52,464 nt of DNA from Parcubacteria group bacterium (GCA_041662285.1 JBAZSS010000004.1:1-52464), one strand, 5' to 3'. Positions 1-52,464 are shown, numbered from the stretch's first letter. Numbers and translations: made by a program. Notes: a model not told the origin generated them from the letters alone.

Positions 1-150
1 AAGATTTAGCCAAAAATAAGATAAAAATTTATCTTTGTTTTAAGATTTTATTTTTGATATTTCTTGTTGTGTTTCCACGTGTTTATTATATCACAAAATC
101 AAGAAAAAATCTTGCTAGCTGGGGATAACTTTTTGAAAAAAATTGAATAC

Positions 151-177
151 AAAAAAGCAAGGCTTCAATCCCTGCTC
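151..177 (-). terminator. possible intrinsic terminator after ORF 219..1289
   Basis: The minus strand reads AGCAGGG-ATTGAA-GCCTTGCT followed by TTTTTTG. Confidence 0.4.
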
Positions 178-218
178 TTTATGAACTTTATAACTTTATA
201 GACTTTACAAACTATCGC

Positions 219-1289
219 CTATTCTTCCGCAAACTTATCAAATTTTTTGAAATAGTGATCTATGTCTTGCACCCACTTGCGAACAGCCGCCGGATTGTCC
301 CAAGAACAATCATATCCGCATTTCCAAACTTTCAATTTTTCCGGGGTATTGAGTTTTTCGCTGTTAACCAAAAAATCAATTCTTTTTGCCACTGTTTCCA
401 CAGCATCTTTCGGACTATCAAAACAAGTATGTCCCCCGGTACCCATCTTATCGCGGATACCCCGATAACCCCAATAATTATAGCAATCCTCACCATTCAA
501 AACTGGCACGTGCACTCCCCAACTACTTTCTTTTTTAGCAATTGCCACGAGAAATGCCGCCACTATCCTATCTTGTTTGGCGATAAACGGTGCCATTTTT
601 TCCATTGGCGTTCCCTCGACCATTTCCAAAATATTTTCTTTTAATTTCTTTTCACTATCGGCGTCATCTTTGTACTCACTCATTATTTTCGACACATAAT
701 CTTCATAGTTTTTTTCATCCTCTTCGCTTGATTTTTCCGTACTATCACCTAATACTTGTTGAGTTTCTTTGTTTAATTTATTTTTATCCGAATGAGCCGC
801 GGCATTTGGTCCAAGATATTGGTAGATAAAAGTCATTAAAAACATTCCAAAAATCAAAGCACCCACAATTGAAACATTCCACATCCTCACCATTGAAACT
901 CCCCGAGTCGAACCCTGGAAAAGATCCCAAGCATAATTTTTCCAATCTGAATATCTTTCTTGAATTTCTACATAAAGATCTCGCTGGATTTTTTTCGCCG
1001 GATGAGAATAGGTTGTTTTTCCATAAGACAAAAAACCATCCAAACTTTGAAAATTCGGTTGATTTTTGTTTTTCACAAAATGCACTTTCAGACTTTCCGT
1101 TCTAAAGGTTTCCATCCTTCCTTGCTTTGCAAAAAGCACACTGGATTTCCTATTTTTTTGAATAAATTTCGCCAAACCATAATCAGAAAATTCTTTCAGC
1201 TCATTTTTTTGACAAAAACTATCAATTGATTTTTGTTTCTTAAATTTTTCCATTGCTATTATTATAGCATTTTTTTGTTTTCTTACCAA
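219..1289 (-). CDS. hypothetical single-pass membrane protein; C-terminal domain with a lysozyme/transglycosylase-like motif (function uncertain)
   Basis: 356-aa ORF co-directional with neighbours. One hydrophobic helix (VSIVGALIFGMFLMTFIY). C-terminal AKKESSWG...NYWGYRG stretch. The 5' end overlaps lgt by 50 nt, so the true start may be an internal Met (e.g. at 1253). Confidence 0.5.
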   Translation of the reverse strand: MVRKQKNAIIIAMEKFKKQKSIDSFCQKNELKEFSDYGLAKFIQKNRKSSVLFAKQGRMETFRTESLKVHFVKNKNQPNFQSLDGFLSYGKTTYSHPAKKIQRDLYVEIQERYSDWKNYAWDLFQGSTRGVSMVRMWNVSIVGALIFGMFLMTFIYQYLGPNAAAHSDKNKLNKETQQVLGDSTEKSSEEDEKNYEDYVSKIMSEYKDDADSEKKLKENILEMVEGTPMEKMAPFIAKQDRIVAAFLVAIAKKESSWGVHVPVLNGEDCYNYWGYRGIRDKMGTGGHTCFDSPKDAVETVAKRIDFLVNSEKLNTPEKLKVWKCGYDCSWDNPAAVRKWVQDIDHYFKKFDKFAEE

Positions 1290-2106
1290 GAAAAATAATA
1301 GATATTCCTATACTTAGCATAATTAGGCTAAAAATTTGCCCTAAAGTTAGAAAACTAAAAATATATCCTATTTGTTCATCTGGCTCACGGAAAAATTCTA
1401 CGCTTATTCGGCACATCGCATAACCGACTAAATATAATCCGAGCATTCTATCTTTTGCTTTTTTATTGTTCCTCAAAAACCAAAGTATGAAAAATAAAAT
1501 TATCCCTTCCGAGAAAGCTTCATAGAGTTGCGAAGGATGACGCAAAAGTCCAAGAGCGTCCGACGGAAAATACATTCCCCAAAATTTTTGCGTGGCTCGA
1601 CCATAAAGCTCACCATTTAGGAAATTCCCTACTCGCCCAAAAAAATATCCGACGGGAATAGCTGGGACAACAAAATTAGCCAATGAGAAAAAATTAAGTT
1701 TATTCCTCTGAGAAAATATATAGGAAAATAAAATCACACCAATTAGTCCTCCATGATAGCTCATGCCATAAATTCCAACAAATTGATGAGTGCCTGGATC
1801 ATAGGGAGAAATAATCGCCAAAGGATTATTTAGATAATAGGAAAAATTATAAAACAAAACATAGCCCAAACGCGCACCGATAATAAGCCCAAAAAAAGAA
1901 TATAGTAAAAGATCTTCTAGTTTTGATATGTCAAAGAAAAAATTATTTTCTTTTTTCCTAATTCTATATTTTAGTAAAAAATAGACTGTCAAGAATCCAG
2001 TCAAATACATAATTGAATACCAATCGATTTTCAAAAATCCCAAAGATATGGCTGTTGGATTTATATAATAGGGCAAGTGCTGGTAATGATAAAGAAAATT
2101 ATTCAT
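1240..2106 (-). CDS. lgt: prolipoprotein diacylglyceryl transferase
   Basis: 288-aa polytopic membrane ORF with Lgt signature stretches GMSYHGGLIGV and FGRVGNFLNGELYGR. Confidence 0.9.
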   Translation of the reverse strand: MNNFLYHYQHLPYYINPTAISLGFLKIDWYSIMYLTGFLTVYFLLKYRIRKKENNFFFDISKLEDLLLYSFFGLIIGARLGYVLFYNFSYYLNNPLAIISPYDPGTHQFVGIYGMSYHGGLIGVILFSYIFSQRNKLNFFSLANFVVPAIPVGYFFGRVGNFLNGELYGRATQKFWGMYFPSDALGLLRHPSQLYEAFSEGIILFFILWFLRNNKKAKDRMLGLYLVGYAMCRISVEFFREPDEQIGYIFSFLTLGQIFSLIMLSIGISIIFLGKKTKKCYNNSNGKI

Positions 2107-2124
2107 AAAATTTTAGTCATCGCT

Positions 2125-2371
2125 GGTTCAGGCGTCTCGCCTGAATCACATAGTTCTGGGACTTACGCATTTGATTGCGGAAAAGATATTAACGCAGTCG
2201 CTAGGAAAATATTTTACTGCTAATTGATTCTTAATTACTGGCGAGTTATTACATTCTATAATTGCTTCCGCGACGAGCATATCTTGACGCAAATAAATAC
2301 GTAGGTCCTAAATTATTACAAGTAAAATTATTTTTCCAGAAACATTGCGGTTCAATCGAGACGATTGAACC
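2125..2371. mobile_element. composite MITE-like element bounded by hairpin ends (GGTTCAGGCG-TCT-CGCCTGAATC ... GGTTCAATCG-AGA-CGATTGAACC), enclosing a GACTTACG-family element
   Basis: Both ends reappear in reverse orientation at 29845..29948. No ORF. Lies between the NTase stop and the lgt start. Confidence 0.6.
2159..2308. repeat. GACTTACG-family long palindromic element, divergent copy C
   Basis: 5' arm GGACTTACGCATTTGATTGCGGAAAAGATAT pairs with 3' arm ATATCTTGACGCAAATAAATACGTAGGTCC. It shares the terminal motif and an internal TCTATAATTGCT block with copies A and B. Confidence 0.6.
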
Positions 2372-2388
2372 TGCACAGATAAAATTAT

Positions 2389-3369
2389 TCATTTAATTTT
2401 TTTCAAATTTTCTTGAAACTTTTCAAATATTTTCGGCCCTTGATTTTCAAAATCCGGCCAAAAAGCCAGCTCCGCTTCCGAGCAAATTATTATCCCTCCT
2501 TTTTTCTCCGTGAGCGGATTTTTTTTGATTTTTTCTGTTTGCCAAGTTTTAAGCTTTTTTTCAATCCAGCTTGATGAAAATAATTTCTCCAAAAAAAATC
2601 TCATTCCCCTGGAAAATTGACTATCATTAACGGTTTTTAGATTATTTTCCAAAAATGAAAAATTTGGCCGATAATTTTTTATCCACACATTTTTTTCCAG
2701 AAGTTTTCCAAACAAATCTCCGCCGTAAAGCGGAGTGATGAAAATATAATTATGCGAAGAATATAAATCTTGCACACAGACTTCCAACTTATCCGTTATG
2801 AAATGATTGAAGCAAATTCGATTAGATATTTTATCCTCATGCCTTCTTTCCCCCAAAAAATGAACCAACACTGTTGCCAAAAATCTGCCAGTGAAAATTT
2901 TCCCATGCTTGAAAATAATTAGCATGTCAATATCACTGCCACTGCGAGAATTTTTTGCTCCCACTCTTCCGGCCACCGCTATCATTTTCACAAACGGCAC
3001 GAATCTCAGCCAAAAAATAATTTTTCTGGCTTTTTTGAGCTTCATGTTAGAAATCTTGTTCCTTTCAATTCTTTTTTCAACTAAATTTTCTTTTCCTTTC
3101 AAAAAATAGAATCCGCGAAATTCGTCGACATGCTTTTTGATTTCTTCTTTTTCCAACTCATTGATAACTTCCGCCAAAGAATAATTCTTATTTTCTCTGT
3201 CTTGATTATTGTTCATTGTTCGTTGATCATTGATCAAGTATTTCCAAATTTCAAATGCTGTCATTGGATAATCCATGACATCATAGTAAGCAATCGTAGA
3301 TAGAATGTTTTTAGCTAATCCTTCCTGCATATTATTTATAAATACTTTCCCGTCCAACTTCTCTGGCAT
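2389..3369 (-). CDS. nucleotidyltransferase-domain protein (Pol-beta superfamily) with an N-terminal winged-helix-like region
   Basis: 326-aa ORF with an NTase motif GRVGAKNSRSGSDIDMLIIF (G-S...D-x-D). It overlaps the uvrA-paralog stop by 34 nt; an alternative start at 3330 gives a 5-nt gap. Confidence 0.7.
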   Translation of the reverse strand: MPEKLDGKVFINNMQEGLAKNILSTIAYYDVMDYPMTAFEIWKYLINDQRTMNNNQDRENKNYSLAEVINELEKEEIKKHVDEFRGFYFLKGKENLVEKRIERNKISNMKLKKARKIIFWLRFVPFVKMIAVAGRVGAKNSRSGSDIDMLIIFKHGKIFTGRFLATVLVHFLGERRHEDKISNRICFNHFITDKLEVCVQDLYSSHNYIFITPLYGGDLFGKLLEKNVWIKNYRPNFSFLENNLKTVNDSQFSRGMRFFLEKLFSSSWIEKKLKTWQTEKIKKNPLTEKKGGIIICSEAELAFWPDFENQGPKIFEKFQENLKKIK

Positions 3370-6125
3370 TTTTTTAGTCCCTCTGGAAGTCCAGCATAAA
3401 CTATTTCTCCTCCCCCGCTACCGCCCTCTGGACCAAGATCAATCACCCAGTCGGAATTTCTCACTACATCTGAATTATGCTCCACCACCAGTACTGAATT
3501 GCCCTTTTCCACTAGAGCATCCAAGACTTTCAAAAGTTTTTTGACATCCTCAAAGTGCAATCCAATAGTTGGCTCGTCTAGTATATATAATGTTTTTCCG
3601 GTGGATTTTCGTGAAAGTTCGGTGGCTACTTTTATCCTCTGCGCCTCTCCCCCAGACAAATTCGTGGCGCTTTGTCCAAGTCGCAAATATCCCAAGCCAA
3701 CTTTTTCCAGCGTTTGCAATTTTTCGGCAATGAGTGGGGATTTTTTGAAAAATCGCAGAGCATATGACACACTCATATCTAAAACTTGAGCAATGTTTAC
3801 TCCCTGATATTCAATATCAAGTGTTTTTTGATTGTAACGCGTCCCAAGACATGATTCGCATTTCACATACATATCCGGCATCAAATGCATTTCAATTTTT
3901 TTTGTGCCATCACCCTGACATTGTTCACATCGTCCACCTTTCATATTGAAACTAAAACGACTAGCGTCATAACCGCGATTTTTTGATTCCTCTGTGAGCG
4001 CAAAAATCTCTCGAATTTGAGAAAAAACTCCGGTGTACGTGGCCGCGTTAGATCTCGGCGTGCGTCCAATCGGCGATTGATCAACATTAATAACCTTATC
4101 AATAAAATTCAAGCCAGTTATTTTTCTGTGACGCCCAGGAATTTCATAGGCACGGAAAAAATGTTTTGAAAGTGCTACGGCTAAAATGTCCGACACTAAA
4201 GTTGATTTGCCTGACCCAGAAACTCCCGTAATAGCCACAAATCTTCCTAATGGAATTTCTGCGTCAATATTTTTCAAATTATGTTCAGTTGCACCCAAAA
4301 TTTTCAAATATTTTTCCGATTTTTCACGAGGTTTTTTCTTCTCGGAAACTTTTTCCCGCCCGCTCAAAAATCCGGCAGTTTTAGTTTTGGAAGCTTTGAG
4401 TTTTGCAATATCGCCTTGAAATATAACTTCTCCACCCTCTTCGCCCGCCCCGGGGCCCATATCAATTATCCAATCCGCTTTTTCAATTATTTCTTTGTCG
4501 TGCTCCACGACAATCACAGAATTTCCATTTTCTTTCAAAAATTGCATCGTTTGAATTAGTTTTTGCGTGTCTCGGTTATGCAGTCCGACTGAAGGTTCAT
4601 CTAGGACATAAATTATTCCAGAAAGCTTGGAACTGATTTGCGTCGCTAAACGAATTCTTTGTCCTTCTCCGCCAGAAATAGAATCCGCCGAGCGAAAAAG
4701 TTCCAAATATTCCAAACCAACATTTTTAAGCGCTTCGGCTTTTTCTTCCATTTCTTTTATGAGCGGTTCCATTATCTCTTTTTTCCCTTCTACCATTGGC
4801 TCCGCCATTAAATTTTTCAAAAAAATCAAAAAAGAATCCACATCCATCTTCACCGCGTCATCAATAGATTTTCCGGAAATTAAAACTGACAAATAGGCTT
4901 CTTTCAATTTTTTTCCCGCGCATTTTGAACAAACGGTTTTTCGCATATACTTTTCCGTTTCTTTTTTGAATATAAAAGAAGAAGATTCTTCATATTTCTT
5001 TTTGATCAAAGTTATTATTCCGGGAAAAGAAATCCCTCTGGATAAATCTTCATACCCGCCAAAAATTATCTCCATATTTTCGGGACTAATTTTTCCAATT
5101 GGTTTGTCGATAGAAAATCCCTTAATCTTTCCAATTTTTTCTAAAATATCTAAATAGCTTCCTTCAGTTCGCATTCGCCCACCCAATTTTGAAAGTGGCA
5201 AAACTGCCCCTTCGGAGAGTGACAAATTCTTATTGGGAACAACCAATTCTCTGTCAATCTCTTGCACCACGCCCAGGCCCGCACAAACTGGACAAGCGCC
5301 TTCTGGACTGTTGAAAGAAAAATTTTTCGGAGTAATTTCTGGAATTTCAAAAAAACAATTACTACAAACAAAATCGCGATTATAAATCCGACTTTCACCG
5401 TTGTCCAAAGCGATGGCCATAAAGCCTCGGCCTAATTTGAAAGCTGTTTCAATTGAATCCAGAATTCTCTCCTTGTCCGGTTTTTGACTTTTGAAAGTTA
5501 TTCGATCAACCACAATTTCCACATTGCCATTTAATATTTGCTCTTTGTTTGCCAACACCTCAGCAATCAAAACTGTTTTCCCATCAATTCTCGCTCTGGC
5601 ATATCCCAGTTGACTAATATTTTTCAAAATTTCTTCCATGCTTTTTCCGTCTTGCCGAATTCTGGCGAGAATTATAATTTGCATGTTGTCCGGCATTTCC
5701 AAAATTTCTTCAATTATTTCTTGATTTTTCTTTCTCGCCATTGGCAATCGACAATGTGGACAATAGGGCGTGCCAACCTTAGCAAACAGAATTCGCAGAT
5801 AATCATAAATTTCTGTCATTGTACCAACAGTTGAGCGTGGAGAACGACTGATGCTTTTTTGATCAATCGAAATCGTCGGACTTAAATTTTCAATTTTATC
5901 CGCGTCCGGCTTGGCGGAAATTTCCAAAAATTGTCGAGCATAACTCGACAAACTTTCCAGATACCGTCGATTGCCCTCAGCGTGAATGACATCAAAAGCC
6001 AAAGTTGATTTTCCACTGCCGGAAAGACCTGTGATCACCACCACCTTGTCCCGAGGAATTTCAATGCTAATGTTTTTCAAATTGTTGACTCTAGCGCCAA
6101 AGATTTTTATTTTATCTCGTTTCAT
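3336..6125 (-). CDS. excinuclease ABC subunit A paralog (full-length UvrA-family ABC ATPase)
   Basis: 929-aa ORF. Walker A motifs [12 protein letters not shown] and [13 protein letters not shown] signatures [12 protein letters not shown] and [12 protein letters not shown]. CxxC zinc modules (CPHC, CSNC, CPVC, CSKC, CEQC, CESC). Confidence 0.9.
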
Positions 6126-6135
6126 ATTTTTTTAA

Positions 6136-6274
6136 GACTTACACGTTTTTCTGAAAATATATTTATGTAGCCATGACAATGGCAGGATTAAAATCTATAA
6201 TTGCTATCTATAATCTTAGTTGAGTTTTTTTGTAATTTCAGCGAACAATATATTTGAAGAAAAGCGCGTAAGTC
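6136..6274. repeat. GACTTACG-family long palindromic element, copy A (~139 nt)
   Basis: About 85 percent identical to 21899..22038. The ~28-nt terminal arms are complementary. Starts 11 nt upstream of the uvrA-paralog start codon. Confidence 0.8.
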
Positions 6275-6333
6275 ATATTCTTACCTCACTGGATATTAAT
6301 CTTACAAGAAAATTTAGGTTTTGGCAAGCCAAA

Positions 6334-6366
6334 CAAAAAAACACAACCCTTTAAAATCTCGGGTTG
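6334..6366 (-). terminator. possible intrinsic terminator downstream of abiEii
   Basis: The minus strand reads CAACCC-GAGATTTTAAA-GGGTTG followed by TGTTTTTTT. It lies about 200 nt after the stop. Confidence 0.4.
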
Positions 6367-6562
6367 AGCTTTTTATAAAATTACAAAATATTTATTTTAT
6401 TTCCACCAATATAACTTCGTTAGTCGTACTATTGTATTGAATTGACAATTCTTTATTTTCTGATCATAGGATTATAATTTTATTTTTTAAGCCTATCGTA
6501 ATTATACCACATTTCTATTTCCGCGCCAACGCTTGGTTATCCGCAACCCATGCAAATAGCTT

Positions 6563-7339
6563 TTAAAGTTCGAGGTTTTTTATATACTTTGCGAAAAGAA
6601 TCACCTTTTTGGAGTCCTTAGCATTGAATAAAAATGGTTCGACATCCTCAGCTAACTCATTAAAATTAATTTTGTCAGAAAAAATAGCCAGCTTGCTTTT
6701 CAGCTCTTGCCAGTTTTTAATTTTCAATTTCAATTGAAGATAATCATAATTAGGTTTAGTTTTAGAAAGCAAAAATACCGTGTCAAAAAAATCCCTGCCT
6801 TTCAAAGCTTTGCGATTGAAAATTGCAAATATTTTTTGCGACAAAATAATATCCAGCGGGGTGACATTGATTTCTGTGAACACATCAAACTTATTGAGAA
6901 TCGCTTTTTCTGGTTTATATTGAAAATTATGCGGAGCCGTATCTAGCTGAATAAGAATCTTTTCTTCTTCGTAGCCAGAAAGACCGCTATCGAAAAGTAG
7001 TTTTGGAATTCGGATGTAGCAACGATAAGCACCTTTGAAAACATTTCTAATTTCTACTGCATAACCTTCCAGCTCCAGTTGTTTTTTCACCACTAGCGAT
7101 ATTTCATTGAATTCTTTTTCGCTAAGACCAAAATTATCAAAATCCAAATCTTCTGAAAATCTATTGTTATCATAAATGATCCGCAAGGCTGTTCCACCCA
7201 AAAACGCAAGTCTTTTGGCATATTTTGAATTGAAAATAATTTGCAAAATTTTGTATTGCAAATATTCGCGCAACAGATTGCGTTTAAAAACTTGAATATT
7301 TTCAGGATAATATTTTTCGATTTCTTGCAAGCTAAGCAT
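6563..7339 (-). CDS. abiEii: AbiEii/AbiGii-family nucleotidyltransferase toxin (type IV toxin-antitoxin / abortive infection)
   Basis: 258-aa ORF. The N-terminal LREYLQYKILQ...LAFLGGTALRIIYDNNRFSEDLDFD matches the family hallmark. It overlaps the upstream antitoxin ORF by 8 nt. Confidence 0.88.
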   Translation of the reverse strand: MLSLQEIEKYYPENIQVFKRNLLREYLQYKILQIIFNSKYAKRLAFLGGTALRIIYDNNRFSEDLDFDNFGLSEKEFNEISLVVKKQLELEGYAVEIRNVFKGAYRCYIRIPKLLFDSGLSGYEEEKILIQLDTAPHNFQYKPEKAILNKFDVFTEINVTPLDIILSQKIFAIFNRKALKGRDFFDTVFLLSKTKPNYDYLQLKLKIKNWQELKSKLAIFSDKINFNELAEDVEPFLFNAKDSKKVILFAKYIKNLEL

Positions 7340-7946
7340 TGAGATATTTCACAAAATTATTAATTCTTTTTTCCAGTGCCTTATTGTTAAATTGGGATAA
7401 ATATTCATTGAATTTTTTCATATCAACTTTTTCTTGAAATATATCCCTATTAATTCGAAGCTCTTCAAATTCCCCTATTGTCTTAAGCTTAGAATTTACA
7501 TAAAAATAATCTAGGATTGCTTTTTCGATTTCTGCTATTTTGAAATTATGATTTTGATAGGCAACCAACTGATAGCCAAACATAAGCTCGGGCTTGATAT
7601 GATGAAAATTAAACTGACCCAGCGGAGAAGCAAGCTTATAGGTTTTTTTGGATGTGACTGAAGTAATGCCATAAACGCTTTCTGGAATAAGACCATAATA
7701 TGACAGTGCCATTTCCAATGAAATATACGATGGTTCAAAAATTTTATTGGCGATAATAAACAAAACCGACTCATTAATTTGCGTGTCAGAAAAAACATAG
7801 AACCCCTTAGTAATTTTCTTGATGTAGCCTTTTTTCTGCCACTCACTCAATCGTTGCTTATGAAAATCCAAATCAACCTTTGATATATCATTAGCCGAAA
7901 AAACCATAAAATCCTTTAAATTGTCCTTTATTTCTAAATATTGCAT
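7332..7946 (-). CDS. abiEi: AbiEi-family antitoxin / transcriptional regulator
   Basis: 204-aa ORF. N-terminal wHTH-like FSANDISKV...LSEWQKKGYIKKITKGFYVF is typical of AbiEi. Translationally coupled to abiEii. Confidence 0.8.
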   Translation of the reverse strand: MQYLEIKDNLKDFMVFSANDISKVDLDFHKQRLSEWQKKGYIKKITKGFYVFSDTQINESVLFIIANKIFEPSYISLEMALSYYGLIPESVYGITSVTSKKTYKLASPLGQFNFHHIKPELMFGYQLVAYQNHNFKIAEIEKAILDYFYVNSKLKTIGEFEELRINRDIFQEKVDMKKFNEYLSQFNNKALEKRINNFVKYLNA

Positions 7947-7988
7947 AATTATTCCATATTGTTCCTAAAAAGCGGAACTATATGGATT

Positions 7989-8017
7989 ATATTAGCACAT
8001 AATTCCATCGCCGTCAA
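7989..8017 (-). promoter_or_regulatory. candidate promoter of the abiEi-abiEii operon (TTGACG-17 nt-TAATAT on the minus strand)
   Basis: Lies 43-70 nt upstream of the abiEi ATG and overlaps the uvrC stop. A TTATCCACA box sits just upstream of the -35. Confidence 0.45.
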
Positions 8018-9393
8018 ACTAAATTATCCACACCCCCTAAAAATCCTTTACTCCTCAATTTTCTATGATACCCAATCGCAAAGCGGTGGGCTTCGTTTCT
8101 GATTTGCTCGATTATATTTTGGTCTAATTCTGGAACATTGCCGAATGTTCTCAGATCTAGTTTTTTTCGAGTTGGTCCTTTGGCCACTGCTAAAAGTGGA
8201 ATTTCCAGTTTATAATTTTTCAGAATTCTGCGAGCCATATTAAGATGACCCGCTCCCCCATCAAGCAAAATTAAATTGGGCAACGGCCAGCCTCGCGTCG
8301 ACGAGCGGTCGTCTCCGCGAGTCGAGGCGGGCCACTTATTTTCAAATCGTCGCATCAAAACTTCTCGCATTGCACCTACATCATCCGCCCCATCAACTGT
8401 TTTTATTTTGAATTTGCGATACCGAGCTTTATTTGGCCCAATTTCGCCATATGAATTATCAAACACCACCATTGATCCGACATTAAATTTCCCGGAAATA
8501 TTGGAAATGTCATACCCCTCAATCCTCAAAGTCCCCCTCTCCTTTATAAGGAGAGGGTCGGGGTGAGGTTTGTCCGAAATGAGAGCGATATCCCGAATAT
8601 GCTGCAACGCAAAAATTTTGTTTCTAATTTCCCCCGCCTTTTCAAATTCTTCTTTTTTCGAATACTCGGCCATTTCTTTTTTCAATTTAATTAGCAAGTT
8701 TTTCTTTTTCCCCTCCAAAATCATTCTGATCCCGCGAATATTTTTTTGGTAATCACTTTTCGAAATTGCGCCAGCATACGGCCCAGGACAAAGTCCCAGC
8801 TGAAAATCCAGACACCCCTTTTCCGAATTTTCTTTTTTATTGTGATAGGGAAATATTTTTCTCAATATTTTTAGCGCAATTTCGATTTGTTTTTTACTTG
8901 TATAAGGGCCGAAAATCTTAGTATTTTTTAATTCTTTCGCATTACCCCCTCTCCTTAATAAGGAGAGGGTTGGGGTGAGGTTCCCCAGTTCTGTTTTTCT
9001 GACAACCAATAATCGTGGGAAATCTTCTTTAGTTATAGCAACATAGGAAAATGATTTATCATCTTTCCCGTCAACATTATATTTCGACTGAAATTTTTTG
9101 ATCAATTCTTGTTCCAAAATATACGCCTCCAAAACCGTCTCAGTTTTTCTAATTTCAATATCCCTAACTTCCGAAATCATAATTTCAATCGGTCTTGAGG
9201 TTTGACCCCCCTCTCCTTTATAAGGAGAGGGGCTGGGGGTGAGGTGGCGGGGAGGAAAATATGATCCAACTCGGTCTCTTAAGCTTGTCGCCTTTCCAAC
9301 ATAAACAACTTCACCCATCTTATTTTTGAAAACATACACCCCTGGTGAATTGGGAAATTTAGCTATTTTATTTTTTAATTTTAGCAATTTCAT
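8014..9393 (-). CDS. uvrC: excinuclease ABC subunit C, compact form without a C-terminal (HhH)2 domain, carrying three repeat-derived in-frame insertions
   Basis: 459-aa ORF. GIY-YIG (PGVYVFKNKMGEVVYVGKATSLRDRVGSYF), UVR motif (EFEKAGEIRNKIFALQHI) and endonuclease domain (RIEGYDISNISG ... AHRFAIGYHRK). It ends right after the endonuclease domain. Confidence 0.85.
   Translation of the reverse strand: MKLLKLKNKIAKFPNSPGVYVFKNKMGEVVYVGKATSLRDRVGSYFPPRHLTPSPSPYKGEGGQTSRPIEIMISEVRDIEIRKTETVLEAYILEQELIKKFQSKYNVDGKDDKSFSYVAITKEDFPRLLVVRKTELGNLTPTLSLLRRGGNAKELKNTKIFGPYTSKKQIEIALKILRKIFPYHNKKENSEKGCLDFQLGLCPGPYAGAISKSDYQKNIRGIRMILEGKKKNLLIKLKKEMAEYSKKEEFEKAGEIRNKIFALQHIRDIALISDKPHPDPLLIKERGTLRIEGYDISNISGKFNVGSMVVFDNSYGEIGPNKARYRKFKIKTVDGADDVGAMREVLMRRFENKWPASTRGDDRSSTRGWPLPNLILLDGGAGHLNMARRILKNYKLEIPLLAVAKGPTRKKLDLRTFGNVPELDQNIIEQIRNEAHRFAIGYHRKLRSKGFLGGVDNLV
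8533..8570. repeat. GC-rich palindromic element P1 inside uvrC (in frame)
   Basis: CCCCCTCTCCTTTATAAGGAGAGGGTCGGGGTGAGGTT, translated on the minus strand as ...PHPDPLLIKERGT... Confidence 0.85.
8945..8982. repeat. GC-rich palindromic element P2 inside uvrC (in frame)
   Basis: CCCCCTCTCCTTAATAAGGAGAGGGTTGGGGTGAGGTT, translated as ...NLTPTLSLLRRGGN... Confidence 0.85.
9206..9247. repeat. GC-rich palindromic element P3 inside uvrC (in frame)
   Basis: CCCCCCTCTCCTTTATAAGGAGAGGGGCTGGGGGTGAGGTGG, translated as ...HLTPSPSPYKGEGGQ... Confidence 0.85.
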
Positions 9394-9431
9394 ATATTTT
9401 TATTCAGTGTAATCAGGATAATCAGTGCGAA

Positions 9432-12317
9432 TCAGTGGTTCAGAATTTCTCTCAAATATTTCCCTGTCCAACTTTCTTTATGATATTTCGCCACTTCTTC
9501 CGGCGTACCAGAAACAATTAGTTTTCCCCCGCCGTCTCCGCCCTCCGGCCCAAGGTCAATTATCCAATCAGCTGTTTTTATCACATCCATATTATGCTCG
9601 ATGACCACCACGGTGTTGCCGGCGTCCACCAAACGATTCAAAACTTTCAAAAGTTTTTTGATATCATCAAAATGCAAGCCGGTAGTTGGTTCATCTAAAA
9701 TATAGAGTGTGTCGCCTGTGGCTCGACGAGAAAGCTCAGTGGCTAATTTTATCCTCTGCGCTTCTCCGCCAGAAAGTGTGGTGGCACTTTGCCCCAGCTG
9801 AATATACCCCAAGCCCACATCTTCCAAAACTGCTAGCTTATCATGAATTTCAGGAAAATTTTGAAAAAATTCTCGTGCATCCGTGATTGTCAAATCCAAC
9901 ACTTCCGCAATATTTTTCTCCTTATATTTCACTTTCAAAGTTTCACTATTATATCTTTTTCCATTACAAATATCGCACGGCAGATAGACATCCGGCATAA
10001 ATTGCATTTCGATTTTAAGTTGTCCGTCCCCTTGGCAATTGTCGCATCTTCCACCCTTAACATTAAACGAAAATCTCCCAGGAGAATATCCTTTGCTCTT
10101 AGCATCTCGCGTCTCGGCAAAAAGTTCGCGAATAGGTGTGAAAAGGCCGGTGTAGGTGGCCGGATTAGACCTCGGCGTTCTTCCAATTGGACTTTGATCA
10201 ATCATAATAATCTTGTTGATATAGTGCGCGCCAACAATTTCACTGTGCTTGCCAGGGCGATCCAATGTTCGCATAATGTCACGCGCCAAAGATTTATACA
10301 GCACATCTTCGACCAGGGTTGATTTTCCAGAGCCAGAAACTCCCGTCACGCAAGTCAAAACTTTCAAAGGAAATTCTACTGTGACGTTTTTGAGATTATG
10401 CTCACGCGCTCCGCGCACAATAATAGATTTTTTGTTTTTCATACTCCGCCGAGAAGTTGGGATTTCAATGGATAATTCTTTTCGAAGATACTTAGCCGTA
10501 AGTGATTTTTTATTCTTCAAAACTTCCTGCGGTGTTCCAGAAGCGATAATTTCTCCGCCGTGACGCCCCGCTCCTGGACCAATATCCACCAAGTAATCGG
10601 CTGCTAACATTGTTTCTTCGTCATGTTCAACCACAATCAAAGTATTGCCAACATCGCGCAGTCGCAAAAGTGTTTCCAAAAGTTTAGTGTTATCTCTAGC
10701 ATGAAGCCCGACTGATGGTTCATCTAGAATATAGAGTACGCCAACTAATTGCGAACCAATTTGCGAAGCCAAACGAATTCTCTGCGCTTCTCCACCCGCC
10801 AAAGTTGCCGCGCTTCGTCCCAGTGTCAGATATCCCAGTCCTACATTTTCCAAAAAACTCAAACGATTTTTAATTTCGGTGAGAATTCTGCCTGCAATCA
10901 ATTCTTCTTTTTGACTAAATTTCAATTCCTTGAAAAATTTCAACGCTTCAAAAATACTCACCGAAGAAATTTCTGAAATATTTTTGTTATGCACTGTCAC
11001 CAAAAGAACTTCTTTTTTATATCTTACACCAAGACACTCCGAGCAAGGATTTTGCGACATATATTTTTCCGTGTCTGCACGCACCGCATCTGATTGCGTT
11101 TTCTTATATTTATCTTGCAAATAGCCAACCGCTCCGCGCCAATTCATATTATATTTCCAAACCGCCCCTGTTTTTGAGCGTAGTGTCACTGGGATCTGCT
11201 CGGCATTTTCTTCTGAAATCATATCTTTCGCATCTTTGTCTCCAAAGAGCAAGATATTAAAATCTTCTTCCGACAAATCTCGCAAGCGCGTATTTTCTGA
11301 GATATGAAAATGATTTGTCACAGCGCGAAGGATTGTTCCTTGCCAATTATTTTTCTTATAACTCCACGGCATAATTGCCCCTTCAGCAATAGTCTTGTTT
11401 TTATCCGGTGCCACAAGTTGTGGATCGATTTCTTTTTTTGTCCCTAATCCTTCACAAGCTGGGCAAGCCCCATAGGGGCTATTGAAAGAAAACAATCGCG
11501 GTTCCAGTTCCGGAAATTCAATTTCATGAATCGGACAAGCCAAATTTTGATTGAAAACCATTTCATTAACCTTTGACTTTTGACCTTTGACTTTTGACCT
11601 TATTTTAACTAGTCCTTCTGACAATTTCAATGCTTTTTCTACTCCTTCAAAAATCCGCGAAATATTTTTGTCCGAAATTTCAACTTCATCCACCAAAATA
11701 TCAATGCTATGCTTTTTATATTTTTCCAGTTTCATCTGCTCTTTTATCTTGGCATTAAGTTCAATTTTTTTTCCATTGACATAGGCAAAAGAATATCCAC
11801 GTCGAAACATCTCTGAGAGCATAGTGCCGTATTCCCCTTTTCTTTGCCTGACAACTGGCGAAAGAATTTCAATTTGGCATTCTCCGCACATATCAATTAC
11901 CCTATCCACAATTTCATCTACCGAAAGCCTAGTGATTTCTCGATTACACTCCGGACAATGAGGAATTCCAATTTTAGCATAAAGCAACCGCAGATAATCC
12001 TGAATTTCCGTCACTGTGCCCACAGTGGAGCGTGGATTATGCGAAGCCGCTTTTTGATCAATCGAAATGGCCGGTGAAAGGCCTTCAATATAATCGACAT
12101 CCGGCTTGTCCATTTGACCCAAAAACTGCCGAGCATAAGAAGACAAACTTTCCAAATAGCGCCTTTGACCTTCCGCAAAAATTGTGTCAAAAGCCAGCGT
12201 GCTCTTGCCAGAACCGCTAATGCCCGTGAAAACTATGAATTTATTTCTCGGAAGCTTAAGATCAATATTTTTTAAATTATGTTCTCTTGCTCCTTTAATA
12301 ATAATCTCGTCTTGCAT
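9432..12317 (-). CDS. uvrA: excinuclease ABC subunit A
   Basis: 961-aa [71 protein letters not shown]. Two ABC signatures ([24 protein letters not shown]) and zinc modules. Confidence 0.95.
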   Translation of the reverse strand: MQDEIIIKGAREHNLKNIDLKLPRNKFIVFTGISGSGKSTLAFDTIFAEGQRRYLESLSSYARQFLGQMDKPDVDYIEGLSPAISIDQKAASHNPRSTVGTVTEIQDYLRLLYAKIGIPHCPECNREITRLSVDEIVDRVIDMCGECQIEILSPVVRQRKGEYGTMLSEMFRRGYSFAYVNGKKIELNAKIKEQMKLEKYKKHSIDILVDEVEISDKNISRIFEGVEKALKLSEGLVKIRSKVKGQKSKVNEMVFNQNLACPIHEIEFPELEPRLFSFNSPYGACPACEGLGTKKEIDPQLVAPDKNKTIAEGAIMPWSYKKNNWQGTILRAVTNHFHISENTRLRDLSEEDFNILLFGDKDAKDMISEENAEQIPVTLRSKTGAVWKYNMNWRGAVGYLQDKYKKTQSDAVRADTEKYMSQNPCSECLGVRYKKEVLLVTVHNKNISEISSVSIFEALKFFKELKFSQKEELIAGRILTEIKNRLSFLENVGLGYLTLGRSAATLAGGEAQRIRLASQIGSQLVGVLYILDEPSVGLHARDNTKLLETLLRLRDVGNTLIVVEHDEETMLAADYLVDIGPGAGRHGGEIIASGTPQEVLKNKKSLTAKYLRKELSIEIPTSRRSMKNKKSIIVRGAREHNLKNVTVEFPLKVLTCVTGVSGSGKSTLVEDVLYKSLARDIMRTLDRPGKHSEIVGAHYINKIIMIDQSPIGRTPRSNPATYTGLFTPIRELFAETRDAKSKGYSPGRFSFNVKGGRCDNCQGDGQLKIEMQFMPDVYLPCDICNGKRYNSETLKVKYKEKNIAEVLDLTITDAREFFQNFPEIHDKLAVLEDVGLGYIQLGQSATTLSGGEAQRIKLATELSRRATGDTLYILDEPTTGLHFDDIKKLLKVLNRLVDAGNTVVVIEHNMDVIKTADWIIDLGPEGGDGGGKLIVSGTPEEVAKYHKESWTGKYLREILNH
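11570..11601. repeat. 14-nt tandem repeat (2.3 copies) inside uvrA, in frame
   Basis: CCTTTGACTTTTGACCTTTGACTTTTGACCTT on the + strand, encoding SKVKGQKSKV. Confidence 0.8.
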
Positions 12318-12337
12318 ATTTTTTATAATTTTATCTT

Positions 12338-12373
12338 ATTCGTACATTCGTACAGATTCGTAATTCGTAAGGG
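12338..12373. repeat. F1 (ATTCGTA-word) repeat, single arm
   Basis: ATTCGTACATTCGTACAGATTCGTAATTCGTAAGGG between lexA and uvrA. No complementary arm nearby. Confidence 0.7.
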
Positions 12374-12467
12374 ACACAAAAACCTGCCCCCTTTTGAGGT
12401 ACTTAATATTAATTTTTATCTTTCAATCATATTACACTTTAGCGCGAATATATGTTTCAATCAAGCT

Positions 12468-13136
12468 TTATAAACTAACGTACTTTACTGGCAAAACTTT
12501 CTTGAAAATTCCGGCAATTAGGATTGAATCGGATGAGTGAATGAAAATTGGTTGATGAATGGTGTTGGTAGATTTTGGAAAAAGTCCGATAATATCTGAG
12601 CTAACTTTCTTGTACCTTTTGATTGTCGCCATACCGTTTATCACGGCTACTACAATTTTTCCTTCCAAATCTTCTCCGTTAGAATATTCATATTTTTCAA
12701 AAATAGCATAATCACCATCATTAATTCCATCTTTATCCATTGAATCCCCAAGAGTCTTCACTGCAAAAAGTTGAGCACTATCCGCTCCGCGAAAAAGCGC
12801 TTTGGAAATTTGCAAAAATCCATCGACATTGTCCTGGGCATAGGCCAAAGCTTCACCACAAGAAGCCAAGCCATAAACTGGAATGGAAAAAATATTTTTT
12901 AGATTGGCAAAACTTTCATTTTCCACTAAATATACTTTTCTATCTTTGTCTCTTTTAATCAAATCTTTTTTCTCCAGAGCTTCTATCACCTGCATCACCG
13001 ATTTCAAACTGTCTCGCACACCTTGCGCTTCCAAATATTTATGCAATTTATAGCTAGTTGGATTTTCCCCGCGTTGTTCAATTAGCTCGCGGATGCTTTC
13101 TAAGATACTTTGTTGTTTGGCTGTTAGTGTTGGCAT
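12468..13136 (-). CDS. lexA: LexA-type repressor (S24 peptidase)
   Basis: 222-aa ORF. N-terminal wHTH, cleavage-region GLASCGEAL, catalytic GDSM serine motif and ATIKRYKK lysine motif. Confidence 0.82.
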   Translation of the reverse strand: MPTLTAKQQSILESIRELIEQRGENPTSYKLHKYLEAQGVRDSLKSVMQVIEALEKKDLIKRDKDRKVYLVENESFANLKNIFSIPVYGLASCGEALAYAQDNVDGFLQISKALFRGADSAQLFAVKTLGDSMDKDGINDGDYAIFEKYEYSNGEDLEGKIVVAVINGMATIKRYKKVSSDIIGLFPKSTNTIHQPIFIHSSDSILIAGIFKKVLPVKYVSL

Positions 13137-13147
13137 AAAATTATGTG

Positions 13148-13242
13148 ATGCTAATCAACTAATAAAAGCTAATCCGCTAATTGCTAATAAATTAATATTA
13201 TTCGCAATTCGCATCATTCGCATATATTTGTAGATTCGCATC
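13148..13242. repeat. F3 (GCTAAT / ATTCGCA-word) hairpin repeat in the lexA leader
   Basis: GATGCTAATCAACTAATAAAAGCTAATCCGCTAATTGCTAAT ... ATTCGCAATTCGCATCATTCGCATATATTTGTAGATTCGCATC. Confidence 0.7.
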
Positions 13243-13257
13243 GTTTATTATTTATTA

Positions 13258-13290
13258 CAGTGATATTCTAGCACTTATCAAATATCACTG
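13258..13290. promoter_or_regulatory. 10-bp inverted repeat CAGTGATATT-N13-AATATCACTG upstream of lexA (candidate operator)
   Basis: Perfect palindrome 122-154 nt upstream of the lexA ATG, followed by a C8 tract and TGTGGATAA. Confidence 0.3.
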
Positions 13291-13421
13291 CAAGCCCCCC
13301 CCTGTGGATAACTTTACCTGCCAGATTTGCTTATTTTATTAAATAGCCCCAACTAAGAATTAGGTTTATTTAACTCAAGCAGTTGAGGATAAATAACAAA
13401 ATAGGCAAATCAGGCAGGTAC

Positions 13422-13458
13422 AAAAAATCCCCCATTTTACTGAGGGATTTCGTTTTTT
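13422..13458 (-). terminator. intrinsic terminator after the thioredoxin-fold gene (bidirectional shape)
   Basis: AAAAAATCCC-CCATTTTACTGA-GGGATTT, with T/A runs on both sides. Confidence 0.6.
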
Positions 13459-13492
13459 ATTCTTCGCGTTTATGCTTCGTTTCTTTCGTGTT

Positions 13493-14527
13493 TTAATTGC
13501 AACTTCCGCCTTGTGTTGTAGCTGTGCTAGTGCTAAGAGTCTTGGCACATTCAGCTGGTGCAGTGTTGAAAGCCGCACAGATAGCTTGTTTATAGCTTTC
13601 CGAATCAGCGTATTTATAAACTGCCTTAGTTGAAACACCGTTGATCAGCATCGTTGGTGAACCACTCGCCTGTGCATCAGCAGAAATTTTTTCGTCCGCT
13701 TTCATAAGAGTTGCTCCTTCTGATTTTACACAAGTAGCAATCTTAGTTGAGTTTAGTCCAACACTCTTGGCGCCCGCTTCCCAACAAGCTCCATCACTTC
13801 CACAATTCTTGTTCACATAAGCGACAAAACTCACCCACTTATCCTTGCCGAAATATTTCAAAACACATGCCTCTCTTTCGTTTTGTACCACTTCTTTTTC
13901 TCCGTGCAAAGAATTGATTGTGTCTCCATTGGAACTCACGATATAGTGGAAATTGAAATCAACTTTGTTTTTGAGTAAATTATAGACTGATTGCAAAGTG
14001 TCTTCCGCTTTGTTGCCATAAGGACAAAAACTCATCACAAATAAATCAACTTTTGGTTTGTCAGTTTTTGGCACTTCTTTTTCTGGCTCAGCTGTTTTTT
14101 TCTTTTCTTCTGCGATGGTTTTTTTAGTTTCTTCTATGTCCATCGGAGCGCTTGGAAAGAATTTTTTTCCGTCCAATGAAAGGTAGGAATCAATTTCTTG
14201 TTTCTGATCTCCTTCACCAATTTTTACTTTCACCTTAAACATTCCATTTTCTTTGACCACTTCGGCTATTTCTGCTTTTGTTCCTTCTTGCATCAAATTG
14301 TTGTTGATAAAATCTTCTACTTGCGCCTTAGCCGATTTTTGGGTCAGATTGTTTTTCTTCCACACTTTTTCATAATAGCCCACCCCAGCAATAAGGATAA
14401 TCAAAACGATCACTCCAATCACTTGTGGCAAAAATTTCTTGTATTTTTCGCAACCACACTTTCCCTTTTCACAGCAATCCGCTGTTTCTGCTGTTTCAGG
14501 TTCTTTTTTTTCTGTTTCCATTTCCAT
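13493..14527 (-). CDS. membrane-anchored thioredoxin-fold (DsbA-like) protein with a Cys-rich cytoplasmic N-terminus
   Basis: 344-aa ORF. DCCEKGKCGCEK, then a TM helix (VIGVIVLIILIAGVGYY). Extracytoplasmic domain with FVMSFCPYGNKAED and several further Cys. Confidence 0.5.
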   Translation of the reverse strand: MEMETEKKEPETAETADCCEKGKCGCEKYKKFLPQVIGVIVLIILIAGVGYYEKVWKKNNLTQKSAKAQVEDFINNNLMQEGTKAEIAEVVKENGMFKVKVKIGEGDQKQEIDSYLSLDGKKFFPSAPMDIEETKKTIAEEKKKTAEPEKEVPKTDKPKVDLFVMSFCPYGNKAEDTLQSVYNLLKNKVDFNFHYIVSSNGDTINSLHGEKEVVQNEREACVLKYFGKDKWVSFVAYVNKNCGSDGACWEAGAKSVGLNSTKIATCVKSEGATLMKADEKISADAQASGSPTMLINGVSTKAVYKYADSESYKQAICAAFNTAPAECAKTLSTSTATTQGGSCN

Positions 14528-14626
14528 ATTTTTTTAATAGTTAACTTATTATTGTTCCTATATTATAAATAATCCCCCAATTTAACGCAAGCAGTCGATT
14601 TTTTTGGTTTTTTAGGAAATAAATAA

Positions 14627-14656
14627 GGGAGCGTGACAAATGATTGTCAGCTCCCC
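14627..14656 (-). terminator. stem-loop after ORF 14690..15037
   Basis: GGGAGC-G-TGACAA-ATGA-TTGTCA-GCTCCC. A 12-bp stem followed on the minus strand by TTATTTATTT. Confidence 0.45.
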
Positions 14657-14689
14657 ACACAGATACGCATTGGATTTTTTCTCCTTTCT

Positions 14690-15037
14690 TCAATTTCTTC
14701 CTACGAAACGGTTTTTAAATTTTTCAATATCAGAATCATCCCCTTTTAATACGATAATAACTTCACCAGTTTTTTCTTCTGGAACTGATCGTAAAAAAAG
14801 TGGGTCTCCTATTCTAGGCAAAATTCTGGTATCTGGAAGTCTCTTCCCGGTTTCATCAAACACAGAATCTGGACAATATATATTATGGTTCAATATAAAA
14901 TTATCCACTTCACCAGAATTAAAATACCTCGCAGGAACTCTCATCGGCTCCCCTACGTGCCAGCACATAATTTTCACCTTTTTCCTTTCTAAAGAATTAA
15001 AGAACAAAAAAATCATGCCGAAAGACATGATCACCAA
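14690..15037 (-). CDS. hypothetical small protein with an N-terminal hydrophobic segment
   Basis: 115-aa ORF co-directional with the operon. Its composition is far more protein-like than the overlapping + strand ORF 14640..15059. Confidence 0.45.
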   Translation of the reverse strand: MVIMSFGMIFLFFNSLERKKVKIMCWHVGEPMRVPARYFNSGEVDNFILNHNIYCPDSVFDETGKRLPDTRILPRIGDPLFLRSVPEEKTGEVIIVLKGDDSDIEKFKNRFVGRN

Positions 15038-15170
15038 TAAAATTTTTGTATTTATTTGATAAATAAATCAAAAACATACTATTCAAATTTATTTTTTATT
15101 TCCCCCGAACATCTGCCTATACTTCTATTTTATTCTTTCTTTGAAAACTTGCAAACTAAAGTTATCCACA

Positions 15171-15206
15171 CCCGCCCGCAACGCTTCGCGTAGCGATGCG
15201 GGCGGG
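15171..15206. repeat. GC-rich palindrome immediately 3' of uvrB
   Basis: CCCGCCCGCA-ACGCTTCGCGTAGCGA-TGCGGGCGGG. 10-bp outer stem and no U-tract on the minus strand. Preceded by TTATCCACA. Confidence 0.6.
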
Positions 15207-15211
15207 GCCCG

Positions 15212-17197
15212 TTATCTTATCTGTAATTTCCTAAGTTCCCCTATCTCATCCCGAATAATGGCGGCTTTTTCAAATTCCAGGTTTCTCGCAGAATCTTTCA
15301 TTTCTTTTTCACGCTGTTTAATATAGCCAGCGATGTCTTCCAAGTTTTCCAAATTAATAAATTCTTTGGGAATTTCCGATTTAATTTCGTGATCGACAAT
15401 GGATTCAATTTTCTTTTGAATAGTTTTGGGCGTGATGTGATGTTTTTTATTATACGCTGTTTGCAATTTTCTTCGCCGATTAGTTTCGTCGATGGCGCGT
15501 TTCATTGAGCCGGTTAGATTGTCGGCGTAGAGAATAACTTTCCCTCGCACATTTCGCGCGGCGCGACCAATTGTTTGAATAAGCGAAGTTTCACTGCGCA
15601 AAAACCCTTCTTTGTCCGCGTCAAAAATCGCCACGAGCGACACTTCCGGCAAATCCAAACCTTCTCGAAGAAGATTGACACCAACAAGAACATCAATGTC
15701 ACCTCGACGAAGTTTTTCTAAAATTCTAATGCGATCAAGTGTATCCACCCCGCTGTGCAGATATTCCGATTTAATTTGCGATTCTTTCAAAAATTCTGCC
15801 AAATCTTCCGCTTGTTTTTTGGTCAGAGCCGTGATAAGCACTCGCTCTTTGCGCGCCACTATCTTTTCAATCTCACCCATCACATCTTTCACTTGCCCCC
15901 GCGCGGATTTGATTTCAATCTCCGGATCAATTAGTCCTGTTGGACGGATAATTTGTTCGGCTATGTCTTTGGAATTTTCTTGCTCATATTTCCCCGGCGT
16001 CGCCGAAGTAAAAATAATTTGATTGATTTTTTTTTCAAATTCTTGAAATTTCAGCGGTCGATTGTCGTAGGCGCTCGGAAGTCTAAAGCCATTTTCCACT
16101 AGTGATGTTTTTCTGGAATAATCTCCGCTAAACATTCCGCCTAGTTGTGGAATGGTCACATGCGATTCATCTACCACCAAAAGAAAATCCTTTGGAAAAT
16201 AATCCATCAGAGTATATGGCGCTTCGCCGGCACGCCGTCCGGAAAGATAGCGTGAATAATTTTCAATGCCGTTGCAATATCCAATTTCTTTCATCATTTC
16301 AATGTCTTGCCTAGTTCGACGTGACAATCTTTCAGCTTCTAGAAGTTTCCCATTCTTTTTTAGATATTTTAAACGTTCTTCCAATTCTTTTTGAATTTCC
16401 TCTAGCGATTCTTCCATCACGGGCTCCGGCACCACAAAATGTTTAGCTGGATAAATGACAGCTCGTTCCAATTTTCCCAATTCTTCGCCGGTTAGAAAAT
16501 CATATTCAGAAATTTTTCTGATGGAATTATCTTCTAAAATTATTCGCGTAATCACTTCTCGTCCTGGGGTGATTACTTCCAAAGTGTTGCCCGTGAGACG
16601 AAATTTTCCTCTTGCCAAAATATCCGACCTGACATATTGCATATCAATTAATTTTCGGATTATTTCATCCCTACTAGATAGAGAAGCAAAATTTTGCGTC
16701 TCTACGGGCGCACCCACCACCAATTCCAAAGTTATATCCCGATAATATTCCGGACTCCCCAATCCATAGATACAAGAAACTGACGCGCAAATAATTACGT
16801 CAGGTCGAGAAAGCAAGGCCGCTGTGGCGGCATGACGCAAGCGATCGATTTCATCATTGATCTGCGATTCTTTTTCAATATAGGTATCGCTCGAAGCAAT
16901 GTAGGCTTCCGGTTGATAATAATCATAGTAACTGACAAAATATTCCACTGCATTTTTCGGAAAAAAAGTGCGAAACTCCTGTGCCAACTGCGCCGCCAAA
17001 GTTTTATTGGGGGCAATGACCAAGGTCGGTCTTTGCACTTTTTCAATCACATTGGCAATAGTAAAAGTCTTCCCCGACCCCGTCACACCCAAAAGCGTCT
17101 GGAACTTTTTCCCAGTTTCTAATCCCGCCACTAATTTACTAATTGCCTGTGGCTGATCCCCTTCGGGTTTGAATTTTGAATTAATCTTAAATTTCAT
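15212..17197 (-). CDS. uvrB: excinuclease ABC subunit B
   Basis: Conserved UvrB begins at MKFKINSKFKPEGDQPQAISKLV...GVTGSGKTF (ATG at 17197, GAGGGA about 10 nt upstream). Helicase motifs DESH and QTIGRAARN, and a C-terminal UVR motif. The 88 extra N-terminal residues of the 749-aa ORF read through intergenic repeats. Confidence 0.95.
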   Translation of the reverse strand: MKFKINSKFKPEGDQPQAISKLVAGLETGKKFQTLLGVTGSGKTFTIANVIEKVQRPTLVIAPNKTLAAQLAQEFRTFFPKNAVEYFVSYYDYYQPEAYIASSDTYIEKESQINDEIDRLRHAATAALLSRPDVIICASVSCIYGLGSPEYYRDITLELVVGAPVETQNFASLSSRDEIIRKLIDMQYVRSDILARGKFRLTGNTLEVITPGREVITRIILEDNSIRKISEYDFLTGEELGKLERAVIYPAKHFVVPEPVMEESLEEIQKELEERLKYLKKNGKLLEAERLSRRTRQDIEMMKEIGYCNGIENYSRYLSGRRAGEAPYTLMDYFPKDFLLVVDESHVTIPQLGGMFSGDYSRKTSLVENGFRLPSAYDNRPLKFQEFEKKINQIIFTSATPGKYEQENSKDIAEQIIRPTGLIDPEIEIKSARGQVKDVMGEIEKIVARKERVLITALTKKQAEDLAEFLKESQIKSEYLHSGVDTLDRIRILEKLRRGDIDVLVGVNLLREGLDLPEVSLVAIFDADKEGFLRSETSLIQTIGRAARNVRGKVILYADNLTGSMKRAIDETNRRRKLQTAYNKKHHITPKTIQKKIESIVDHEIKSEIPKEFINLENLEDIAGYIKQREKEMKDSARNLEFEKAAIIRDEIGELRKLQIR

Positions 17198-17382
17198 AAC
17201 TCTATCTTCCCTCAATTTCAAAATTTTGTCTAATTTATGATTATCCGCTATAATTAAACTGTTATGAAAAAGACTAAAGGGGAAAAACGGGAAAAGAAGA
17301 AAAAGCCGAAAATGCGAGTTTCCGGTAAAAGTGTGTTTAAAATAAAGGAAATTAAAGACAGAGGTTAAAAAATTCGTAGATT

Positions 17383-17402
17383 CCTGCCTACCGGCAGGCA
17401 GG
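17383..17402. repeat. GC-rich 20-mer palindrome CCTGCCTACCGGCAGGCAGG
   Basis: Exact reverse complement of 41293..41312. Lies in the uvrB / DUF360 divergent intergenic region, followed by ATTCGCA words. Confidence 0.8.
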
Positions 17403-17464
17403 CGCATGCATTCGCATATTCGCATCGCGACATTGACTAATAATTTAACTTTTGCTATCATAAT

Positions 17465-17824
17465 ATGAAGTTAGTTGCCAAATTAATAATCAGAATCCTA
17501 GCTAACAGCGCCGCTATTTGGGTGGCCAGCTATTTTATCGACGGTTTTTCCTTTAGTGGAAATTCCCGTGATTGGATTTTGGCAGGACTAGTTTTGGCCA
17601 TTCTGAATTCATTAGTTCGACCAATTCTAAAGCTCCTGACCTGTCCCGTAATTATTCTCACTCTCGGACTCTTCTCGGTTTTCATAAACATTTTCGTTTT
17701 GTTTTTAGCCGAAAGAATCCTGCCTAATCTCAGAATCGATGGGCTGTGGCCAGCGTTTTGGGGCGTAATCGTAATTAGTCTCGTAAATTATATAATCCTA
17801 TCAATTTTTGATAATAAAGAATAA
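17465..17824 (+). CDS. DUF360 / phage-holin-4_2 family small membrane protein
   Basis: 119-aa ORF with four hydrophobic helices. LNSLVRPILKLLTCPVIILTLGLFSVFINIFVLFLAE is typical of the family. Confidence 0.6.
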   Translation: MKLVAKLIIRILANSAAIWVASYFIDGFSFSGNSRDWILAGLVLAILNSLVRPILKLLTCPVIILTLGLFSVFINIFVLFLAERILPNLRIDGLWPAFWGVIVISLVNYIILSIFDNKE

Positions 17825-17828
17825 TAAT

Positions 17829-18050
17829 ATGTTAAGAATCATAAACATTTCAGAGATAGTTGTTTCCGTACTGCTCATAATCTCCATTCTTTTGCAAAAT
17901 CGCGGAGCGGGACTGGGCGGAACATTTGGTGGAAGTTTTGGCGGTTATCATACTAAAAGAGGTTTTGAAAAATTTTTAATGGCTTTCTCTGTAATACTAT
18001 CGTGCCTATTTATCGTTCTCGCCCTCTTAAATCTAATTGTGGCGAAATAA
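17829..18050 (+). CDS. secG: preprotein translocase subunit SecG
   Basis: Two TM helices flank a Gly-rich LLQNRGAGLGGTFGGSFGG loop. The start is taken at the second Met of the 80-aa ORF. Confidence 0.7.
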   Translation: MLRIINISEIVVSVLLIISILLQNRGAGLGGTFGGSFGGYHTKRGFEKFLMAFSVILSCLFIVLALLNLIVAK

Positions 18051-18114
18051 TAATATTTAACTTAAAGTAAAATATATTAGTAACTTTACGGATAGAAAAA
18101 ATAAATGGCCAAAA

Positions 18115-19788
18115 ATGTCGCAGTGGCCAAAAATAGTGAAAATCTTGAGTTTCAAAGAAAAACTCCTTTTTTATTCTCTTTTGCTTCTTTTTATTGGCTC
18201 AGTCGTAAGTTCAGGAATTATTTTTTATTATTCCCAAACTAAACCTATTCCGACTTATGGCGGAGAATATATTGAAGGTATTGTTGGCCAACCACTCTAC
18301 ATCAATCCTCTTCTCTCTCCTTCCAATGAAACTGACGCCGATTTGGTGCAATTAGTGTATTCTTCTCTTTTTAAATATGACGGAACAGGAAAAGCTGTGC
18401 CAGACTTGGCAGAAAATTATGATTTAAGCGAAGATAAGCTGACCTACACCGTCCACCTTCGAAAAAATGTCCGCTGGCATGACAATGAGCCGTTCAATGC
18501 TGATGATGTAATTTTCACAATTAACCTAATTTCCAATCCTGCCTACAAAAGTCCTTTACGTGGCAGTTGGCAAGGCATTGAGACAAATCTCATTGACGAT
18601 TCAACTATTGAATTTAAAATAAAAACTCCTTATGTTGGATTTCTAAATGATCTTACTTTTGGAATTTTGCCCAAACATCTTTGGGAATCAACTGCGCCGG
18701 AAAATTTCAGTTTGAGTTCTTTGAATCTAAAACCAATCGGCACCGGACCATACAAATATAGCGCTATTCAAAAAGATTCCAATGACAATATTCTTTCCTA
18801 TAAACTCATCTCCAATCCGGACTATTTCACCTCTCGACCTTTCATTTCCAAGATGACTTTCAATTTCTATCTTGATGAAGAATCAGCCGTAGATGCCTTG
18901 AATCGCAAAGAAATTATGGGCATCAGCGTTGTATCTTCAGAAAATCTCAAAAACATAAAGAATCAAAAAACGGTGGCTATTCACAAAGCTGAAATTCCGC
19001 GCTATTTCGCCATCTTTTTCAATCAAACTAAAAGTGTTCCGCTAGCCAACGATGAAGTGCGAGAAGCACTAAGTTATGCCACCGATCGGCGTGAAATCGT
19101 AGAAAAAGTCCTAGGCGGTGAAGGCAAGGAAGTTTATTCCCCCTTTCTTTCCTATATGATTGGCTATTCGACCGATGCCAATGAGCCAAGCTTTGACGCA
19201 GAAAAAGCCAACAAAATTCTAGATGACAAAGGCTGGAAAAGAGAAGATGATGGAATAAGAAAAAAAGATGACGCTCGATTGGAAATTAATTTAGTCACCA
19301 CTGATTGGGAGGAACTCACAAAGACCGCAGAAATTTTGAAAGCACAATGGGAAAAAGCTGGCATCAAAGTCAACATCACTCCGTTCACAATTTCTGATAT
19401 TCAAGAAAATTATATCCGACCACGCGAATACGAAGCCTTGCTTTTTGGCCAAGTTATCGGCGCTGATCCTGACCCCTACTATTTCTGGCATTCCGATAAC
19501 AAAAAAGACCCAGGACTCAATCTTTCTCTTTTTGGTAATAGCGATTCAGATAAACTAATTGACGAAGGAAGAGAAGAATTTAACCCAGAAAAAAGAGCCG
19601 AGAAATATATTGATTTTCAAAAAATTATTGCCAAAGAAATTCCCGCTATTTTCCTCTATAGCCCGAATTATATCTATCCAGTTAATGGGCGTGTCCAAGG
19701 CACAAACATCCAAACTCTCATCTCCCCTTCCAACCGCTTCAGTGAAGCTAATTCGTGGTTCATTAAAACAAAAAGAGTAAAAAAGTAA
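18115..19788 (+). CDS. ABC transporter substrate-binding protein, family 5 (peptide/nickel type), membrane anchored; no permease or ATPase genes adjacent
   Basis: 557-aa ORF. N-terminal TM anchor, then family-5 SBP-like sequence (LVYSSLFKYD..., PIGTGPYKY, DPDPYYFWHS). Confidence 0.8.
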   Translation: MSQWPKIVKILSFKEKLLFYSLLLLFIGSVVSSGIIFYYSQTKPIPTYGGEYIEGIVGQPLYINPLLSPSNETDADLVQLVYSSLFKYDGTGKAVPDLAENYDLSEDKLTYTVHLRKNVRWHDNEPFNADDVIFTINLISNPAYKSPLRGSWQGIETNLIDDSTIEFKIKTPYVGFLNDLTFGILPKHLWESTAPENFSLSSLNLKPIGTGPYKYSAIQKDSNDNILSYKLISNPDYFTSRPFISKMTFNFYLDEESAVDALNRKEIMGISVVSSENLKNIKNQKTVAIHKAEIPRYFAIFFNQTKSVPLANDEVREALSYATDRREIVEKVLGGEGKEVYSPFLSYMIGYSTDANEPSFDAEKANKILDDKGWKREDDGIRKKDDARLEINLVTTDWEELTKTAEILKAQWEKAGIKVNITPFTISDIQENYIRPREYEALLFGQVIGADPDPYYFWHSDNKKDPGLNLSLFGNSDSDKLIDEGREEFNPEKRAEKYIDFQKIIAKEIPAIFLYSPNYIYPVNGRVQGTNIQTLISPSNRFSEANSWFIKTKRVKK

Positions 19789-19796
19789 TTTATAAA

Positions 19797-19908
19797 CCTT
19801 ACGAATTACGAATTCTTACGAATGTACTAATGTGAGTTAAAAATAATTTTTATATTTTATTAAATTATTCGTATTTCGTACATTCGTATTGATTCGTAAT
19901 TCGTAAGG
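19797..19908. repeat. F1 long hairpin repeat (CCTTACGAATTACGAAT ... ATTCGTAATTCGTAAGG)
   Basis: About 112 nt and about 85 percent identical to 50228..50340. Arms pair over about 28 bp. The right end overlaps the SD (AAGGAG) of the PGI gene. Confidence 0.85.
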
Positions 19909-19923
19909 AGAAACAAAAAATTT

Positions 19924-20532
19924 ATGAATATTGATTTTGGCTTCGTGCCTAAGCACTATGCTTCTCGAGAGCATGAAAAAATGAAAGATGTCCTAATGGA
20001 TCCTAGTGGGGTTGGACCAGCTATCCACTATTATATGATTCGTGGTGGGGTGGACCAGAAAAATATTACTGTTTGGGAACCAGGAACCGTTTCGGGAGAA
20101 TACATCAAAACTTACGGTCACTATCATGTCGGCCAATTGGATGAAAATTATAACATTCTTTTTGGTGAGGGCATTGCCCTTTTGCAAAAATTATCCATAG
20201 ACGAAAATGGTGAAATGATGGCTGACCGAGTAGAAGAATTCCAAGCGATTATTACTAAACCAGGAGACAAAATATATATGGCGCCGGGATATGGCCATCT
20301 TCTAGTCAATACTGGCTCAACTTATTTTGTCACACTGGACGACAGCCCAGTGGATTTTGAGGAACGCGACCCAGCTAGTTTTCCAGGACACGCCGACTAC
20401 AAACTCGTCCAACAAATGCGAGGCTTCGCCTACTATGTTATTGAACATAATGGCAAACCAGCTCTTAAAAGAAATCCTAACTACACAGAAATTCTCAAAG
20501 AAGATTTAGGTGGATTGGAAGTTGTTGAATAA
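19924..20532 (+). CDS. cupin-type (archaeal-type) glucose-6-phosphate isomerase
   Basis: 202-aa ORF. Metal-site motifs TYGHYH...E and PGYGHLLVNTG, and a C-terminal YVIEHNGKPALKRNPNY, resemble Pyrococcus-type cPGI. SD AAGGAG lies 14 nt upstream. Confidence 0.7.
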   Translation: MNIDFGFVPKHYASREHEKMKDVLMDPSGVGPAIHYYMIRGGVDQKNITVWEPGTVSGEYIKTYGHYHVGQLDENYNILFGEGIALLQKLSIDENGEMMADRVEEFQAIITKPGDKIYMAPGYGHLLVNTGSTYFVTLDDSPVDFEERDPASFPGHADYKLVQQMRGFAYYVIEHNGKPALKRNPNYTEILKEDLGGLEVVE

Positions 20533-20541
20533 TTAGAAGAA

Positions 20542-21618
20542 TTATAAATATTTCTTGTCTTTATTTTTCTTAAGCTCATCAACTATTTTTTTCACATCTT
20601 GTGCTCTGTTTTTTGGACAAATCAACAGAGCATCGTCAGTGTCGACAACTAGAATATTATCCAAACCGATAACAGCAATCAGTTTATTTTTGTTGCCTTT
20701 GATAAAAGAATTTTTGGTGTCCACTGCTATTGCATTGCCATCGATATAATTTTTTTTCTCTTCAGAGAGAAATTCATCGATCACTCCCCAAGTTCCCATA
20801 TCTGTCCATTCGAAAGGATTGATGATGATATAGCTTTGATTGAAAATATGCTTGGTCACATCTTCAGTTGTTCCCGCTTCCATTTTTGAATAAATTTTTT
20901 CTATCTCCTGCGCTTCTTTTTGTTTTCCCAAAACAGCTTTGATTTTCATAAGACTCTTATGCCACTCCGGTTTATATTTCTTATAAGCTTCCAGCATCAA
21001 ATCCGGATACCAGCAATAATGATTGGAATGAGTGGCAATTCTAAAATCACCAATTAGTTTTCTCGTTTCTTCCACAGTGCCAAGACGAGGCACAAACTTT
21101 TCAATTTTGAAAATATCCGCCTTTTTTTGACTTTTGAGAATTTCTCCCAGCATAAGGTAATCAATACCCATATCCGGATAGAGTGCTTTTTGTCCTCCTG
21201 TCACTAGCTTCTTTTCCTTTTTCACTAGATCTTCGGCTATTTTGGTCATTTCAATGAATTTCACATCGGGTTTTCGCAAACAATCTGCTTGAACAATCAT
21301 AAATGGTTCTTTGGGATATTTGTGAGCCACTTTGACAATTGCCAATCCCACAGCCGGACCGGTGTTTATAGCAATGTCAGGTTCTACGATAATATTTTCT
21401 AATGGAATCTCCGGCGCATCCTCCACTACATATTTCACATATCTTCTTTTAGTCGCCACAAAAATATCTTGCGCCCCATATTTCTTAAGAAGCGATTCGA
21501 CATTTTGCCGAAAAAGAGTAGTGTCGCCGATAATCGGCTGGAATTGTTTAGGTTTGTCTTCTCGGCTCATTGGCCAAAGTTTAGTCCCCTGCCCTCCGGC
21601 GAAAATTATAAATTTCAT
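20542..21618 (-). CDS. mannose-1-phosphate guanylyltransferase-like sugar nucleotidyltransferase
   Basis: 358-aa ORF. N-terminal FAGGQGTKLWPMSREDKPKQF NTP-transferase motif. Confidence 0.8.
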   Translation of the reverse strand: MKFIIFAGGQGTKLWPMSREDKPKQFQPIIGDTTLFRQNVESLLKKYGAQDIFVATKRRYVKYVVEDAPEIPLENIIVEPDIAINTGPAVGLAIVKVAHKYPKEPFMIVQADCLRKPDVKFIEMTKIAEDLVKKEKKLVTGGQKALYPDMGIDYLMLGEILKSQKKADIFKIEKFVPRLGTVEETRKLIGDFRIATHSNHYCWYPDLMLEAYKKYKPEWHKSLMKIKAVLGKQKEAQEIEKIYSKMEAGTTEDVTKHIFNQSYIIINPFEWTDMGTWGVIDEFLSEEKKNYIDGNAIAVDTKNSFIKGNKNKLIAVIGLDNILVVDTDDALLICPKNRAQDVKKIVDELKKNKDKKYL

Positions 21619-21739
21619 AAAAAATATTTAATAATTATTTTATACCTTCCTATTATACCAAACCAAGAAAAATATGCCAGACTCGAAACTGAAAAAAGCC
21701 TAATCTAAGCCAAAATAGAAGCTTTTGGCAAAATTCCGC

Positions 21740-21767
21740 TTGACAAAAATCTAGTTTAGAGTATAAT
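21740..21767 (+). promoter_or_regulatory. consensus sigma70-type promoter (TTGACA-16 nt-TATAAT)
   Basis: Both hexamers are perfect. The next + strand gene is rnj, about 330 nt downstream, with repeat copy B in between. Confidence 0.6.
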
Positions 21768-21898
21768 AGTATGATAATATAAACTTGCTTTAGAATTTCT
21801 TTTCTATATTTCTTGATAACTTGCATCCTAAAACTTTTAACGAGAAAATATTTTTCAGCCTTTTTTTAGATTTCTAAAACTTTATTTTATCATATTAA

Positions 21899-22038
21899 GA
21901 CTTACGTATTTTCCTGAAAATCTATTTACATAGCCAGTGCAATGGCAGGATTGCAACTACGTAACTTCTATCTATAATCTTAGTTTTGTTTTTTTGTAAT
22001 TTCAGCGAACAATAGATTTGAAGGGAAATGCGTAAGTC
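21899..22038. repeat. GACTTACG-family long palindromic element, copy B (~140 nt)
   Basis: Same order and orientation on the + strand as copy A. Ends 58 nt upstream of the rnj ATG, downstream of a consensus promoter. Confidence 0.8.
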
Positions 22039-22096
22039 ATTATTTTATCATTTTAATCATTAATTAATTAAGCTCATTTTAAAATGAGCAAACTAT

Positions 22097-23890
22097 TTGA
22101 ACTTTATGTTTAACAAATCATTTGGCCAAACAACTTCTGTTGTGAAACCAAAACAAACCGTCGCGAGACCGAAAACTTTCGCGACAAAAAAAACAACTCC
22201 GCAAAGGAGTTTCGCCCAAAACGGCCTAAAAATAATTCCTCTCGGAGGACAAGAAGAGGTCGGGCGTAATATGACTCTTTTTGAATATGGCCAAGATATA
22301 ATCATCTTGGACATGGGACTGCAATTTCCTGAGGAAGATATGCCGGGAATCGACTATATCATTCCTAATATCAGCTATCTCAAAGGCAAAGAAAAAAGAA
22401 TTCGAGGCGTAATTTTGAGTCATGGTCATCTTGACCATATCGGCGCCGCTCCGATTTTACTTCGCAATCTTGGCTATCCAACAATTATCGGGCGTGACAT
22501 GACTCTTGCGATGGTTAAAAAGAAATTGGAGGACTTTGAAAAAGGATCCGCCCAAAATCTCAAAACTATTCGCGTCAAAGCTATCACGGACAAAATTCGC
22601 TTAGGCAGTTTCGAAATTGAATTTTTCGATGTGGAACATTCAATTATGGACGCCGTCGGAGTAATCATTAAAACTCCAGATGGCACTGTCATTCACCCGG
22701 GGGACTGGACGATGGAAAAAAGCACCGAGGGAAAAAGTCTCGTCACATATCAACATTTGTCCCGCCTCCCTAGCCCAAGAATTTTGATGCTAGAAAGTCT
22801 TGGCGCCATCGTCAAAAATCCTAGCCGAACCACCGAAGAAGAAATGTATTTCAATTTAGAAAAACTCATTAGTGAGGCTACTGGGAAAATTATCATCGGA
22901 ACTTTTTCTTCTCAGATCAAACGTATTGGACACATTTTGGAATACGCCGAAAAGATTGGCAAGAAAGTGGCCCTTGATGGATATAGCATGAAAATGAATG
23001 TCGAAATTGCCAAAGAATTAGGCTACATCAAAATGCACAAAGAAACTCTAGTGCCAATTGCCAACATCCACAATTATCCAGAAAACAAAATTATCGTCAT
23101 TTGCACCGGCGCGCAAGGCGAAGGCAATGCTGTGCTTTCAAGAATCATCACCGACAATCACCGTTTCATTAAAATCAAAAAAAATGACACTGTTATTTTT
23201 TCCTCTTCGGTTATTCCGGGGAACGAAAGAACTGTGCAAAGACTCAAAGATAACTTATACCGCAAATGCGACAATGTGATTCATGACGACATTATGGATG
23301 TGCATATCAGCGGACACTGTAGCGCCGTGGACATTCAAGAAATGCTTCGCCAAGTGCGACCAGACTTCTTTGTGCCAGTTTATGCTCATCATTATATGTT
23401 GAAAGAAGCGGAAAAACTAGCCGTGCGCATTGGCTTTCGCAAAGAAAATATTTTTGTGCTCGACAATGGTAATGTTTTGGAAGTGCAAAAAAATAATACC
23501 GCTAAAATTTTACCGAAAAAAGTTGACACCAGCTATGTGATGGTGGACGGACTCGGCGTGGGAGACGTGGGACAAGTGGTTCTGCGTGATCGCCAAGTGC
23601 TGAGCGAAGACGGAATGTTTGTGATCACTGTAATTTTGGACAGCAAAACAAAAAATGTCGTCGGCAACATTCAAATCACCTCTCGCGGTTTCATTTATGT
23701 CAAAGATAATTTTGATTTGGTCAATGAAACTAAAAATCAAGTTAAAAAAGCAATAAAAGACACTACCTCCAAAAAAACTTCTCCCGAAAAGAAATTCATC
23801 GAAAACGCCATTCGCGAAGTAGTCGGCCTCTACCTCTTCCAAAAAACCGAAAGACGGCCAATGGTTTTGCCGGTGATTATAGAAGTATAG
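22097..23890 (+). CDS. rnj: ribonuclease J
   Basis: 597-aa ORF. Metallo-beta-lactamase HGHLDHIGA, beta-CASP region and RNase J C-terminal domain. The exact start is uncertain. Confidence 0.9.
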   Translation: MNFMFNKSFGQTTSVVKPKQTVARPKTFATKKTTPQRSFAQNGLKIIPLGGQEEVGRNMTLFEYGQDIIILDMGLQFPEEDMPGIDYIIPNISYLKGKEKRIRGVILSHGHLDHIGAAPILLRNLGYPTIIGRDMTLAMVKKKLEDFEKGSAQNLKTIRVKAITDKIRLGSFEIEFFDVEHSIMDAVGVIIKTPDGTVIHPGDWTMEKSTEGKSLVTYQHLSRLPSPRILMLESLGAIVKNPSRTTEEEMYFNLEKLISEATGKIIIGTFSSQIKRIGHILEYAEKIGKKVALDGYSMKMNVEIAKELGYIKMHKETLVPIANIHNYPENKIIVICTGAQGEGNAVLSRIITDNHRFIKIKKNDTVIFSSSVIPGNERTVQRLKDNLYRKCDNVIHDDIMDVHISGHCSAVDIQEMLRQVRPDFFVPVYAHHYMLKEAEKLAVRIGFRKENIFVLDNGNVLEVQKNNTAKILPKKVDTSYVMVDGLGVGDVGQVVLRDRQVLSEDGMFVITVILDSKTKNVVGNIQITSRGFIYVKDNFDLVNETKNQVKKAIKDTTSKKTSPEKKFIENAIREVVGLYLFQKTERRPMVLPVIIEV

Positions 23891-23930
23891 GAAAAATAGT
23901 AAGTATAAAGTAGAATGTAGAAAGCAAAAA

Positions 23931-23954
23931 ACGAGCATTAGGGCTCGTTTTTTT
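23931..23954 (+). terminator. intrinsic terminator of rnj
   Basis: ACGAGC-ATTAGG-GCTCGT followed by T7, preceded by A6. Confidence 0.85.
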
Positions 23955-24137
23955 AATACGTATTATAATTCATACTCCTCGCCATTTTTCTTTTCCCAAA
24001 AACTTAGCCTTACTTTTTCTTTCCGCAAGAAAAAGTAAGAGCAAGCTTTTCTTGGCTCGAAAGAAAAAATAAAGCGAAGTGGACATATTGTGTCTTTTTT
24101 TATATACTAAACATAGGTTAAATACTATAATATTATT

Positions 24138-25121
24138 ATGAAAAAAAGAATCTTTTCCGGCATTCAGCCGTCAGGCAATCTTCATTTGGGCAACTATTTG
24201 GGAGCCATTAGAAACTGGGTCAAACTTCAAGACGAATATGATTCAATTTTTTGCGTGGTGGACATGCACGCCATCACAGTCCCCCAAGATCCTGCCGAGC
24301 TTCGTCGCAGAACCATCGAAGTCGCCAAGGTTTATTTGGCTTCCGGCATCGACCCAAAAAAATCCACCCTGTTTATTCAATCGCAAGTGAGCGAACACGC
24401 TGAGCTCTGCTGGATCCTAAACACAATTGCTAAAATTCCTGAACTAGAAAAAATGACCCAGTTTAAAGATAAAACACAAAAAACTGGCAAAGAATCATCG
24501 GCCGTTGGACTTTTCGATTATCCAGTCCTTATGGCCTCAGATATCATTCTCTACGACAGCGAACTCGTTCCGGTTGGTAAAGACCAAAAACAACATGTCG
24601 AACTCACCAGAACCCTAGCCGAAAGATTCAACAAAAAATTTGGTGAAACTTTTGTCATTCCAAAAGCCTACACAACCGAGACAAGCGAAAACATCATGGG
24701 ACTGGACGATCCAAGCAAGAAAATGTCAAAATCCGCTAAATCCGAATACAACTACATCGCCCTGAGCGATGATGAAGAAACTGTGCGAAGAAAAATCAAA
24801 AAAGCCGTGACAGATTCAGGCTCCGAAATTATTTACTCCGAAGAAAAGCCAGCCTTAAAAAACTTAATAAATATCTATTCCCTGCTTTCTGAAATTTCAC
24901 CCAAGGAAATTGAAAAAAAATATGTCGGCAAAGGTTATTCAGATTTCAAAACTGACCTCGCTGATGTTGTCATCAATTTCTTGCAACCTCTCCAACAAAA
25001 AATCGCCGATCTAACTGATGAAAAAGTTCTGCAAATCCTCGAAGCCGGCGCCAAAAAAGTCCGTCCGATTGCGAAGAAAAAATTGGAAGAAGTGAAGAAT
25101 AAAATTGGGTTTATAATTTAA
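24138..25121 (+). CDS. trpS: tryptophan--tRNA ligase
   Basis: 327-aa ORF. Class I HIGH-type motif GIQPSGNLHLGNYLG and KMSKS. Confidence 0.95.
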   Translation: MKKRIFSGIQPSGNLHLGNYLGAIRNWVKLQDEYDSIFCVVDMHAITVPQDPAELRRRTIEVAKVYLASGIDPKKSTLFIQSQVSEHAELCWILNTIAKIPELEKMTQFKDKTQKTGKESSAVGLFDYPVLMASDIILYDSELVPVGKDQKQHVELTRTLAERFNKKFGETFVIPKAYTTETSENIMGLDDPSKKMSKSAKSEYNYIALSDDEETVRRKIKKAVTDSGSEIIYSEEKPALKNLINIYSLLSEISPKEIEKKYVGKGYSDFKTDLADVVINFLQPLQQKIADLTDEKVLQILEAGAKKVRPIAKKKLEEVKNKIGFII

Positions 25122-25134
25122 TTATTAAAAAATA

Positions 25135-25725
25135 ATGATTAAAAATTTTTCCCCTGAACAAAAACTTCCTGATATTATTCCCGATAAGACAGAACAAGAA
25201 GAACTTTCGCGTGGTTTCAATAATGCCAAAATATTTCTAGCACGTTTTGAAATTAATAACTTAAGTAATATCGAGGCTGTAAAATTAAGAATGATTGTTA
25301 AACAATGCATCACTGAAAACAAAGAAACTAATGAAAAAATTTCAACTCTGGAAGAAAAAATAAATGAATTAAAGGAAGGTGATGAAAATACATCGGCTAT
25401 ATTAAAAAAACAAAAAAATATTTTGATTCATCATCTATTCAGTATTGCAAAAGAATCGGCTAGCCGTTGGTTGTGGGAATTATATGGTATACATATAGAT
25501 CATATACCTTACAATCATATCGCTATCGATAAAACAACTGGAGAAAATTTCAATTTCTTCATAAGTCCATATGAAATTGATAAAGGGGATAATAGATTAG
25601 AAAGAAAAATTGATAAAATAAAAGAAGATGGGCATAAATCATCCTGGGAGATTAAATATGATAAAAAATTCATAGAATACTTGAAAATACTCAGAGAAAA
25701 ATCTCACCTTCCTGCCGGTTTATAA
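25135..25725 (+). CDS. hypothetical protein (cargo of a small insertion at the trpS 3' end)
   Basis: 196-aa ORF with no recognisable motif. It is bracketed by duplicated trpS 3'-end sequence. Confidence 0.5.
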   Translation: MIKNFSPEQKLPDIIPDKTEQEELSRGFNNAKIFLARFEINNLSNIEAVKLRMIVKQCITENKETNEKISTLEEKINELKEGDENTSAILKKQKNILIHHLFSIAKESASRWLWELYGIHIDHIPYNHIAIDKTTGENFNFFISPYEIDKGDNRLERKIDKIKEDGHKSSWEIKYDKKFIEYLKILREKSHLPAGL

Positions 25726-25733
25726 ATATATAT

Positions 25734-25782
25734 CCAAAAAAGTCCGTCCGATTGCGAGGAAAAAATTGGATTTATCATTTAG
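25734..25782 (+). repeat. duplicated remnant of the trpS 3' end
   Basis: CCAAAAAAGTCCGTCCGATTGCGAGGAAAAAATTGGA matches 25051..25087 at 36 of 37 positions. The tail TTTATCATTTAG matches the trpS end TTTATAATTTAA, with an internal gap of about 22 nt. Confidence 0.85.
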
Positions 25783-25784
25783 CC

Positions 25785-27134
25785 TTAGGATCTTATCATC
25801 CCCAACACTTCCTCTCTTTTCTCTTCCATCAATTCTTTCGTCTTAGCTTCAAGATTTAGACGAAGAACTGGTTCGGTGTTTGAGGCTCGAACACTGAACC
25901 ACCAATCAGGAAAATCAATTCGAATTCCGTCTAGCGTATCTAGTTTTCCGATTGAATATTTTTCTTTTAATTTATTCATCACAGCTTCCTTGTCTTCCAC
26001 TTCCGAATTTATTTCTCCAGAGTGAAAATATCTTTTGAGATCATGAACTAGCTCTGACATTTTTTGGCCAGTTTCATTCATTAAATTAAGAAGCATCAAA
26101 ACTGCCAATGTTGCCATCTCCGCCTTGGAATTAGCTTCGAAAAAATAATGACCGGAAAGTTCACCAGCAAAAATTGCGCCCTCTGCACGCATTTGTTTTT
26201 TGATCAAAGAATGTCCCACCCGGCAACGATTCACTTTTCCACCCGCTTCTTCAATCACTTCCTTGACTGCATTAGAACTACGAAGATCCATAAGAACTAG
26301 CCCACCAGGATTTTTTTTGAGAACCTCCTTGGCTAAAAGGGCAATCAAATAATCCATTGGCACTGCCTCCCCTTTTTCGTCGACAAAACCTACTCGGTCT
26401 GCATCGCCATCATAGGAAATTCCCAGATCTGCATTTTTTTCCAGAACTGTTTTTTGCAAAACTTCCAATGTTTCCACTTTCAAAGGGTTGGCTTCATGAT
26501 TGGGAAAGTTACCATCTAATTCTTCGAATAAATAATCAACTTCCAGATTTTCCGGAAATTTTTCAAACACTCCTTTTTCCACTGCTCCCATACCATTACC
26601 AAAATCAACTACAATCTTTTTCTTAGCAAAATCTTTGTTAAAAAATCCCGCCACATAATCAATATATTGATTCCCTATTTCAAAATTTTCCGAAACCTTC
26701 CCTTTGTTTTCGGCTTCAATAAATTCACCCTTAACAGCTAGTTCTTTTATTTCCTCCATTCCACTTCCCTCTCCAATTGGCACCGCACCTTGGAAGCAAA
26801 ACTTCATTCCATTATACTGAGCTGGATTATGCGAAGCCGTAATGATAACCGCTACGTCCACCGCTAACTTCCAAGAAGAAAAATAGGTCATAGGCGTCGA
26901 AGCCAACCCAATTTTCACCACATCTGCTCCTTGATCAGTTATACCCATTACTAACGCTTCTTCCATTTCCGGTGAAGATACGCGCATATCACGTCCTACG
27001 GCTATTTTTTTGGCCTTAGTAAATGCTACCAAAGCTCGACCGATGTTATAAGCCGTTTCACCATTGATCTCTTCCGGATAAAGTCCGCGAATATCATAGG
27101 CCTTAAAAATCTTCGGATTTATTGTTTTTTTCAT
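25785..27134 (-). CDS. phosphomannomutase / phosphoglucomutase
   Basis: 449-aa ORF. Active-site loop TASHNPAQYNGMKF, Mg site DGDADR and sugar-binding GELSGH. Confidence 0.9.
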   Translation of the reverse strand: MKKTINPKIFKAYDIRGLYPEEINGETAYNIGRALVAFTKAKKIAVGRDMRVSSPEMEEALVMGITDQGADVVKIGLASTPMTYFSSWKLAVDVAVIITASHNPAQYNGMKFCFQGAVPIGEGSGMEEIKELAVKGEFIEAENKGKVSENFEIGNQYIDYVAGFFNKDFAKKKIVVDFGNGMGAVEKGVFEKFPENLEVDYLFEELDGNFPNHEANPLKVETLEVLQKTVLEKNADLGISYDGDADRVGFVDEKGEAVPMDYLIALLAKEVLKKNPGGLVLMDLRSSNAVKEVIEEAGGKVNRCRVGHSLIKKQMRAEGAIFAGELSGHYFFEANSKAEMATLAVLMLLNLMNETGQKMSELVHDLKRYFHSGEINSEVEDKEAVMNKLKEKYSIGKLDTLDGIRIDFPDWWFSVRASNTEPVLRLNLEAKTKELMEEKREEVLGMIRS

Positions 27135-27183
27135 AATAATATTTTACTATTTATGCCTCTATAATAGCATATTTTCGCCAAAT

Positions 27184-27210
27184 CAAAAATCCCCCCTTAT
27201 GGAGGATTTT
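27184..27210 (-). terminator. intrinsic terminator after the Cys-rich gene
   Basis: The minus strand reads AAAATCCTCC-ATAA-GGGGGGATTTT followed by TGATTT. Confidence 0.65.
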
Positions 27211-27230
27211 AGACAATATTTATGCGTATA

Positions 27231-27767
27231 TTAATTTGTAGTTGAATTTGTAGTTGTAGGAACAATACATTTCGGTGCGCCAAAACATCCACATTCATTT
27301 TTTTCTCCCGGAACTATTTTTCCATTTTTACACCAATCTGGTGGTAACGGAGAAAGTTGTGGACATGAACCACATTTGCATGTTGGCGCTTTTGGGCATC
27401 CACAGTTGTCTTTTCCTCCTGATATTATTTGCCCGTCTTTGCACCAATCTGGCGGAAAAGAAGCAACTTGTTTACATAAACCACATTTATTTCGCAGAGA
27501 TTTTTCACATTCTTTTTTTTCTTCAAAAGTTTTCAAACCTTCATATTGATATTTTCCACAAAATTTATTATGCAAACACTCAGTGCTTTGACTATTATGC
27601 CACCAATAATTTTGACATTTTTCTGTTTTTAAATTATTTGTTTTATTTTTAGCTATTTTCATCGCGCCCATTGCCAGTATTCCCCCAACACTAATCACTG
27701 CAATAGCCACCGCCACTATAGTGCCAGTCTTGATTTTTGTTTTTGTCTTTGTTATTGTTTTTTTCAT
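27231..27767 (-). CDS. membrane-anchored Cys-rich protein with two tandem CGxC...PPDWCK.G.I..G....CGC..AP.C modules
   Basis: 178-aa ORF. TM helix GTIVAVAIAVISVGGILAMGAM, then 20+ Cys. Internal repeat CGLCKQVASFPPDWCKDGQIISGGKDNCGCPKAPTC / CGSCPQLSPLPPDWCKNGKIVPGEKNECGCFGAPKC. Confidence 0.6.
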   Translation of the reverse strand: MKKTITKTKTKIKTGTIVAVAIAVISVGGILAMGAMKIAKNKTNNLKTEKCQNYWWHNSQSTECLHNKFCGKYQYEGLKTFEEKKECEKSLRNKCGLCKQVASFPPDWCKDGQIISGGKDNCGCPKAPTCKCGSCPQLSPLPPDWCKNGKIVPGEKNECGCFGAPKCIVPTTTNSTTN

Positions 27768-27845
27768 TTTTTTTAAAATTAAATATTTTTACTTACTTCC
27801 AACTAAATTAATTATACCATACTTTACCAAAAAGTTATCCCCAAG

Positions 27846-28805
27846 CTATCTTTTCACCTCTCGATATTCTCTGGCAATTTGAGCTACATCTGTTATTTTC
27901 ACTTCTGGAATAATTTTACATTTTTTCGATTTATTGTTGATACATCCCATTCTAGCTTTGCTAGATGCTTCGTCCATTAAATCTATCGCCTTATCCGGAA
28001 AGGATCGTCCAGGCAACATTTTTTCTGATTGTTCTATGCAAGCCCTGATGACTTTTTCTGAAATTCTAACATTATGAAAAGATTCATATTTTGATTTTAT
28101 GCCCTTAAGTATTTCAAAGGTATCTTTTTTGCTCGGCTCTTTCACAAAAATTGGTTGCATTCTTCTTTTGAAAGCTAGGTCTGTATGAAAATATTGGTCA
28201 TATTCTTCTTTGGTCGTAGCACCGATTATTTGCAATTCTCCTCTAGCCATTGCTGGCTTAAAAATATCTCCCACTGAAACTGACTCGCCAGAACTTTCGG
28301 CCTGAATGAGATTGTGAATTTCATCAATAAAGAGAATGATTTTTCTTTTTGAGTTAGATATTTCATTGGTGAGCTTCCTCACTCTTTCTTCAAATTCACC
28401 CCGATATTTCGTTCCAGCCAAAAGAGCATTAAGATCAAGCATCAAAACTCTTTTGCCGAAAAGACTTGCGGGAACATTTTTCTGCGAAACATTATGCGCC
28501 AAACCTTCTACAATCGCAGTTTTTCCAACACCAGCGTCTCCAATCAGCACAGCATTGTTTTTAGTCCTGCGACTCAAAACCATAATAAGATGATTTATTT
28601 CTTTTTCTCGGCCGATGACCGGGTCAAGCTGGTTTTTTCTAGCTAAATCAGTGATGTCTTTTGAGAAACTGTTTATAACAGGTGTAGCGGTGAAAATTTT
28701 AACTGATTTGTTTTTTGAAAATCTAAACAATAAATAACCCAGCATAGCTATTACTATTATAGCCATGGAAGGGATTGGATTATTATATACAGAAAATATA
28801 TTCAT
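27846..28805 (-). CDS. membrane-anchored single-domain AAA+ ATPase homologous to NBD1 of ClpA/ClpB/ClpC
   Basis: 319-aa ORF. N-terminal TM helix, then [39 protein letters not shown], Walker B ILFIDEIH and [12 protein letters not shown]. No middle domain or NBD2. Confidence 0.8.
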
Positions 28806-28866
28806 TTATTATTTTGTTTTTATTGTTTATTTTATCCTAATAATATTATATACTGAAATCATATAT

Positions 28867-30114
28867 ATGCAAACAATTTCTCTAAACCACAGAAGAAATG
28901 TCTCAATTTTGGCTCTCGGCGCTGAATCGGCTGGGAATTTTTCGGTTTTTCGTGATGGAAGAATATTTTCCTCGGATGATTTTGGGGATCTTTTAGAAGA
29001 AGCTAATTGGATAAAATATCAAGCATCCGTTTTGAAATATTTGAAGGATAATAAAATCAAACCGCAAATTATTCTAACCGATCTTCATCCACTATACAAA
29101 ACTACTCTTTGGGGAGAAGAACTCGCCAAAAAATCTAGCGCTAAATTTGTTCAAGTCCAACATCACCACGCCCACATATTTTCTGCTGTTGGAGACAAAA
29201 TTTTGCATAATACTTCCTACTTACTACCTCCTACTTTTTATTGCATCGCTATGGATGGCACTGGTTTTGGAGTAGATGAAAAAATTTGGGGAGGAGAAGC
29301 TTTTAAAGTAGAAAGTAGAAAGAATAAAGTAGCAAGCGTAAAACGAATTGGGCATTTGGAAAATCAGGTTATGGTTAGTGGGGATTTAGCCGTGCGAGAG
29401 CCAGCCAGAATGTTAATTGGAGTGTTAAGTAAACTGTTAAGTAACAAAGAAATATATCCTTTCATCAAAAAATATTATACCAAAAACGAATTTGAACTTA
29501 TATATAATCAGCTTCAACAAAATTTCAACTGCCTAGAAACTTCCAGCACTGGAAGAGTTTTAGACGCCATTTCGCTTTTATTAGGTTTTTGTGGGAATGT
29601 TAGAAAATATAAACACGAACCTATCGATAAACTCGAAAAAAATTCAGATACTCCGTATTCCGATTTAAAACCGAAAATAATTTTTGATAAAAAAGAAAAA
29701 AAATACATTCTTTTAACCACGCCCCTTTTTAAATATTTAATAAAAAATATTAACAAAGACAAGAAGAGACTTGCCACCACAGCTCAGATCTATATCGCCG
29801 AAGGGTTATATGAAATAATAAAACTAAAATGCTATAATAATGCAGGTTCAATCGTCCCGATTGAACCGCAAAGTTCTGATAAACTTAAATTTAAAAATTC
29901 AAATAAGATTTTGCCAGAAATAAAAGGTTTAGGCAAGATGCCTGAACCTGCCTATGCTCAGTATGATAATATTTTCATTTCTGGTGGCATTGCTAATAAT
30001 AAAATAATTTCAAATTATTTTATTTCCAAAGGTGCTTATGCTTCCAAGATAATTCCCCGTGGCGACGCCGGACTTTCTTTTGGGCAAATCGTTTATTATC
30101 TTTTGGGAAAATAA
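28867..30114 (+). CDS. hypF: HypF-like carbamoyltransferase, Kae1-like C-terminal domain only
   Basis: Start taken at MQTISLN (Met35 of the 449-aa ORF). ILALGAESAGNFSV, QHHHAH, and a C-terminal FISGGIANNKII...PRGDAGLSFGQ match the HypF C-terminal domain. Acylphosphatase, Zn-finger and YrdC-like parts are absent. Confidence 0.65.
   Translation: MQTISLNHRRNVSILALGAESAGNFSVFRDGRIFSSDDFGDLLEEANWIKYQASVLKYLKDNKIKPQIILTDLHPLYKTTLWGEELAKKSSAKFVQVQHHHAHIFSAVGDKILHNTSYLLPPTFYCIAMDGTGFGVDEKIWGGEAFKVESRKNKVASVKRIGHLENQVMVSGDLAVREPARMLIGVLSKLLSNKEIYPFIKKYYTKNEFELIYNQLQQNFNCLETSSTGRVLDAISLLLGFCGNVRKYKHEPIDKLEKNSDTPYSDLKPKIIFDKKEKKYILLTTPLFKYLIKNINKDKKRLATTAQIYIAEGLYEIIKLKCYNNAGSIVPIEPQSSDKLKFKNSNKILPEIKGLGKMPEPAYAQYDNIFISGGIANNKIISNYFISKGAYASKIIPRGDAGLSFGQIVYYLLGK
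29845..29948. repeat. short copy of the hairpin-ended (GGTTCA..CG) element, inserted in frame in hypF
   Basis: GGTTCAATCG-TCC-CGATTGAACC and GGTTTAGGCA-AGA-TGCCTGAACC match the two ends of 2125..2371 in reverse orientation. Translated as ...AGSIVPIEPQSS...KGLGKMPEPA... Confidence 0.65.
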
Positions 30115-30178
30115 AAGCCCCATACGATACGATTTCGCAGAGGCTCCGGATCATATTTGCCCAATCCGGTAGGCTTTT

Positions 30179-30200
30179 GTGGCGAGTTTGCCACCTTTTT
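30179..30200 (+). terminator. possible intrinsic terminator of hypF
   Basis: GTGGC-GAGTTT-GCCAC followed by CTTTTTGG. Confidence 0.5.
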
Positions 30201-30233
30201 GGAAAAATAATAACCATATACTATAAATCGGAA

Positions 30234-30635
30234 TTAAACTAATTCCAATTCAGAATCGGTCATAAGATTTATAAGAAAATCCGTACCCTTCTGACCGACG
30301 CCAAATGGATTTCCAATAATCCTTTTTTGAATTTTATGTTCTTCGAAATTGATTAATGACCATTTGATATTTTCATCCAATAGCCATGAAATCCTAAAGG
30401 TTTTTTTAAGTTCTGCTTCACTTATAATTCCTTTGGTCTTTTTTCTGGATTTATCAATATCTTCAAAATTAGTGTTTATTATTACTTCTGTAAATAAATC
30501 ACCAACGCAATCTCCATTTCTCTCAATTAAAGCCACCATCTGACTTAAATTAAAATTGTTAGATAGAAAAACCCAATCAATATTATTTCGAAAAAAAGAC
30601 GCCACCGCGTGAGCTTGTTGACCTGTGATTTCCAT
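30234..30635 (-). CDS. hypothetical protein
   Basis: 133-aa ORF downstream of the hypE terminator and convergent with hypF. No recognisable motif. Confidence 0.45.
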   Translation of the reverse strand: MEITGQQAHAVASFFRNNIDWVFLSNNFNLSQMVALIERNGDCVGDLFTEVIINTNFEDIDKSRKKTKGIISEAELKKTFRISWLLDENIKWSLINFEEHKIQKRIIGNPFGVGQKGTDFLINLMTDSELELV

Positions 30636-30696
30636 AGTTACTCAATTTCCTCCAAATTTAGTTCCAGCCTTAGGTTAATATCAACTTTTAAATTTT

Positions 30697-30723
30697 GCCA
30701 CAGCACAAAAAAAATCTTTGAGA
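30697..30723 (-). terminator. intrinsic terminator after hypE
   Basis: The minus strand reads TCTTTGA-TAATC-TCAAAGA followed by T8. Nested within a 10-bp inverted repeat TTTTGCCACA...TGTGGCAAAA. Confidence 0.65.
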
Positions 30724-30788
30724 TTATCAAAGACACTTTTTAGGTTGTGGCAAAATAGGTTTTATTTTGTTTTTAAAGAACAATTATC

Positions 30789-31802
30789 TTAGCAAATTCT
30801 TGGAATCAGTTTCCCTCTCGGCACTTCAATTTTTTTGACAGCGCCAATTTTGGTTTTGAGCCAAACTTCTTTGCCCTTTTGTACTTCTCCAATTATTCTA
30901 GCAGATTTATTATATTTTTTCAAAATTCCAATTACTTTTTGAGAATCTTTTTTCGCCACTGTTGCCACAAACCTTCCTTCTGACGGAAAAGAAAAAACAT
31001 CAATGCCAAGAAGTTCTGAAATCGCCACGGTTTCTTTTTTGTACGGCAAATCTTTTTCTTCCAAAACAAATTTAGTTTTGGATTTTTCAGCCATCTCGTT
31101 TAGCACTGCTGCCATTCCTCCTCTAGTTGGATCTTTGCATGAAGTGAGATATTTAGCCACACTTTGAATTTCGGCAATGAGCGGTTGGCAATCGCTTTTT
31201 ATTTTTGTTTGATAATTAAATCTCTTGGCTAAAAGCGCCACGGCATGCTCGCCCAAATCTCCAGAAACAATTATGTCATCGCCGACTTTGGCACCATCAT
31301 TGGAAATTATTTCTTTGGCTAATCCCACTCCGGAAGTGGTAATTTCGATTTTGTCGATCTTGCCTTTTTCGGTAACCTTTGTGTCCCCCGTCACAATCGG
31401 AATTCCTGCTTCTTTCGATATTTTATTTATAGACTGAATTATTTTTTCTAAATCACTTTGCAAAAAACCTTCTTCAATCACAAGACTCAGTGAAATTCCA
31501 ATTGGCTTAGCACCCATAACTGAAAGATCATTTATCGTTCCACAGATCGCAATTTTTCCAATGTCTCCTCCGGGGAAAAACAATGGGTCAACAATAAAAG
31601 CATCTGTGGTAAAAACCAATTTATTGCGCTCTGTAGAGACGCAACATGTTGCGTCTCTACTCAAGTCAAAAACCGCCCCATCATCCTTAGTGTTTTTCCA
31701 TTTTCCTTTCACACTCAAAATCTTTCTTATGTTTCCAATAAGTTCTTCGGATTTTTTTCCTCCTCCGCCCATTTCAAGCTCGATGATTTTATTATTTTTC
31801 AT
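30789..31802 (-). CDS. hypE: hydrogenase maturation protein HypE
   Basis: AIR-synthase-like fold ending in the HypE-specific C-terminal PRIC. Start taken at MKNNKII (ATG at 31802, 4 nt after the hypD stop) rather than the extended ORF start at 31898. Confidence 0.9.
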   Translation of the reverse strand: MKNNKIIELEMGGGGKKSEELIGNIRKILSVKGKWKNTKDDGAVFDLSRDATCCVSTERNKLVFTTDAFIVDPLFFPGGDIGKIAICGTINDLSVMGAKPIGISLSLVIEEGFLQSDLEKIIQSINKISKEAGIPIVTGDTKVTEKGKIDKIEITTSGVGLAKEIISNDGAKVGDDIIVSGDLGEHAVALLAKRFNYQTKIKSDCQPLIAEIQSVAKYLTSCKDPTRGGMAAVLNEMAEKSKTKFVLEEKDLPYKKETVAISELLGIDVFSFPSEGRFVATVAKKDSQKVIGILKKYNKSARIIGEVQKGKEVWLKTKIGAVKKIEVPRGKLIPRIC

Positions 31803-31806
31803 AGTA

Positions 31807-32841
31807 TTATTCGGTGAAACGAAAATTAATATTACATGACCCTTCCCTCGAAACCATGCAAGCGCCTTGCGGATTGTCCGGTGTACAAGATTTTCCAAAT
31901 AATTTACACTGCTTCGATTCGATCAGTCCTTGCAAGACTTCTCCGCAACGACAAATGCTTTTCCTTGGTTTAATTTCTTTTTTTATTTTCGCAATCAAAT
32001 CTCGGTGGATAAATTCAGCGTCAAGATGCTGATATTTTTTTCGAATTTTCAATCCTGATTTTTCAATTTCTCCCAAGCCCCGCCAAGAAGCATTTCTGAT
32101 TTCGAAAATTTCAGAAATTATTTTTTGTGCTTTTTGATTACCTTCCTTTTTCACTAGTCTTGTATATTCATTTTCCACTTTTTTTTCTCCAGAAATTATT
32201 TGATCCAAAAGCATTTCAATCGCCAGAAGAACGTCCTCTGCGCCAAAGCCAGCAATCACTTGTGGGATTTTGAATTTTTCATAAACTTCTGCTCCGATAA
32301 TTGCACTCACATGGCCTGGATTAATAAATCCATCAACTCTAATTTTGTTATTAGCCATTAAGGCTTCCATGGCTGGTGGAAAAAGTTTGTGCGAGGAAAA
32401 AACTGCAAGCCCTTCCTGAATCCCCCAAGCTGTCATCACGGTTGTCGTTTCAAAACCAATTCCCCAAAAAACTAGATTGGGAATTTTTCTGGAAAGTTCT
32501 AACGCTTCGATTACGTCATAAACGATGTGGACTTGCGCACCCTTTTGCCTGGCATTTTCCAAACTACCCAAACTTCCAGGAATATTTGTTGCGTCTCCAT
32601 AGCAAGCAATTGGAATTCCAGCAAGCGCTAGTCCCGTGACAATATCAATTTCACTTTGATCGGTGACGCAAACCGGACAACCAGGACCTGTGATGAGTTT
32701 TATATTTTTTGGTAAAATATTTTTTATCCCGTGCTTTGCGATTGCCTCACTGTGTGTCCCGCAAAGTTCCATAAATCGAAGTGGTCGATTTATTTTTTGT
32801 GCTTTCTCCCAAATATTTTTTATGATTTTCTTAGATTCCAT
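31807..32841 (-). CDS. hypD: hydrogenase maturation protein HypD
   Basis: 344-aa ORF with motifs MELCGTHSEAI, GPGCPVCV and NPGHVS, plus C-terminal Cys clusters. Confidence 0.9.
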   Translation of the reverse strand: MESKKIIKNIWEKAQKINRPLRFMELCGTHSEAIAKHGIKNILPKNIKLITGPGCPVCVTDQSEIDIVTGLALAGIPIACYGDATNIPGSLGSLENARQKGAQVHIVYDVIEALELSRKIPNLVFWGIGFETTTVMTAWGIQEGLAVFSSHKLFPPAMEALMANNKIRVDGFINPGHVSAIIGAEVYEKFKIPQVIAGFGAEDVLLAIEMLLDQIISGEKKVENEYTRLVKKEGNQKAQKIISEIFEIRNASWRGLGEIEKSGLKIRKKYQHLDAEFIHRDLIAKIKKEIKPRKSICRCGEVLQGLIESKQCKLFGKSCTPDNPQGACMVSREGSCNINFRFTE

Positions 32842-33037
32842 TTTTTAAGTAAGCGTTAATTTCTTTCACATTCTCTTTCTCCATCTTCTCAATCGCAAAA
32901 CCAGCATGCACCATCACATAATCACCAACCTTAACATCCACAATACTGATATTTATCTCTTTTTTGACGCCTTGAAAATCAACTATCGCCAGTTGATTTT
33001 TTATTTTTATAATTTTTCCTGGGATTGCGAGACACAT
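32831..33037 (-). CDS. hypC: hydrogenase maturation chaperone HypC
   Basis: 68-aa ORF starting MCLAIPGKI (the essential Cys2 motif). Overlaps the hypD start by 11 nt. Confidence 0.85.
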   Translation of the reverse strand: MCLAIPGKIIKIKNQLAIVDFQGVKKEINISIVDVKVGDYVMVHAGFAIEKMEKENVKEINAYLKNGI

Positions 33038-33081
33038 GCCAATTTTGTCTGCGAGCAGAGCGAGTAGCTACAAAATTGAGC

Positions 33082-33197
33082 ACCCCTGCACCAGTTCGCA
33101 GAACTATCTTAATATTATTATATTATTAAAGCCGTTAGGCGACCACGCACACTAAACTAAATATTATATCAATCTTTATTGGAACTGGTGCGGGGTT
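33082..33197. repeat. ~116-nt element with 15-nt terminal inverted repeats, between the HydA-like gene and hypC
   Basis: CACCCCTGCACCAGTTC ... GAACTGGTGCGGGGT. The right end abuts the stop codon of 33200..34228. Confidence 0.55.
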
Positions 33198-33199
33198 TC

Positions 33200-34228
33200 C
33201 TATAATCGAATCTTCCCCTCCCTTATCTTCTCCTCATCCCTCACCAATCTCGCTACTTCTCTTTCACTAATCACATAGTCCAAATTCTTATCTTTCTTTG
33301 CTTTTTCATAAACTCTTGAAGAAATGAAAAATATTACAATGTCTTGCTGATTTATTTTTTTGGTTCTAGAGTATTCATCTTTAATCTTTTTCACAAATTC
33401 AATTTTCAAATTTTCTTTTCCTAATTTTACAATTTTCTCAAAACCTAAATTAATTAGCAATTTATTCAAATCTTTCTCTGGGCTTATTTTTCCCATCACC
33501 TTTAATATTTTTTCTTCTATCCCAAGATCCAAAACTGCCACGGAAAATTTTTCGAGATTATCCAGATCTTCCACAATTTTTTGATAATTATTTTGATCAG
33601 TGAGCGCTCCCGTTGGACAAGCCTCTGCACATTTTCCGCAAAAACTGCAATCTAAAACTTTTTCATAGGGCGTTCCAACTACCACAGAATTACCACGATA
33701 GTTAAAGCCAAATTTTTTCTCTGGACAAACATTGATGCATCTTCGACATTCAATGCAAAGCTCGCTGTTTCTGGATATGCAAGGATTTTCATTTTCCACC
33801 ACTACACGCGACCAATTATCTTTGATTAAATCCAATTCTTCTGCGCCTGTTATCTCACCCTTTCTCGGAATAAAATGAAAATTTTCAATCTTATATTCCA
33901 ACGCCAAATTTTGCAATTCACACATTTGATTTTTTTTGCAAGTTGCGCATTTTCCAGCGTGATCCGCCCACAGCAGTTCCAAATTAATCCGCCGTGTTTT
34001 TTCTATTTTTTCGTTTTCAGTGATTATTTCCATTCCTTCGCAAACTTTTGTATTACAAGAAGTCACCAATCTTCCACCTATCTCAACAACACAAATTCGA
34101 CAAACTCCTTCTTGAAATTTTTTCGTCGAACACAAAGTCGGAACTTTTATCCCATTTTTTTTGCAAACCGCAAATATTGCTTCGCCTGATTTTGCCTCGT
34201 ATTTTTCCCCGTTGATTTTTATTTGCAT
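33200..34228 (-). CDS. HydA/HndD-like polyferredoxin lacking the H-cluster domain (2Fe-2S, a His-ligated 4Fe-4S and two 4Fe-4S motifs)
   Basis: 342-aa ORF. CSTKKF..CRIC...C 2Fe-2S, HAGKCATCKKNQMCELQ, CIECRRCINVCP and CSFCGKCAEACPTGAL. The tail shows only remnant similarity to the start of the [FeFe]-hydrogenase catalytic domain. Confidence 0.7.
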   Translation of the reverse strand: MQIKINGEKYEAKSGEAIFAVCKKNGIKVPTLCSTKKFQEGVCRICVVEIGGRLVTSCNTKVCEGMEIITENEKIEKTRRINLELLWADHAGKCATCKKNQMCELQNLALEYKIENFHFIPRKGEITGAEELDLIKDNWSRVVVENENPCISRNSELCIECRRCINVCPEKKFGFNYRGNSVVVGTPYEKVLDCSFCGKCAEACPTGALTDQNNYQKIVEDLDNLEKFSVAVLDLGIEEKILKVMGKISPEKDLNKLLINLGFEKIVKLGKENLKIEFVKKIKDEYSRTKKINQQDIVIFFISSRVYEKAKKDKNLDYVISEREVARLVRDEEKIREGKIRL

Positions 34229-34383
34229 ATTTTTCTCTTTTACTTAAATATTGTATTTTTATTTTTTTAAAAATTCTTGTTTGAAAAGTTTAATTTTATC
34301 TAAAAATTTCCATTTCAGCCGTTGATTGAGGGAAATTTTTAGTTATAAAATTAGACTTTGAGTTAATTTTTTAAAAAATAAAA

Positions 34384-35604
34384 TTACAATATTTTCAACT
34401 TTTCCACTACATCCCGAAACGCCGTCCCAGCGAATTTTCCCAATGGGCAAAAAGTCGTGTTGTCCAGTGTCCATAAAATATCTTGAATCGCTTCTTTGTC
34501 GCGAGCAGAAATTTCACCATCACGAAATCTTTTGGCAATTTCCCAAAGCCGAAAAGTCCCCTCTCGACACGGTACGCATTTTCCACAAGATTCTCGCCGA
34601 AAAAAATCCGTCCAAGAAATTAGCAAATCATAAATGTTAACACCTTTATCCACCACCAAAATTGATCCGGAGCCAAGTGGACATTCGCATTCCTTGCCAA
34701 ATTCCATTTTAGCTTTTAATTCTTTTTCTAGTAGAAGTTTTCCACAAGCGCCACCGATTTGGACAAACCAAAATTCTTTGCCTCTTTTTATTCCACCAGC
34801 ATATTCATCAATTAACTTTTTAACAGTTATTCCCGTTGGTGCTTCATAAGTCCCTGGTTTTTCCACAGCGCCGTTTAGCAAAAATATTTTTGTCCCCGGA
34901 GAATTTTTTGAGCCAATGGCCGAATATTTCTTTCCGCCATTGGAAATTATCCACGGAATGTTAGCTATTGTTTCCGCATTATCCACCACTGTCGGCTTGC
35001 CAAAAAGTCCCATCTCAGTTGGGAATGGTGGACGAATTTTTGGCTCTCCGCGATTGCCCTCAATGGAATTGATGAGTGCCGTCTCTTCTCCGCAAATATA
35101 TGCACCAGCGCCAGAAAAAATTTCTATTTCCAAATTGTAAGCTGAGCCTAGAATATTTTCTCCCCAATATTTTTTTTCTCGTGACTGCGCCAAAGCTTTT
35201 TCCAAAATTTCTTTTTGCTTTTCATAATTCCCATTGATGTAGATATAGGCTTTTTGAGCACCCACAATAAGCGCGGAAATTATTATGCCTTCCAAAAGAA
35301 GATGCGGATTATTATCCACTATCAATCTATCTTTGTACGTCCCTGGTTCTGATTCTTCCAGATTGCAAATGAAATACTTTTTTTCTTTTTGATTAGCTAC
35401 CATTCCTAATTTATCCCCCGTTGAAAAGCCCGCGCCCCCGCGCCCGCGAAGTCCAGAATTTTTAATCTCTTCAATTGCCTTTTCTGGATTCATTTTAAAA
35501 ACAAATTTTTCCAAGGCCGTGTATCCTCCAGCATTAATATAGTCCTCTATTTTCAAAGGATTTATTTTGCCCCAGTGTTCAGTTATGATTTTTATATCTT
35601 TCAC
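34384..35604 (-). CDS. NuoF/HydB/HoxF-like NAD(P)H-binding flavoprotein subunit
   Basis: 406-aa ORF (GTG start). GRGGAGFSTGDK FMN/NADH motifs and a C-terminal ESCGKCVPCREG 4Fe-4S motif. Confidence 0.9.
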   Translation of the reverse strand: MKDIKIITEHWGKINPLKIEDYINAGGYTALEKFVFKMNPEKAIEEIKNSGLRGRGGAGFSTGDKLGMVANQKEKKYFICNLEESEPGTYKDRLIVDNNPHLLLEGIIISALIVGAQKAYIYINGNYEKQKEILEKALAQSREKKYWGENILGSAYNLEIEIFSGAGAYICGEETALINSIEGNRGEPKIRPPFPTEMGLFGKPTVVDNAETIANIPWIISNGGKKYSAIGSKNSPGTKIFLLNGAVEKPGTYEAPTGITVKKLIDEYAGGIKRGKEFWFVQIGGACGKLLLEKELKAKMEFGKECECPLGSGSILVVDKGVNIYDLLISWTDFFRRESCGKCVPCREGTFRLWEIAKRFRDGEISARDKEAIQDILWTLDNTTFCPLGKFAGTAFRDVVEKLKIL

Positions 35605-35610
35605 AAAATT

Positions 35611-36060
35611 TTACAAATATTCTTCTAAAATGCTATGCAATGAACTCTTTGTCACTCGCTCATAAATTTTTCCATTTACCACCATCACCGGACCGTCAGC
35701 GCAACGACCAAGACAGCTAATTTCCTCCAATTTAAATTTCAAACTGACAGATCTTCCCGATTTTATTTTCAACAAATTTTCAACCTCAGAAATTATTGAA
35801 AAAGAATTATTCACTGTACAATTAGCTGAATTGCAAATTTGAACTAAAATATCCGGCTGTTTTTCAGTTTTAATTTCATCATAAAAACTGGCAGTTTCAA
35901 AAATCTTACTTTCGGAAACGCCAAAATATTCCGCCATTATTTTAGCGTCTTCTTCGCTCACATAACCAAAAACGGCGCTAATTTTTTTCAGCGCCGGTAA
36001 AATATTCTTAGCCTCAGGTTCAAACTCTAAAATTATATTCTGTATTGTTTTCTTAATCAT
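35611..36060 (-). CDS. NuoE/HydC/HoxE-like thioredoxin-fold 2Fe-2S subunit
   Basis: 149-aa ORF. Cys pattern C..NC...ISCLGRCADGP is typical of NuoE-type 2Fe-2S proteins. Confidence 0.8.
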   Translation of the reverse strand: MIKKTIQNIILEFEPEAKNILPALKKISAVFGYVSEEDAKIMAEYFGVSESKIFETASFYDEIKTEKQPDILVQICNSANCTVNNSFSIISEVENLLKIKSGRSVSLKFKLEEISCLGRCADGPVMVVNGKIYERVTKSSLHSILEEYL

Positions 36061-36097
36061 TCGTGAAAATTGGTGTTATATTAGTGTAAATTAGTGA

Positions 36098-36958
36098 TTA
36101 GGCCTTACCCTCACTTCCGAAATATTTTATCTTTTGTTTCACTGTTTCCTTGACTGATTCTCTGGCTGCTTCTAAAATCTTTCTGACATCAAAATTAGTA
36201 CTTCCTCCCTTTAGGGAATTGATTAGGCTACTAACAAATGCCACGCGAATTGCAGTATCAACATTAAAACAAGATATGCCGTTTTTAATAGCTTCGACAA
36301 CTTTTCCATTTTCCCAATCCGACGCACCATGCAAGATCAGCGGGATATTACAAAGCTCATTTATTTTTTTCAATCTTTCAAAATCTGGAGTTGGTCTTTC
36401 CTTGAGAAAGCCATGCGAATTGCCAATGGCTACTGCCAATGCATCTACTCCGGTACTTTTTACGAATTCAGCCGCTTTTTGTGGATCAGTCATAAAATCG
36501 TCCCAATTGATTTCTCCTCCTTCAGTTTCTCCAATATAGAGAACACTACCTAATTCTCCTTGAACATCTACGCCTTTTCCATGACAAGAATCTACCACCT
36601 TTTTCGTGTTTCTTATATTATCTTCAAATTTTGCTCTTGAGCCATCATACATCACCGAACCAAAACCAATTTCCGTGCAACGCTCGGTAGCTTCAAAACT
36701 TTTTCCGTGATCTAAATGAATCCCTACGGGAATTTCCGGCGCATAAAACTCTACATCATTTTTCACGATATTATAAATCATCCGCCCTCCGGCATATTCC
36801 ATCGTCCTCTCTGTGATTTGAATGATCACCGGTGAACGCATTTCCTTGGCGGCATCCACAATCGCTCGGGTAGTTTCTAAATTAACCGTATTAAATGCTC
36901 CCACGGCATATCCCCCTTCTCTGGCTTTGGTTAGAATTTCTTTGACTGATGTAATCAT
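36098..36958 (-). CDS. fba: class II fructose/ketose-bisphosphate aldolase
   Basis: 286-aa ORF. GYAVGAFN, IHLDHG, GELG and LHGASD motifs. Confidence 0.85.
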   Translation of the reverse strand: MITSVKEILTKAREGGYAVGAFNTVNLETTRAIVDAAKEMRSPVIIQITERTMEYAGGRMIYNIVKNDVEFYAPEIPVGIHLDHGKSFEATERCTEIGFGSVMYDGSRAKFEDNIRNTKKVVDSCHGKGVDVQGELGSVLYIGETEGGEINWDDFMTDPQKAAEFVKSTGVDALAVAIGNSHGFLKERPTPDFERLKKINELCNIPLILHGASDWENGKVVEAIKNGISCFNVDTAIRVAFVSSLINSLKGGSTNFDVRKILEAARESVKETVKQKIKYFGSEGKA

Positions 36959-36965
36959 ATAACTT

Positions 36966-37032
36966 CACAAAATTACACAGAAATTTTCAGAATGACACAG
37001 AATTTTCTGTGTTGTTCTGTATTTATTCTGCG
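36966..37032. repeat. F2 (ACAGAA-word) hairpin repeat, tpiA-fba spacer
   Basis: CACAAAATTACACAGAAATTTTCAGAATGACACAGAA-TT-TTCTGTGTTGTTCTGTATTTATTCTGCG. Confidence 0.85.
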
Positions 37033-37797
37033 TTATTCCGTTATTAATTTAGCTATCTTAACAAACTCATGTGGCACCAGACTTTCCCTACCAATCAAGA
37101 CTCCATCCATTCCCGGATCCAAACAAACTTCTTTGACGATATTTGCCGAAACTGAACCGCCATAAATTATCTTCACTTTTTCGGCAAACTTGACTCCATA
37201 TTTTCCTACCAAAAATTTTCTAATCAAAAGCTTAGCGCTCATTATTTCATTAGCCGAAGGCAAATGATCTGGATTGTTCGAGCTTATCGCCCACACTGGC
37301 TCATAGCAGATAACCACATTTTCAATTTTTCCTCGACTAATATCCGCTAGACAATTTTCCAACTGTTGCAAAACAACTCTTGATCCTTCTTTTTTTTGTT
37401 CTCCATCTTCTCCCACACAAAGGACTGGCTTCAGGCCATTTTTGAGAGCTGAAATAACTTTTAGATTTACTTCTTCGTCCCGTTCGCAAAAATACCTTCT
37501 TCTTTCGCTGTGCCCTAATATTACATAAGCACAGCCAAAATTTTTGAGCATTGTTGGCGAAATTTCTCCGGTATAAGAACCCTTTTCTTCCCAGAACATA
37601 TTTTGCGCTCCGAGAATTATTTTTTTTATCTTAGCTTTTTGGAATCCCGGCAAATGAATGGTAGGCGGACAAAGAATGAGTTCGCAATTATTTATCTTTT
37701 TGCCAGTCAATTCTTTTTTGAATAAACTCAAATATTGCTCCTGCTGGGCAGGAGACAAAATATTCATCTTTAAATTTCCTATAATTAGCTTGCTCAT
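37033..37797 (-). CDS. tpiA: triosephosphate isomerase
   Basis: 254-aa ORF. GNLKMN, ILGHSERR, YEPVWAI and YGGSV motifs. Confidence 0.9.
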   Translation of the reverse strand: MSKLIIGNLKMNILSPAQQEQYLSLFKKELTGKKINNCELILCPPTIHLPGFQKAKIKKIILGAQNMFWEEKGSYTGEISPTMLKNFGCAYVILGHSERRRYFCERDEEVNLKVISALKNGLKPVLCVGEDGEQKKEGSRVVLQQLENCLADISRGKIENVVICYEPVWAISSNNPDHLPSANEIMSAKLLIRKFLVGKYGVKFAEKVKIIYGGSVSANIVKEVCLDPGMDGVLIGRESLVPHEFVKIAKLITE

Positions 37798-37800
37798 ATT

Positions 37801-38433
37801 TTATAATTGTTTCTTTTTTAGTTTACTTTTGATTAGTTTGAATATTCCTGGGAAAACTGAAATTGCAATTATTCCCATAATGACTATGGAAAAATTATCT
37901 CTTATTATTGGAATATTCCCGAAAAAATATCCTGCAAAAACAAAAAGTCCTACCCAAGTAAAACCACCAAGAATGCTATAGGAAATAAATTTGCGATAAT
38001 GCATTTTTCCAATCCCTGCTACAAATGGTGCAAAAGTTCTTATAATTGGCATAAAACGAGCTAGAAAAATAGTTTTTCCGCCGTGGCGACTATAGAATTC
38101 TTGAGTGCTATCTATGTGCTTTTGATTGACTGGTACATATTTATTATTCACTATTTTTTGTCCAAAATAATAACCTATCCAGTAGTTTATATTATCTCCC
38201 AAAAAAGCAGCCGTCCAAAGAAGCAGCGCCAAAAAAATAACATTGAACGAACCGGTCGCAGAAAACATCCCAGCAGCAAAAAGCAATGAATCTCCGGGAA
38301 GAAACGGCGTAAAAACAAATCCGGTTTCTGCAAAAATAATTAGAAATAAAATGGCATAAGTCATTCTGCCATAATTGGCGATAATTTCTCCTAAATGAAC
38401 ATCAATATTGAGTATAAAATCTATAATTAGCAT
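37801..38433 (-). CDS. DedA-family membrane protein
   Basis: 210-aa polytopic ORF. FLPGDSLLFAAG and ARFMPIIRTFAPFVAG motifs. Confidence 0.8.
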   Translation of the reverse strand: MLIIDFILNIDVHLGEIIANYGRMTYAILFLIIFAETGFVFTPFLPGDSLLFAAGMFSATGSFNVIFLALLLWTAAFLGDNINYWIGYYFGQKIVNNKYVPVNQKHIDSTQEFYSRHGGKTIFLARFMPIIRTFAPFVAGIGKMHYRKFISYSILGGFTWVGLFVFAGYFFGNIPIIRDNFSIVIMGIIAISVFPGIFKLIKSKLKKKQL

Positions 38434-38451
38434 AAAAGTAATTCTGATTTA

Positions 38452-39462
38452 TTAATTTTTTAAATACTGCGCTGCGTCTTCTGGACTAATTGTAATTATC
38501 TCCACTCCCGTTGAAATTTCAAACCCCGCCCAGATATTTGTTTTTGGCAAAATCTCAATGTGCCAATGGAAATGCGGATAATCTTTTCCATCGCACGGCG
38601 AAGTGTGGATATAGAAATTAAAATCAGGGTTGTTGAGTTTTTCACTCAGTCTCTTGATTGCCTCATGAAGGGCAACCCCAGCCGAAATTTTTTCTGTCTG
38701 TGTTATTCTTTCAAAGTATGGTTTGTGTTTTTTGGGAATGAGCCACATTTCAAAATTAGCCCGCGAGGCAAAAGGACAAAACAGCAAAAAATCATCGTTT
38801 TCAAAAACTATTCTTTTTTTCTGTTCCATTTCCCATTCGACCATTGCGCAATAAACGCAGTGTTTATTTTGTTTGTGATATTCTTCGGCGCCATCCAATT
38901 CACTTTTGACATACGGTGAGATCACAGGAATAGCCATGAGTTGAGAATGCGGATGAGGAATTGATGCGCCAGCTGATACACCGTGATTGTGAAAAATATC
39001 AATATAGCTCACAGATTTCTTATTCATCAAATCAATATATCGAGACTGATAGGCATCCAAAATTTCTGCCACCAAAAGAGGTTCCATTTTGCCAATGTGA
39101 TTCCAATGATCACGAGTCACAATCACTTCATGATACCCGACGCTATCCATCCAAAAATATGGCCCTTCTTCCTTGTGTTTCATTTGTCCGCCACTCGGCC
39201 GAGAAAAAGCTGGAAATTTATTGGGAAAAACTCGCAGACTCCAATCACCATCTGTCGTGTTATAGATCAGAACATCTTTTTCTTGCCCAGATTTTTCCGG
39301 ATCGCAAAACAAACATTCACTAGGATTATCCTGCGTTAAATCTTGTTCTTTTTTAGCAAACTCATCCGGACGACGCGCGCGAATTTTGGAAACTACCACC
39401 CAATCCCCCGTCACCAAATCCTGCCTAAGTTCACTATTTTTATTTTTATCCTCCTTGTTCAC
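38452..39462 (-). CDS. galT: galactose-1-phosphate uridylyltransferase (HIT superfamily)
   Basis: 336-aa ORF. Zinc motif CLFC and active-site HPHSQ, plus a second half-site HFHWH. Confidence 0.8.
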   Translation of the reverse strand: MNKEDKNKNSELRQDLVTGDWVVVSKIRARRPDEFAKKEQDLTQDNPSECLFCDPEKSGQEKDVLIYNTTDGDWSLRVFPNKFPAFSRPSGGQMKHKEEGPYFWMDSVGYHEVIVTRDHWNHIGKMEPLLVAEILDAYQSRYIDLMNKKSVSYIDIFHNHGVSAGASIPHPHSQLMAIPVISPYVKSELDGAEEYHKQNKHCVYCAMVEWEMEQKKRIVFENDDFLLFCPFASRANFEMWLIPKKHKPYFERITQTEKISAGVALHEAIKRLSEKLNNPDFNFYIHTSPCDGKDYPHFHWHIEILPKTNIWAGFEISTGVEIITISPEDAAQYLKN

Positions 39463-39481
39463 TTTGTTTTAAATTTTTATT

Positions 39482-40249
39482 TTATTTTTCAATTTCACTC
39501 ATCTTTTTTTTGAGTTGGTATACTCCTCGCACATTATTCCACCAAACTTTGAATAATTCTCGAAGCGTGATGAAATATCCTTTCATTCCAACCAAGCTGT
39601 ATCCCATATCCAACCAAACTACTGGCACTTCAGAAATCCGATATCCAAGTTTTTTCGCAATCATCAAAATTTCAAAATCGATTCCCCAGCGATCCACTTT
39701 CGTACGAGGAAAAACTTCTTTCACCACTTCTTCACTAAAAGCCTTGAATCCGCATTGCGTATCATAAATCCCACGAAGACCCAGCATAACTTGAATCAAA
39801 ATATTCCCCGCATTTCCTAGCCACTCTTTCCATTTCGGCTGATGTTTTTCGATGTTAGAAGTTTTTAGATCGCGAGATCCAATCACCACATCAGCTTTTT
39901 TGAATTCTGGAATAAACTTGTCTAAATTATCAATCGGTGTAGCACCATCCATATCAGTCCAAAGTCGCCACTCACCCCGTGCCGCAACAAATCCTTCACG
40001 AATGCTATATCCCTTACCTTTGTTTTCTTTTCGATCTATTACCCAAAAATTTGGTTTGTCTTTTATTTTTTCTTTGACAATTTCCGGAGTGTTATCCGTC
40101 GGACCGTCGAGCACAATCACCACTTCATAAGTTTCGTCTATTCTTTCAAAATAGTCCCTGATGGATTTCAAATGTGCTCCCATTTCTTTTTCTTTTGGCG
40201 CTTCGTTATAAGTTGGGATGATCACTGATATGAAGGGTTTTTGTTCCAT
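39482..40249 (-). CDS. family 2 glycosyltransferase (dolichyl/polyprenyl-phosphate glycosyltransferase-like)
   Basis: 255-aa ORF. ISVIIPTYNE, VIVLDGPTDNT and DMDG motifs. Confidence 0.8.
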   Translation of the reverse strand: MEQKPFISVIIPTYNEAPKEKEMGAHLKSIRDYFERIDETYEVVIVLDGPTDNTPEIVKEKIKDKPNFWVIDRKENKGKGYSIREGFVAARGEWRLWTDMDGATPIDNLDKFIPEFKKADVVIGSRDLKTSNIEKHQPKWKEWLGNAGNILIQVMLGLRGIYDTQCGFKAFSEEVVKEVFPRTKVDRWGIDFEILMIAKKLGYRISEVPVVWLDMGYSLVGMKGYFITLRELFKVWWNNVRGVYQLKKKMSEIEK

Positions 40250-40296
40250 TTCTTTCGAGGTTAATGATTATTTTATATTCATATTGTATCACAAAA

Positions 40297-40722
40297 TTAC
40301 TCTTTATCCAACCAGCTTTGCAAAATTATCTTAGCTGATTCGCTGTCATCAAATTTGCCCACATTTTTCATTCCTTTTTCCACCAAATTTGCCTGCGCTA
40401 TTTTCGTGGAAAACATTTCATTATGGTATTCAATTGAAATCTCCGGCAAAACTCTCAAAATATCTGTCTTTAGTTTTTCTATCTCAATATTTTCTGAATT
40501 GACATAAGTGGGAATCCCAATTATAATTTTCCCAACGCTTTCTTTTTCGATTATTTTGACTAGATTATCCAGAAAATTTTTGTCATTTGGAAGTGTAGTA
40601 TAAACGAAAGCAATTCTGGTCTCCGAGTCCGCCAACGCCAAACCGACCTTAGATTTCCCATAGTCGATGCCGAGGATATGGCTTATTTGAGGGATATTAG
40701 GTTTTTGCGCTTGACAATTCAT
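40297..40722 (-). CDS. ruvX: YqgF/RuvX-family putative pre-16S rRNA nuclease / Holliday junction resolvase-like protein
   Basis: 141-aa ORF. ILGIDYGKSKVGLALAD motif and a C-terminal DESESAKIILQSWL. Confidence 0.8.
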   Translation of the reverse strand: MNCQAQKPNIPQISHILGIDYGKSKVGLALADSETRIAFVYTTLPNDKNFLDNLVKIIEKESVGKIIIGIPTYVNSENIEIEKLKTDILRVLPEISIEYHNEMFSTKIAQANLVEKGMKNVGKFDDSESAKIILQSWLDKE

Positions 40723-40842
40723 TGTTTTAGAGTTATAATTAAAAGTTAGTAATTAAATTAGTTCTTACCACTCACTGGTCGCTAGAAACTTAGTGACCAA
40801 AAATATAAATTCATTTAAACCCTACACTATTAGGAGAGAAAA

Positions 40843-41181
40843 ATGAACGAAAAAAGTCTCAAGAAAATGGCTACCGTCGGTCAGTTAATTATTCTGGCCA
40901 CTGTTATCGTTTTTCTGTGTCATCTTCACGACACAGGACTTCGTTTTCTTTTTAACAATGGCATCGATTTTTATCGTCTGTATGATGCCAAAAAATTCTT
41001 TTCGCTGATGGCCTTTGTTCTGGTGGGGTCGACCATCGGCGCTGGGATTTATTTCTCCGCCCGCCAAAAAATCGAGGATTTGGAGTCTCGGAAGTTCAAT
41101 CACTTGCTCCAGAATTTTGTAAGTGAAAAACCGAGACCCAATCGAAGAAACCGAAGGAAAGGTAATCCGCTCTTTGCTTAA
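40843..41181 (+). CDS. hypothetical two-TM membrane protein with a basic C-terminus
   Basis: 112-aa ORF preceded by AGGAG 6 nt upstream and followed by a strong intrinsic terminator. The antisense ORF 40885..41235 is rejected. Confidence 0.55.
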   Translation: MNEKSLKKMATVGQLIILATVIVFLCHLHDTGLRFLFNNGIDFYRLYDAKKFFSLMAFVLVGSTIGAGIYFSARQKIEDLESRKFNHLLQNFVSEKPRPNRRNRRKGNPLFA

Positions 41182-41204
41182 GAGCGACCAAGCCTTTCCT
41201 GCCC

Positions 41205-41247
41205 CGGAGTGTACGTCTAGCGTCTTAGACCACACTCCGTTTTTTTT
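41205..41247 (+). terminator. intrinsic terminator of ORF 40843..41181
   Basis: CGGAGTGT-ACGTCTAGCGTCTTAGACC-ACACTCCG followed by T8. Confidence 0.85.
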
Positions 41248-41271
41248 ATTTCAAAAAACTTCTTTTATTAT

Positions 41272-41340
41272 TCCCTCTCTCCCTCTGGGAGACCTGCCTG
41301 CCGGTAGGCAGGGATGTCGCGTACTCGCGACAGAGAGGGA
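41272..41340. repeat. cluster of three GC-rich mini-hairpins enclosed by a 9-bp outer stem
   Basis: TCCCTCTCT / CTCCC-TCT-GGGAG / CCTGCCTGCCGGTAGGCAGG / TGTCGCG-TACT-CGCGACA / AGAGAGGGA. Confidence 0.7.
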
Positions 41341-41390
41341 ACGAACTTGCAAAAATTATTCAATAATTTTATTTTATTCTTTTTATTTAA

Positions 41391-41446
41391 CCTCTTCCCT
41401 CTCCCGACGATGAGTACATCGTCGACCTCTCCCTAAGGGAGAGGTG
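41391..41446. repeat. second GC-rich hairpin cluster immediately 3' of map
   Basis: CGACGATG-AGTA-CATCGTCG, then CCTCTCCC-TAA-GGGAGAGG (related to the uvrC palindromes). Confidence 0.7.
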
Positions 41447-41457
41447 GAAAAAATAAA

Positions 41458-42216
41458 CTACCTTGTCAAAATCTCACACCCACCTTTTTTCACTAAAACC
41501 GTATCTTCGAAATGCGCAGAAAGTTTTTCGTCATCCGTCAGATATGTCCAGCCGTCGCTTCCTAATTTTATTTTATGCGTTCCGACATTTATCATTGGCT
41601 CAAGTGCCAGTGTCATACCTTCTTTCAAAATTATATCCTTGGCACTCCAGTGATAGTTGGGCACAATTGGATCTTCATGCAAAATTTTTCCCACGCCGTG
41701 TCCGACAAGATCGCGAATAACTGAAAATCCGTATGAGCGGGCATAACTTTCCACTGCAATAGAATATTCACTCAGTTTTGCCCCCGCCTTAATTTTGGCA
41801 ATTCCTTGATTCAATGCTTCTCTGGTCACATTCAAAATTTTGTGCGCCTCGGGACTCATCGCGCCAACTGAAAAAGTCCGCGCCATATCAGTGATCATCC
41901 CTTCAAATTCCATTCCGATATCAATTTTCACCAAATCCCCCTCTTTTATTATTTTTTCCACACTTGGAATAGCGTGCACAATTTCATTGTTAATCGAAGC
42001 GCAGATTGTGGCGGGATAGGGATTAGTTTTGTCACCATAACCTTTGAAAGCCGGTGTTCCTCCATTATCAAAAACAAGCCTTTCGGCCAGCTTGTCTAAC
42101 TCCTGTGTATTTACGCCCGAAGCAATCATTTTTCCAATTTCACTCATAATCATCGCCAGTATTTTTCCTCCCCGACGCATCGATGCTATTTCATTTTCGT
42201 TTTTTATCACTATCAT
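41458..42216 (-). CDS. map: type I methionine aminopeptidase
   Basis: 252-aa ORF. Metal-ligand context VHAIPS, DIGMEFEG, GHGVG and EPMI. Confidence 0.9.
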   Translation of the reverse strand: MIVIKNENEIASMRRGGKILAMIMSEIGKMIASGVNTQELDKLAERLVFDNGGTPAFKGYGDKTNPYPATICASINNEIVHAIPSVEKIIKEGDLVKIDIGMEFEGMITDMARTFSVGAMSPEAHKILNVTREALNQGIAKIKAGAKLSEYSIAVESYARSYGFSVIRDLVGHGVGKILHEDPIVPNYHWSAKDIILKEGMTLALEPMINVGTHKIKLGSDGWTYLTDDEKLSAHFEDTVLVKKGGCEILTR

Positions 42217-42222
42217 AGAGTT

Positions 42223-42307
42223 CTTTACTAATTACTAATCAAATACTAATATACTAATTTATAAAAAATTATTAGTATATTCGTACAAAATTCGTAATTC
42301 GTAAAAA
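42223..42307. repeat. F1 hairpin repeat (ACTAAT/ATTCGTA variant), adk-map spacer
   Basis: CTTTACTAATTACTAATCAAATACTAATATACTAAT ... ATTAGTATATTCGTACAAAATTCGTAATTCGTAAAAA. Confidence 0.75.
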
Positions 42308-42326
42308 TACAATCTTACTTTAAATC

Positions 42327-42968
42327 TTAGAGCTCTTTAAGAATGCTTTCAAACACTTTTTCAATTTCCTTATCCCCATCAATTTCGATAAACTTGCCTT
42401 GTTTTTTATAATATTCACTCATCGGCATTGTTTCCTTTTCAAAGATTTTTAATCTTTTCATCACGCCTTCCTTGGTATCATCAATCCGTTGAATTATTTT
42501 TCCCTCACATATATTACATTTTTCGTCTTCATTTTGAATATCTTTGCCCAGAATAAAAACTTTTTTGCATTTTTCACAAATTCTTCTTTTGGAAATTCTC
42601 TTAAGTGATTCTTCTTCAGAAAGCTTGATTAGAATTGCTTTATCAATCTTTCTTCCAGATTCCTTAATTACTTCTTCAAAATAATTAAGTTGTTCAATAT
42701 TTCTTGGTACCCCATCAAAAACAACTCCGCGTTCGCGTGGAAGTCCCATAATCTTTAAATGAATCACTTCGCGCAAAATTCTATCACTAACTAATTCTTT
42801 TTTAATATTAATAATTTCATGAATTTGCTTTCCTAATGGTGTATCAAGCTTCGCCACTTCACGCAAAAACTTTCCCATATCAATATGTTCTAGATCAAAT
42901 TTTTGTGCTAACTTGGACGCTTGCGTTCCCTTGCCAGATCCTTGCGGACCCAAAATTACTAAATTCAT
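42327..42968 (-). CDS. adk: adenylate kinase with a Cys4 zinc lid
   Basis: 213-aa ORF. GPQGSGKGTQ P-loop and lid CEKC...CNIC. Confidence 0.95.
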   Translation of the reverse strand: MNLVILGPQGSGKGTQASKLAQKFDLEHIDMGKFLREVAKLDTPLGKQIHEIINIKKELVSDRILREVIHLKIMGLPRERGVVFDGVPRNIEQLNYFEEVIKESGRKIDKAILIKLSEEESLKRISKRRICEKCKKVFILGKDIQNEDEKCNICEGKIIQRIDDTKEGVMKRLKIFEKETMPMSEYYKKQGKFIEIDGDKEIEKVFESILKEL

Positions 42969-43024
42969 AGTAATGCTTTAATATTCGTGTAAATTCGTTT
43001 TTTATTAGTTGCTATTCGCGAGTC

Positions 43025-44296
43025 TTAGAAACCTTCATAATCCCTCATCACTAATTGTCCTTCAATTTGTTGGATAAGCTCGATGACCACTGAAACCACA
43101 ATTAAAAGTCCGGTACCACCGATTGAGATAGAACCGATTTTAGTAAAACCTTGAACGATGAAAGGAAGAACTGCGATAAGACCAAGAAATGTTGCACCAG
43201 TGAGCGTCACGCGATTCATAATTCTAAAAAGATATTCCGAAGTGTTTTTACCCGGACGAATTCCGGGGATGTACCCCCCTTGTTTTTGCAAATTTTCTGC
43301 AATCTTGTTTGGATCAAAAACTACAGCTGTATAAAAATAGGTAAAGGCCACCACCAAAAGGAAATATAGTGAACCATAGAAAAATTGATTTTGAAAAAAA
43401 CTTCCCACTGCTCGTGCTACGCTAGCCACCGTACCATTAGATGAACTAGCCAAAAAATTAGCAATCATCCCTGGGAAAAGCATAATAGACATTGCAAAGA
43501 TAATTGGAATCACACCTGCTTGATTGATGCGCAGTGGCAAGTGAGTATTAGTTCCACCAAACATCTTGTTTCCCCGAATTCTCTTCGCATAAGCAATTGG
43601 AATATTTCTTTGTCCTTCTGTCATAAAAACTACCGCACCGACTGCGCCAATTACAACGACTAGTAGAAAAACATAGGCGAAAAATTGAGTTGAATCCCAA
43701 GTGGATACAATGCGTGAAATTGCTGAAGGTAAACTGGAAACTATTCCGGCAAAAATCAAAAGTGATACTCCGTTGCCAATCTTTTTTTCAGTGATCAATT
43801 CCCCTAGCCACATCAAAAAAATTGTTCCGGCCGTAGCCACAATCACAATAGAAAACAATCCATACGCTCCACTTGGCGCCATAATCTGCTGAGAACGAAA
43901 AAGAGAAATCATACCAATTGTTTGCAAAGCTGCCAGTGGCACCGCAATCCATCTGGTCCACTGATTGAATTTTTCTCTCCCAGCTTCGCCTTCTTCTTTG
44001 TAGATTTGTTCCAGTCTTGGAATAATCATAGTCATAAGTTGCATGATAATTGAAGAAGTAATGTATGGTCCGACTCCAAGCATCACAATAGAAATGCTCG
44101 ACAGTCCTCCGCCGGAGAAAAGATTAAGTAGTCCAAAAAATTGATTACCTTCAAAAAACATCTTGAGACGCTCTTGATCAATTCCGGGAATAGGGATGTT
44201 AGCAGCTAGGCGAAAAATCACCAAAAGCGCCAAGATAAAAAATATCTTGTTTCTGAGTTCTTTGACTTTGAAGATTTGAATTATTTTTTGAAACAT
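43025..44296 (-). CDS. secY: preprotein translocase subunit SecY
   Basis: Ten-TM ORF in the canonical position after L15. Start taken at MFQKIIQIF (ATG at 44296); the 12 extra codons of the ORF read into an intergenic repeat. Confidence 0.95.
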   Translation of the reverse strand: MFQKIIQIFKVKELRNKIFFILALLVIFRLAANIPIPGIDQERLKMFFEGNQFFGLLNLFSGGGLSSISIVMLGVGPYITSSIIMQLMTMIIPRLEQIYKEEGEAGREKFNQWTRWIAVPLAALQTIGMISLFRSQQIMAPSGAYGLFSIVIVATAGTIFLMWLGELITEKKIGNGVSLLIFAGIVSSLPSAISRIVSTWDSTQFFAYVFLLVVVIGAVGAVVFMTEGQRNIPIAYAKRIRGNKMFGGTNTHLPLRINQAGVIPIIFAMSIMLFPGMIANFLASSSNGTVASVARAVGSFFQNQFFYGSLYFLLVVAFTYFYTAVVFDPNKIAENLQKQGGYIPGIRPGKNTSEYLFRIMNRVTLTGATFLGLIAVLPFIVQGFTKIGSISIGGTGLLIVVSVVIELIQQIEGQLVMRDYEGF

Positions 44297-44351
44297 AAGT
44301 TCAACGAACAATGACCAGTGAACAATGAACAATAAAAACTATACTTTTTTT

Positions 44352-44819
44352 TTATTGCTCCTTGTCTTTTGTTCCTTGATCATTGATTACTTTTCCACCG
44401 ACTTTTTCAATTGCCTCTTTGGCTGATTTTGATAGAAGAATGTCATTACTAAAAGAAAGTTTTTTAGAGAGCTTACTTGCACCAAGAATTTTGATTTTTT
44501 CCCGCTTCACAACTTTGCCGAGTAATTTTGTTTTGACTAAAGATTCAACATTCACAGTTTCGCCATCCTTAAACATCTTTTCAATTTGCTCCAAAGACAA
44601 CACTGTTTTTTTAGCTTCTCTTGATTTAAATCCTTTTTTCTTTTTCATGTGATCGATAAGTGTTGAACGTCCACCTTCAAATAAAGGATCGACATGCGCT
44701 CCACTTCGCGCTTTTTGCCCCTTATTACCCTTGCCACAATAGGTGCCTTTTTTTCCACCTCGTCCAATAGTCTTTCTTTTCTTCTTTTTGCTATTAAGTT
44801 TTAGAGTATTAACTTGCAT
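44352..44819 (-). CDS. rplO: 50S ribosomal protein L15 with a repeat-derived C-terminal tail
   Basis: 155-aa ORF. GRGGKKGTYCGKGNKGQKARSG. The last 11 codons (INDQGTKDKEQ) lie in the GAACAAT-word repeat. Confidence 0.92.
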   Translation of the reverse strand: MQVNTLKLNSKKKKRKTIGRGGKKGTYCGKGNKGQKARSGAHVDPLFEGGRSTLIDHMKKKKGFKSREAKKTVLSLEQIEKMFKDGETVNVESLVKTKLLGKVVKREKIKILGASKLSKKLSFSNDILLSKSAKEAIEKVGGKVINDQGTKDKEQ

Positions 44820-44826
44820 ATTAGTT

Positions 44827-44904
44827 CACAAAATTATACAGAATTTTACAGAATGACACGGATTTTTTTCTGTGTTGCTCTGTCGTTTTCTGTATCTTTC
44901 TGTT
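44827..44904. repeat. F2 hairpin repeat, S5-L15 spacer (where L30 would normally be)
   Basis: CACAAAATTATACAGAATTTTACAGAATGACACGGA-T7-CTGTGTTGCTCTGTCGTTTTCTGTATCTTTCTGTT. Confidence 0.85.
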
Positions 44905-44908
44905 TATT

Positions 44909-45400
44909 TTATTTGGCTCTTTCGCCTCTTTTTTTCGAATCTTGAAATGTTCTCAAAGCTTCGATAGTGGCTCTAGCTACATTTAATTTGTTGGCCGTTC
45001 CCAATGATTTCGAAACGATGTCTTTGATTCCAGCCAAATCAACAACAGCGCGCACCGCTCCACCCGCCACAATTCCTCGTCCTTCTGGAGCAGGTTTGAG
45101 CATAATTTTAGCACTGCCTGATTTTATAAACATATCATGCGGGATGGTGTTTTTTTTGACATCAACATTGATCATATTTTTCTTACCGTCATCAAAAGCT
45201 TTCTTGATTGCATCTGTCACATCTGCTCCTTTGCCAACGCCCACACCTACTTTTCCTTTTCGATTACCAATAACTAAGGTAGCGCGAAAACGAAATCTTC
45301 TTCCGCCCTTAACCACACGCGTCACCCTAGCCAAATCTAAAAGCTTCTGATCGTATTCAGGTTTTTCTTTTTTAGTTCTTGTTCGTTTGTCTCTACCCAT
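44909..45400 (-). CDS. rpsE: 30S ribosomal protein S5
   Basis: 163-aa ORF. VTRVVKGGRRFRFRATLVIGNRKGKVGVGVGKG. Confidence 0.95.
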   Translation of the reverse strand: MGRDKRTRTKKEKPEYDQKLLDLARVTRVVKGGRRFRFRATLVIGNRKGKVGVGVGKGADVTDAIKKAFDDGKKNMINVDVKKNTIPHDMFIKSGSAKIMLKPAPEGRGIVAGGAVRAVVDLAGIKDIVSKSLGTANKLNVARATIEALRTFQDSKKRGERAK

Positions 45401-45415
45401 AAAATTTTTCGTAAA

Positions 45416-45763
45416 TTAAAATTTTAGTCCACCTTCCCTAGCTCCCTGCGCTAGCGCCTTTATTTTTCCATGATATTTATAACCACTTCTGTCGTATACA
45501 ATTTCACTAATCTTTTTCTCTAAGCATTTTTTAGCTATCAAAATTCCAACATTTTTTGCACCTTCGATATCGTTTTTAGCCTGCTTTATTTCTTTGAGAT
45601 ACGCCGAAACTATTGTAGTTGATTTCTCATCATCAATAACCTGAGCAGATATGCTCGTGAGACTTTTGAAAACTGCCAAACGCGGTCTTTTCGCGTCACC
45701 CTTAATCTTAGCTTTTATTCGCTTTTTTCGATGTAATCTTAAATTGTTTCTACTATTTTTCAT
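45416..45763 (-). CDS. rplR: 50S ribosomal protein L18
   Basis: 115-aa ORF. RLAVFKSLTSISAQVID ... YHGKIKALAQGAREGGLKF. Confidence 0.95.
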   Translation of the reverse strand: MKNSRNNLRLHRKKRIKAKIKGDAKRPRLAVFKSLTSISAQVIDDEKSTTIVSAYLKEIKQAKNDIEGAKNVGILIAKKCLEKKISEIVYDRSGYKYHGKIKALAQGAREGGLKF

Positions 45764-45765
45764 AA

Positions 45766-45849
45766 ATTCAAATTGTCGCTAATGTTTATACTAATGTATT
45801 CGAATTAATTATTCGCATTCATTCGTTTTACCATTCGCGAATATTAGCA
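45766..45849. repeat. F3 hairpin repeat, L6-L18 spacer
   Basis: ATTCAAATTGTCGCTAATGTTTATACTAATGTATTCGAAT... The first ~45 nt are nearly identical to 51241..51285. Confidence 0.8.
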
Positions 45850-45852
45850 TTT

Positions 45853-46398
45853 CTACTTTACGGCGCCGGCTTTTTTACCAACTTTTCTTCTAACTTTTTC
45901 TCCTTGATATCTAAAACCCTTTCCCTTATATGGTTCAACTTTTTTTAGGGCTCTGATATTAGCTGCGAATTGTCCTACTTTTTGCTTATCCGATCCGGAG
46001 ATTGAAAGAACATTATTATCTTCAATTTTGACTGTCAAGCCTTCCGGAATTTCCTCTTCAACTGGATGAGAAAAACCGAGAGCCATAACCAATTTTTTTC
46101 CTTGTAAGGACATACGAAACCCCACTCCCTGCAGTTCTAGTTTTTTTTCAAAACCATCTTTGGCACCAACAATCATATTGTTCACTAGTGCTCGCGTAAG
46201 ACCCCAAATAGCATTGGCTTCCTTGGTGTTTCTGATGCGAGAAAATTTCATTTCTCCGTCAGATATTTCCACTTTAATTTGTCGACTAATTTCCAAATTC
46301 AAAGTGCCTTTTGGACCTTTAACTTCCAATTTTTCACCATCGAGCTTAATCTCGATTCCTTGCGGTATAGCTATTATTTTTTTCCCTATTTTACTCAT
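45853..46398 (-). CDS. rplF: 50S ribosomal protein L6
   Basis: 181-aa ORF. SKIGKKIIAIPQGIEIKLDGEKLEVKGPKG ... YKGKGFRY. Confidence 0.95.
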   Translation of the reverse strand: MSKIGKKIIAIPQGIEIKLDGEKLEVKGPKGTLNLEISRQIKVEISDGEMKFSRIRNTKEANAIWGLTRALVNNMIVGAKDGFEKKLELQGVGFRMSLQGKKLVMALGFSHPVEEEIPEGLTVKIEDNNVLSISGSDKQKVGQFAANIRALKKVEPYKGKGFRYQGEKVRRKVGKKAGAVK

Positions 46399-46420
46399 TT
46401 TTTTACTGCTTTATTAAATT

Positions 46421-46462
46421 ATTCGTAATTCGTACATTCGTATTAATTCGTAATTTGTAAGG
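46421..46462. repeat. F1 repeat, single arm, S8-L6 spacer
   Basis: ATTCGTAATTCGTACATTCGTATTAATTCGTAATTTGTAAGG abuts the S8 stop codon. Confidence 0.7.
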
Positions 46463-46463
46463 A

Positions 46464-46856
46464 CTACCAAACTTCACAAATATATTCTCCGCCTAATCCA
46501 AGCTTTCTTGACTCTGCTCCCGTCATCACACCTTTGGAGGTAGAGATAATAGCTGTGCCGTAATTATTCTTAACATTCTTAATATCTTTGTTCTTGATAT
46601 AGATTCTTTGTCCTGATTTAGAAATTTTCTTGATTCCCTTAATAGCAGGAATTTTTCTGGTTGGAGTAATTTGATAATATTTCAAAATTATCTTTATCAA
46701 ACCTTCTGCATCCATAGAAGTTTTTTCTACAAAGCCTTCTTTTTCTAAAATCCCAGCTAAGGCAATTCTAAGTTTAGATGGTTTTATAGCCACTTCTTTA
46801 TGCCCAGCCATCTGAGCATTTCTTATTTTAGTTAACATTTCAGAAATTTTGTCCAT
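46464..46856 (-). CDS. rpsH: 30S ribosomal protein S8
   Basis: 130-aa ORF. ISEMLTKIRNAQMAGHKEV ... GGEYICEVW. Confidence 0.95.
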   Translation of the reverse strand: MDKISEMLTKIRNAQMAGHKEVAIKPSKLRIALAGILEKEGFVEKTSMDAEGLIKIILKYYQITPTRKIPAIKGIKKISKSGQRIYIKNKDIKNVKNNYGTAIISTSKGVMTGAESRKLGLGGEYICEVW

Positions 46857-46871
46857 AATTTATAAAATTAA

Positions 46872-47057
46872 TTACCAACTTGCTTTTTTAACTCCAGGGA
46901 TTTGTCCAGTAATAGCCAACTCTCTAAAACATATTCGGCATATATCAAATTGTCTCATATACCCATGCTTTCTTCCGCACTTCCAACAACGTCTGACTAT
47001 TCTCGTCGAAAATTTAGGTTTTTTGCGGGCTCTTGCTTCGGTTGATTTCTTCGCCAT
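46872..47057 (-). CDS. rpsN: 30S ribosomal protein S14, zinc-binding type Z
   Basis: 61-aa [23 protein letters not shown] ... PGVKKASW. Confidence 0.95.
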
Positions 47058-47068
47058 AATTTAATCTT

Positions 47069-47146
47069 ACATAATTACACAGAATTCTTACAGAACGACA
47101 CGGAATTTTTTCTGTATTGTTCTGTAATCTTCTGTGTTTTTCTGTT
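47069..47146. repeat. F2 hairpin repeat, L5-S14 spacer
   Basis: ACATAATTACACAGAATTCTTACAGAACGACACGGAA-TTTT-TTCTGTATTGTTCTGTAATCTTCTGTGTTTTTCTGTT. Confidence 0.85.
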
Positions 47147-47690
47147 ATTGTTTAATCTCCATTGGGAATCCCAATAATTTAACCAGTGCCAAGCCTTTCG
47201 CTCTATCCTGTGCATCCGTGACTACGGTCACTTCTAGGCTGAAAGTATTCTTAACTTGTTCCGGCAAAATTTCTGGAAAAATCAATTGTTCTTTTATCCC
47301 AATATTCAAATTACCACTCGTGTCAACAGCTGAAGTTTTCAAGCCATGGAAATCTTTCACGCGAGGAAGAGCAGCCTTAACTAATCTTTCGATAAAACTC
47401 CACATTCTTTTTCCTCGCAAAGTCACTTTCATCCCAATTTCTAATCCTTCTCTTGTCTTGAATCCAGCAATTGATTTTTTTGCTTTAGTTGGTAGGGGTT
47501 TTTGTCCAGTAATAACGGTGAGGGTTTTCGCGATATCTTCAACTTGAGCAGAATCTTTCAAAAATTTTCCTATTCCGATATTGACCACGACTTTTTTTAT
47601 TTTAGGCACTTCAAAATCATTGGAAAGATTAAGTTCTTTTTTCATTTTTTCCACTATTTCTTTGCTATATTTTTCTCTAATACTAATCAT
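47145..47690 (-). CDS. rplE: 50S ribosomal protein L5
   Basis: 181-aa ORF. VPKIKKVVVNIGIG ... AGFKTREGLEIG. Confidence 0.95.
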   Translation of the reverse strand: MISIREKYSKEIVEKMKKELNLSNDFEVPKIKKVVVNIGIGKFLKDSAQVEDIAKTLTVITGQKPLPTKAKKSIAGFKTREGLEIGMKVTLRGKRMWSFIERLVKAALPRVKDFHGLKTSAVDTSGNLNIGIKEQLIFPEILPEQVKNTFSLEVTVVTDAQDRAKGLALVKLLGFPMEIKQ

Positions 47691-47698
47691 GTTCTTTT

Positions 47699-47806
47699 CT
47701 TTACTAATTACTAATCTTATACAAATATACTAATTTACGAATGAGATTCCTAATTTGATTTTATTCGTACATTCGTATATTTGTACTGATTCGTAATTCG
47801 TAATGG
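47699..47806. repeat. F1 hairpin repeat, L24-L5 spacer
   Basis: Left arm of ACTAAT words, right arm ATTCGTACATTCGTATATTTGTACTGATTCGTAATTCGTAATGG. Fills the whole spacer. Confidence 0.8.
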
Positions 47807-48112
47807 TTATATTTCTCCTTGGCATTTTTTACAAACTCTTTGCTTTTTTCCAGCTACTATCTTATATCCTATTCTGGTAGGTTTAGCACATTTTGGGCAA
47901 ATCAGCATAACATTGGAAATCTGAACTCTTCTTGGCACTTCAATTCTTTGTCCTTTTTCTCCTTGCTTTCTTGGTTTAGAATGTTTTTTCATTATATTCA
48001 AACCCTCTACGACAACCTTGCCGTCTTGAGGAACCGCCTGCAAAACCTTCCCGGTTTTTCCAGAGTCTTTACCTGCAAGCATTTTTACTAAATCATTTTT
48101 CTTTATCTTCAT
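47807..48112 (-). CDS. rplX: 50S ribosomal protein L24 with a C-terminal CxxC...CxxC zinc ribbon
   Basis: 101-aa ORF. KOW motif KKNDLVKMLAGKDSGKTGKV, then CPKC...CKKC. Confidence 0.93.
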   Translation of the reverse strand: MKIKKNDLVKMLAGKDSGKTGKVLQAVPQDGKVVVEGLNIMKKHSKPRKQGEKGQRIEVPRRVQISNVMLICPKCAKPTRIGYKIVAGKKQRVCKKCQGEI

Positions 48113-48120
48113 AATAATAT

Positions 48121-48200
48121 CACAGAATTACACAGAATTCTTACAGAACGACACGGAATTTTTTCTGTGTTATTCTGTTATATTCTGTATCTTTTTGTGT
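48121..48200. repeat. F2 hairpin repeat, L14-L24 spacer
   Basis: CACAGAATTACACAGAATTCTTACAGAACGACACGGAA-TTTT-TTCTGTGTTATTCTGTTATATTCTGTATCTTTTTGTG. About 90 percent identical to 47069..47146. Confidence 0.85.
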
Positions 48201-48201
48201 T

Positions 48202-48567
48202 TTATAATACTTCCGGTGCGAGAGAAATTATCTTACTAAATCCCTTGTCTCTGATTTCCCTAGCAATCGGTCCAAAAATTCTAGTTCCTTTTGGTTCCTT
48301 GTTATCCAAAATCACTGCGGCATTTTCATCAAATCTGATGTATGATCCATCTTTTCTTCTAAATTCTTTTCTTTGTCTAACAATCACGGCTCGTACTTTA
48401 TCCCCTTTTTTCACTATTCCGCGAGGCTCAGCAGTTTTTACTGAAGCTACGATAATGTCACCAATACTGGCAAAACGTCTTCTTGTTCCGCCTAAAACCT
48501 TGAAGCATTGAATCATTTTTGCTCCGCTATTATCAGCTACCTTTAATTTTGTTTGAGCTTGTATCAT
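48202..48567 (-). CDS. rplN: 50S ribosomal protein L14
   Basis: 121-aa [20 protein letters not shown]. Confidence 0.96.
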
Positions 48568-48573
48568 ATATTT

Positions 48574-48822
48574 CTAAACTACTTTATATTTCTTATCCTT
48601 ACTCATTGGTCGGCAAGCCACTATCTCTACCATATCGCCAAGCTTGCATTTATTTTCTTCATCATGCGCCTTATATCTTTTGGTTGATTTATATTTTTTC
48701 TGATATTTTTTATGAGTTTTGAATATATCCACAGCAACAATAGCGGTCTTATTACCCTTATCACTCACAACTCGCCCTTTCTTTTTCGCTAATATTTTAT
48801 TGTTGTTTGAATTATTTTCCAT
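48574..48822 (-). CDS. rpsQ: 30S ribosomal protein S17
   Basis: 82-aa ORF. GRVVSDKGNKTAIVAV...YKAHDEENKCKLGDMVEI. Confidence 0.93.
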   Translation of the reverse strand: MENNSNNNKILAKKKGRVVSDKGNKTAIVAVDIFKTHKKYQKKYKSTKRYKAHDEENKCKLGDMVEIVACRPMSKDKKYKVV

Positions 48823-48830
48823 TTTCTTTA

Positions 48831-49013
48831 TTATTTTTCGCTAATTAAAGTATTTATTCGAGCAATATCTTTTTTTTCTCCTCTCAGTTCTCGAGTATTT
48901 TTCACTTGCTTTACTGCAATATCAAATCTAAGCTTTCTAACTTTTTCTTGTTTTTCCAAAAGCATTTTTTTCAGCTCTTCAATATTTTTTTCTCGTAATT
49001 CTTTAATTTTCAT
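48831..49013 (-). CDS. rpmC: 50S ribosomal protein L29
   Basis: MKIKELREKNIEELKKML... Start taken at the ATG at 49013, 1 nt after the L16 stop. The ORF track start at 49031 would overlap L16. Confidence 0.88.
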   Translation of the reverse strand: MKIKELREKNIEELKKMLLEKQEKVRKLRFDIAVKQVKNTRELRGEKKDIARINTLISEK

Positions 49014-49014
49014 A

Positions 49015-49425
49015 TTATTCTTTTTCAACAAATTTAGTCTTTACATTTAATTTATAAGCTGCGAGTCGCATCGCCTCTTTTGCAATTTCTCTTTTCACGC
49101 CATCCATTTCAAATAACATCGTTCCTGGTTTTACTACTGCCACAAAATGATCAACCGCACCTTTTCCCTTACCCATCGGAGTTTCATCACCTTTTTTCGT
49201 CATTGGCTTGTCAGGAAAAATTCTGATCCAAATTTTTCCTCCGCGTTGAACATATCTAGTCATCGCACGTCTGGAAGCTTCTATCTGACGAGCTGTAACT
49301 AAACTAGCTCCCATTGATTTCAAACCAAAACTGCCAAAGCTAACTTCATTACCACGATGAGCTGTTCCGCGGATTTTCCCTCCACGCTGGATCTTTCTGT
49401 GTTTTACTTTTTTTGGCATCAACAT
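49015..49425 (-). CDS. rplP: 50S ribosomal protein L16
   Basis: 136-aa [23 protein letters not shown] ... RMGKGKG-type loop. Confidence 0.96.
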
Positions 49426-49432
49426 GAATTTT

Positions 49433-49546
49433 CTTTACGAATTACTAATCAATTACTAATATACTAATTCTATTTAAACTATTTTATTCTTTATGGATTA
49501 CTGTTCGTACATTAGTATATTCGTACGAAATTAGTAATTCGTAAAG
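49433..49546. repeat. F1 hairpin repeat, S3-L16 spacer
   Basis: CTTTACGAATTACTAAT... pairs perfectly with ...ATTAGTAATTCGTAAAG (17 bp), and further inward. Confidence 0.85.
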
Positions 49547-49547
49547 A

Positions 49548-50192
49548 CTACTCAAAAACTTCACCTTTATACAACCAAACTTTTACTCCCAATGTTCCGT
49601 ATGTCGTATAGGCCGTTGCTCTGGAAAAATCAATGTCGCATCGCATAGTATGAAGTGGTAATGTTCCTTTGGCTGACCACTCTCTACGACTCATTTCAGC
49701 ACCACCTAATCTCCCAGACATTTCAATTTTCACTCCTTTAATATTTTTATTCTTCATCACTTGTTCCAAAGCTGATTTCATAGCTTTTCGAAAAGGTAAT
49801 CTTTTTTCCAATTGATCAGCAATGTTTTGTGCCATGATTGCAGCGCTTTCTTCCATATTCTTAACTTCCTGAATATCTACTTTCAAATTCATATTCTTAT
49901 TGCCTTTGAAAAAATTCTTTTGGATATAACTTTTAATATCTTCAATGCCACTGCCGCCACGTCCGATTAGCACTCCTGGTCTGGCAGTTTTAATGATCAC
50001 TCGAATCATTTTGGCCGATCTTTCTATTTCCACTTCAGATATAAAAGCCGCTTTCCATTTTTTGGAAACTCCACCTCTAATTTCAATGTCTTGCTTGAGG
50101 TTTTTTGTATATTCTCTTTTGCTAAACCATTTAGATTTCCAGTCTTGAGTTATCCCCATGCGGAATCCAATTGGATTTACTTTATGTCCCAT
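49548..50192 (-). CDS. rpsC: 30S ribosomal protein S3
   Basis: 214-aa ORF. MGHKVNPIGFRMGITQDWKSKWF and the KH domain. Confidence 0.96.
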   Translation of the reverse strand: MGHKVNPIGFRMGITQDWKSKWFSKREYTKNLKQDIEIRGGVSKKWKAAFISEVEIERSAKMIRVIIKTARPGVLIGRGGSGIEDIKSYIQKNFFKGNKNMNLKVDIQEVKNMEESAAIMAQNIADQLEKRLPFRKAMKSALEQVMKNKNIKGVKIEMSGRLGGAEMSRREWSAKGTLPLHTMRCDIDFSRATAYTTYGTLGVKVWLYKGEVFE

Positions 50193-50227
50193 GCTAATTT
50201 AATTTAATATGCTTTAGTTAGCTATTT

Positions 50228-50340
50228 CCTTACGAATTACGAATTTTTACGAATGTACTAATGTGAACTGAATAATCTTTTGCTGTTTTATTTAATTATT
50301 CGTAATTCGTATATTCGTACCGATTCGTAATTCGTAAGGG
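50228..50340. repeat. F1 long hairpin repeat, L22-S3 spacer
   Basis: Near-duplicate of 19797..19908 in the same + strand orientation, although the flanking genes run the other way. Confidence 0.85.
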
Positions 50341-50344
50341 TTAC

Positions 50345-50884
50345 TTACATTGACTTTCTTTGAAATATTTTTTTTGCCCAACCCTTATTAGGAGTTTCTT
50401 TTTTGGCACGTTCTTCACCACCCTTTTTATCTAAATCCTTGTTGGATTTTTCTTGTGTTTCTTTTTGCTCTTTCTCTTCTTTCTTTCTATCTTTTTCTCT
50501 TTTTTTCATTTCCGCTTCCATTTCTTCCTTAGTTTTTCGGTTTTTTCCTTCCACTCTTTCTTCTAGTATAATTTCTATTTTCGATGTTCTTTTCAGAATT
50601 TCACCGGCTCGTCCGAAAGCTTTCGGCATCCAGCGTTTCATTGTTGGTCCTGCTCCGATTCTAGCTTCATATACATACAAATTATTCTTATCTAAACCAA
50701 AATTATTTTCCGCATTAGCAATTGCACTTAAAAGCAATTTTTTCATGTGTGGGCTGGTTCTTTTAACATGCGCTTCAAGCTGATCGAGTGCTTCCAAGAC
50801 ATCCAGACCCTTTATCAAATCAGCCACTAATTTTGACTTTCTTGGAGCGATTCTCAAATTGTTTAGTTTTGCATTAACTTTCAT
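50345..50884 (-). CDS. rplV: 50S ribosomal protein L22 with a ~65-aa Lys/Glu-rich C-terminal extension
   Basis: 179-aa ORF. NLRIAPRKSKLVADLIKG...GPTMKRWMPKAFGRA, then KEEMEAEMKKREKDRKKEEKEQKE... Confidence 0.93.
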   Translation of the reverse strand: MKVNAKLNNLRIAPRKSKLVADLIKGLDVLEALDQLEAHVKRTSPHMKKLLLSAIANAENNFGLDKNNLYVYEARIGAGPTMKRWMPKAFGRAGEILKRTSKIEIILEERVEGKNRKTKEEMEAEMKKREKDRKKEEKEQKETQEKSNKDLDKKGGEERAKKETPNKGWAKKIFQRKSM

Positions 50885-50896
50885 AATTATTGAATA

Positions 50897-51238
50897 TTAT
50901 TTCTTGGTATCCGTTGAGGCCTTAGCGGCTTTAGCAGCGTCTAGTTCTTTTTGTTTAGCGGCTGTTTCTAATTCTTTTTGCATTTTTCCTCCATGACGGA
51001 CAAATTTCTTGGTTGGAGAAAATTCTCCTAGCTTGTGTCCAACCATTTCTTCAGAAACCAAAACTGGAATATGATCTTTGCCGTTATGCACACCAAAAGT
51101 AAAACCCACCATTTCAGGAGAAATTACGCAGGCGCGAGACCAAGTTTTAATTGGAGTTCGATCCCCCGGTTTTTTATCTTTAATTTTCTTGATGAGCCTT
51201 TCATCAATGTAAAGGCCTTTCTTTAAACTTCTTGTCAT
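50897..51238 (-). CDS. rpsS: 30S ribosomal protein S19 with a short Ala/Lys-rich C-terminal extension
   Basis: 113-aa [15 protein letters not shown]...[29 protein letters not shown]. Confidence 0.95.
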
Positions 51239-51240
51239 GA

Positions 51241-51312
51241 ATTCAAATTGTCGCTAATGTTTATACAAATGCATTCGAATAAATTTGTTTTAACATTCGC
51301 GATATATTAGCG
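51241..51312. repeat. F3 hairpin repeat, L2-S19 spacer (right arm includes the L2 stop codon)
   Basis: ATTCAAATTGTCGCTAATGTTTATACAAATGCATTCGAAT...AACATTCGCGATATATTAGCG. Confidence 0.8.
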
Positions 51313-52137
51313 TTTCGATCTTCTTTTGATTATGAATTTATTGCTATATTTTTTCTTCTTTCTAGTTTTCTTGCCGAGAGCTATCTTGCCCCATGGAGTT
51401 TTTGGATGTTTAAGTCCAATTCCTTGGCGACCCTCACCTCCACCATGTGGATGATCAACTGGATTCATAGCACTACCCCGCACTCCTGGTCTCACTCCCA
51501 TATGTCTTTTTCTTCCAGCTTTTCCAATTGTCACAGAATTATGTTCAAAATTACTTACTTGACCGATAGTAGCATAGCATTCACTACTTATCAAGCGAAT
51601 TTCTCCAGAGGACATTTTCACTTGAGCAGTTTTTTGATCTATCGCAGTAAGGGTTGCTCCTGAACCGGCACTTCTAGCTATTTGTCCACCGTGATTTGGA
51701 AAAAGTTCCAAATTGGAAACAACTGTTCCGATAGGAATGTTTTTTACCTTAGCACGATTACCTAATTTAATTGGAGCATCTTCCTGGGAAATTATTTTTT
51801 GATCAATAGCTAAGCCTTCCGGTGCTAGCACATATCTTTTCTCTCCATCAGCATAAATCACAAGGGCGATAAAAGCGCTTCTGACTGGATCTTTTTCAAT
51901 TGAAGCCACTCGTCCCCAAATACCAAATTTGTCTTGCATAAAATCAACTTTGCGATATCTCTGCTTTGCTCCACCACCTTGATGACGCACAGAAATTTTT
52001 CCTCCCGATCTCCCAGCTTTTTTGGTCAGTTTCGCCAAAAGAGACTTTTCCGGTTTTCGGTCGGTTATCATAGAAGATTTCACAATAGACATGTTTCTTC
52101 TTCCAGCAGTATTTCGTTTATAAATTTTAATCGCCAT
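51307..52137 (-). CDS. rplB: 50S ribosomal protein L2
   Basis: 276-aa ORF. RGSAMNPVDHPHGGGEG motif. Confidence 0.97.
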   Translation of the reverse strand: MAIKIYKRNTAGRRNMSIVKSSMITDRKPEKSLLAKLTKKAGRSGGKISVRHQGGGAKQRYRKVDFMQDKFGIWGRVASIEKDPVRSAFIALVIYADGEKRYVLAPEGLAIDQKIISQEDAPIKLGNRAKVKNIPIGTVVSNLELFPNHGGQIARSAGSGATLTAIDQKTAQVKMSSGEIRLISSECYATIGQVSNFEHNSVTIGKAGRKRHMGVRPGVRGSAMNPVDHPHGGGEGRQGIGLKHPKTPWGKIALGKKTRKKKKYSNKFIIKRRSKR

Positions 52138-52160
52138 TTTGGTTGATTTATTTCTCTAAA

Positions 52161-52464
52161 TTATTTTCCTCCGAAAACATCAATGCTTTCCCCTTTCTTT
52201 ACTTTTACGATTGCTTTTCGGTAGCCCGATTTCGTTCCAAGCACTCTACCTCTGAGTCTTTTTTTGCTAGGGATATTGATTGTTCTGACAGTTATCACTT
52301 TTACTTTATATAATTCTTCAATTGATTTTTTAATTTGAATCTTAGTTGCTTTTTTAGCCACCTTGAAAATATATTTATTCTGCTCTCCTGCCATTGTTGC
52401 CGCTTCAGTTATCCATGGTTCAATGAGTATTTTTGAGGCGATATTTGAATTTTCTACTTTTTTA
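52161..52464 (-). CDS. rplW: 50S ribosomal protein L23 (5' end runs off the window)
   Basis: The frame stays open upstream of the listed Met (…KKVENSNIASKILIEPWITEAATMAGEQNKYIFKV). The conserved L23 N-terminal P-x-ITEKA-like segment precedes Met52394, so the real start is at or beyond 52464. Confidence 0.85.
   Translation of the reverse strand, partial: KKVENSNIASKILIEPWITEAATMAGEQNKYIFKVAKKATKIQIKKSIEELYKVKVITVRTINIPSKKRLRGRVLGTKSGYRKAIVKVKKGESIDVFGGK

Follow-up and report, generated by a model that had tools for sequence, protein, structure and literature searches.

Word-built hairpin repeats between ribosomal-protein genes of a Moranbacteria genome share arm types with inverted-repeat elements carrying GxxExxY genes

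The 52,464-nucleotide stretch analysed here (the window) comes from a member of the Moranbacteria, within the candidate phyla (CPR), and the long gaps between its ribosomal-protein genes hold hairpin repeats made of 7-nt words. On the minus strand, the S10/spc/adk/map cluster has ten junctions with spacers of 65-152 nt made of word-built inverted repeats: L2/S19 (68 nt), L22/S3 (152), S3/L16 (122), L14/L24 (89), L24/L5 (116), L5/S14 (87), S8/L6 (65), L6/L18 (89), S5/L15 (89) and adk/map (110). The L15/secY (55 nt) and secY/adk (56 nt) spacers come in addition to these ten. Within an arm, words of 7-8 nt all run in one direction, and the opposite arm is the inverse array; word spacing is regular at 7-11 nt per TRF, which assigned arrays of period 7 to the F1 arms and of period 10 to the F2 arms. 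The word TACGAAT occurs 36 times in the window against 6.25 +/- 2.6 expected, with 34 of the 36 in spacers, and the ACAGAA dimer occurs nine times against 0.01 expected. An initial annotation of the window had counted nine long-spacer junctions and three repeat families. The repeats are real and the family assigned to each junction agrees everywhere, but the junctions number ten, and the window has at least five families, close relatives about ten. The elements are as follows, with z scores for folding:

51239..51315, minus strand: F3 element, L2/S19; GCGAAT / ATTAGC words; z -1.9/-3.0
50193..50344, minus strand: F1a hairpin, L22/S3; TACGAAT arms at 50228-50262 and 50305-50339, 35-nt tail; z -8.2/-8.0
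49426..49547, minus strand: F1b hairpin, S3/L16; TACGAAT and TACTAAT words mixed; z -8.2/-7.2
48113..48201, minus strand: F2 hairpin, L14/L24; ACAGAAT words, period about 10; z -5.9/-7.7
47691..47806, minus strand: F1b hairpin, L24/L5; identical in an independent Logan contig; z -6.3/-8.6
47058..47147, minus strand: F2 hairpin, L5/S14; first word begins at the L5 stop codon; z -6.7/-8.1
46399..46463, minus strand: F1 half element, S8/L6; 5' arm and first part of the loop, without the 3' arm; no fold
45764..45852, minus strand: F3 element, L6/L18; z -1.9/-2.5
44820..44908, minus strand: F2 hairpin, S5/L15; junction of 20 nt in relative L002; z -6.8/-6.3
44297..44392, minus strand: GAACAAT-family hairpin, L15/secY; 3' arm is an ATTGTTC word run; -26.3 kcal/mol
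42969..43024, minus strand: degenerate xCGAAT word run, secY/adk; solo 5'-arm type, no hairpin; z +0.6
42217..42326, minus strand: F1b hairpin, adk/map; junction of 2 nt in L002; z -3.0/-4.9
36959..37032, minus strand: F2 hairpin, TIM/FBA, outside the ribosomal operon; z -4.8/-5.2
36061..36097, minus strand: solo arm, FBA/nuoE; CAC(T/C/G)AAT words, period 10
19797..19908, minus strand: F1a hairpin between the plus-strand genes SBP_5 and GPI; z -9/-10
17372..17440, minus strand: GCGAAT/TACGAAT word remnant upstream of uvrB, broken by a GC-rich palindrome
13148..13242, minus strand: F3-like element, TGCGAAT x4 / ATTAGC x4-5; z -2.8/-2.9
12326..12373, minus strand: F1 half element, 5' arm only, between a lexA-like gene and uvrA
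9394..9444, minus strand: solo left arm, TCTGAACC and CTGATT family, uvrA/uvrC

Elements contribute the stop and/or last codons of L2, L15 and uvrA. At L2/S19, L2 takes its final codons and its stop from the 5' end of the F3 element; the stop had been annotated in this way, and the empty sites in relatives L002 and L003 confirm it. The 3' tail ACAATTTGAATTC adjoins the S19 ATG. The L15/secY repeat, initially singled out as a separate GAACAAT repeat, is a distinct family but was found to be a full hairpin, whose 5' arm falls within the L15 ORF as the coding sequence for the ~11 C-terminal residues (INDQGTKDKEQ); this L15 C-terminus is unlike that of L002, L003 and L005. The adk coding end in L003 and L005 is also element-supplied. 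What had been read as a looser word run at 9399..9431 is a lone left arm, at 9394-9444, that belongs to another family and provides the last uvrA codons (LNH) and stop. The copies previously noted outside the ribosomal cluster (at 12338, 13148, 19797 and 36966) are real.

Against shuffled sequences, the F1 and F2 spacers are much more stably folded: z lies between -4.8 and -10 for one strand or both, and adk/map alone reaches this range on a single strand (mRNA strand -3.0, plus strand -4.9). Arm complementarity is maintained by compensatory changes at three positions, and the arms of the S3/L16 hairpin are partly compensated; both the co-variation of the arms and a one-sided G-to-T difference (C-to-A in the mRNA sense) had been reported correctly. 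The F3 spacers fold weakly (z -1.9 to -3.0), and the element at 13148..13242 carries the same G.A mismatch in each word pair; given weak folding with a periodic mismatch, hairpins are not obviously maintained in F3 and the 13148 copy. No folding signal was obtained for the half elements at S8/L6 and 12318-12380. No Rfam family matched the elements. Because a Logan contig from independent run SRR18595301 is identical over 48149..47086 and relatives in other assemblies have the same repeat families, the repeats are not an assembly artefact.

Occupancy of the junctions differs between close relatives. In L002, whose genes share ~92% nucleotide identity with those of the window, different ribosomal-cluster junctions are filled, and roughly half of them differ in spacer length or element family. 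At S3/L16, L002 has an F1a copy of equal length instead of F1b; L24/L5 is 20 nt in L002 and a 19-nt F1 remnant in L003; and L5/S14 is 34 nt in L002 and 9 nt in L005. In L003 and L005 (~80% identity), up to 17 of 21 junctions are occupied and extra word families are present; the secY/adk junction of L005 holds a full F3 copy. Near-identical copies occur at different junctions and share loops and tails besides arms. The L6/L18 F3 element is 98.9% identical to the S3/L16 copy of L005, at another junction in another species. The L002 copies at S10/L3 and S3/L16 are 100% identical over the aligned length to the F1a consensus, of which the S3/L16 copy is itself the source, and the 19797..19908 hairpin is 97% identical to that copy. 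Likewise, the S8/L6 and L18/S5 copies of L003 are each ~99% identical to the F4 consensus. Truncated and collapsed remnants are present in the window and in relatives, and the arm and loop of the S8/L6 half element match a full copy at S14/S8 in L002. Comparison of filled and empty sites in relatives yielded no definable target-site duplication or clean boundary. Judged from these sequences, conserved regulatory structures is the wrong description of the hairpins, because occupancy varies at ~92% identity and remnants occur.

The arms extend far beyond this lineage. The F1 TACGAAT-word arm was found in at least 116 stretches of species-representative genomes, including 33 in Moranbacteria, about 26 in other CPR, 7 in Bdellovibrionales-labelled genomes and 41 in Bacteroidota, with the same 35-40 nt arm architecture across phyla. 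TACGAAT arrays also occur in direct-only form in Bacteroidota, which have long ones, and in Cyanobacteria; CPR arrays are almost always inverse pairs. Arms of xCGAAT words also surround genes for GxxExxY proteins at L114, L081, L120 and L027 (Bacteroidota) and at the CPR loci L203, L206 and L207; in L203 the gene sits between S7 and the following str operon gene. In a sister species (L080), TCTGAACC/CTGATT arms enclose a GxxExxY gene, and it is their left arm that recurs at 9394-9444 of the window. Across metagenome loci, the flank-to-flank inverted-repeat score exceeded the control 95th percentile in 40 of 77, and the gene lay within arms in 16 of 78, against none of 160 control ORFs. It was co-oriented with both neighbours in 45 of 52 loci, and some genes lie between two complete hairpins, not within one. 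By sequence comparison, the GxxExxY subfamily corresponds to the word family of the arms: a TCTGAAC motif was present at 42 of 78 loci of one subfamily and 0 of 7 of the other, whereas xCGAAT arrays were present at 0 of 78 and 5 of 7, respectively. The window itself has no GxxExxY gene. Arms of the F2, F3 and TACGAAA types were not found to enclose one anywhere, so the link of these families to GxxExxY is by analogy.

GxxExxY (PF13366/TIGR04256) is a small protein of the PD-(D/E)XK nuclease fold in which the D...ExK motif is intact, and is not among known transposases. An alignment of 10 sequences has G32, E35, Y38, D74, E84 and K86 invariant; in one of 42, G30, G32, E35 and K86 are invariant and Y38, D74 and E84 are kept in at least 90%. 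The best PDB fold neighbours of its AF2 model (pLDDT 89.8) are the nuclease domains of Cas4, AddAB and lambda exonuclease.

We consider it reasonably probable (about 0.62) that the spacers are occupied by gene-less, MITE-like copies and remnants of nuclease-carrying selfish inverted-repeat elements, tolerated between co-directional genes. Full-length relatives carry one small GxxExxY gene between word arms, the word family differing by subfamily, and the predicted nuclease would mobilise the elements. Alternatively, the gene might be a passenger of the elements, or a homing gene invading pre-existing hairpins. The elements lie between the stop codon of an upstream gene and the start of the co-directional gene that follows; the 5' end may substitute the last codons and stop of the upstream gene, and the 3' end adds a short, family-specific, purine-rich tail adjoining the ATG. 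Within operons, the elements would presumably be co-transcribed and folded in RNA. Pairing of the arms would keep stop and start at one helix foot despite an insertion of 70-150 nt, and a terminating ribosome could melt this foot and expose the next start. We suggest that this geometry is the reason for tolerance, since it would explain how insertions persist in essential, stoichiometric operons. New copies would appear, convert one another via shared arms, slip words within arms, and be reduced by deletion across the hairpin to half elements and footprints of 15-20 nt. The initial interpretation is thus partly supported: its suggestion of REP/MITE-like selfish spacer elements is borne out by variable presence, near-identical copies elsewhere, remnants and gene-carrying versions.

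In the searchable literature we found no prior description of these elements, and several known systems resemble them in part. Correia/NEMIS elements of Neisseria and ERIC elements of enterobacteria and Yersinia measure about 100-150 bp and form imperfect palindromes bounded by inverted repeats; they are present in many copies in spacers near genes, co-transcribed into long hairpins and variable between strains. The elements described here share the palindromic form, the many intergenic copies near genes and the presence varying between strains or relatives. They differ in having no sequence similarity to these, arms that are arrays of 7-8 nt words, many families together, no TA duplication seen, a stop-to-start span within essential operons, and a link to a PD-(D/E)XK protein rather than an IS630-type or other known transposase. 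MIRUs (mycobacterial interspersed repetitive units) are 40-100 bp repeats that also occupy intercistronic operon spacers with the flanking stop and start codons preserved, but they repeat directly in tandem, contain small in-frame ORFs and are not hairpins, and they are not known to have an associated nuclease. 23S rRNA intervening sequences have inverted repeats that enclose a small ORF, and free-standing homing endonuclease genes lie between conserved genes. Common to these and the present elements are a small selfish gene in a highly expressed conserved unit, stem-pairing flanks, sporadic distribution and degenerate gene-less remnants; here, however, many gene junctions are occupied rather than one specific target, and the analysis gave no sign of RNA excision or homing.

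Host-selected RNA elements, with mobility secondary, are an unlikely alternative overall, though the strongest one: the hairpins might be sites where RNase III or another processing activity cleaves the polycistron, 3' stabilisers for the cistrons upstream, or translational-coupling clamps. RNase III cuts long stems in T7 early mRNA, Correia elements and 23S rRNA intervening sequences, and the stems here are long enough for it. Same-junction elements are conserved well beyond third codon positions of their flanking genes: 98.5% vs 60-63% at L2/S19 (the L005 copy is identical at 67 of 68 nt), 91.7% vs 66-67% for the S3/L16 F1b hairpin and its L003 ortholog, and 95.4% vs 79% for the L22/S3 hairpin and its L002 copy. 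Such conservation suits a function for the host no less than it suits purely selfish elements, and both the fixed short tail per family adjoining the ATG and an orientation nearly uniform relative to the host transcript (about 37 to 2) point the same way. Nevertheless, occupancy and family vary even at 92% identity, half elements and footprints persist, and the same families occur in unrelated operons (12338, 19797 and 36966). The 19797 copy has the chromosomal orientation of the operon copies and so is inverted relative to its own transcript; mRNA-strand folds are often weaker than antisense-strand folds, and Rfam gave no match. RNase III processing is a possible consequence of the hairpins but cannot explain elements at particular junctions, because occupancy is not conserved. 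A replication- or transcription-linked structure, also proposed initially, has no specific support, the orientation bias being strong but not absolute for either process.

It is improbable that the words are iterated protein-binding sites, with the hairpin incidental and S1, Csp, CsrA or ribbon-helix-helix-type heptad binders as candidates. Cyanobacterial STRRs are tandem heptamer repeats. Direct-repeat arrays of the heptamer TAACTGA are patchily distributed across phyla (Beggiatoaceae, Cyanobacteria, Bacteroidetes), end a few nucleotides from start codons, in some cases extend into the end of the preceding ORF, are present in ribosomal-protein operons, and were proposed as sites for translational or DNA-binding regulators (MacGregor 2015, PMC4679880). 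The present arrays are alike in their tandem 7-nt words, position near start codons in ribosomal-protein operons, occasional overlap with the preceding ORF and patchy cross-phylum spread, the same word occurring in several phyla; regular spacing, persisting solo arms, and retention of words but not pairing in F3 and the 13148 copy would also suit binding sites. They differ in that those of the window and other CPR are paired inversely into hairpins whose loops and tails are copied along with the arms, and in that several word families occur together; that paper linked no nuclease gene to the TAACTGA arrays (PMC4679880). At least ten words in one lineage would require as many binders, compensatory changes link the arms, occupancy is not conserved, and GxxExxY is the one protein seen to vary in step with word family, which favours selfish inverted-repeat elements.

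Local origin, with heptamers arising by replication slippage and the inverse arm by template switching in each spacer, is very improbable. Word number does vary between orthologs (an extra TACGAAA at L24/L5 and one word fewer at L6/L18, both in L005), CATGAAA is tandemly triplicated across the L002 nuoE start, one substitution can occur in all words of an arm (13148), and Bacteroidota have long direct arrays. Slippage would account for such variation within elements but not for dispersal: copies at different junctions share arms, loops and tails at up to 100% identity, and arm architecture is common to different phyla.

Equally hard to credit is movement of single-stranded hairpins by a Y1 (RAYT/TnpA) transposase, as in REP/REPIN or IS200/IS605-type elements and as initially suggested: the hairpin form, the TTAC that starts the elements (TTAC is the IS608 target), and two window F1a copies in one chromosomal orientation with host genes on opposite strands would fit, but no Y1 transposase was found among the scanned window genes or adjoining elements at about 200 loci (by eye or tblastn for GxxExxY), the arms are word arrays rather than REP units, and the L043 copy is inverted relative to replication skew and transcription alike. 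REPs are short intergenic palindromes whose doublets form hairpins and affect mRNA stability in operons, and the RAYT gene is single-copy and REP-flanked. Short intergenic palindromic repeats, hairpins and a gene between repeats are thus shared with the present elements, which differ in their longer, word-built units, in the lack of a RAYT among the loci above, and in the gene that is flanked, GxxExxY.

The minus-strand S10/spc/secY/adk/map cluster at 42217-52400 comes from an organism that its SecY homologues place in Candidatus Moranbacteria (CPR/Patescibacteria), and ten of its junctions hold spacers of 65-152 nt, compared with 6-23 nt, or an overlap (L16/L29), at neighbouring junctions. 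The initial annotation had described nine such junctions and sorted their hairpins into families; the long spacers and the family at every junction stand, and the count becomes ten. CPR/Patescibacteria genomes are very compact, at about 1 Mb. Repeat DNA makes up about 12% of this ribosomal gene cluster, an unexpected load for a streamlined genome to carry in its most conserved operon. Copies of the F1 word TACGAAT number 36 (6.25 +/- 2.6 expected), 34 of them in spacers, and those of a dimer of ACAGAA, from the F2 word, number 9 (0.01 expected). Tandem arrays found by TRF have period 7 in the F1 arms and in the GAACAAT family and period 10 in the F2 arms, and the spacing of words within arms is 7-11 nt. 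Folding z-scores of the F1 and F2 spacers are -4.8 to -10 on one or both strands, adk/map being the only one of them that is weaker on the mRNA strand (z -3.0). Folding is weak for F3 (GCGAAT/ATTAGC words; z -1.9 to -3.0) and absent from half elements. Set against RNase III substrates, the elements are predicted by folding to form potential imperfect duplexes of at least 20 bp. Two further word runs of the window proved to be arms:

44297-44392: full hairpin at L15/secY (-26.3 kcal/mol). Its 3' arm is the GAACAAT repeat, correctly seen in the initial annotation and described there as a separate repeat; its 5' arm is coding sequence for the final ~11 residues of L15, the C-terminus of which differs and is shorter in relatives.
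9399-9431: a genuine word run, previously listed as a looser copy of the known families and actually the left arm of a further family, beginning TCTGAACCACTGA; it provides the last codons and the stop of uvrA.

An assembly artefact, raised as a possible origin in the initial annotation, is ruled out because an independent Logan contig, which ends within F2 repeats at both sides, is identical over 48149..47086, and relatives carry copies of their own.

An alignment of 22 F1 copies from many Moranbacteria gives the conserved arm as TTACGAATTACGAAT, 3-4 nt, TACGAAT, 1 nt and TAC(G/T)AAT, with the inverse on the opposite side; the loops of different subfamilies are unrelated. In this alignment, compensatory changes occur at three arm positions (for example, AU in 11 copies versus GC in 9). 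A single substitution can be common to every word of an arm, as at 13148 (TGCGAAT x4 versus ATTAGC x4-5), and orthologous copies differ in word number; therefore, arms also evolve by slippage and homogenisation. The one-sided G-to-T difference between arms pointed out earlier is real; read as mRNA, it is a C-to-A change in the 3' arm that leaves G.A mismatches. The direction of this difference agrees with the compositional bias between strands in the window (GC skew, AT skew, and GC3 skews of -0.21 and -0.31 in genes of the two strands), which we infer to be its explanation.

The elements fit closely between their neighbours. On the 5' side, the upstream ORF runs to a stop that often lies within the element (L2, L15 and uvrA, and adk in the related loci L003 and L005). 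On the 3' side, a short tail of 4-14 nt, particular to the family, stands immediately before the ATG:

F3 tail: ACAATTTGAATTY, directly before ATG
F1b tail: AAAGAAAA plus 3-5 nt, directly before ATG
TACGAAA-type tail: AAATGAAAWWW, directly before ATG

The foot of the stem in the window lies 0-16 nt from the stop and 3-19 nt from the start, except at L22/S3. In TACGAAA-family copies of two other loci (L003 3744-3839 and 11274-11382, L047 1924-2028), the loop holds AAGGAG or GGAG and then the ATG of an 8-codon mini-ORF (MFRIS.IS*, ATG TTT CGT ATT TCG ... TAG) that crosses the 3' arm and stops 15-20 nt ahead of the next gene; as a general feature this was rejected, as a Shine-Dalgarno sequence plus ORF is present in only 3 of 20 copies. 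At the FBA/nuoE junction of L002 (~18349-18372), the locus of a close relative, CATGAAA stands three times in tandem and runs into the nuoE start (ATGAAAC), so that the start context looks as if duplicated in 7-nt steps.

The spacer hairpins are not conserved structures and turn over junction by junction. We retrieved syntenic loci via SecY homologues; nucleotide identity of their genes to the window is ~92% in L002 and ~80% in L003 and L005.

Spacer lengths at corresponding junctions of the window and related loci.
L2/S19: window 68 nt, L002 0, L003 2, L005 68
L24/L5: window 116 nt, L002 20, L003 19
S14/S8: window 15 nt, L002 147
adk/map: window 110 nt, L002 2
S5/L15: window 89 nt, L002 20

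Up to 17 of 21 junctions are filled in close relatives, by the families of the window and by elements of the further words TACGAAA, TTTTCAAT, TACAAAA, CATGAAA and ATCAATGA. Copies at different junctions can be nearly the same: those at S10/L3 and S3/L16 in L002 are each 100% identical to the F1a consensus, and those at S8/L6 and L18/S5 in L003 are each ~99% identical to the TACGAAA-family consensus. The S3/L16 junction holds F1b in the window and L003 and an F1a copy of equal length in L002, a sequence pattern that points to conversion via the shared arms. Remnants are also found, in that the window S8/L6 half element retains an arm and the loop start of a full copy, L24/L5 of L003 is a 19-nt footprint (TAATTCGTAAGGGAAAACT), and L18/S5 of the window (TTTACGAAAAATTTT) is a collapsed TACGAAA element. 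These are, then, dispersed inverted-repeat families with rapid gain, conversion and loss.

Where the same element occupies the same junction in two genomes, it is far better conserved than the third codon positions that flank it, which argues for something more than junk.

Identity of elements shared at one junction, and of flanking third codon positions.
F3 at L2/S19, window and L005: element 98.5%, flanking third positions 60-63%
F1b at S3/L16, window and L003: element 91.7%, flanking third positions 66-67%
F1a at L22/S3, window and L002: element 95.4%, flanking third positions 79%

The L2/S19 F3 element is present in the window and L005 and missing from the sister genome of each, and the codons flanking it track the species tree. 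One of three things is needed to explain the high identity: constraint on the element sequence, a conserved pool from which copies go on being homogenised, or lateral spread that took the element to the same site recently.

The elements share several features with MITEs. They have terminal inverted repeats (arms of 22-44 nt, 74-93% complementary, with the arm architecture kept in 22 copies), they are small and non-coding (65-152 nt, no ORF), and they occur as dispersed similar copies (13 full and 6 partial in 52 kb, with up to 100% identity within a genome). No target-site duplication was recognisable when filled and empty junctions of four genomes were compared, the spacer being replaced wholesale. 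The autonomous partner would be elements that carry a gene between the same kind of arms, the product of which has a PD-(D/E)XK fold and is no recognised transposase. Neither a transposase nor an integrase was found among the window genes scanned (lgt, two uvrA, AbiEii, uvrC, lexA, uvrB, holin-like, SBP_5, GPI, ManC, RNase J, aaRS and PGM). In word structure and in position by start codons the closest likeness is to the TAACTGA and STRR heptamer arrays, as the elements are likewise made of 7-nt units set head to tail in intergenic DNA beside start codons; those arrays consist of direct repeats only, whereas in the window and most CPR copies the array has an inverse partner. In behaviour the closest are Correia/NEMIS, ERIC and REP, which are intergenic hairpin repeats co-transcribed with operons. 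A REP unit, however, is an inverted doublet of 20-40 nt, and the arms here are arrays of 7-8 nt words; no RAYT (Y1 HUH) domain was found in the window proteins (219-27134), and the genes between arms encode GxxExxY proteins. Intrinsic terminators are rejected, with no minus-strand match inside any element and counts below shuffle expectation, and consensus scans for promoters and terminators showed no enrichment. Searching the whole window against Rfam 15 at gathering score, ribosomal-protein leaders included, gave 0 matches, and a tRNA scan gave none. The element ends (CCTTACGAAT...ATTCGTAAGG, CACAGAAT...ATTCTGTG and TCGCGAAT...ATTAGCGA) do not fit the integron attC core sites RYYYAAC / GTTRRRY, and the window genes scanned include no integrase. 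CRISPR- or TIGR-like arrays are rejected because variable spacers are absent. The elements thus lack the features that define REP/RAYT, attC sites, terminators or Rfam families, and no paper that describes them or links GxxExxY to repeats was found in the searchable literature.

The exact 22-base F1 arm pattern, for which we estimate ~0.1 chance matches in the collection, was found in at least 116 stretches of species-representative genomes. Among the matches listed, with MAG taxon labels taken as given, 33 are from Moranbacteria, ~26 from other CPR phyla, 7 from Bdellovibrionales-labelled MAGs, 41 from Bacteroidota and 3 from Cyanobacteria. Listed matches from CPR and Bdellovibrionales usually have the array with an inverse partner, again between genes (for example, S3/L16 in an Uhrbacterium, S14/S8 in a Jorgensenbacterium and upstream of atpD), and those from Bacteroidota and Cyanobacteria have mostly a direct array. 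Viral contigs gave 0 matches to the F1 arm, and hence no link to phages. Long direct arrays in two Bacteroidota loci (L018 3400-3700 and L027 1230-1510) repeat a 4-5-word F1 arm as a higher-order unit of ~80-120 nt, and an AGAAGCT heptamer array follows the F1-arm array in L018.

Gene-carrying units were sought as widely spaced F1 ends. With strict F1 ends, units with more than 250 bp between ends were found in Bacteroidota only and in none of the CPR loci; the Bacteroidota units contain one small ORF flanked by xCGAAT-word arms, which encodes a GxxExxY protein (TIGR04256 E = 4e-28; PF13366 on all matches). Further gene-carrying loci were recovered by tblastn (L081, L120, L080 and a second copy in L027 with a different word). 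In L080, from the sister species of the window organism, the gene lies between arms of TCTGAACC/CTGATT words, and a left arm of the same family is present in the window at 9394-9444. The L080-like subfamily of GxxExxY is very abundant in Moranbacteria and Parcubacteria. In the L114-like subfamily, CPR members have xCGAAT arrays as flanks, one of them at the junction that follows S7 in the str operon. Arms are thus common to the spacer elements and to elements with a nuclease-fold gene, and gene-less hairpins adjoin gene-carrying ones of the same family. No GxxExxY gene was found within the window, and no gene-carrying form was found for F2, F3 or TACGAAA arms.

The protein subfamily corresponds to the arm family. 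The end motif TGTCTGAACC...GGTTCAGACA occurs at 42 of 78 loci compared with 0 of 7 in the other subfamily, and xCGAAT arrays occur at 0 of 78 compared with 5 of 7. The flank-to-flank inverted-repeat score exceeds the 95th percentile of shifted controls in 40 of 77 metagenome loci. At 16 of 78 loci the GxxExxY gene is enclosed by the arms, with the left one upstream and the right one downstream; of 160 further complete ORFs at these loci, 0 are so placed, and they have the arms arranged the opposite way. The gene is co-oriented with both neighbours in 45 of 52 cases, and the elements are located strictly between co-directional genes.

PF13366 is listed in one survey only, as a family of unknown function with multiple transfers between divisions. 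In an alignment of 10 sequences, G32, E35, Y38, D74, E84 and K86 are invariant; in one of 42, invariance holds for G30, G32, E35 and K86 and conservation of at least 90% for Y38, D74 and E84, so that a D...ExK motif is conserved. The solved structures closest in fold to the AF2 model, a confident one with a pLDDT of 89.8, are Cas4 SSO0001 (E = 4e-4), the AddAB nuclease domain, lambda exonuclease, splicing endonucleases and Hjc, all of the PD-(D/E)XK type; these neighbours come from the fold search, the GxxExxY profile having no match by sequence in the PDB.

About 37 clear copies share one orientation relative to the host transcript and two are opposite (window 19797 and one in L043, a further locus), but the ~37 are not independent because most lie in one conserved operon. 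By GC3 skew, the leading strand throughout the window is the minus strand. If orientation were fixed by replication strand, the 19797 copy would fit, whereas L043 contradicts it. The F2 centre at 48150-48171 (+) resembles an intrinsic terminator on the antisense strand (GACACGGAATTTTTTCTGTGTT and then a T-rich tail), which could be one reason why F2 is seen in one orientation only.

One far-reaching reading, to which we give a probability of roughly 45%, is that the hairpins are the abundant gene-less form of an unrecognised class of mobile element. Its sole gene would encode the ~125-aa GxxExxY PD-(D/E)XK nuclease, and its word-array ends would be specific to each nuclease lineage; it would target, or survive only at, stop/start junctions of co-directional genes, essential ribosomal operons included, and would be spread over CPR, Bacteroidota, Bdellovibrionales-like lineages and possibly Cyanobacteria. 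In the most likely mechanism, the nuclease would recognise cognate word arrays and promote their copying, either by homing-like break and repair or by cutting an extruded cruciform, and gene-less copies could have been moved in trans or have arisen by deletion in place. As empty spacers are only 0-20 nt long, a surviving insertion has its foot within a few nucleotides of both stop and start. A terminating ribosome might then melt the foot of the stem and free the next initiation region, and coupling would survive.

If true, this would give a role to PF13366, a large family of unknown function, and a common origin to the unexplained intergenic heptamer arrays of the TAACTGA and STRR type. Should the nuclease link hold, the elements would be a new kind of selfish element with a testable function for a very large protein family, and a candidate for what makes and spreads the heptamer repeats of Bacteroidota, Cyanobacteria and Beggiatoaceae, a long-open question. 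The repeats also affect gene calling, as the C-termini of L2, L15, uvrA and adk are altered, and assembly, as contigs break inside them; they further offer a natural experiment in how much structured RNA fits between translationally coupled cistrons.

Several other repeats were observed in the same DNA, one per line:

6130-6300 and 21890-22060: two ~165-nt copies, ~85% identical and in the same orientation, with long-range inverted ends TAAGACTTACG...CGTAAGTCAT, one copy lying a short way ahead of the RNase J gene and the other upstream of uvrA; no Rfam match; could be a structured RNA or another repeat family
13315-13420: separate hairpin family with 40-nt arms TACCTGCCAGATTTGC...GCAAATCAGGCAGGTA; related copy in the S10/L3 spacer of L002 (~440-570)
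17383-17402, 41293-41312 and the map/ruvX spacer of L002: 20-nt GC-rich palindrome CCTGCCTGCCGGTAGGCAGG, nested in word arrays in both genomes; looks like a second, tiny repeat inserting into the first
41236-41457: GC-rich palindromic repeats in long spacers (CCCTCTC...GAGAGGG type), distinct from the word hairpins; GC-rich palindromes TGTCATTCCCGCGAAYGCGGGAATCTAG...CTAGATTCCCG...GGGAATGACA lie in the nuoE/nuoF spacer of L005 and the map/ruvX spacer of L002

An excision-repair/SOS cluster occupies 3336-17461, with uvrA paralogues (3336-6125 and 9432-12317), uvrC, a lexA-like gene and uvrB, and contains an AbiEii toxin gene (6563-7339). As listed, the ORF for uvrB extends ~85 aa too far in the 5' direction, and 17200-17464 is therefore probably a divergent promoter region. 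In the ribosomal cluster, the S5-L15 interval has no L30 gene, and L22 (50345-50884) has a lysine/glutamate-rich C-terminal extension of ~70 residues that is kept in all three relatives. Finally, period-7 tandem repeats of 3.7-5 copies (TRF) lie within coding regions at 3202-3236, 11569-11601, 29211-29236 and 29305-29336, with the words TTGATCA, TTTGACT, TACTTCC and AAAGTAG.
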